Part shown: piece by piece, positions 1 through 29,372 of the stretch
Numbering within the stretch: position 1 is the first letter of the stretch
Layout of the letters: each line of letters opens with the position of its first letter
Assembly: GCA_048939765.1 (NCBI GenBank)
Contig: JBHLPF010000038.1
Coordinates: 1 to 29,372, forward strand
Length of the DNA stretch: 29,372 nt
Origin: Promethearchaeota archaeon
GTDB lineage: Archaea; Asgardarchaeota; Thorarchaeia; Thorarchaeales; Thorarchaeaceae
Reading direction: 5' to 3'
Notes under the pieces: model-generated
Told to the model about the DNA's origin: nothing
Seen by the model: only the letters and a program-made list of their open reading frames with translations
The model's database searches: none
Position numbers and translations under genes: made by a program

Positions 1-3000
1 GTCGACTACAGTGTAGGAATATACGAACGAGAGTTCATTGTGAAACATGATACATCTTTGACATTGCAGGAACCAAGTGATGCAGTTGGAGACCGTCTTA
101 CCGTCACCACAGCAGGCGAGTGGATTTATGTCGAATATGAGCTGACTGACGGTATCACAGCGGCGGGGGTGCCTGATGCGGCAGTCACCTTGAATTGGAC
201 TGTATCAGGTGCTCCGACTCAAATCACATTGGATGACTTTGGCACTGGTACATATGGCAAGATGTTGAACACGGACAACTTGGGAATAGCTAAACAATGG
301 CTTGTAACTCTTCAATCCACTCATCAGTTCTACAATGATGCAACCGAGTACTTCAAAATAGATCTGTACCATCAAACAAATTTGGATTACGGAGATGTAA
401 CCACAACTCCAGCTGATGATGATTTCACTGCAACGTTGACGTTTAGAGACACGTATGATGGGTCTCCGATTGAAGGCGCAGAAATTGTCGTAGATGGCGG
501 TCCTGTGGGAATGACCTACAATGACTTGGGTCAGGGCAAGTATAGCGTGTCCATTCCTACTGGAGCTCTCAGCCTTGGTCAACATTGGTACATCTTCAAT
601 GCGACTCTATCAGGTAGCTATCTTGAGATGGCTAGTGTGAACATTACGTTTACTCTCAGGCAACACTTCACCTCTGTCAATCTACAGGGTAATCTTGTCA
701 GTCCCTATGGCTTCAACACACAGTTCAGTGTAATACTCCTTGACCTTGACACTGGAGGTACGGTTCCACTGAGTGCTGTGAGCCAATTCTCATTTGATCC
801 CGCATCTTATGGGGTCCAAACTAGACCGGGGACCAGCTATTCCATCACTTTGACGACAGACACGTGGGGTGTGGCTACAGAATCAGTGACTCTCACAATT
901 ACAATGGCTGACACGAAGTACGCAACTCCTCAGGCCTATTCGTTTGATATTACTATAAGATCACGATATACTTCAGTATCAGTTTCTGGGTCTATAGTGC
1001 AACCCTATGGTAATACAACGCCTCTGAGTGTGAATCTCTGGGACCACGATGCAGGAGAGGTGGTTCCGATTGGAGCTGTGAGCAGTCTAGTATTCACATG
1101 GTCTGGGGGCAATCATCCATTTAATAATCCATCAAGCTATAGCCTGAATCTTGATGATACTTCCACATGGGATGTCGGTGTCACCACAGTGACTCTCATA
1201 GTGACCATAACTGGTGACGAGTACTCGGATCCCAGCAATTTCGTCTTTGATATCACCATCCGCAGTATGAGAACCGTGCTCTATCATGATCCATCCGACT
1301 TGGTTTTTGGTGACGGAGCTGATTTCTGGATTGATTTGCGTGTCAATGTAAGTGAGGCTGGAGCGAGTTTCGGTCAACCCATTACTGGACTCACCCAAGG
1401 AGAGTTCTCACTTAGTGGCAATCCATTTCCCTTTACTATCGATACAACAGACAATCTCATTGGACGATATCGATTGACGATTTCTTGGGCAAATCTTGGC
1501 CCAGGAGATTACACAATTACTGTGATTGTGACTCCCTCCGACGTTAGTCATGCTGTCGCACAGGTTATAATCCATTTCTCCTATAGATTTGTTCAGACTT
1601 CTCTTACATCACCGACCCATCCACAGGTGACCACTCCGTTTGGCACGGACGTCCAGTTAACTCTGAACTATACAGATATCGAGAGTGGAACCGGTATTGC
1701 AGGCGCGACCATTACAAATACCAGCATCAATATCTACGGCCTTGTTGACCAGGGCACAGGTATCTACACGCTGTGGCTTGATGTTACTGGTCTTGCAGAA
1801 GGCACTCATGCCTTCAGCCTAGGGGCGGTCAAGAATGGATATGAAGGGCGCTCTCTCTCGTTCACCGTTCGAATTCGAATTGCATATACCTATGCGATTC
1901 CTTCTATCGGCGCTCTAGACATACCGATTGGCAACTCGCCTGTCTTCTACGTCGATTATTGGGATATCGACCATGATGTGCCGGTTGACAACTCCTCTGC
2001 ACCGTACACGCGGGTATTGTCTACTTGGCATAACTTCACGGTGATTTACATCCCTGCTCAGCAGAGATACCAGATAACATTCATGACTTCAGATTCAGAC
2101 TCTCTTCAAAGCAATACTGTGTACTCCTTCAACTTCTCTAGAGAATCCAACTACCAATTTGGCATATTCAATATCACAGTTTCAATAAGAACTCACAACA
2201 CTGACTTCCGATTAGTAAGCGCCATTGAGCCTACAAGCAATGTGGGGACAATTGAGATCTCCGTTTATTATGGAGATTTAGACAATACTTTTGGCGTTGA
2301 TTCCGTCAATGTGGCTTTCAGTGTGGAGAATGCCAGCGGCCCAGTAATATCAAGCAGCGTGTCCTCGGGAGGAGGATTCTACATAATTCAAGTCGCAGCT
2401 GACCAATTCGGTTTAGGCGTTCAGACATTCACTGTCTATGCAGACTGGATGGGACCATTTGCAAAATACCAAAACAAGAATTTTGTCACAACTGCAAGTA
2501 TAGTGGGATTAGAATCTGCCTATACGCTACTTGAAGCATCAGCGCCCACTCCATATCTCGAAATCATGAGCTACAAGTTCTTCTACAGTGAGCTCAGTGG
2601 AATAGGAATAGACAATTTAACAGGCAATGTGTTCGTCTACGTTTCCTTCCAAGGCGAATCGGTAGACCTTGGTCAGGTGAACATCTTCGATTATTCCCTA
2701 ACTCAGCCCGGTAACTACTCCATCCAGTTCAACACCTCAATCTTCGATAGAACCGGCATCATTAACATGAATGTCTTTGTGAATTGGTCAAAAGGTGTTG
2801 CACCATTCTATCAGAACCGAACTGACATTATCACTCTGCGGATTCTACCACGTGACACATTGGTATCCGTTGTCCCTCCATCTCCAACGAGCTACCTGGA
2901 GATGGCCTCCTTCTCCTTTACCTACGAGGACATTGCAGGAGAAACCAGCAGTCTGATCTATGATTCCCCATCACTTGCAATATCATCTAACGTGACATTC

Positions 3001-6000
3001 TCAGTATCAGAAACTGATGGGACATTTACTTTCGAGTTCAATACATCACAGTATGGAGCCCTTGGAATGAGAGCTTTGCTATTGGATGTGACTTGGGCTG
3101 GTTCTCCGTTCTATTTGAATAGAACCGGTATCATAGTATACATCACTGTTGTTGAACGACAGACATTTCTTGAGTATCTAGCGCCTGCACCAACTCAATA
3201 TAATGACAATGTTCAGTTCGATGTCACATGGACTGACATTACAGGCGGTGCCTCGGATGGCATTACTGGAGCGACGCTTACTCTGTATCAGGATGCGACT
3301 CCAATCAATCCAATTTATTACAGCTGGTTAGATATTGGCGGGGGTGTCTATTCTGTTGACCTAAGTGCCTCCTATAATCCTCCAGGTCAATACAATCTAA
3401 GCGTAGAGATGTCAATAGGACTATTCTACATTTCCGACTCAACTGTCGAACGTCGATTTACAATACGGGAACGCATCACCCTACTCTCTGCGGAACCTGT
3501 CAGAGATGTACCCTATAGCTCAGATGTTGAAATCATCCTATATTACCAGGACCTGTTTACAACCAGCTCAATACCCAATGTTACCGAGGCTGTCACCTTT
3601 GAGATCCTTAATCCTGGTGTTTGGAATTTCGTGATTAGCTACAACTTCGTAAACCAATACTATGAACTAAGTGTCACTACGTCCGACCATCCTGAGCTGC
3701 TCATTGGAGTGACATATACATTCAATCTTACAATGACCTACGACTCCATCGCACCGTATTATGCCAGTGATGGACTTTTCGTAGACTATGAGATACGCGT
3801 AAGGGACTCCGCCATTGAGCTAGATACAGCCCCAACATCCACTGCATATAGTAATGACGCAAGCTTTGCAATCTACTATGAGGACGCAGATGCATCAAGT
3901 GGAATTGCAGGTGCAGACATATCGGTATTTCTCAATGGTACTCAGCTAATTGAGAATACTGACTATACAATGAGTGAGGGGTCTGCAGGACTCTATCTAT
4001 TCGATGTGGATACAGGCGCATTGGTAGGGCTTGGCATTAATACTCTGGTAGTCTATGCGAATTGGCCGGGGACTCCCTACCATGAAAATCTGACAATTAG
4101 CGTTGGGATAGTTGTACGTGAGCGATCCACAATAATAGAATTCACGCAACCACCAGCTAGAACCGAATACCTTGATGATGTGTCCTTCAAATTTGTCTAC
4201 AATGACCTCGATACAGGTGCTACTGGTGGTACTCCTGTTCTTGGTCTCACAAAGACCGAAGTTAGACTTTACTATAAGAATGGCACAGAGATTCCCTCGG
4301 CCTATTTCGCTTTAGCTCCTGACGGAGATTCGTATGAGGTAGTGGTTAACTCGGCTGTTCTTAGTCCAATGCTTGATAGCGACTATTCTCTGAGAGTAGA
4401 TGTTGATTGGAACATCGGGACTGCACCATACTATGAGGATGATTCCACAATTATCCGCGTTGTCATAATCGGACGCACTATGTTTGTTGATCCTACCACC
4501 ATCGATACAACTCCGAGAACAGGTCCTAGTGGGACGGAGAACATGACTGTATTCTTTACAGTTTCCGATGCCGGTAATGGCAATCCCATTTCAGGAGCGA
4601 TTATCGTCTTCACCTGTGTGGAACAGCCAATCTTCAACTATGTTCTCCTTAGGGGTACGGGGCCTCAAGCAGGAGAGTATACTATTGAAGTTGACACTGC
4701 AAGTCTGACAACAGTCTTTGGTGAAGGGGCATATCATTTCCAACTGAGAGTCCAATGGAATCCATTAATAGCGCCATACTTTAGCAATCGGTCTGCAATT
4801 ACATTGACCGGGATTGTCGACCTAGTGTTAACCACTCTCCAAGCGGGAGCTCCGACACCTGCAGCTCCATACTTTGGCGAGAACGTATCACTAGATGTGA
4901 CATTCAACGATTTGGACCATGATGTAGGGGTCAATGGCGCAGCTATTCAGGTTGTGTATGAATCAGGCATTCCGGCTGTCGTTCAAAGTCTTGATGTTGT
5001 TGCAACGGGCTCTCCAGGAGAATATAGAATAACCTTCAATACAGGAAATGTCCCCACTGCTGGCTCCTATGTCCTTAGAATCACAGCATCCAAGACAGGA
5101 TATACATCTCAAATAGCTAGACCTACTATAACAGTACAAGTGATACCTACGTCGATATATCTGCCTCAGAGTTCATATCAGGTAGATTGGAAAGACACGG
5201 TTAGAGTCTTTGTCAATTTCACCGATGATTTCAATCATCTTCCCATTACTGGTGCAACTGTGACATGGAGCTATGCAAATGTTACAGATCAGCCTTTCAC
5301 AGACATGCTAACAGGGATATACTATGCCGATATTGTTGCAGACATGGACAATGTTGGTAATTGGGCCCTGACGATTATAGCCACAAGAGCTGCGTATCAG
5401 ATTGCTACTGCAAACATAATTCTTGTTGTCTTGCGTCTACCGAGTGAGCTGCAGATTAGAGAACCAGTTGAGGCTATTCTGGATGTACCTCGCGGCGATC
5501 CGGTGAATGTCACCGTCTTTTTGCATGATGTGAATAATCTTGCCCCAATAGCAAAAGAGGAGGTCTCCAGGGTTTACATCATATTCCAAGGTGTTGAATA
5601 TGACATGTTCGAACATGTCAACGGCTCTGCAGGCTACTACCAAGGATCCATTCCAGGACCAACAACTGGGGCACTCATTCCTCGAGGCTATGATGTTCGA
5701 ATAACGGCCGAATTCGTCAATTACGAGGTTGCGGTCAGTCAATTTGGTATTGTCATTCGACAGACAACAACTGAGATTCGCATCTGGGATGCTGAACATT
5801 CTGTATTCACCAACGAAACAATCGTGATTAATGCTGTGTACCTTGAAGTAGTGAACTTTACACTGCAGATTATCGCTCCCTCGTACACCAATGCTACGTT
5901 CACATATGAAATAAACAGTTCATTGGTTAACTGGTTTGAATCTAGATGGTTAGTCGACTACGACTTCATCAATAAGGGCAATGGCATCTATGAATTGATG

Positions 6001-7977
6001 TTCAACACATCTGAAGCATCTTATGGGACATGGGGCTTAACATTCACTTCAGTTCCCGATGACGTGTTCTTTGCAGAAGATGCTCTGCTTGTCACACTGG
6101 TGATTCAGAAAATCCCAACGGAAGTAATCACTCCCATTGTGGAGAATCTGGTTTGGGGCTGGAAAGGAAACTTGAGTTTCTACTATAACGATACACATTA
6201 CAACCGAGGAATAGCTGGCGCTGATGTAGAATACTCCTATTTTGATTTGCAGGATCTTTTGGCCTATGACATGCTGAATGGATACTATCTCATCTATATC
6301 GATACTACAATCCTATTCCCAAGTGCTACGGTTAAGTATCCGATTCTCGTAACTTTCTCGAATGAGGAGGGTGATTACGAGAGTCGAACAGCTGGAGTGC
6401 AAATTACCGTTCTGGAGGTGCCCACAGAGATACTATTGAACACCACAGGAGCTTTGGGCGGATTCACGCAGCTAGATGGAGAGATTAAAGTCTTCGAATA
6501 TGATGTTGCTTTTGGCGGAACAATTGATTTTGAGTTTCTATACAATGACACAGATAATTCTGAAGGGTATGTTGGAGGAATATCAGGCTCAGTAACAAAT
6601 AGCACAACTCTTTATCACACCATCAACATGAACAGTGATTCCCCGCTATTGGCAGAGATTGGCGGCGGTATGTATAGATTCCAATTTAGCACCATGAATA
6701 GTCGCCTGTTTGATAAAATAGGCGGGACTCCTGGAGCTAGTCCGGGCATTCCCTATATATTTGAAGTGACACTGTGGCTCGCGAATCGGTCTGCTCGAAC
6801 GGTTAGAATCTTAATCACGATCATCGAAGTCCCAACAGAGATTTCCATTGTTGATTTTCAACTAGAAACCCTGTATGGAGTAGAGGGCTATTTGGTCCTC
6901 CGCTATTGGGATACATGGAATGATATGCCGATTTCTGGAGGTGATATTATCGCTTTTTGCAGCGACAACAGAATAACGATTACTGGGAATACATCAGAAT
7001 CCACCCCGGGTCTCTATCGCATTAAATTCGTCGCTGCAGCAGGCCTGCTGGATATAATTCTTCAGCCCTTCACTGCAACGATTAGTTTCGATATTTCCAA
7101 AGAAAACTATGCCGCTCTAGATGAATCTGCACTATCTGATACTCTTACTGTTAGCGTATCCCTGACTCCGACTCAAGCTCTCGTGGGAAGATATCTTCCA
7201 ATTCTTGCTCCTATCAGCTTCGTCATTATGTTGCTACTAGGAGCATATGTAAGAGTCTGGAGTGTGCCTAAGCGCATCCGCCAAATAAATGGCCAGATCA
7301 AGGCCCTCCGCAAAGGCAAGATACCAAAACCAATTGACGGAGTGTTGTCGAGGCAAGAGCTAGTTGCCGACCTCTTCAATGATACCTACATCGAGCTGAA
7401 ATTGAAAAGAACTCCTTCACAAATGCCTGAGGAATCTATAGATATTGCCGTGCCTGAGATGGGCGAGCTGCTCATCCAGCTGGCAATACTTACCAACCTC
7501 AGTGCTGACGAACTGGAGGAGTTCCAGGCCGACATCTCTAAGATGCGACTCAGTGAGCAGGCCGCTTTTGTCAGAGAAGTCATCATGCAAGAGGCAGTTC
7601 GTACTGCTCGAAGAGATGGCAAAACGCCCGAAGAGGTAATTGAAGAGGTACGACTCGACGCACTTCGCAGGGTTAGCGGGGAAGAAGGTCTCATTGAAGC
7701 TGGCGCAATAGTCAGGGAGAAAGAAGAGGAGGCGGTGCGAATAGTGGCTGAGGAGGAGCCGGAGAAGGAATTCAAGCCCGAGATTGCTCCACCAGAAGAA
7801 GAGGCGGTGGAGCCGGGCGAGAAACTCAGTCAATATGAGCTAGAGGAACTCCGAAAGGAGCTGGAATCCCGGGGTGTGCCTCCACATGAGATTGATACCA
7901 TCATGGAGCAAGCACGAGTCCTTCCGCGCGAACTAGTCGAGGAGCTAGTGAAGAGCCTAGGAGACAGGAAGAGGTAG
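1..7977 (+). CDS. Giant single-pass cell-surface glycoprotein, 5'-truncated by the window edge (about 22 Ig-like repeats, TM helix, conserved cytoplasmic tail)
   Basis: Frame 1 is open from base 1 (VDYSVGIYEREFIVKHD). This aligns to an internal segment of the next gene (VDHRVGEYQREFIVRHG), so the GTG at 40 is not the real start. The protein has ~100-aa beta-rich repeats (Y/F-x-D...GI/PIxGA...GxYxI...GxY), many NxS/T sequons, a TM segment at about 7183-7254 followed by basic residues, and an acidic helical tail. Confidence 0.9.
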   Translation, partial: VDYSVGIYEREFIVKHDTSLTLQEPSDAVGDRLTVTTAGEWIYVEYELTDGITAAGVPDAAVTLNWTVSGAPTQITLDDFGTGTYGKMLNTDNLGIAKQWLVTLQSTHQFYNDATEYFKIDLYHQTNLDYGDVTTTPADDDFTATLTFRDTYDGSPIEGAEIVVDGGPVGMTYNDLGQGKYSVSIPTGALSLGQHWYIFNATLSGSYLEMASVNITFTLRQHFTSVNLQGNLVSPYGFNTQFSVILLDLDTGGTVPLSAVSQFSFDPASYGVQTRPGTSYSITLTTDTWGVATESVTLTITMADTKYATPQAYSFDITIRSRYTSVSVSGSIVQPYGNTTPLSVNLWDHDAGEVVPIGAVSSLVFTWSGGNHPFNNPSSYSLNLDDTSTWDVGVTTVTLIVTITGDEYSDPSNFVFDITIRSMRTVLYHDPSDLVFGDGADFWIDLRVNVSEAGASFGQPITGLTQGEFSLSGNPFPFTIDTTDNLIGRYRLTISWANLGPGDYTITVIVTPSDVSHAVAQVIIHFSYRFVQTSLTSPTHPQVTTPFGTDVQLTLNYTDIESGTGIAGATITNTSINIYGLVDQGTGIYTLWLDVTGLAEGTHAFSLGAVKNGYEGRSLSFTVRIRIAYTYAIPSIGALDIPIGNSPVFYVDYWDIDHDVPVDNSSAPYTRVLSTWHNFTVIYIPAQQRYQITFMTSDSDSLQSNTVYSFNFSRESNYQFGIFNITVSIRTHNTDFRLVSAIEPTSNVGTIEISVYYGDLDNTFGVDSVNVAFSVENASGPVISSSVSSGGGFYIIQVAADQFGLGVQTFTVYADWMGPFAKYQNKNFVTTASIVGLESAYTLLEASAPTPYLEIMSYKFFYSELSGIGIDNLTGNVFVYVSFQGESVDLGQVNIFDYSLTQPGNYSIQFNTSIFDRTGIINMNVFVNWSKGVAPFYQNRTDIITLRILPRDTLVSVVPPSPTSYLEMASFSFTYEDIAGETSSLIYDSPSLAISSNVTFSVSETDGTFTFEFNTSQYGALGMRALLLDVTWAGSPFYLNRTGIIVYITVVERQTFLEYLAPAPTQYNDNVQFDVTWTDITGGASDGITGATLTLYQDATPINPIYYSWLDIGGGVYSVDLSASYNPPGQYNLSVEMSIGLFYISDSTVERRFTIRERITLLSAEPVRDVPYSSDVEIILYYQDLFTTSSIPNVTEAVTFEILNPGVWNFVISYNFVNQYYELSVTTSDHPELLIGVTYTFNLTMTYDSIAPYYASDGLFVDYEIRVRDSAIELDTAPTSTAYSNDASFAIYYEDADASSGIAGADISVFLNGTQLIENTDYTMSEGSAGLYLFDVDTGALVGLGINTLVVYANWPGTPYHENLTISVGIVVRERSTIIEFTQPPARTEYLDDVSFKFVYNDLDTGATGGTPVLGLTKTEVRLYYKNGTEIPSAYFALAPDGDSYEVVVNSAVLSPMLDSDYSLRVDVDWNIGTAPYYEDDSTIIRVVIIGRTMFVDPTTIDTTPRTGPSGTENMTVFFTVSDAGNGNPISGAIIVFTCVEQPIFNYVLLRGTGPQAGEYTIEVDTASLTTVFGEGAYHFQLRVQWNPLIAPYFSNRSAITLTGIVDLVLTTLQAGAPTPAAPYFGENVSLDVTFNDLDHDVGVNGAAIQVVYESGIPAVVQSLDVVATGSPGEYRITFNTGNVPTAGSYVLRITASKTGYTSQIARPTITVQVIPTSIYLPQSSYQVDWKDTVRVFVNFTDDFNHLPITGATVTWSYANVTDQPFTDMLTGIYYADIVADMDNVGNWALTIIATRAAYQIATANIILVVLRLPSELQIREPVEAILDVPRGDPVNVTVFLHDVNNLAPIAKEEVSRVYIIFQGVEYDMFEHVNGSAGYYQGSIPGPTTGALIPRGYDVRITAEFVNYEVAVSQFGIVIRQTTTEIRIWDAEHSVFTNETIVINAVYLEVVNFTLQIIAPSYTNATFTYEINSSLVNWFESRWLVDYDFINKGNGIYELMFNTSEASYGTWGLTFTSVPDDVFFAEDALLVTLVIQKIPTEVITPIVENLVWGWKGNLSFYYNDTHYNRGIAGADVEYSYFDLQDLLAYDMLNGYYLIYIDTTILFPSATVKYPILVTFSNEEGDYESRTAGVQITVLEVPTEILLNTTGALGGFTQLDGEIKVFEYDVAFGGTIDFEFLYNDTDNSEGYVGGISGSVTNSTTLYHTINMNSDSPLLAEIGGGMYRFQFSTMNSRLFDKIGGTPGASPGIPYIFEVTLWLANRSARTVRILITIIEVPTEISIVDFQLETLYGVEGYLVLRYWDTWNDMPISGGDIIAFCSDNRITITGNTSESTPGLYRIKFVAAAGLLDIILQPFTATISFDISKENYAALDESALSDTLTVSVSLTPTQALVGRYLPILAPISFVIMLLLGAYVRVWSVPKRIRQINGQIKALRKGKIPKPIDGVLSRQELVADLFNDTYIELKLKRTPSQMPEESIDIAVPEMGELLIQLAILTNLSADELEEFQADISKMRLSEQAAFVREVIMQEAVRTARRDGKTPEEVIEEVRLDALRRVSGEEGLIEAGAIVREKEEEAVRIVAEEEPEKEFKPEIAPPEEEAVEPGEKLSQYELEELRKELESRGVPPHEIDTIMEQARVLPRELVEELVKSLGDRKR

Positions 7978-8012
7978 TTTACACTCTCCCTCTTCCATTC
8001 TTCTCTCCTTTC
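7978..8012 (+). terminator. Pyrimidine-rich tract after the giant gene 1 stop; possible archaeal terminator
   Basis: TTTACACTCTCCCTCTTCCATTCTTCTCTCCTTT lies immediately after the TAG. Confidence 0.4.
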
Positions 8013-8169
8013 GAAAAAAAGACGGCTTTGACTACACATTGCTGTGAATCGACACACCATTTGTTATTATACATGTCTTGTCAGGCAGTACGCGCCACGC
8101 GCTATTCTCTGGGAAGCAAACTGGAAACTGAGAGCTCTGCAGGGAATGGACTCACTGAGGTTGTCCGCT

Positions 8170-11100
8170 ATGAGAAAAAGTGCAATCATTGGCCTATCAC
8201 TGGTTATCTTGTTCTTCCTGCCATCTACCGTATCGATGGATGGTTCATCTATGCCCGCAGCGGTGATACCAGCTCCCTTTGACAATCAAGGATTAGTGGC
8301 TGACAGCCCAGTATCGTATGCAGGAAAAGGCGGAGCTCTGGATGTAGCTCTTCAAGGTTCATTCACCGTAAATGCCTCCACCTGGAATGCCGCGGGACAG
8401 ACATATGCTGCAGACTATACTCTTGGCACATCATTCTCAGTTCAGAATGCAAGTACGGTGAGTTGGACTGCCTACGTTTCAGTTTCCCCGCCTGCAGAGG
8501 TTGAGGACGTCAGCTTTGCAGTGGACTATCCTCGATTAGAATGGATTCCCATTTCGGTGACAGACCCACTAGGAGTGGTCAAGACATATCCGACGGATTG
8601 GACCTATTCTCTGGGAGTTCTGAGCGTCGCTTCAACAGCTGTCACTACGTACGGACTATGGAAGATTGAGTTTCTGGGCGGCAATCATCTCTATGACATT
8701 CAGTTTGATCTTGGAGGCGGCTCGTATGCGAATACGGCTACCTATGATGTCGGTGAAGACTTGGAGATTCAAGGTAGCAGCTCCTTCATTAACGGAGCTA
8801 CGGCCCAGCTAGTCCTGACTGACCCCACGGGAGCAGTCTGGCACACTACGACAAATACAACCTCGGGATCTAGCAGCCATGAGATACCCTCATTCCAATA
8901 TAAGAAAGACATCACAATCAATCAAGCTGCTATAGGTACAGATCTGAATTTCTTCCCAGTAATGGTTAGTCTAATTGACACTGGACTTCATGATCATGCT
9001 CAGTCAAGCGGCAACGATATCGTGTTTGTTCAGAACGGAATGGTTCTCGACCACGAGGTAGAGATTTACAATCCTACTTATTCTGGAACAGAGGCGCAAC
9101 TTGTGGCATGGGTCAAGGCGAATGTTTCAGGAACCGTTGATACCGTGATTTCAATGTACTATGGCAATCCCATCGTTGGTCCTCAAGAGAATCCCTCTGG
9201 GGTGTGGACCTCGAGCTACTCTGCAGTCTATCACCTTGGTGAGAGTGCCGCTGATGAAGCGACAAGCGCAGTGCACTATGACTCAACCAGCAACTCATAT
9301 TATGGCAATCAGAATGGAAATGCAGATGCCACCGGTTTGGTCGGATCAGGACAGGACTTTGACGGGACCGATGACAAGGTAGTAGTGGATTCTTCCCGAG
9401 GCTTTGATCCTACTGGTGACTTGACTATATCCGGTTGGTTCAAGCTCGATAGTCCTTTCACTTCTAGCTCTGGAACATCACAGGTGCTCATGGCCAAGTA
9501 CTTGACAGGCGATGATGATATGCACATTGTGCTCGCGGGCACCGATTATGGTAATGCAATGACAAAAGGGTCAATTGTATTCAAGATGGAGAACAATGCT
9601 GCACAGAAATACAAGTGCACACAGCAAATCACCTGGAGCACTAGCAGTTGGTTCTACTTTGCTGCAACAATGGACGCAAGTACGCCAAACAACAATCAGA
9701 TCTACATCAATGGACAGCTCGACACTAACGCGACAAACGTGATTGGAGGCGCATCTTACGGTAATCTGACCTTCCCGGCAGACTGGGAAATTGGTGGTGG
9801 ATTCACTGATAGCCAGCTCCCTGGAGGACAGGGATTCTTTGATGGCAGGATGGACGAAGTCCGTGTGTCAAATACGCTACGTTCTGGAGCATGGCTATTG
9901 GCTGAATACTACAACCTAGCGTTGCCAGGATCGTTCTATTCCGTAGGATCTGAATCCGAGCGTTCACTCGCAGCTCCGAAGTTTACAAAGGCGATCGATT
10001 CAACAGCCGTGGCTGGCCTATGGACAGCCAGCCTCCATTACAACGACAGCGGTGCCTCCGTAGACCACAGAGTAGGAGAATACCAGAGAGAGTTCATAGT
10101 CCGACATGGCTCAACTCTCACAATTGGCTCGCCTTCTGGTATAGCCACAAGGGTGGTCGGTGATCTCCTATACATAGTTGCGAATCTGACCGATGATATC
10201 ACATCTGGTTTTGTCAGTGGTGCTACCGTGACTGCAAACTGGACCGACACTGGAACGTCAACAATGGTGACGTTCGAAGACTATGGGGATGGCAGGTATG
10301 GCAAGGTTCTCAATACTTCGGATCTCGAAGGCAACATACGCTGGCACATCAACATTCAATCTTCACATCCCTTCTATAACGATGCTTCAACTTCCTTCAA
10401 CCTTGACCTCTCTCATGATACATCTCTAACGTATGACTCACTCACCACAACACCGGTTGGATGGCGCCTCGAAGTGAGTCTGCTATTTGAGGACACGTTT
10501 GATGGGTCACCAATTACTGGAGCTATAATCAAGTTTTCAAATGGTACACCAGTTGATAATGTTGTAGCGGAAGGAGGTGGACGCTACAATCTCTCCTTGT
10601 CCTCAGTTGGACTTGGCAAAGGAGATCACAAATATTCGTTCATTGCTGAACCACCAAGCTCCTACCTTGTGGATGGTACTGTTGATGTGACCTTCACAAT
10701 TCGAGCACACCATACGGCTGTTTCTGTGTCGGGGGATTTAATCGTGCCAATTGGAGAAGATACTCCTCTGACAATACAATTGGTAGATTTGGACAACCAG
10801 ACTGTGGTCCCGATTGGTAGTGTTTCAGCCTTCACATTCACACCCTCAAGCCACGGTGCGCAAAGCGATAGCTCCCCCGCAGATTATCTTTTCAACCTTG
10901 TGACAAATACATGGTCCATAACTCCTTCAGAATCCGTGACACTATCAGTTACACTATCGGATTCGAATTATATGGCTCCGGATTCCCACGTATTCAGCGT
11001 AGAGATTCGTTCACACTACACCTCAGTCAGTGTGTCTGGAGTTCTTCACAAACCATTGGGCAACACTACTCCCTTGACTGTGATTCTGACTGATTTGGAC

Positions 11101-14100
11101 ACTGGCAACCAGATTGCCATTGGCAATGTTGGCACCTTCACATTCACTTCAAGTTATGCACCTCAGGTTTGGAATTCGCCCTCATCCTATGGCATTACGT
11201 TGGATACAAGCAGCTGGGCAGTTGGTAGCAATACGGTCACGCTAACTGTAGCCATGTCAAGCTCAGAATATTCCGCGCCTGCTTCGTGCGATTTTGATAT
11301 AGTGATAACGAGCCTCACCATCTACATGTATCATGAACCGAGTACTCTGAGGTTTTCAACTGGCCAGGACTTCCTCGTGACATTGAGAGTCGATGTCAGT
11401 GAACCAGGACCAAGCTATGGAAGTCCAGTGCAAGGTCTAATTGAAGGCGAGTTCTCAGTACCAGGATATACTATCACTATTGACACAACCGACCAAGCGC
11501 TTGGAAAATACAATCTCACAATCTCTGCCGCGAGTTTCAGCGACGGCTATCATACAATTACGGTCTATCTTGATCCATCCAGTACCAATTATGCCAGCAC
11601 GACTCTTGTGATCACATTTAGATATGAGCCAGGTCTGGCAGCATTGTCATCACCAAGCTATCCTCAAGTCACAACGCCCTTTGGAACCGATGTTCAGATT
11701 TCACTCACCTATGAAGATGCTGACAGTGGTACACCTATCACAGGAGCCACAATTGGTGGTGATATTCCGACGTATGGTCAAGCTTATGCTGCTGGTGCAT
11801 ACACAATTTGGATTGATGTTGCAGGATATGCTCAGGGGTCTCATCAGTTCACACTGTGGGCTGATGAAGCGAATTACCAGAATAAGACCCTCACCTTCAC
11901 ATTGGTCATTCGAAACGCCTTCACCTATGCATTGCCAAGTGTGGGTGCCCTTGATATCCCATTGGGAAATGATCCAGTCTTTACGGTGGACTATCACGAC
12001 ATCGATAATGACGTTCCAGTATCAAACGGAACTGGTGAGGTCACGGTTGTTTCCAGTTGGGGCAACTTCAATGTTGTTTACTTGTCTGGACCTGGATTAT
12101 ATGAAATCACATTCAACACTGTAGACACAGACACGCTGGTCCAGAATCAAATTTCCACCTTCACCTTCTCAAGGCCAAACTATCAGGATGGAGTCTTTTC
12201 AATCTCAGTGACCATTCGTCCCCATAACACTGACTTTCGGCTCGTCAGTGCAGTTGCACCTACTACTTTCAATGGAATCATCAACATTTCATTGTACTAT
12301 GGTGACATCGATAATGCTGCTGGTATTGAACCACTTGGGAGTCTTACAATCACAGTTGTGAATGAATCGGGCTCTGTTGGATTTAATCCCATAGATGACA
12401 GTGGCGGGTACTACACTGTTCAAATTGCAGCAAACCAATTCGGGCAAGGACTCCATACCTTTAACATAACCTTCGGTTGGTCTGGCCCAATTCAGAAGTA
12501 TCAGACAAAGTGGCTTGAAGTCACTGCAAATGTAGTTGGCGAAGACTCCCGTCTTACCCTTATGGTCGCCTCAGAGCCAACTGCCTATCTCGGTGTGATG
12601 AGCTACATCTTCTTCTACAGCGACCAAGGAAACATCGGTATCACGAATGACACCTTCAATGTCCATATCTCAGTGTCATTCCAGGGAATTTCAGTAGACC
12701 TGGGGCAAGTCAATATTCAAGAGATAGGCAGCGGCAACTATTCGATTGACTTCAATACCACCATCTTCTCTGCAACCGGTCTCTATTACATGAATGTATA
12801 CATCAACTGGACTGAGGGTGTTGCTCCATTCTATACCAACCGCTTTGATGTGATTTCTGTACGTGTGCTGCCGCGTGACACGCTGGTGTCAGTTACGCCT
12901 CCATCACCAACATACTATGGCGAAATCGCCTGGTTCGTTTTCACTTTTGATGATGTGACTGGAGAAAGCAACGTGCCCATTGTGGATGACCCCTCATTAG
13001 ACATAACGCTAAGCCTCCCAGGCTACAGCGTCAACTACTTGTCAGGAACGCAAGAATTCAATGTGACCTTTGATACAAGTCTGCTTGGAGCTCCTCTGGG
13101 ATCAAGATCCTTCACACTAGATGTCACTTGGGCTGGCGCGCCATTCTACACAAATCGTACAGGTCATGCAATCTCAATTGTTCTTTTGGCACGCCTGACG
13201 GTTCTAGATTTCCAGGCTCCAGCTCCAACGCCATACCAAGACAATGTCACTTTCACTGTGACTTGGACAGATGTAACGAGTGTTGCATCAGGCATCTCTG
13301 TTGACACTTTCGTGCTATATGACGATGCAACTCCAATTCCGTATCCCGCATTCTATTCGTGGACTTCACTAGGAAATGGTCAGTACGAAATCACAATGAA
13401 TTCAACCTACTATAGTGCTCCCGGATTCTACAATCTGGTTGTTGAACTAACTTCAGCAGACTTCTTCATCCTAGATGCGAGTGCATCTCGGGTGTTCAAT
13501 GTGAGGCAAAGAGTGACACTTCTATCTGCAGAACCCACTGACAGGCTGCCCTACAACTCTACTCTGCAATTTGTCCTAAACTATCAAGACTTGCTGACCC
13601 TAGGAGTCATCGGTAATGCCTCTGACCTTGTAACCTTCGAGATCCTAAATTCATCGACGTGGTTCCACTCGATATCTTGGAATGCTATCCTTAAGCAATA
13701 TGACTTCACTGTGGAAACTTATAATCACCCCACTCTAGCCACTGATACTCCATACGCATTGGAAGTTAAAATGACCTATGCGAATGTAGCTCCATTCTAT
13801 GGTGCCGATACCACATACATCCAGTTTGAGTTGAGATCCAGATCCTCAAAGCTTGTGCTTCAAGACACCCCTGATTCGACCCCATATCTGGACTATGCAA
13901 ACTTCACCGTGTTCTACAGAGACCTTGATGCTGCAGGATCAGTTGGTATCATTGCTGATAGCATTGAGGTGTACAAAGGCGCGACTCCACTAACCCAAGG
14001 CACACACTATTTGGTGTCAAATCTCAGTGGCGGTATCTACTTGATATCGGTAAACACGACCGCTCTAGATGGTCTAGGCACGACGGTGCTAACTGTCTTT

Positions 14101-17100
14101 GCCAATTGGAATCCTTCGAACAGACCGTATCATGACGATGCTGATGTCATCGTATCGATAGTAACAACCGAACGAGACGCCAACGTGCAGATTCTGGTTC
14201 CTCCGTCACAGACCCAATATTGGGACAATGTCACGTTGACCTTTGCATACTATGACCTTGGAAGAGGTGTAGAGATCACCAGCATAACAGCCTCAGACAT
14301 TGAAGTCTGGGCGGATGGTGCGCTTCTAGCTCCAGGAGACTTCATTCTGACCTCTATCGGGCCCAATTTTCAGCTGGAAGTCAACTCTTCTGTCTTGAGT
14401 CCGACTTTGGTTAGCGGCTACAATCTAACAATCTTCGTTGACTGGAATGATCTTGTTGCACCATACTACCTCGATGATTCAACACTGGTTAGAGTCACCC
14501 TTGTAGGAAGGAAGATGACATTTTCAGCTGACCCCATCAGCGATGCTGACCTCGGAGAGCTCCTGAGCATAACCTTCCGTCTTCAGGATCTGGATCAGGG
14601 ATGGCTAGTGGCAGGTGCTATAATCTCCTTTGATGGCCAGACTGTTTCTCTGACGCAAGGTGTGAATTACTGGGTTACTGATGTAGGCGGAGTATATACT
14701 ATCGACGTCGATACCCTCGCATTGGGCAGTCCCGGTCCTTACAAATTTGATTTGGATATCGCATGGAATCCTGGCACAGTCCCATTCTATACTAACCTGG
14801 CGACGATAGAGCTAACGGGAATCGTTAGAGAGATAGATACCGAACTGACATTGATTGATCCTGCTAGTGGGATTGTTGAAGTCTTTTGGCAAGATGCGGC
14901 GTATGTCGATGTTTCCTTTGATGACTTGTATAATCTAGTTGTTATATCCGGAGCAACAGTGAGGTATGATTCAGACATTGCGAATGGTTTCTTTGATGAA
15001 TCCATCGCCACTCCTGGGACCTACAATGCTTTTATCTCTACAGAGAATGCCACTTCCCCTGGAACTCTGGTTGTGACCATAACTGCGAGCCTAGCCAATT
15101 ATGAAACCGCAATAGCATATGTCACCCTTCTCATAAAGGCGCTGCCGTCAGAGATGATTCCAATTTCCCCTGTCTCTGGGCAGGATTTCATGAGCAGAGG
15201 GAGCGCCATAGAAATAACCATCTATCTGCGAGATGACTACATTACACTCGCACCTATACTAGACTCCAAAGTGCTATCAGTTCTGGCGAATTTTGAAGGA
15301 GTTGACTATCCACTGGTCTACAACGGCACAGTAGGATACTACGAGCTTCTCATACCTGCAGATGGCCCAACCATTCTTGACATTGGGACTTATAATGTCC
15401 GGGTCACAGCGATTTTCAACTTCTATGACCCTGCAACATTCTTGTTCAGAGTCACCCTGACTCAGTCAGCCACCGAGCTTAGGTTTACAGGAACTACAGC
15501 AGAGGATATGTCACGTGTCTATACTGAGAGCGTCAATTTCTCAGTCATGTTGGTACTACCTGACTTTGGTGACATGTTGTTCTACAATTCAACCGTTACT
15601 TGGTATATCGTCGGTACGAGTCTGACCGGCACCTTGGCAAATCCACGAACCGGCTATTTCTCAACTGTTGTTGATACCATAACTATTGGATATGGCATTT
15701 GGCCAATAACCATTAGAGCAAGAACTTGGGACAATGCATCCGAATTTGCTGATACATCCATTCAGCTCACACTAACAATTACGAGGATTCCGACTACTGT
15801 TATCCGTCCTGGAAATATCGATGTCTACTGGGGATGGAATGGGAACATCGAGTTCATCTACTCCGCGGGCTCATTCGGTAATGTAACAGGTGCCAACGCT
15901 CCGTTCAATTGGGATGTGGTTAGTGGGAATGCAACTGAAGGGCCAAATGGTCGATATTTCGTATTCGTTAACACTTCACTGGTTGCTCCAGGCTTCTATA
16001 CCCTAAGCCTCACACTCAGCAAGGAGAACTACCAAGAGGGTCCAGCGTCAATATTGATTCGAGTGCTGGAAGTACCCACATCCATCTTCGTGGATTCGGT
16101 TGTCTATACTCCAGCATATGGAGGAACATTGCCCTCAATGACAGACCTTCAGATCCCCCTTGGCGAGTCAATGGTCATCGATTTATGGTATAACGATACT
16201 GACGCTTCTGAAGGATATATTGGAGGTCTATCTGGAGCGTTTGCTACAGGCAACAGCTTCCTTAGAGGGCCCACAATAGACACGCCTTTGAGTGTTTCAT
16301 TAGTTGACGTGGGACATGGTCTATATCGGCTTACATTCGACACAACCAATCCAGCTATTGCAGCCATAGTCACAGACGAGCCTTACAGATTCTATATTGA
16401 AATGGACCTGGAGAATCGCCGAATTGCTGATATACTGATCCGAATCGTAGTCATCGATATTCCAACCGACATCGTTATTCTGACAGAACTACCTGATTCA
16501 TTGGTTAATGGTGACTCATTTACATTTGATGTGTTTCTCAATGATACATGGCACAATCTGGGCCTTTCTGGTCAAACCGCCACATTCTCAAACAGTGAAA
16601 GATTGCAGGGAGTAGTAGACTGGGCTTGGGAGGAAGTAGGTAACGGATATTATCGCATCATCATGAGTACTGGTGGATTACTAAACTCGGGCTCTGGCTT
16701 TGCTACAATCTCTGTCGAAATCCCTGGCTATGCATCCATGACATTTGAAACACACCTTGAGGTTGTACCCAATCAAACTGATGAGGTCCTTCAAACGGCG
16801 TTGGTCTATGGGCTGCCAATCAGCCTATTAGTAGTTATTCTCCTAGGCGCCTACATCAGGGTCTGGAGCGTGCCCAAGAGGATTAGGCAAATCAACAAGC
16901 AGATCAAGGCAATAAGCAAAGGCAAGATTCCTGCTCCATTATCGGACGTGAGGAGTCGTACGGAGATACTTGCTGCCCTCTTCAATGACACCTATAGCCA
17001 GATGAAGTTGACTCGAGTCGCCGCTCAGATGCCAGAGGAGTCTGTATCCATCGAGATCCCAGAGATGGGTGACCTTCTCATCCAACTAGCTATTCTGACG

Positions 17101-17568
17101 AATCTTGATGCTGATGAGCTTGACGAGTTCAAGACTGACATTGCAAAGATGAAAATCAGTGAGCAAGCCGCATTTGTGCGAGAGGTCATTGAGCAAGAGG
17201 CAGTTAGAGCAGCCCGACGTGAAGGAAAGACAGTTGAGGAAATCCTTGAGGGAGTTGCTGCTCAGGCTGCTCGCCAACTTGAAGGAGTCGAGGAAGAAAT
17301 TCCTGCACCGCAGATCTTGGCTGTAGAGCCAGAAATGGCTGAAGAGGTGGAAGCGCCTATCGTCGGTGAGCCAGAGGAAGTAGAAGAAGTGACTGAAGTC
17401 ACAATGGAAGACCGGCTCAGCACATTTGAGATCGAGGACATCAAGATGGAGCTCGTCCGTCGCGGAGTTCCTGCGCATGAAATCGATACAATCATTGAGC
17501 AGGTCAAGGATCTGCCACGAGAATTGGTGGACGAGCTGATTGAGAGCGTAGATCGAAACGACAAGTAG
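8170..17568 (+). CDS. Giant single-pass cell-surface glycoprotein/adhesin-like protein: signal peptide, DUF2341 + LamG/ConA-like domain, about 21 Ig-like repeats, TM helix, conserved cytoplasmic tail
   Basis: The ATG at 8170 gives a typical signal peptide (MRKSAIIGLSLVILFFLPSTVS); ATG 8146 is an alternative. A DUF2341-like segment (FQYKKDITI...FPVMVSL...GNDIVF...LDHEVE...AWVK...ISMYYGN) is followed by a LamG-like segment (DFDGTDD...LTISGWFK...IYING...FFDGRMDEVRVS). TM at about 16798-16857. Collinear paralogue of gene 1. Confidence 0.9.
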   Translation: MRKSAIIGLSLVILFFLPSTVSMDGSSMPAAVIPAPFDNQGLVADSPVSYAGKGGALDVALQGSFTVNASTWNAAGQTYAADYTLGTSFSVQNASTVSWTAYVSVSPPAEVEDVSFAVDYPRLEWIPISVTDPLGVVKTYPTDWTYSLGVLSVASTAVTTYGLWKIEFLGGNHLYDIQFDLGGGSYANTATYDVGEDLEIQGSSSFINGATAQLVLTDPTGAVWHTTTNTTSGSSSHEIPSFQYKKDITINQAAIGTDLNFFPVMVSLIDTGLHDHAQSSGNDIVFVQNGMVLDHEVEIYNPTYSGTEAQLVAWVKANVSGTVDTVISMYYGNPIVGPQENPSGVWTSSYSAVYHLGESAADEATSAVHYDSTSNSYYGNQNGNADATGLVGSGQDFDGTDDKVVVDSSRGFDPTGDLTISGWFKLDSPFTSSSGTSQVLMAKYLTGDDDMHIVLAGTDYGNAMTKGSIVFKMENNAAQKYKCTQQITWSTSSWFYFAATMDASTPNNNQIYINGQLDTNATNVIGGASYGNLTFPADWEIGGGFTDSQLPGGQGFFDGRMDEVRVSNTLRSGAWLLAEYYNLALPGSFYSVGSESERSLAAPKFTKAIDSTAVAGLWTASLHYNDSGASVDHRVGEYQREFIVRHGSTLTIGSPSGIATRVVGDLLYIVANLTDDITSGFVSGATVTANWTDTGTSTMVTFEDYGDGRYGKVLNTSDLEGNIRWHINIQSSHPFYNDASTSFNLDLSHDTSLTYDSLTTTPVGWRLEVSLLFEDTFDGSPITGAIIKFSNGTPVDNVVAEGGGRYNLSLSSVGLGKGDHKYSFIAEPPSSYLVDGTVDVTFTIRAHHTAVSVSGDLIVPIGEDTPLTIQLVDLDNQTVVPIGSVSAFTFTPSSHGAQSDSSPADYLFNLVTNTWSITPSESVTLSVTLSDSNYMAPDSHVFSVEIRSHYTSVSVSGVLHKPLGNTTPLTVILTDLDTGNQIAIGNVGTFTFTSSYAPQVWNSPSSYGITLDTSSWAVGSNTVTLTVAMSSSEYSAPASCDFDIVITSLTIYMYHEPSTLRFSTGQDFLVTLRVDVSEPGPSYGSPVQGLIEGEFSVPGYTITIDTTDQALGKYNLTISAASFSDGYHTITVYLDPSSTNYASTTLVITFRYEPGLAALSSPSYPQVTTPFGTDVQISLTYEDADSGTPITGATIGGDIPTYGQAYAAGAYTIWIDVAGYAQGSHQFTLWADEANYQNKTLTFTLVIRNAFTYALPSVGALDIPLGNDPVFTVDYHDIDNDVPVSNGTGEVTVVSSWGNFNVVYLSGPGLYEITFNTVDTDTLVQNQISTFTFSRPNYQDGVFSISVTIRPHNTDFRLVSAVAPTTFNGIINISLYYGDIDNAAGIEPLGSLTITVVNESGSVGFNPIDDSGGYYTVQIAANQFGQGLHTFNITFGWSGPIQKYQTKWLEVTANVVGEDSRLTLMVASEPTAYLGVMSYIFFYSDQGNIGITNDTFNVHISVSFQGISVDLGQVNIQEIGSGNYSIDFNTTIFSATGLYYMNVYINWTEGVAPFYTNRFDVISVRVLPRDTLVSVTPPSPTYYGEIAWFVFTFDDVTGESNVPIVDDPSLDITLSLPGYSVNYLSGTQEFNVTFDTSLLGAPLGSRSFTLDVTWAGAPFYTNRTGHAISIVLLARLTVLDFQAPAPTPYQDNVTFTVTWTDVTSVASGISVDTFVLYDDATPIPYPAFYSWTSLGNGQYEITMNSTYYSAPGFYNLVVELTSADFFILDASASRVFNVRQRVTLLSAEPTDRLPYNSTLQFVLNYQDLLTLGVIGNASDLVTFEILNSSTWFHSISWNAILKQYDFTVETYNHPTLATDTPYALEVKMTYANVAPFYGADTTYIQFELRSRSSKLVLQDTPDSTPYLDYANFTVFYRDLDAAGSVGIIADSIEVYKGATPLTQGTHYLVSNLSGGIYLISVNTTALDGLGTTVLTVFANWNPSNRPYHDDADVIVSIVTTERDANVQILVPPSQTQYWDNVTLTFAYYDLGRGVEITSITASDIEVWADGALLAPGDFILTSIGPNFQLEVNSSVLSPTLVSGYNLTIFVDWNDLVAPYYLDDSTLVRVTLVGRKMTFSADPISDADLGELLSITFRLQDLDQGWLVAGAIISFDGQTVSLTQGVNYWVTDVGGVYTIDVDTLALGSPGPYKFDLDIAWNPGTVPFYTNLATIELTGIVREIDTELTLIDPASGIVEVFWQDAAYVDVSFDDLYNLVVISGATVRYDSDIANGFFDESIATPGTYNAFISTENATSPGTLVVTITASLANYETAIAYVTLLIKALPSEMIPISPVSGQDFMSRGSAIEITIYLRDDYITLAPILDSKVLSVLANFEGVDYPLVYNGTVGYYELLIPADGPTILDIGTYNVRVTAIFNFYDPATFLFRVTLTQSATELRFTGTTAEDMSRVYTESVNFSVMLVLPDFGDMLFYNSTVTWYIVGTSLTGTLANPRTGYFSTVVDTITIGYGIWPITIRARTWDNASEFADTSIQLTLTITRIPTTVIRPGNIDVYWGWNGNIEFIYSAGSFGNVTGANAPFNWDVVSGNATEGPNGRYFVFVNTSLVAPGFYTLSLTLSKENYQEGPASILIRVLEVPTSIFVDSVVYTPAYGGTLPSMTDLQIPLGESMVIDLWYNDTDASEGYIGGLSGAFATGNSFLRGPTIDTPLSVSLVDVGHGLYRLTFDTTNPAIAAIVTDEPYRFYIEMDLENRRIADILIRIVVIDIPTDIVILTELPDSLVNGDSFTFDVFLNDTWHNLGLSGQTATFSNSERLQGVVDWAWEEVGNGYYRIIMSTGGLLNSGSGFATISVEIPGYASMTFETHLEVVPNQTDEVLQTALVYGLPISLLVVILLGAYIRVWSVPKRIRQINKQIKAISKGKIPAPLSDVRSRTEILAALFNDTYSQMKLTRVAAQMPEESVSIEIPEMGDLLIQLAILTNLDADELDEFKTDIAKMKISEQAAFVREVIEQEAVRAARREGKTVEEILEGVAAQAARQLEGVEEEIPAPQILAVEPEMAEEVEAPIVGEPEEVEEVTEVTMEDRLSTFEIEDIKMELVRRGVPAHEIDTIIEQVKDLPRELVDELIESVDRNDK

Positions 17569-17572
17569 ACTG

Positions 17573-18349
17573 TCAATTCCCTTTCCCCTTTTCCTCTGTG
17601 TTGAGGAAGTGGGAGAGTGGAAGCGTGGTGCCTGATGCGACCGGCTTTGTTCTAGAGGCTCGTCTGACTGGATACTGCGGGTGCTTCGATAGGGTATATT
17701 TGATATACATCTTGGACTCCTCCACATGTACATGCACTTGTGCGCAGCTGGCCAACGCTTTGCCTCCTGCAGGAGTCCTACCGCTTCTCGGTGCTGATGG
17801 TGCTGAGATTATTGTGGCTATTCCTCTCTGGAGGGTGAATGTCATCAGCTTGGTCGCCATGTGTGTGATCTGCTGGAGTCCCTCTCCGGTCAGGCCCTCT
17901 GAGATATACAGATCAGGAAGTCCAGTCACGATGAGAAGCCGTGCACGAACTCTGTCGAAGAATGACTCAAGCTGGTTCATCACAAGGTCATATGTCTGTG
18001 ATGCATTGAACGCTCGAGAGATATAGATCCTGTCCATTGCGTCCTCCGGCTCGAGTCCGAGTTCGAATGCGTGGTCACGGATTCTCTCAATCTTGATCAT
18101 ATTGGCACTATCGATGATTATCGTTGGACTGTCTGCTCCACCTTTGTGACTAGGAAGTTGAGCCTGAACTGCAAAACGGAGAAGGTCGTCATGAAGGCTA
18201 CGTGTACCGTAGAAGAGGTGTGTGAGCCCCATCTCAATACCGCCCCCGAGTAATCTATCGATTGAAACGTAGCCACTACTCATTCGGCGTCTCTCTACCA
18301 TGTCCGCGGTGAAAAATCCTGTTCTTGTCTTTGATTCCGCGCCCTTCAT
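17573..18349 (-). CDS. RadA/Rad51-family paralogue with a degenerate ATPase site and no N-terminal HhH domain
   Basis: RadA hallmarks: SGYVSIDRLLGGGIEMG, AQLPSHKGG, IYISRAFN, PAGGKALA. The Walker A position reads YGTRSLHD and Walker B reads LLIVTG. The ATG at 18349 (GAGG upstream) is preferred over the TTG at 18391. Confidence 0.85.
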   Translation of the reverse strand: MKGAESKTRTGFFTADMVERRRMSSGYVSIDRLLGGGIEMGLTHLFYGTRSLHDDLLRFAVQAQLPSHKGGADSPTIIIDSANMIKIERIRDHAFELGLEPEDAMDRIYISRAFNASQTYDLVMNQLESFFDRVRARLLIVTGLPDLYISEGLTGEGLQQITHMATKLMTFTLQRGIATIISAPSAPRSGRTPAGGKALASCAQVHVHVEESKMYIKYTLSKHPQYPVRRASRTKPVASGTTLPLSHFLNTEEKGKGN

Positions 18350-18464
18350 CTCACACTCGTCCTCCGTTCCAGCGTTTTTATCCACCCCCAAAAACTACGA
18401 GTGCAGTTGCCACTCAGTTTAAATGTCGTACCCCCATAAGTATGCCCTCAAGCCGGGAGGAATC

Positions 18465-18668
18465 ATGGACAAAACGCAGAAAATCAGAGTATGCCCTCGT
18501 TGCGGAAATCCCCAGATACGAGAGGCGAAGACCTCTGTAAGTGGATGGCTGGTTCCAAAGACCTACTACTGCTCAAATGAGGATTGCGGCTATTCCGGTT
18601 CTGTTTTTGTTGAAATCGAGGCGGATGAAGCCGATAAGTTCAGACGTGCAATCAATGGCGAGAAGTGA
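18465..18668 (+). CDS. Small Zn-ribbon protein (CPRC...CSNEDC), 67 aa
   Basis: The ATG at 18465 is preceded by SD-like GGGAGG, and the protein has two Cys pairs. Confidence 0.8.
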   Translation: MDKTQKIRVCPRCGNPQIREAKTSVSGWLVPKTYYCSNEDCGYSGSVFVEIEADEADKFRRAINGEK

Positions 18669-18738
18669 GAATGTAGCTATCTGAACGAAGCAATAGACTC
18701 AAAAGAGGGCAAGGAGCATCCTGCAGCGGTGACTACTA

Positions 18739-19164
18739 TTGGTTACATACGAAGGTTTTGAGTGGCCTGACGATCTGTTCTACACAGAAGACCAGATTTG
18801 GTTGAAAAAGGAGGGCGGAAATGTCCGCCTTGGATTCACCACTTTCGGCATGGACCTGGCTGGGAAGATTAAATTCGTACGCCTACGACCTGCTGGCAAA
18901 GACATCAAGGCTGGCCGCAGCATTGGCACTCTCGAGTCAGGGAAATGGACCGGGCCTGTCAAGTCCCCAGTGAGTGGGACCATTGCAGAGGTAAATGATG
19001 CTCTGAAAGACAATCCGGGCCTGCTCAACGACGACCCATACGGCGCAGGTTGGGTGGCTGTGGTTGAGCCAGCAGACCTCGATGGTGAGATTGGCACTCT
19101 TCAGGGAGGAGCCGGTCTTGAGGAATGGGTTAAGAAAGACTATGCCGAGAAGAAGGCTCAATAG
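18739..19164 (+). CDS. gcvH: Glycine cleavage H-protein family lipoyl carrier
   Basis: PDDLFYTEDQIW, lipoyl-Lys motif LESGKWTGPVKSPVSGTIAEVN, LLNDDPYGAGW; TTG start with a GGTGA SD. Confidence 0.9.
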   Translation: MVTYEGFEWPDDLFYTEDQIWLKKEGGNVRLGFTTFGMDLAGKIKFVRLRPAGKDIKAGRSIGTLESGKWTGPVKSPVSGTIAEVNDALKDNPGLLNDDPYGAGWVAVVEPADLDGEIGTLQGGAGLEEWVKKDYAEKKAQ

Positions 19165-19208
19165 ATACAAAGAAACTGTGGTGCCGGACTCCCCGGCCCA
19201 CAATCACT

Positions 19209-20354
19209 TCATTTTCTCCTAGCTAACTCTCGACGCAGGCTCAGTGAGGCGTCATAGAGTATCTCTGGTGGTGCAATTAGATAAAGGAGATTTCTTGAGT
19301 AGCCCGACTCAAAGACTATGCTTTGAAATATCAGTGTCTGAAGACTCTTCTCGATGTCCTCTGGAACGAACCTCACTCCCAGTTCTTCGCATTTGATCAA
19401 TACAAGTTCGTTGAGGGTCTGTCTGTCAATGTAGGTCTCAGTCTTGTATGTCATCAGATGTTGGGAAAGACTCTCTAAAACTAGAAGCGTCATGAAATCA
19501 TTCATGCTGATAGCATCGATAGTGTCCATGTAGTCCAAGTCCTGTGCTGCAGTGGTGATGTTTGAGGTAGCTGCCCGAACAGCATCTGATGTTATCTCCT
19601 GACCGCTCGATGCCATAGGCCAGAGCGCTTTGAGGGCTTCAACTGAAGTCCTTGGCTTACCAGCGTCGAACTCAATGACGCAGTCAGTGATGTATCTCAC
19701 AACCTCTTCGGTGAGGCCAAGTGGAAATGTGTCCTCAACTCTTTGTCTAACAATCTCATAGAGCTGTGACTGAGTGTAGGTGTCAAGAGGAACCTCAAAG
19801 TCATATGCGACCTTTGTCGCTGGACCCTTTGTGAGCAGTCGGTAGTCGTGACTGTTCAGAACCCCTATTGTGCTGGCTCTGATCTCCTTTGACAGATGCG
19901 CGAGCTTCGAATACACCTCCTCATTTGTTTCATCGATTCCATCAATGACGAAGACGGTCTTTTTTGTCGCAGAAGCTGCCATTCTCTTGAACTGCATCCA
20001 AAGCACGTCAAGGTCGAACGCCACTGTGATGGGTGAATTGGTTTCCCGGTGTATCTTGTCGTTTAGCTCAGCAACAATCTCTAGGGGGTCCTTCCGGCGC
20101 GCATCAACATAGACAGTGTATGCGTCAAACTGTTGTGGCGTGAGTTTCGTCAGGAAGTACCGGCTGAAAACAGTCATGCCGACGCCTGTTATTCCATGGA
20201 CAAGGCAATTGACACCATAGTCCTCTTCATAGCTGTCGCGGTATATCCCCTCAATCGCGTCAAGTTCTCTGTCTCGATGAAGGAGTCTCTCCGGGACATG
20301 GTAAGGATCAAACAAGCCCTTCGGGCTTCGATTCTGACGGACCATTCCTATCAT
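19209..20354 (-). CDS. Cdc6/Orc1-family AAA+ protein with degenerate Walker motifs
   Basis: N-terminal LFDPYHVPERLLHRDRELDAI, then YTQSQLYEIVRQRVE and a C-terminal wH-like CEELGV segment. Walker A reads GITGVGMT and Walker B reads VFVIDGID. Confidence 0.85.
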   Translation of the reverse strand: MIGMVRQNRSPKGLFDPYHVPERLLHRDRELDAIEGIYRDSYEEDYGVNCLVHGITGVGMTVFSRYFLTKLTPQQFDAYTVYVDARRKDPLEIVAELNDKIHRETNSPITVAFDLDVLWMQFKRMAASATKKTVFVIDGIDETNEEVYSKLAHLSKEIRASTIGVLNSHDYRLLTKGPATKVAYDFEVPLDTYTQSQLYEIVRQRVEDTFPLGLTEEVVRYITDCVIEFDAGKPRTSVEALKALWPMASSGQEITSDAVRAATSNITTAAQDLDYMDTIDAISMNDFMTLLVLESLSQHLMTYKTETYIDRQTLNELVLIKCEELGVRFVPEDIEKSLQTLIFQSIVFESGYSRNLLYLIAPPEILYDASLSLRRELARRK

Positions 20355-20373
20355 GGATTCGTCTAGATGAGGG

Positions 20374-20381
20374 TATATAAA
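20374..20381 (-). promoter_or_regulatory. TATA box of the cdc6-like gene
   Basis: TTTATATA on the minus strand lies 20-27 nt upstream of ATG 20354, consistent with a leaderless or short-leader archaeal promoter. Confidence 0.6.
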
Positions 20382-20415
20382 CCCCCTAACCGAAAGTATT
20401 CTTGCGAGAATCTCT

Positions 20416-21753
20416 CTAAACCATTGAACTCAACACATCATTGCAGGACTCATCAAGGATGAAGCTATTGAATCCTCCACCAATGGTCTTTCGAAGCTCA
20501 TTCAGACGAGCTGACTTGGCCTTGTCATCAAAGGGCCACTTGTGCTCGGGCTTTGGAGTCACTCCGAGAGAGTCGCATTTTCCGACTATATCAAGAATGG
20601 TCTGCAATAGCTGATTTCCTGTCTTACCTTCCGGTCGAATCTCTCTAGAGTGCATGATGATGCCATATGCTGCAGTGTTGTCACCTAGGTACCATTTGCT
20701 GGGGGCGTGCCCATACTTTGCAAAAGGCACAAGGTCATTGCTCCTCAGGAGGGCATCAATCTCATACAAGATATGCTGCATATTCCTCAGGCTATCCTTA
20801 TGAAAGCCATAGCCCTCAAACAATGCCATCTGAATTCCTTCCTTAGGATTTCGCTTGGGCAGTTTGATCCTGATGCCCTTCATCCGTTCCAACTCATCTT
20901 TGTCCAGACGTTTGATATCAACAAACTCCTTCATCTCAGACTCATAGTCCTCTGGATACTGAAGGATGAGCAATGGCGGATTGAATCCCTCGCGGACATC
21001 TGGATGGGCCATCACAATGGTTTCTCCATAGCGAATTGGGCTCTTGCGCTTTATCATTCTGTCAACTGCTTGACCTAGAGCGTCGTAGTCAGGAAACTCA
21101 GCTAATGAACCAACCAGGGTTTCATTGACTAGCGGTCGGATCGCAAGCTTCAGTTCAGTAATGAATCCAAGGGTGCCGTGAGAGCTAGCGACATCATGAA
21201 TGGTCATCCCTTTCTTGTTAAGTACCTGTTCAAGGTCAGGATCATCTGATTTGACACCTTCATGGCTCACTGTGAGTAGTCGCCCATCATATGTGACCAT
21301 CTTCACCTTGATGGTGTTATCTCGCATAGTTCCATTTACCCAGGTATCATTGCCGCCACCATCAGTTGACAGAATTCCTCCCACAGTGGCGATATCCCTG
21401 CTGCTTGGTGCCACAAACAGCTTCATTCCCATAGGCTCAAGAACCGCGTTTATCTCATCGGGAGTCAAACCTGGCTGGACATCAACAAATCCCATGTCCT
21501 TCGAAATAGTAAGCATCTCTGTCATCTGTAGACTGCTCATCATGATGCGGTCACTGTCGCCGCCAGTACAAGCTCCGCTGAGGCCTGACCCGCCACCTTT
21601 GGGTGTGACTTCATACCCATTTTCGCGGGCAAATGCAATTGCAGCCAGCACATCAGCCTCTGTCTTGGGATAGTAGACTCCCCTTATCTTCTTGAAGTTC
21701 AATCTATAGTACATAGAGGCGTTGGCACCGATGGCAATGTCTCTCAGCTTCAT
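20416..21753 (-). CDS. FAD-binding oxidoreductase (FAD_binding_4; GlcD/D-lactate dehydrogenase-like)
   Basis: YYPKTEADV...VTPKGGGSGLSGAC, VQPGL, PSSRDIATVGG, SHGTLGFITE. The real start is ATG 21753 (AGGAGG upstream, 1 nt after the upstream stop), not 21915. Confidence 0.88.
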   Translation of the reverse strand: MKLRDIAIGANASMYYRLNFKKIRGVYYPKTEADVLAAIAFARENGYEVTPKGGGSGLSGACTGGDSDRIMMSSLQMTEMLTISKDMGFVDVQPGLTPDEINAVLEPMGMKLFVAPSSRDIATVGGILSTDGGGNDTWVNGTMRDNTIKVKMVTYDGRLLTVSHEGVKSDDPDLEQVLNKKGMTIHDVASSHGTLGFITELKLAIRPLVNETLVGSLAEFPDYDALGQAVDRMIKRKSPIRYGETIVMAHPDVREGFNPPLLILQYPEDYESEMKEFVDIKRLDKDELERMKGIRIKLPKRNPKEGIQMALFEGYGFHKDSLRNMQHILYEIDALLRSNDLVPFAKYGHAPSKWYLGDNTAAYGIIMHSREIRPEGKTGNQLLQTILDIVGKCDSLGVTPKPEHKWPFDDKAKSARLNELRKTIGGGFNSFILDESCNDVLSSMV

Positions 21754-21754
21754 G

Positions 21755-22867
21755 TCATTCGTCGCCTCCTTTGCTGGCATCCGCCAAGAGTTCCACAATA
21801 TCCTTGGTTCTGTTATTACTTGCAAGCAACTGCTCACGACAGGATGGGCATGCAGTAACAACAACTGTGCCCTTGAGTTTCTCCTTTGCCGCTCTTGCTT
21901 GCATGATAATATCACTCAAATTCGGGTCTGTCATCCGGAGGAGTCCCCCTCCGCCGCAGCAACTGGCCTCCATCTCCCGATATTCCACACCGAGTTTCCT
22001 TAGAAGTGACCTCGGCTCTGTCTTGATGCCAAGAATCCTATGAAGCTCACATGGATCATGATATGCTAGGTCCTCAGTCTGCTCATACTTCGGTGTGGTT
22101 TCCATCTTCTGGTCGAAGAACTGTGTGTGATGCAGCGCCTCTACATTCTCAAGATTGTGGTGCTCTCTCAACTGGATTAGGCATCCTGGGCAGCATGTCA
22201 CAACTCTCTTTGCTTTCGCATCCTGAATAACAGACTTGTTGTGTTTACGAAGATCTTCTGCTCCTTTCTCATCGCCCATCAGATAGAGGGGATGTCCGCA
22301 GCAATTCTCTTCAGCCCCCATCACGAGGTAGTCTTCTCCTAAATCCTCCAGCACTGTGAACAGCGACCTTAGAACGTCCATCTGACTTCCACGAAATGAC
22401 ATGAGGCAACCTAGAAACACCATCGTGTCCGCGGTCTTTCCCTTTTCGTATACTCGGTCCCCGAGACCCGGAATGTCATCTTCGAGCTCATCAAGCCAGT
22501 AGACAACTCTGTCCTCTGGATCGAGTCCGTAGATGTTAGCTACGTTAGCCAGGGCATCTCTAAGTGCGTCCAAGTACTCGAACTCTTCGGGTGCCGTTTC
22601 AATAGCTTTGGCCCGTTGCTCATGCCAGACCTTGAGAAGATCTACGTCAGACGAACACACTTCCGAGCATCTTCCACAGAGAGTACACTGGAAGAGTAGT
22701 TGTCTGAACTCCTTGGCCAGTTCTGGATCATCCTCTATCTGGTCCATGATCTGCAATAGGTATATTTTCCCTCTAGGAGAATACTGCTCTTCCCCAACCG
22801 CGTCAAATAATGGGCAGAACTTGACGCAAGAGCCGCACCTTACACACTTGTCATATGAATTCGACAT
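21755..22867 (-). CDS. Fe-S protein with a 2x[4Fe-4S] ferredoxin domain and two CCG domains (GlcF/GlpC/HdrD-like)
   Basis: CVRCGSCVKFCP and CTLCGRCSEVC; CCG domains FLGC...NCCGHP...TCCPGC and YHDPC...SCCGGGG...TACPSC. Confidence 0.9.
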   Translation of the reverse strand: MSNSYDKCVRCGSCVKFCPLFDAVGEEQYSPRGKIYLLQIMDQIEDDPELAKEFRQLLFQCTLCGRCSEVCSSDVDLLKVWHEQRAKAIETAPEEFEYLDALRDALANVANIYGLDPEDRVVYWLDELEDDIPGLGDRVYEKGKTADTMVFLGCLMSFRGSQMDVLRSLFTVLEDLGEDYLVMGAEENCCGHPLYLMGDEKGAEDLRKHNKSVIQDAKAKRVVTCCPGCLIQLREHHNLENVEALHHTQFFDQKMETTPKYEQTEDLAYHDPCELHRILGIKTEPRSLLRKLGVEYREMEASCCGGGGLLRMTDPNLSDIIMQARAAKEKLKGTVVVTACPSCREQLLASNNRTKDIVELLADASKGGDE

Positions 22868-22944
22868 TGTTTGATCTCCGAATGAGAGCTAAGGCATCGT
22901 CGTTTGACGAGGTTTTAGTCTTGCTGATATCTGCTTCTTTTGAA

Positions 22945-22981
22945 TAGAAAAAGAGAGGGGTTGCGGCGGAATGGCCGCCGC
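22945..22981 (-). terminator. Hairpin plus pyrimidine/U tract downstream of the malic enzyme gene
   Basis: Perfect 7-bp stem GCGGCGG (22963-22969)/CCGCCGC (22975-22981) with a 5-nt loop, followed on the minus strand by CCCCTCTCTTTTTCTA. Confidence 0.6.
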
Positions 22982-22989
22982 GTCAATTT

Positions 22990-24351
22990 CTAAGTTGCAG
23001 GTGCCTTTGGTATGTAGCCTTCTCGATAGAGCATCTCAGAGGCGGCACGCGCAGTTCGTATGATATTCTCCGCATGCTTGTAGAGCTCCTTCTCCTCCCA
23101 CTCCTTCCTCGCGATACCCTGTTCTATCGCTTTCATCCCGACGGCTGTCGCCTCCAGTGGATATAACTCCCATTGGTCCATGGTCGGGATGACCTTCCTC
23201 TCACTCGCCTCCTTTGCTCCGAGGTCAGCCAATGCCTTAGCTGCAGCAATACACATTTCGTCAGTGATGGTGGTAGCCATCACATCAAGGGTGCCTCTGA
23301 ATATGCCAGGGAATCCAAGGGAGTTGTTAATCTGGTTGTCGAAGTCGCTTCGGCCAGTTCCAACAATCCTCGCTCCTGCCTCCTTGGCATCCCATGGCCA
23401 AATCTCAGGAAGTGGGTTTGCACATGCATAGACAATGGCATCTGATGCCATCTTTGATACCCACTCCTTCTTCACAGAACCGGGTGTGGGTGTGGAGGCT
23501 GTGATCAATACATCCATTCCTTCGATGACCTCGCCAAGGTTCCCTGTATGTCGTTCTGGATTTGTCTTCTGTGCTAGATCATACTTGAAGGTATCATAGT
23601 CCTTCTGCTTGACTATGTCCTCGCGGTCCGCATAGATGGCACCCTTACTATCGACCATAATGACATTCTTTGGGTCGACGCCAGCTGAGAGAAGGAGGTA
23701 GGCAGTCCTGGTGTTAGCCGCACCAACTCCTTGGAACGCTACTCTTACATTCTCTATCTCTTTCTTGACAACGTTCAAGCCTCCAAAGACGCCTGCGAGA
23801 ACAACCGTGGCAGTTCCTTGCGCATCGTCGTGCCAAACTGGTATCTTTATTTCCGGATCATTGCGAAGCTCCTCCAGGATCCTGTAGCACTTTGGCTTTG
23901 AGATGTCTTCTAGGTTTATCCCTCCAAAGGAGGGCTGTAGGAGCTTCACCGTCTTGATAATCTCATCAGGATCTTTTGTATCTAGACAGAGTGGCCATGC
24001 ATCAACACCGCCCAGATATTTGAATAGGATTGACTTCCCCTCCATGACAGGACCGGCAGCATAAGGTCCGATGTCACCAAGGCCCAGTACTCTTGTTCCA
24101 TCGCTAACTACTGCGACCATATTGCCTCGGTTGAGCATATCATAGGAGGCTTCTTCGTTTTCCTTAATTGCTAGACAGGCCTTAGCCACACCAGGAGTGT
24201 ACCAGATTGCAAAGTCAGAGAAGTCACGGACGGGTGCCTTCCCGATGCTCTGAATCTTCCCCTTGTAGAAAGGATGCAGTATCATGGCGTCCTTTCCCGG
24301 CTTCTCAGCCTTCTTCTTCAGTTCTTCAACTGTAAGTTTCTCTTCAGGCAT
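22990..24351 (-). CDS. NAD(P)-dependent malic enzyme
   Basis: YTPGVA, VSDGTRVLGLGDIG, PVMEGK, FGGINLEDI, PVWHDDAQGTA, ANPLPEI, TGRSDFDNQINNSLGFPGIFRG. The ATG at 24351 (MPEEKL) is preferred. Confidence 0.95.
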   Translation of the reverse strand: MPEEKLTVEELKKKAEKPGKDAMILHPFYKGKIQSIGKAPVRDFSDFAIWYTPGVAKACLAIKENEEASYDMLNRGNMVAVVSDGTRVLGLGDIGPYAAGPVMEGKSILFKYLGGVDAWPLCLDTKDPDEIIKTVKLLQPSFGGINLEDISKPKCYRILEELRNDPEIKIPVWHDDAQGTATVVLAGVFGGLNVVKKEIENVRVAFQGVGAANTRTAYLLLSAGVDPKNVIMVDSKGAIYADREDIVKQKDYDTFKYDLAQKTNPERHTGNLGEVIEGMDVLITASTPTPGSVKKEWVSKMASDAIVYACANPLPEIWPWDAKEAGARIVGTGRSDFDNQINNSLGFPGIFRGTLDVMATTITDEMCIAAAKALADLGAKEASERKVIPTMDQWELYPLEATAVGMKAIEQGIARKEWEEKELYKHAENIIRTARAASEMLYREGYIPKAPAT

Positions 24352-24507
24352 TATATGGAGCCCCTTCATTTCGCCAGACGTACCCATAGCAATACGTCAC
24401 ACAGGTACCGGGGCACATGCAGCTTCGATTAAAGTCTATGCCTTCTGGACTAATAGCTGTATGAGCTATTTCATTAGCCCCTAGCATAATTTCGGTTGTG
24501 ATGAGAA

Positions 24508-25251
24508 ATGCCTGGCATTGGCGATGATTTCTACCGAAAGTCAAAGTACACGAGAGGTAACCTTCCGAGACATAGACTGGACTGGAGCAGTAAGCCGCCT
24601 ACATACAAGAGATATGACTCTGCCCAAAAGATTCAGCTTCCAAAGCCATCCGCCGAAGGAGGTAGTGGTCTGTGGGAAATCCTCAGAAGAAGACGCAGCA
24701 GGCGCGCCTATACCGATGAATCTCTGACACTGGAGGATCTATCGCAAATCGTCTGGGCAGCTCAGGGGGTCACCGCACATGTTGGTGATTATGCCCTCAG
24801 AACTGCTCCTTCTGCAGGTGCACTCTACCCTATTGAAACCTATCTCTGTGTCAACAGGGTCTCTGGATTGGACTCAGGTCTGTATCACTTTTCGGTTCCC
24901 AGCCATGAGCTAGATTTCATTAAGCCTGGGGAATTCGGTGGAGAAGTCAGTAGAGGGGCACTTGATCAAAAGATGGCAGAGCAGGCTGCTGTGGTGTTCA
25001 TCTGGTCAGCCGTGTTTCAACGATCAAAGTGGAAGTATCTGCAACGTGCCTACCGATATGTATTCCTCGATGCGGGCCATATAGCGCAGAATCTTGCCTT
25101 GGCTGCAGAAGCACTTGGTTACGGCACATGTCAAATTGGAGCAATCTACGACGATGAGCTGAACCAGCTCTTGGACCTTGATGGGGAGGAAGAGAGTGTC
25201 ATCTACTTGAGTACAGTGGCTCGCCCACAAAGACAACATGAGCCTGTCTAG
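24508..25251 (+). CDS. SagB/ThcOx-family FMN-dependent dehydrogenase (nitroreductase superfamily)
   Basis: RRRSRRAY, LRTAPSAGALYPIE, WKYLQRAYRYVFLDAGHIAQNL. Confidence 0.9.
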   Translation: MPGIGDDFYRKSKYTRGNLPRHRLDWSSKPPTYKRYDSAQKIQLPKPSAEGGSGLWEILRRRRSRRAYTDESLTLEDLSQIVWAAQGVTAHVGDYALRTAPSAGALYPIETYLCVNRVSGLDSGLYHFSVPSHELDFIKPGEFGGEVSRGALDQKMAEQAAVVFIWSAVFQRSKWKYLQRAYRYVFLDAGHIAQNLALAAEALGYGTCQIGAIYDDELNQLLDLDGEEESVIYLSTVARPQRQHEPV

Positions 25252-25721
25252 AGCTTGAGCCCCCAATGGTCAACAATCTGAGATGCATGTTCCGAAGAGC
25301 GTACCTTGTCTTGCCCCTCAGACCCTCCAAAGATAGCTTCAATCTTGCCCTCTTCATCAATCAAGTAGGTTATGCGCTTAACGCCAACTCCAATGACATT
25401 CAATCTGCTATAAGCTCCATAGAGTTTGGCTATCTCAAGGTCCTCATCCATCAGTATGTTGAAAGGAAGATTGTACTTCCCTCTGAATTTCCGGTGAAGC
25501 TCTGCTGATCCTCCCGAGATTCCGAAGATTGGAATTCCAGACCCCTCAAATATCTGATAGCTATCGCGAAGAGAGCATGCCTCAGCAGTACATCCGGGCG
25601 TGAAGTCTTTGGGATAGAAGTAGAGGACAATCTTCTTTCCCCGGTAATCGCTGAGTTTGAACTTGTTACCTGTGTCGTCTTCGGTTTGGAAATCTGGAGC
25701 GTCGTCGCCTACGCGTAACAT
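25248..25721 (-). CDS. bcp: Bcp/PrxQ peroxiredoxin
   Basis: VGDDAPDF, YFYPKDFTPGCTAEAC, RITYLIDEEG. Confidence 0.93.
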   Translation of the reverse strand: MLRVGDDAPDFQTEDDTGNKFKLSDYRGKKIVLYFYPKDFTPGCTAEACSLRDSYQIFEGSGIPIFGISGGSAELHRKFRGKYNLPFNILMDEDLEIAKLYGAYSRLNVIGVGVKRITYLIDEEGKIEAIFGGSEGQDKVRSSEHASQIVDHWGLKL

Positions 25722-25732
25722 GACATCCGCTC

Positions 25733-26215
25733 CTACAGCTTGAGGCCCCAGAACTTGATGACCTGATCCGCATGGTCCTTGGTCTTGACCTTCTCGATAC
25801 CCTCTGGGCCACCGAATATTCCCTCCACCTTGCCATCCTCATCGATGAGGAAGGTTGTTCGAACGATCCCTAGGTATTCCTTCCCGTACATCTTTTTAGT
25901 CTGGTAGACATCATAGAGCTTTGCTATCTCGAAATCCTCATCCATAAGAAGTGGAAATGGGAGGTCGTTCTTATCCTTGAAACTCTGGTGCGACTTCGCT
26001 GTTCCTCCCGACACACCAAAGACTGGAATATCGTTTCCTTCAAACACATTGTAGCTGTCTCTGATTGAACATGCCTCAGCTTTGCATCCTGTCGTATTGT
26101 CCTTAGGATAGAAGTAGAGAAATACTTTCTTTCCCTTGTATGCGCTGAGTTTGAACTCATCTCCACTCTCCGTCGTTGTCTTGAAATCTGGAGCTTTGTC
26201 ACCTATTCTTATCAT
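25733..26215 (-). CDS. bcp: Bcp/PrxQ peroxiredoxin (tandem paralogue)
   Basis: IGDKAPDF, YFYPKDNTTGCKAEAC, KKMYGKEYLGIVRTTFLIDEDG. Confidence 0.93.
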   Translation of the reverse strand: MIRIGDKAPDFKTTTESGDEFKLSAYKGKKVFLYFYPKDNTTGCKAEACSIRDSYNVFEGNDIPVFGVSGGTAKSHQSFKDKNDLPFPLLMDEDFEIAKLYDVYQTKKMYGKEYLGIVRTTFLIDEDGKVEGIFGGPEGIEKVKTKDHADQVIKFWGLKL

Positions 26216-26237
26216 AGTTGTTTTCCCACAAGAGAAT

Positions 26238-26274
26238 TAATTATTGTTAATAATGCCTAGATAATTATTGATAA
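26238..26274. promoter_or_regulatory. AT-rich repeated/palindromic operator-like element upstream of the bcp pair
   Basis: TAATTATTGTTAA (26238-26250) and TAATTATTGATAA (26262-26274) match at 12/13. There is also an inverted repeat ATTATT-GTT-AATAAT (26240-26254). Confidence 0.5.
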
Positions 26275-26360
26275 AGATTGCTCTCTGGCAGGAAAGTCTT
26301 TGTCCTGAATCAGCAATCCTTAAAGAGAACATTATTCCGAATCAATGAGATGGTGGAGAG

Positions 26361-27359
26361 ATGTCTGCAAGTCCTATTGAGTATAAGTCGGATTGGGGAC
26401 TCATCACCGCCTTCATTGTCGGTATCGTATTGAACTTAGCAGTGGGCGTTATTATCTCATTGGTCTGTCTGCCCCTCCCGTTCGATTTGGTTCTGGTACT
26501 TGCATTGTTTCTGGGGTTCCCGACACTTTCCGCAATCTTTGCCTATTTCATCGGTTGGTACACCAAGAAACACATAGCAGAATATACGCCACCCGACTGG
26601 GAGTTCAAGCCAGTTCAATTGAAGCTTGAGGAAGTCCCTGAAATGGTCAAGGAATATCACCGCGAGTATCGGCGACTCGAGGCTAGAAGCAATTACTGGA
26701 CATATCACCTTCCTCTCATTGTGATTATGCTAATATTCAGCATACCATTCTATCTCTCCTTTATTGACTCCAGCGTTCTGCCATTGGCTCAACTCGTACT
26801 TCCTGCTGGATTGATTCTCAACCATGCCGTCGCTTCTATCGGAGCGTTCTTTGCCACTTCCAATGAAGCATCAGAAGACTTCGCACTCCCGTTGGTTAGA
26901 GAGGCGCTCTGGCTTGGGACTACGCAGTCAAAGATTCCTGGGATTGGTCAAATCCGCCTTGTCTTGGATAAGGCGGTTCATGAGGATTTTCGCGTATACC
27001 GAGAGCCGCGAATTGTCATGCGAATCTCTGGGTTTGAACATGATGCCTACATTGAGTCTTGGTCTGAAGACCTTAGAGCGATAACCAGAGTGCTTTGTCG
27101 ATTGTATGAGAATAAGGAACATGGTCAGGTGGTTTGGTGGTGGTTTGCTACTGATCGCAATTTTCGGAAGTATACGGATTCAGATGATACAGGCTACTAT
27201 GTGCGTCTTCCAGTATCATCCCGAGCGAAGGAATTGGGAGTCAGAGATGTGCGCCTCGTGACAGAGAATGCAGTGGCAATCGTACTACTAGAAATATCAC
27301 GGCTTCGAGGCGAATCAAGCGAAATCGCATCTCTTTTGGCAGGCCTCGGTGTTGCCTAG
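26361..27359 (+). CDS. Hypothetical 4-TM membrane protein with a soluble C-terminal domain (paralogue A)
   Basis: Two hydrophobic hairpins separated by a charged loop (KKHIAEYTPPDWEF...EYHREYRRL); GGTGGAG SD. Confidence 0.8.
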   Translation: MSASPIEYKSDWGLITAFIVGIVLNLAVGVIISLVCLPLPFDLVLVLALFLGFPTLSAIFAYFIGWYTKKHIAEYTPPDWEFKPVQLKLEEVPEMVKEYHREYRRLEARSNYWTYHLPLIVIMLIFSIPFYLSFIDSSVLPLAQLVLPAGLILNHAVASIGAFFATSNEASEDFALPLVREALWLGTTQSKIPGIGQIRLVLDKAVHEDFRVYREPRIVMRISGFEHDAYIESWSEDLRAITRVLCRLYENKEHGQVVWWWFATDRNFRKYTDSDDTGYYVRLPVSSRAKELGVRDVRLVTENAVAIVLLEISRLRGESSEIASLLAGLGVA

Positions 27360-27408
27360 TTCACACCAATAATACTCAACAATAATGACTTCAGAATGAT
27401 GTCGAGGA

Positions 27409-28365
27409 TTGACATTGACAGAGGAGCCAGTGACATATTCATCACTAATACCATATTACATTCTACTCTTTGCGGTTCTCATCATCTGGTCCTTTGCTGG
27501 TGTTGAGGCCTCATCGTATCTCATAGTCAGTCTATACTCAAATCCGCTCATTTGGGTTACCTACTCAATATCCATAGTTGTAGCTGTATCTCCAATTCTT
27601 TGGCTAATTGCCAGAACGATGAAGCGGCAGATATCCCTTAATCACGATGTTTCTTGGGAATTCCATGCTCAGGAGCTTCAGTATGATGAATATGCAGCCA
27701 TGATGGCGGACTATCGTTCGGGGTATTCACATCTGATTGCAAGGAGTGACCAAAGCCTACTGATTGCTTCAATTGTTGCATTGATAGCAGCTGTGATAGT
27801 TCCAGTGGCACTTGCAGCTATTTCAATTAGTCTTCTGTTCATTCTTCCTTTTACATACGGCGCACTGCAGCTAGTTTATGGAATTCTATTGACGACCTAC
27901 TTCTATCGTAGTATCTCCAATGATGCGAGTGCGCATTTTCACTATGAGAATCCGGATCGCTTGAAGAAAGCCTGTATGCTATTGGAAGATACGCCTGGGT
28001 TTGCAATGGTTGGCGTAGGATTCCTAATTAGCGAAGCTGGGGGATACTATGCATTTCGAAGCCCGGCTGCTATAGGTCGAATAGCAGGAATCGAAGCAGT
28101 CGCAAAGGTCGAGGTCACTGTTGGAGACATCTCTCCTCCAATGACCGCCTTTGGCACCGTTTCTTCCACCGCGGAGGGTGAAGCATCAAAAAGAATGATG
28201 GAGATTGAGCTGGGAAAAGAGTTGAAACAGTTGGAAGGAATAGTACGATGGTGCATCACAACTTATGTTGAAGAGAATGGGAGCAATGAGATTCTGGATG
28301 AATTGATGGAAGAGCTTGCAATTGACTTGGAATCAGGTGAGGACTCTCCTCCTTCAATCGATTAG
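27409..28365 (+). CDS. Hypothetical 4-TM membrane protein (paralogue B)
   Basis: Same architecture, with loop KRQISLNHDVSWEF...DYRSGYSHL. TTG start at 27409 or 27415. Confidence 0.8.
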   Translation: MTLTEEPVTYSSLIPYYILLFAVLIIWSFAGVEASSYLIVSLYSNPLIWVTYSISIVVAVSPILWLIARTMKRQISLNHDVSWEFHAQELQYDEYAAMMADYRSGYSHLIARSDQSLLIASIVALIAAVIVPVALAAISISLLFILPFTYGALQLVYGILLTTYFYRSISNDASAHFHYENPDRLKKACMLLEDTPGFAMVGVGFLISEAGGYYAFRSPAAIGRIAGIEAVAKVEVTVGDISPPMTAFGTVSSTAEGEASKRMMEIELGKELKQLEGIVRWCITTYVEENGSNEILDELMEELAIDLESGEDSPPSID

Positions 28366-28407
28366 CTTATCTCAACAATTATCCCCCAAATCACAGTAGT
28401 AGGGTCG

Positions 28408-29372
28408 ATGACAATGGCTGAAGATGAGATAGTGAATTACCAAAGACAAGGTCCTGTGAACAGGGCCTTCGCAATTGTGTTAATCGCCATTATTATCATC
28501 GCCGCTTTTTTGAAAATCTCGAACCCTACTGATGAAGAAATCGGCTTCTGGCTGTTCATTGTCTTTCCTGTTGGTGTTCTTCTTATCTCCACAATTTTTG
28601 GCGCACTCTCAAAGCGTGCTATTGACTATGTACCGGGAGATTGGAAAGAAACAAAAATCTGGATGAGCTTCACAGATTATGAACGGACTGTTGAGGAATA
28701 CGAGGATGCATACGGCCATCTCTATGGCAATCCTGAGGGATTCACCATCTTCTGCTGTCTGCTCCCGATAGCCTTTGCCTTGGGTCTTTTGTCGTCCTTC
28801 TTTCTGACTTTGTCCATTCCACTTTTTGATCCCTTGGTAGACTCACTTCTATTACTCACTATTCTATACTTAGTTGTTGGCGTGGCAGGATTCGTCAATG
28901 GGTTTAGGATGCCTGCAATTGATGCTGAGGAATTCTTCCGGGCACCCGTGAAGGGAGATGTGTACGACTTTGCCAGCGAACTGCAAGGAGTGAAGGGCTA
29001 CCGTGCAGGGCTCAATGTCAAGTTTGGAGTGAGGTCTGGAGTGCAGACAATACTCGACGCTGAAATCAAGACCTACCTTGAAGGGCTCCCTGATACTGTA
29101 TCGGTAGGGGTGCAAGTATCACACTCAGGCTTCGCCTATCCTTACCTTGTCGGGACCGTATACAAAGGAACTCCAGTTCCAAAGGGCAAGGAGCGCTACA
29201 ACATAGGCACAAGATATCCAGCCATGGTCGAAACATCGATGGATGGAGATGTTTCTGTGTTTGTGACCAGATTTGACATCCCCAAACGAACAAGCGGCGT
29301 GCCAAGCATATCGAACCGTGACTTCAGGAAACTTGCCCTATTGTTGGCTGACCAGCTCACTGAGAATTACAA
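28408..29372 (+). CDS. Hypothetical 4-TM membrane protein (paralogue C), 3'-truncated by the window edge; not in the ORF track
   Basis: Manual translation from ATG 28408/28414 stays open to the end: MTMAEDEIVNYQRQGPVNRAFAIVLIAIIIIAAFL...SKRAIDYVPGDWKE...EEYEDAYGHLY...AIDAEEFF...LADQLTENY. Confidence 0.85.
   Translation, partial: MTMAEDEIVNYQRQGPVNRAFAIVLIAIIIIAAFLKISNPTDEEIGFWLFIVFPVGVLLISTIFGALSKRAIDYVPGDWKETKIWMSFTDYERTVEEYEDAYGHLYGNPEGFTIFCCLLPIAFALGLLSSFFLTLSIPLFDPLVDSLLLLTILYLVVGVAGFVNGFRMPAIDAEEFFRAPVKGDVYDFASELQGVKGYRAGLNVKFGVRSGVQTILDAEIKTYLEGLPDTVSVGVQVSHSGFAYPYLVGTVYKGTPVPKGKERYNIGTRYPAMVETSMDGDVSVFVTRFDIPKRTSGVPSISNRDFRKLALLLADQLTENY

Follow-up and report, generated by a model that had tools for sequence, protein, structure and literature searches.

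We find that a gene in a 29,372-nucleotide stretch of Thorarchaeial DNA (hereafter the window) probably encodes the Thorarchaeial iRadA, an ATPase-dead, core-only derivative of RadA that accompanies the PolB2 translesion polymerase as an accessory subunit, in a complex of PolB2, a trimer of PPB2 and iRadA. The iRadA family was defined as the inactivated RadA encoded in PolB2 operons together with arCOG07300/PPB2, and adjacency to PolB2 was the means of its discovery (Makarova, Krupovic & Koonin 2014, PMC4104785). A structural model of the PolB2-PPB2-iRadA complex has since been presented (Timinskas, Timinskas & Venclovas 2025, PMC11791011). Bona fide iRadAs fall into arCOG04294, arCOG08101 and arCOG07763. 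To this established family the protein described here adds an unlinked member with a canonical donor peptide. Its homologues, of about 255 residues and more than 200 in number, come almost all from Thorarchaeota metagenome-assembled genomes, and most are annotated as hypothetical.

The assignment of the 258-residue protein to the RadA/Rad51 fold is secure. The Pfam Rad51 domain (PF08423) matches residues 23-178 with 58.8 bits (cut-off 22), and a search with the family profile reaches the Pyrococcus furiosus Rad51/RadA structure 1pzn at E=3e-26. The AlphaFold2 model (pLDDT 79, pTM 0.77) has RAD51/RadA cores as its top Foldseek matches, with a TM-score of about 0.77 to human RAD51. The NCBIfam models for RadA, Rad51 and Dmc1 all score about 60 bits on the protein, and the RadA models, at 61-63 bits, fall far under their equivalog cut-offs of 259-361. 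An N-terminal HhH domain (HHH_5) was found neither by the Pfam search nor in the AlphaFold2 model. The start codon is the ATG at 18349: in the alignment the orthologues begin at the same methionine, and the TTG at 18391 is therefore not the start of the gene. The features of the locus and of the partner genes are collected in Table 1.

Table 1. Features of the iRadA locus in the window and of the PPB2 and PolB2 genes of the same genome
Feature	Position	Strand	Remarks
Predicted iRadA gene	17573-18349	-	258-residue catalytically inactive RadA/Rad51-core protein; stop codon 17573-17575
C-terminal TLPLSHFL	17603-17626	-	Resembles a PIP box (xxxLxxFL) but has no Gln; candidate PCNA-binding motif ahead of an acidic/basic tail; family alignment
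LLIVTG replacing Walker B hhhhD	17921-17938	-	Residues 138-143; Walker B Asp replaced by Thr
IDSA replacing RadA (V/I)DTE	18104-18115	-	Residues 79-82; from alignments
Degenerate Walker A position, YGTRSLHD	18188-18211	-	Residues 47-54; no GK[ST]; aligned to host RadA
N-terminal GFFTAD	18302-18319	-	FxxA-type RadA/Rad51 oligomerisation (donor) peptide; GFFTA is residues 11-15, 18305-18319
Intergenic region	18350-18464	.	115 bp between the divergent iRadA and zinc-ribbon genes
G-rich plus T/A-rich element GGGGGTGGATAAAAA	about 18375-18389		Some 26-40 nt ahead of the iRadA start codon; putative promoter
Small CxxC...CxxC zinc-ribbon gene	18465-18668	+	Probable start ATG 18465 after GGAGG; divergent to iRadA
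Glycine-cleavage H protein gene (GcvH)	18739-19164	+	In the conserved block
Divergent Orc1/Cdc6 paralogue	19209-20354	-	P-loop lysine replaced, GVGMT
PPB2 gene	L058 7231-7491, contig C49		86 residues, N-terminus MGRTARTFR
PolB2 gene	L058 7488-9785, contig C49		765 residues, HGIVDSVWL, with IVD replacing DxD, the PolB2 hallmark

A pairwise alignment with the RadA of the same genome shows how the ATPase site was lost. The host GSFRSGKT aligns to G-T---RSLHD with three residues deleted, VDTE aligns to IDSA, which removes the catalytic glutamate, and LLVVDS aligns to LLIVTG. Both DNA-binding loop regions, L1 and L2, are shortened as well relative to host RadA. Thus the protein lacks the features that define a RadA recombinase, namely the Walker A and B motifs, the HhH N-terminal domain and full L1 and L2 loops. 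None of 119 full-length homologues has a GxxxxGK[ST] Walker A motif. The N-terminal F.TAD, by contrast with these losses, is kept in 117 of the same 119 proteins, the two exceptions resembling truncated gene calls, and F12 lies opposite F97 of the 1pzn chain. So uniform a pattern far exceeds what chance would give.

Loss of all catalytic motifs would also be expected of a fortuitous open reading frame or a RadA pseudogene in decay, but this explanation is refuted by the conservation data, and we regard its probability as practically nil. About 200 homologues of 57-90% identity from 17 genera retain an uninterrupted frame, the predicted fold is confident, and new invariant motifs (IIDSAN, KHP, PLSxF) have arisen. 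Within a set of 20 orthologues spanning that range of identity, G11, F12, T14, A15 and D16 are invariant, as are D80-S81-A82-N83, G143, K222-H223-P224, L245-S246 and F248. Comparison with the closest orthologue gives a dN/dS of 0.065 at a dS of 0.56; the remaining orthologue pairs are saturated at synonymous sites, yet retain 51-68% amino-acid identity. The gene was detected in 85 of 87 genomes, covering all 17 genera of the class Thorarchaeia. The gene is a conserved one under strong purifying selection. An earlier note on this DNA, prepared from the sequence alone, had described a non-catalytic RadA core without the N-terminal HhH domain, with Walker A, the catalytic glutamate and Walker B all replaced and an FxxA motif kept as GFFTA at its RadA position. 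Each of these motifs was recovered at its place in the alignments, GFxTAD is invariant in the Thorarchaeial orthologues examined, and the tests that the note had proposed on dN/dS, on Walker motifs in orthologues and on conservation of FxxA all came out on the side of a conserved, selected, non-catalytic protein.

A further alternative is that the gene is simply a paralogue of the RadB or aRadC type that lacks the P-loop. The protein does consist of the core only, has a RadB-like length and is devoid of the HhH domain. However, the NCBIfam RadB models give it 27-29 bits against cut-offs of 172-278 (29.1 against 172.4 for TIGR02237), which is below the scores of the RadA models, and the genome has a RadB-like gene of its own with an intact GEAASGKT. 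RadB proteins are, moreover, unlinked to PPB2-PolB2, and the tree described below separates them from the Walker-less proteins with 98% support. We accordingly rejected a RadB identity for this P-loop-less protein and consider membership of either paralogue type very improbable; the distinction from RadB drawn in the earlier note holds. RadA-family genes number five in this genome. A second Walker-A-less paralogue among them (L005) was discarded as a candidate PolB2 partner, as it reaches only 18-25 bits against the operon-encoded iRadAs and groups in the tree with RadB and RadA.

Membership of the iRadA family is indicated by the distribution, gene context and phylogeny of the homologues. A profile search of 1.84 billion representative sequences returned only 17 clusters below 1e-30. 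The more distant matches are a diffuse set of proteins about 250 residues long, none with a Walker A motif, whose named members are from Thorarchaeota, Ranarchaeia, Helarchaeota, Loki/Promethearchaeota and Bathyarchaeota. In 20 of 22 Asgard loci from outside Thorarchaeia, the Walker-less gene is found directly upstream of, or at most about 4 kb from, the genes for PPB2 and PolB2, the PPB2 of these loci being a protein of about 90 residues with an N-terminal MGRT whose gene is followed by that of PolB2. The order iRadA-PPB2-PolB2 was observed in 18 of the first 20 such loci to be read (families f13, f21, f9 and f30), with the genes adjacent or 1-4 kb apart. One of the two exceptional loci has PPB2 adjacent at the end of a contig; at locus L073 neither partner lies beside the relative, and the partner genes are on another contig. 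Two more families with more divergent relatives, f22 and f32, have the same gene order, and the wide-family profile A3 retrieves the open reading frame directly upstream of PPB2-PolB2 in f13, f21, f9, f30, f22 and f32. This gene order is that of the published "mutasome" operon (PMC4104785; PMC11791011) and corresponds to operon type "1a (iRadA-PPB2-PolB2)" of the 2025 survey, whose data set includes entries from Lokiarchaeota and Heimdallarchaeota (PMC11791011); no Thorarchaeota entries were found in the available portion of its supplements.

We examined 81 sequences by a quick maximum-likelihood search with SH-aLRT support. A branch with 98% support divides all Walker-less proteins, namely types A and B of Thorarchaeia, the operon-encoded proteins and others, from the Walker-A-bearing RadAs together with host RadA, RadA2, the RadB-like protein and the second degenerate paralogue. 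Within the former group the Thorarchaeial iRadAs form a clade with 99% support. The family assignment rests on comparison with the iRadAs of these Asgard operons. The protein thus unites an HhH-less core fold, replaced ATPase residues, a place in the shared clade and a genome that encodes both PolB2 and PPB2. It is not encoded next to PPB2-PolB2, an arrangement that is typical of the family and is not required for membership on the basis of homology.

The partner genes of this genome lie on a different contig (Table 1), on which no iRadA gene was found beside them within 7 kb upstream or 2.5 kb downstream, where the contig ends. The window gene, which is of type A, is the single copy of A3-type iRadA in the assembly. 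Across 268 Asgard genomes that are at least 85% complete, all families with this type of iRadA (f1, f9, f13, f21, f24, f28, f30 and f31) have PolB2, and iRadA is absent from all 14 families that lack PolB2. The exceptions at the level of genomes are three in Thorarchaeia (88-99% complete) with PolB2 and no detected iRadA, and two in the same class with iRadA and no detected PolB2. The threshold of this phylum-wide tally (E<=1e-42) missed the divergent operon-encoded iRadAs of f22 and f32, which score 132-136 bits, so that the apparent lack of iRadA in f12, f14, f22 and f32 is an effect of the threshold and not an absence. All three genes of the complex are carried by Thorarchaeia and by Lokiarchaeia-like and Heimdall-like Asgard lineages. 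The PolB2 segment that precedes SR[DNT][GK] is alike in Thorarchaeial and operon-type PolB2s, a similarity that is compatible with a PolB2 loop in the iRadA pocket but does not by itself imply an interface.

Separation of iRadA from its presumed partners is a general feature of the class. Neither PPB2 nor PolB2 occurs within 9 kb of iRadA in any of 20 Thorarchaeial loci or among the scanned open reading frames of the window, and where the genes share a contig, in four genomes, the distance from iRadA to PPB2-PolB2 is 0.2-1.2 Mb. Given this lack of adjacency, a physical partnership in Thorarchaeia is indicated by orthology and co-occurrence only. In place of the operon, 13 of 17 type-A Thorarchaeial loci have a conserved block that in the window occupies 17573-20354 and consists of iRadA on the minus strand, the zinc-ribbon and GcvH genes on the plus strand and the Orc1/Cdc6-like gene on the minus strand; a single one of the 17 lacks the zinc-ribbon gene, and GcvH is probably a bystander. 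The literature reports an enrichment of orc1/cdc6 genes around PolB2/iRadA operons (PMC11791011; PMC4104785), and in the former study orc1/cdc6 beside iRadA is the commonest arrangement of haloarchaeal PolB2 operons. As orc1/cdc6 adjoins iRadA in PolB2 operons elsewhere, the Thorarchaeial block looks like a remnant of the ancestral neighborhood, from which PPB2-PolB2 would have moved away in this class. Some Thorarchaeial genomes have a second iRadA copy, of type B, in a different context. In the Orc1/Cdc6 paralogue, each of the 16 orthologues examined has another residue where the P-loop lysine should be (GVG[M/R/S]T). This neighbor and the C-terminal PIP-like motif of iRadA were both missing from the earlier note.

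The upstream regions differ between the two separated loci. The element GGGGGTGGATAAAAA ahead of iRadA recurs in most of the orthologous Thorarchaeial loci. Ahead of PPB2, at 121-160 nt, an octamer A[CG]TTTC[AG]G was observed in 18 of 19 Thorarchaeial genomes, always on the coding strand, where shuffling predicts about one occurrence; the same octamer is found in only one of 21 iRadA upstream regions and is missing from the intergenic region of the window. It fits the core AGTTTCRG of a 20-bp consensus in damage-induced promoters of S. islandicus, of which the ANTTTC hexamer is bound by Orc1-2, the regulator that controls induction of dpo2 (PolB2) (PMC6061795). No promoter element common to iRadA and PPB2-PolB2 was found in the Thorarchaeial upstream regions. 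The occurrence of the octamer upstream of PPB2 but not of iRadA counts against simple co-regulation, and a damage-response-like element confined to PPB2-PolB2 suggests that expression of iRadA probably does not depend on that of the polymerase.

These differences in location and upstream sequence bear on another explanation of the protein, according to which it regulates recombination without any involvement of PolB2, its FxxA peptide capping, nucleating or poisoning RadA filaments in the manner of Rad51 paralogues, BRC repeats or Shu proteins. The invariance of GFxTAD in a flexible N-terminal tail would fit such a role, as would a gene that is unlinked from PPB2-PolB2 throughout the class and has an upstream element different from theirs, and the type B copies that several Thorarchaeial genomes have in yet another context. 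In this scenario the separation from the operon reflects a new or additional job, which would be compatible with the reading of the protein as iRadA. However, clade membership and co-occurrence point to PolB2, and the shortened L1 and L2 loops make it unlikely that the protein sits within a filament on DNA. Moreover, some iRadAs encoded in operons have a peptide of the FxxA type too, SFISAD in f22 and F[ND]SG at the equivalent place in the large family f9, and it appears to be an old feature of Asgard iRadAs and not a consequence of the separation from the operon; nothing recognizable occurs at that place in the iRadAs of f13 and f21. We hold a PolB2-independent regulator to be improbable. The earlier note had proposed a filament cap, mediator or inhibitor as the function of the protein; genome context and the tree instead place it in the iRadA family as a partner of PolB2 and PPB2, and a cap or mediator is retained as a secondary possibility suggested by the protein's own FxxA peptide.

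At the N-terminus of the protein, residues 1-12 have pLDDT values below 50, and the tail that bears GFFTAD is probably flexible according to the AlphaFold2 model. At the C-terminus, PLSx[FY] is found in all 119 full-length homologues, and in other Asgard lineages the homologues terminate in TLDYWF or TLDAYF. That TLPLSHFL is without the Gln of a canonical PIP box counts against the reading as iRadA. Clamp-binding (PCNA) motifs have been reported in many iRadAs (PMC11791011). The PolB2 of this genome has no PIP-like tail.

The published models show a PolB2 loop bound to iRadA in the manner of an oligomerisation motif, whereas a PolB2-RadA control scored poorly, at 0.28 (PMC11791011). By extension, the loop of the Thorarchaeial PolB2 would dock in the pocket of iRadA that corresponds to the RadA acceptor site for the neighboring protomer's FxxA peptide, the PPB2 trimer would insert its MGRT arm between PolB2 and iRadA, and the TLPLSHFL tail might bind PCNA and tether the polymerase to the clamp for lesion bypass. 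We further suggest that the invariant N-terminal GFxTAD would be available for docking on a further protein with the RadA fold, RadA itself and a second iRadA being the obvious candidates. The main text of PMC11791011 makes no mention of an "FxxA" on iRadA itself. This raises the possibility, which we offer tentatively and rate as rather unlikely, that Asgard iRadA is a three-way adaptor whose pocket holds PolB2, whose tail holds PCNA and whose FxxA peptide occupies the free pocket at one end of a RadA filament (or docks on a second iRadA), so that the translesion polymerase would be recruited or licensed at recombination intermediates; the Thorarchaeial iRadA would then be a constitutive binder of RadA-filament ends that awaits damage-induced PolB2. 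A likeness may be drawn here to Pol V, which is activated by the tip of the RecA filament.

Comparison with known systems places the protein closest to the published iRadAs, with which it shares a RadA/Rad51 core without the N-terminal domain, the loss of the ATPase residues, a C-terminus that resembles a clamp-binding motif, a neighboring orc1/cdc6 gene, homologues of the same clade in the order iRadA-PPB2-PolB2, and a host genome with PPB2 (MGRT) and a PolB2 that has IVD in place of DxD. It differs from them in being unlinked from PPB2-PolB2 in all Thorarchaeia examined, in the invariant GFxTAD donor peptide absent from the main text of PMC11791011, in the conserved divergent zinc-ribbon neighbor and in a non-canonical PIP-like motif (TLPLSxFL). 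RadA and Rad51-Dmc1 provide the best sequence and structure matches, have FxxA at the homologous position and share the GGGxE, VQLP..GG and RAFN signatures, whereas iRadA lacks the HhH domain, Walker A and B and the catalytic glutamate, has short L1 and L2 loops and ends in an extension with KHP and the PIP-like motif.

Of the analogies drawn in the earlier note, that with ImuA, a dead RecA in a mutasome, has proved closest to the evidence as a functional likeness. Like ImuA in the ImuA-ImuB-DnaE2 system and RecA in Pol V Mut (UmuD'2C-RecA), iRadA would be a protein of RecA fold with a non-catalytic or structural part in an error-prone polymerase, and in the published models the polymerase contacts the RecA-fold subunit via an oligomerisation-like motif (PMC11791011). 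There is, however, no detectable sequence relationship to ImuA; the lineage is that of RadA and not RecA, and the polymerase is of family B and not C or Y. Membership of the ImuA family was rejected, as no ImuA model is among the NCBIfam matches at E<=0.1. The likeness that the note had seen to Rad51 paralogues and Shu proteins fares less well: the Rad51 paralogues (RAD51C, XRCC3, Rad55-57) and Shu do have a Rad51 fold, an accessory role and in some cases degenerate ATPase sites, but they are much more distant in sequence, with weak structure-database matches to XRCC3 (E=1e-5) and RAD51C (E=7e-4) against 3e-26 for RadA, and the genomic partner of iRadA is a polymerase. Complexes of Rad51 paralogues reportedly cap RAD51 filaments in recent structures; the present data contain no pointer to a RadA-loading role of iRadA.

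The identification of this protein as an iRadA assigns a function to a gene product that most Thorarchaeota metagenome-assembled genomes list as "hypothetical" or "RecA/RadA recombinase", and which, being unlinked, would be missed by surveys of PolB2 operons that depend on gene neighborhoods. Studies on the evolution of Asgard RadA/Rad51 should treat such sequences as iRadAs and not as recombinase paralogues. If GFxTAD binds RadA, there would be a link between translesion synthesis and recombination filaments in the prokaryotes most closely related to eukaryotes.

The iRadA gene of the window, which encodes an ATPase-dead RadA core protein, is flanked on one side by genes whose conservation can be followed across Thorarchaeia. 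The neighboring Orc1/Cdc6 paralogue has lost the Walker A lysine (GITGVGMT), and all 16 Thorarchaeia orthologues examined share the form GVG[M/R/S]T at this site, while the Walker B motif DNIDE is retained. Its position beside iRadA is also conserved. We consider this protein a candidate for a regulatory, non-initiator role of the kind played by Orc1-2. The zinc-ribbon gene is similarly kept beside iRadA in 16/17 examined loci of type A, the main Thorarchaeia arrangement, and was not found adjoining iRadA in other Asgard lineages; Pfam searches with its product gave only weak hints, to Ogr_Delta and Lar. On the opposite side lie two giant ORFs, convergent with iRadA, the end of which is separated by 4 bp from the iRadA stop; they encode repetitive, extracellular-looking sequence with a TM helix and charged tail at the C-terminus.

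Features of the iRadA neighborhood and of other contigs of the same genome
Feature	Location	Strand	Description
Two tandem giant ORFs	window 1-17568	+	>2658 aa and 3174 aa
Small zinc-ribbon protein	window 18465-18668	+	~68 aa; CPRCG...C..CGY; divergently transcribed from iRadA
Divergent Orc1/Cdc6 paralogue	window 19209-20354	-	TIGR02928, 73.8 bits vs cut-off 181
Second full-length RadA	L002 1360-2427 (contig C1)	-	HhH domain present
Second degenerate RadA-family paralogue	L005 1447-2172 (contig C1)	-	241 aa
Octamer A[CG]TTTC[AG]G	L058 about 7076 (contig C49)		155 nt upstream of PPB2

Two further RadA-family proteins are encoded in this genome (G000). The degenerate one has HGPERSPLT at the Walker A position, and keeps Walker B (IVLDS); with NCBIfam models it tends towards RadB (49.5 bits). 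The stop end of its gene overlaps the start of a gene for an XPG/FEN1-like nuclease (Pfam XPG_I, 65.8 bits). Its identification as an iRadA was ruled out, as its scores against iRadAs from operons are 18-25 bits, and it falls on a long branch with RadB. The second full-length RadA has an intact Walker A (GPARGGKT), GFKSG in place of GFxTA, and a C-terminal extension in which the stretch ILDYFEK recalls the PIP-like tails seen in iRadAs. This RadA is probably a member of the second clade of Asgard RadAs treated in PMC12722695. In the Lokiarchaeia-like family f9, with the operon order iRadA-PPB2-PolB2, the PolB2 proteins (L063-L079) end in a canonical PIP box, Q[KR][DNT]L[SLTV][CSN][FY][ILTAV], and the iRadAs in TLD[YC]WF, so that, judging from these termini, clamp motifs seem to be present on both subunits, a condition described as rare in PMC11791011.

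Of the 19 Thorarchaeia genomes examined, 18 carry the octamer upstream of PPB2-PolB2, at a distance of 121-160 nt (loci including L105-L126), against about one expected from shuffling, and in a single orientation throughout. It matches the core, AGTTTCRG, of the 20-bp consensus of S. islandicus damage-induced promoters, whose ANTTTC hexamer is bound by Orc1-2 (PMC6061795). A search of the regions upstream of iRadA recovered it in only 1/21. Taken together, these sequence patterns suggest that PPB2-PolB2 possesses a conserved damage-inducible promoter, which iRadA would lack.
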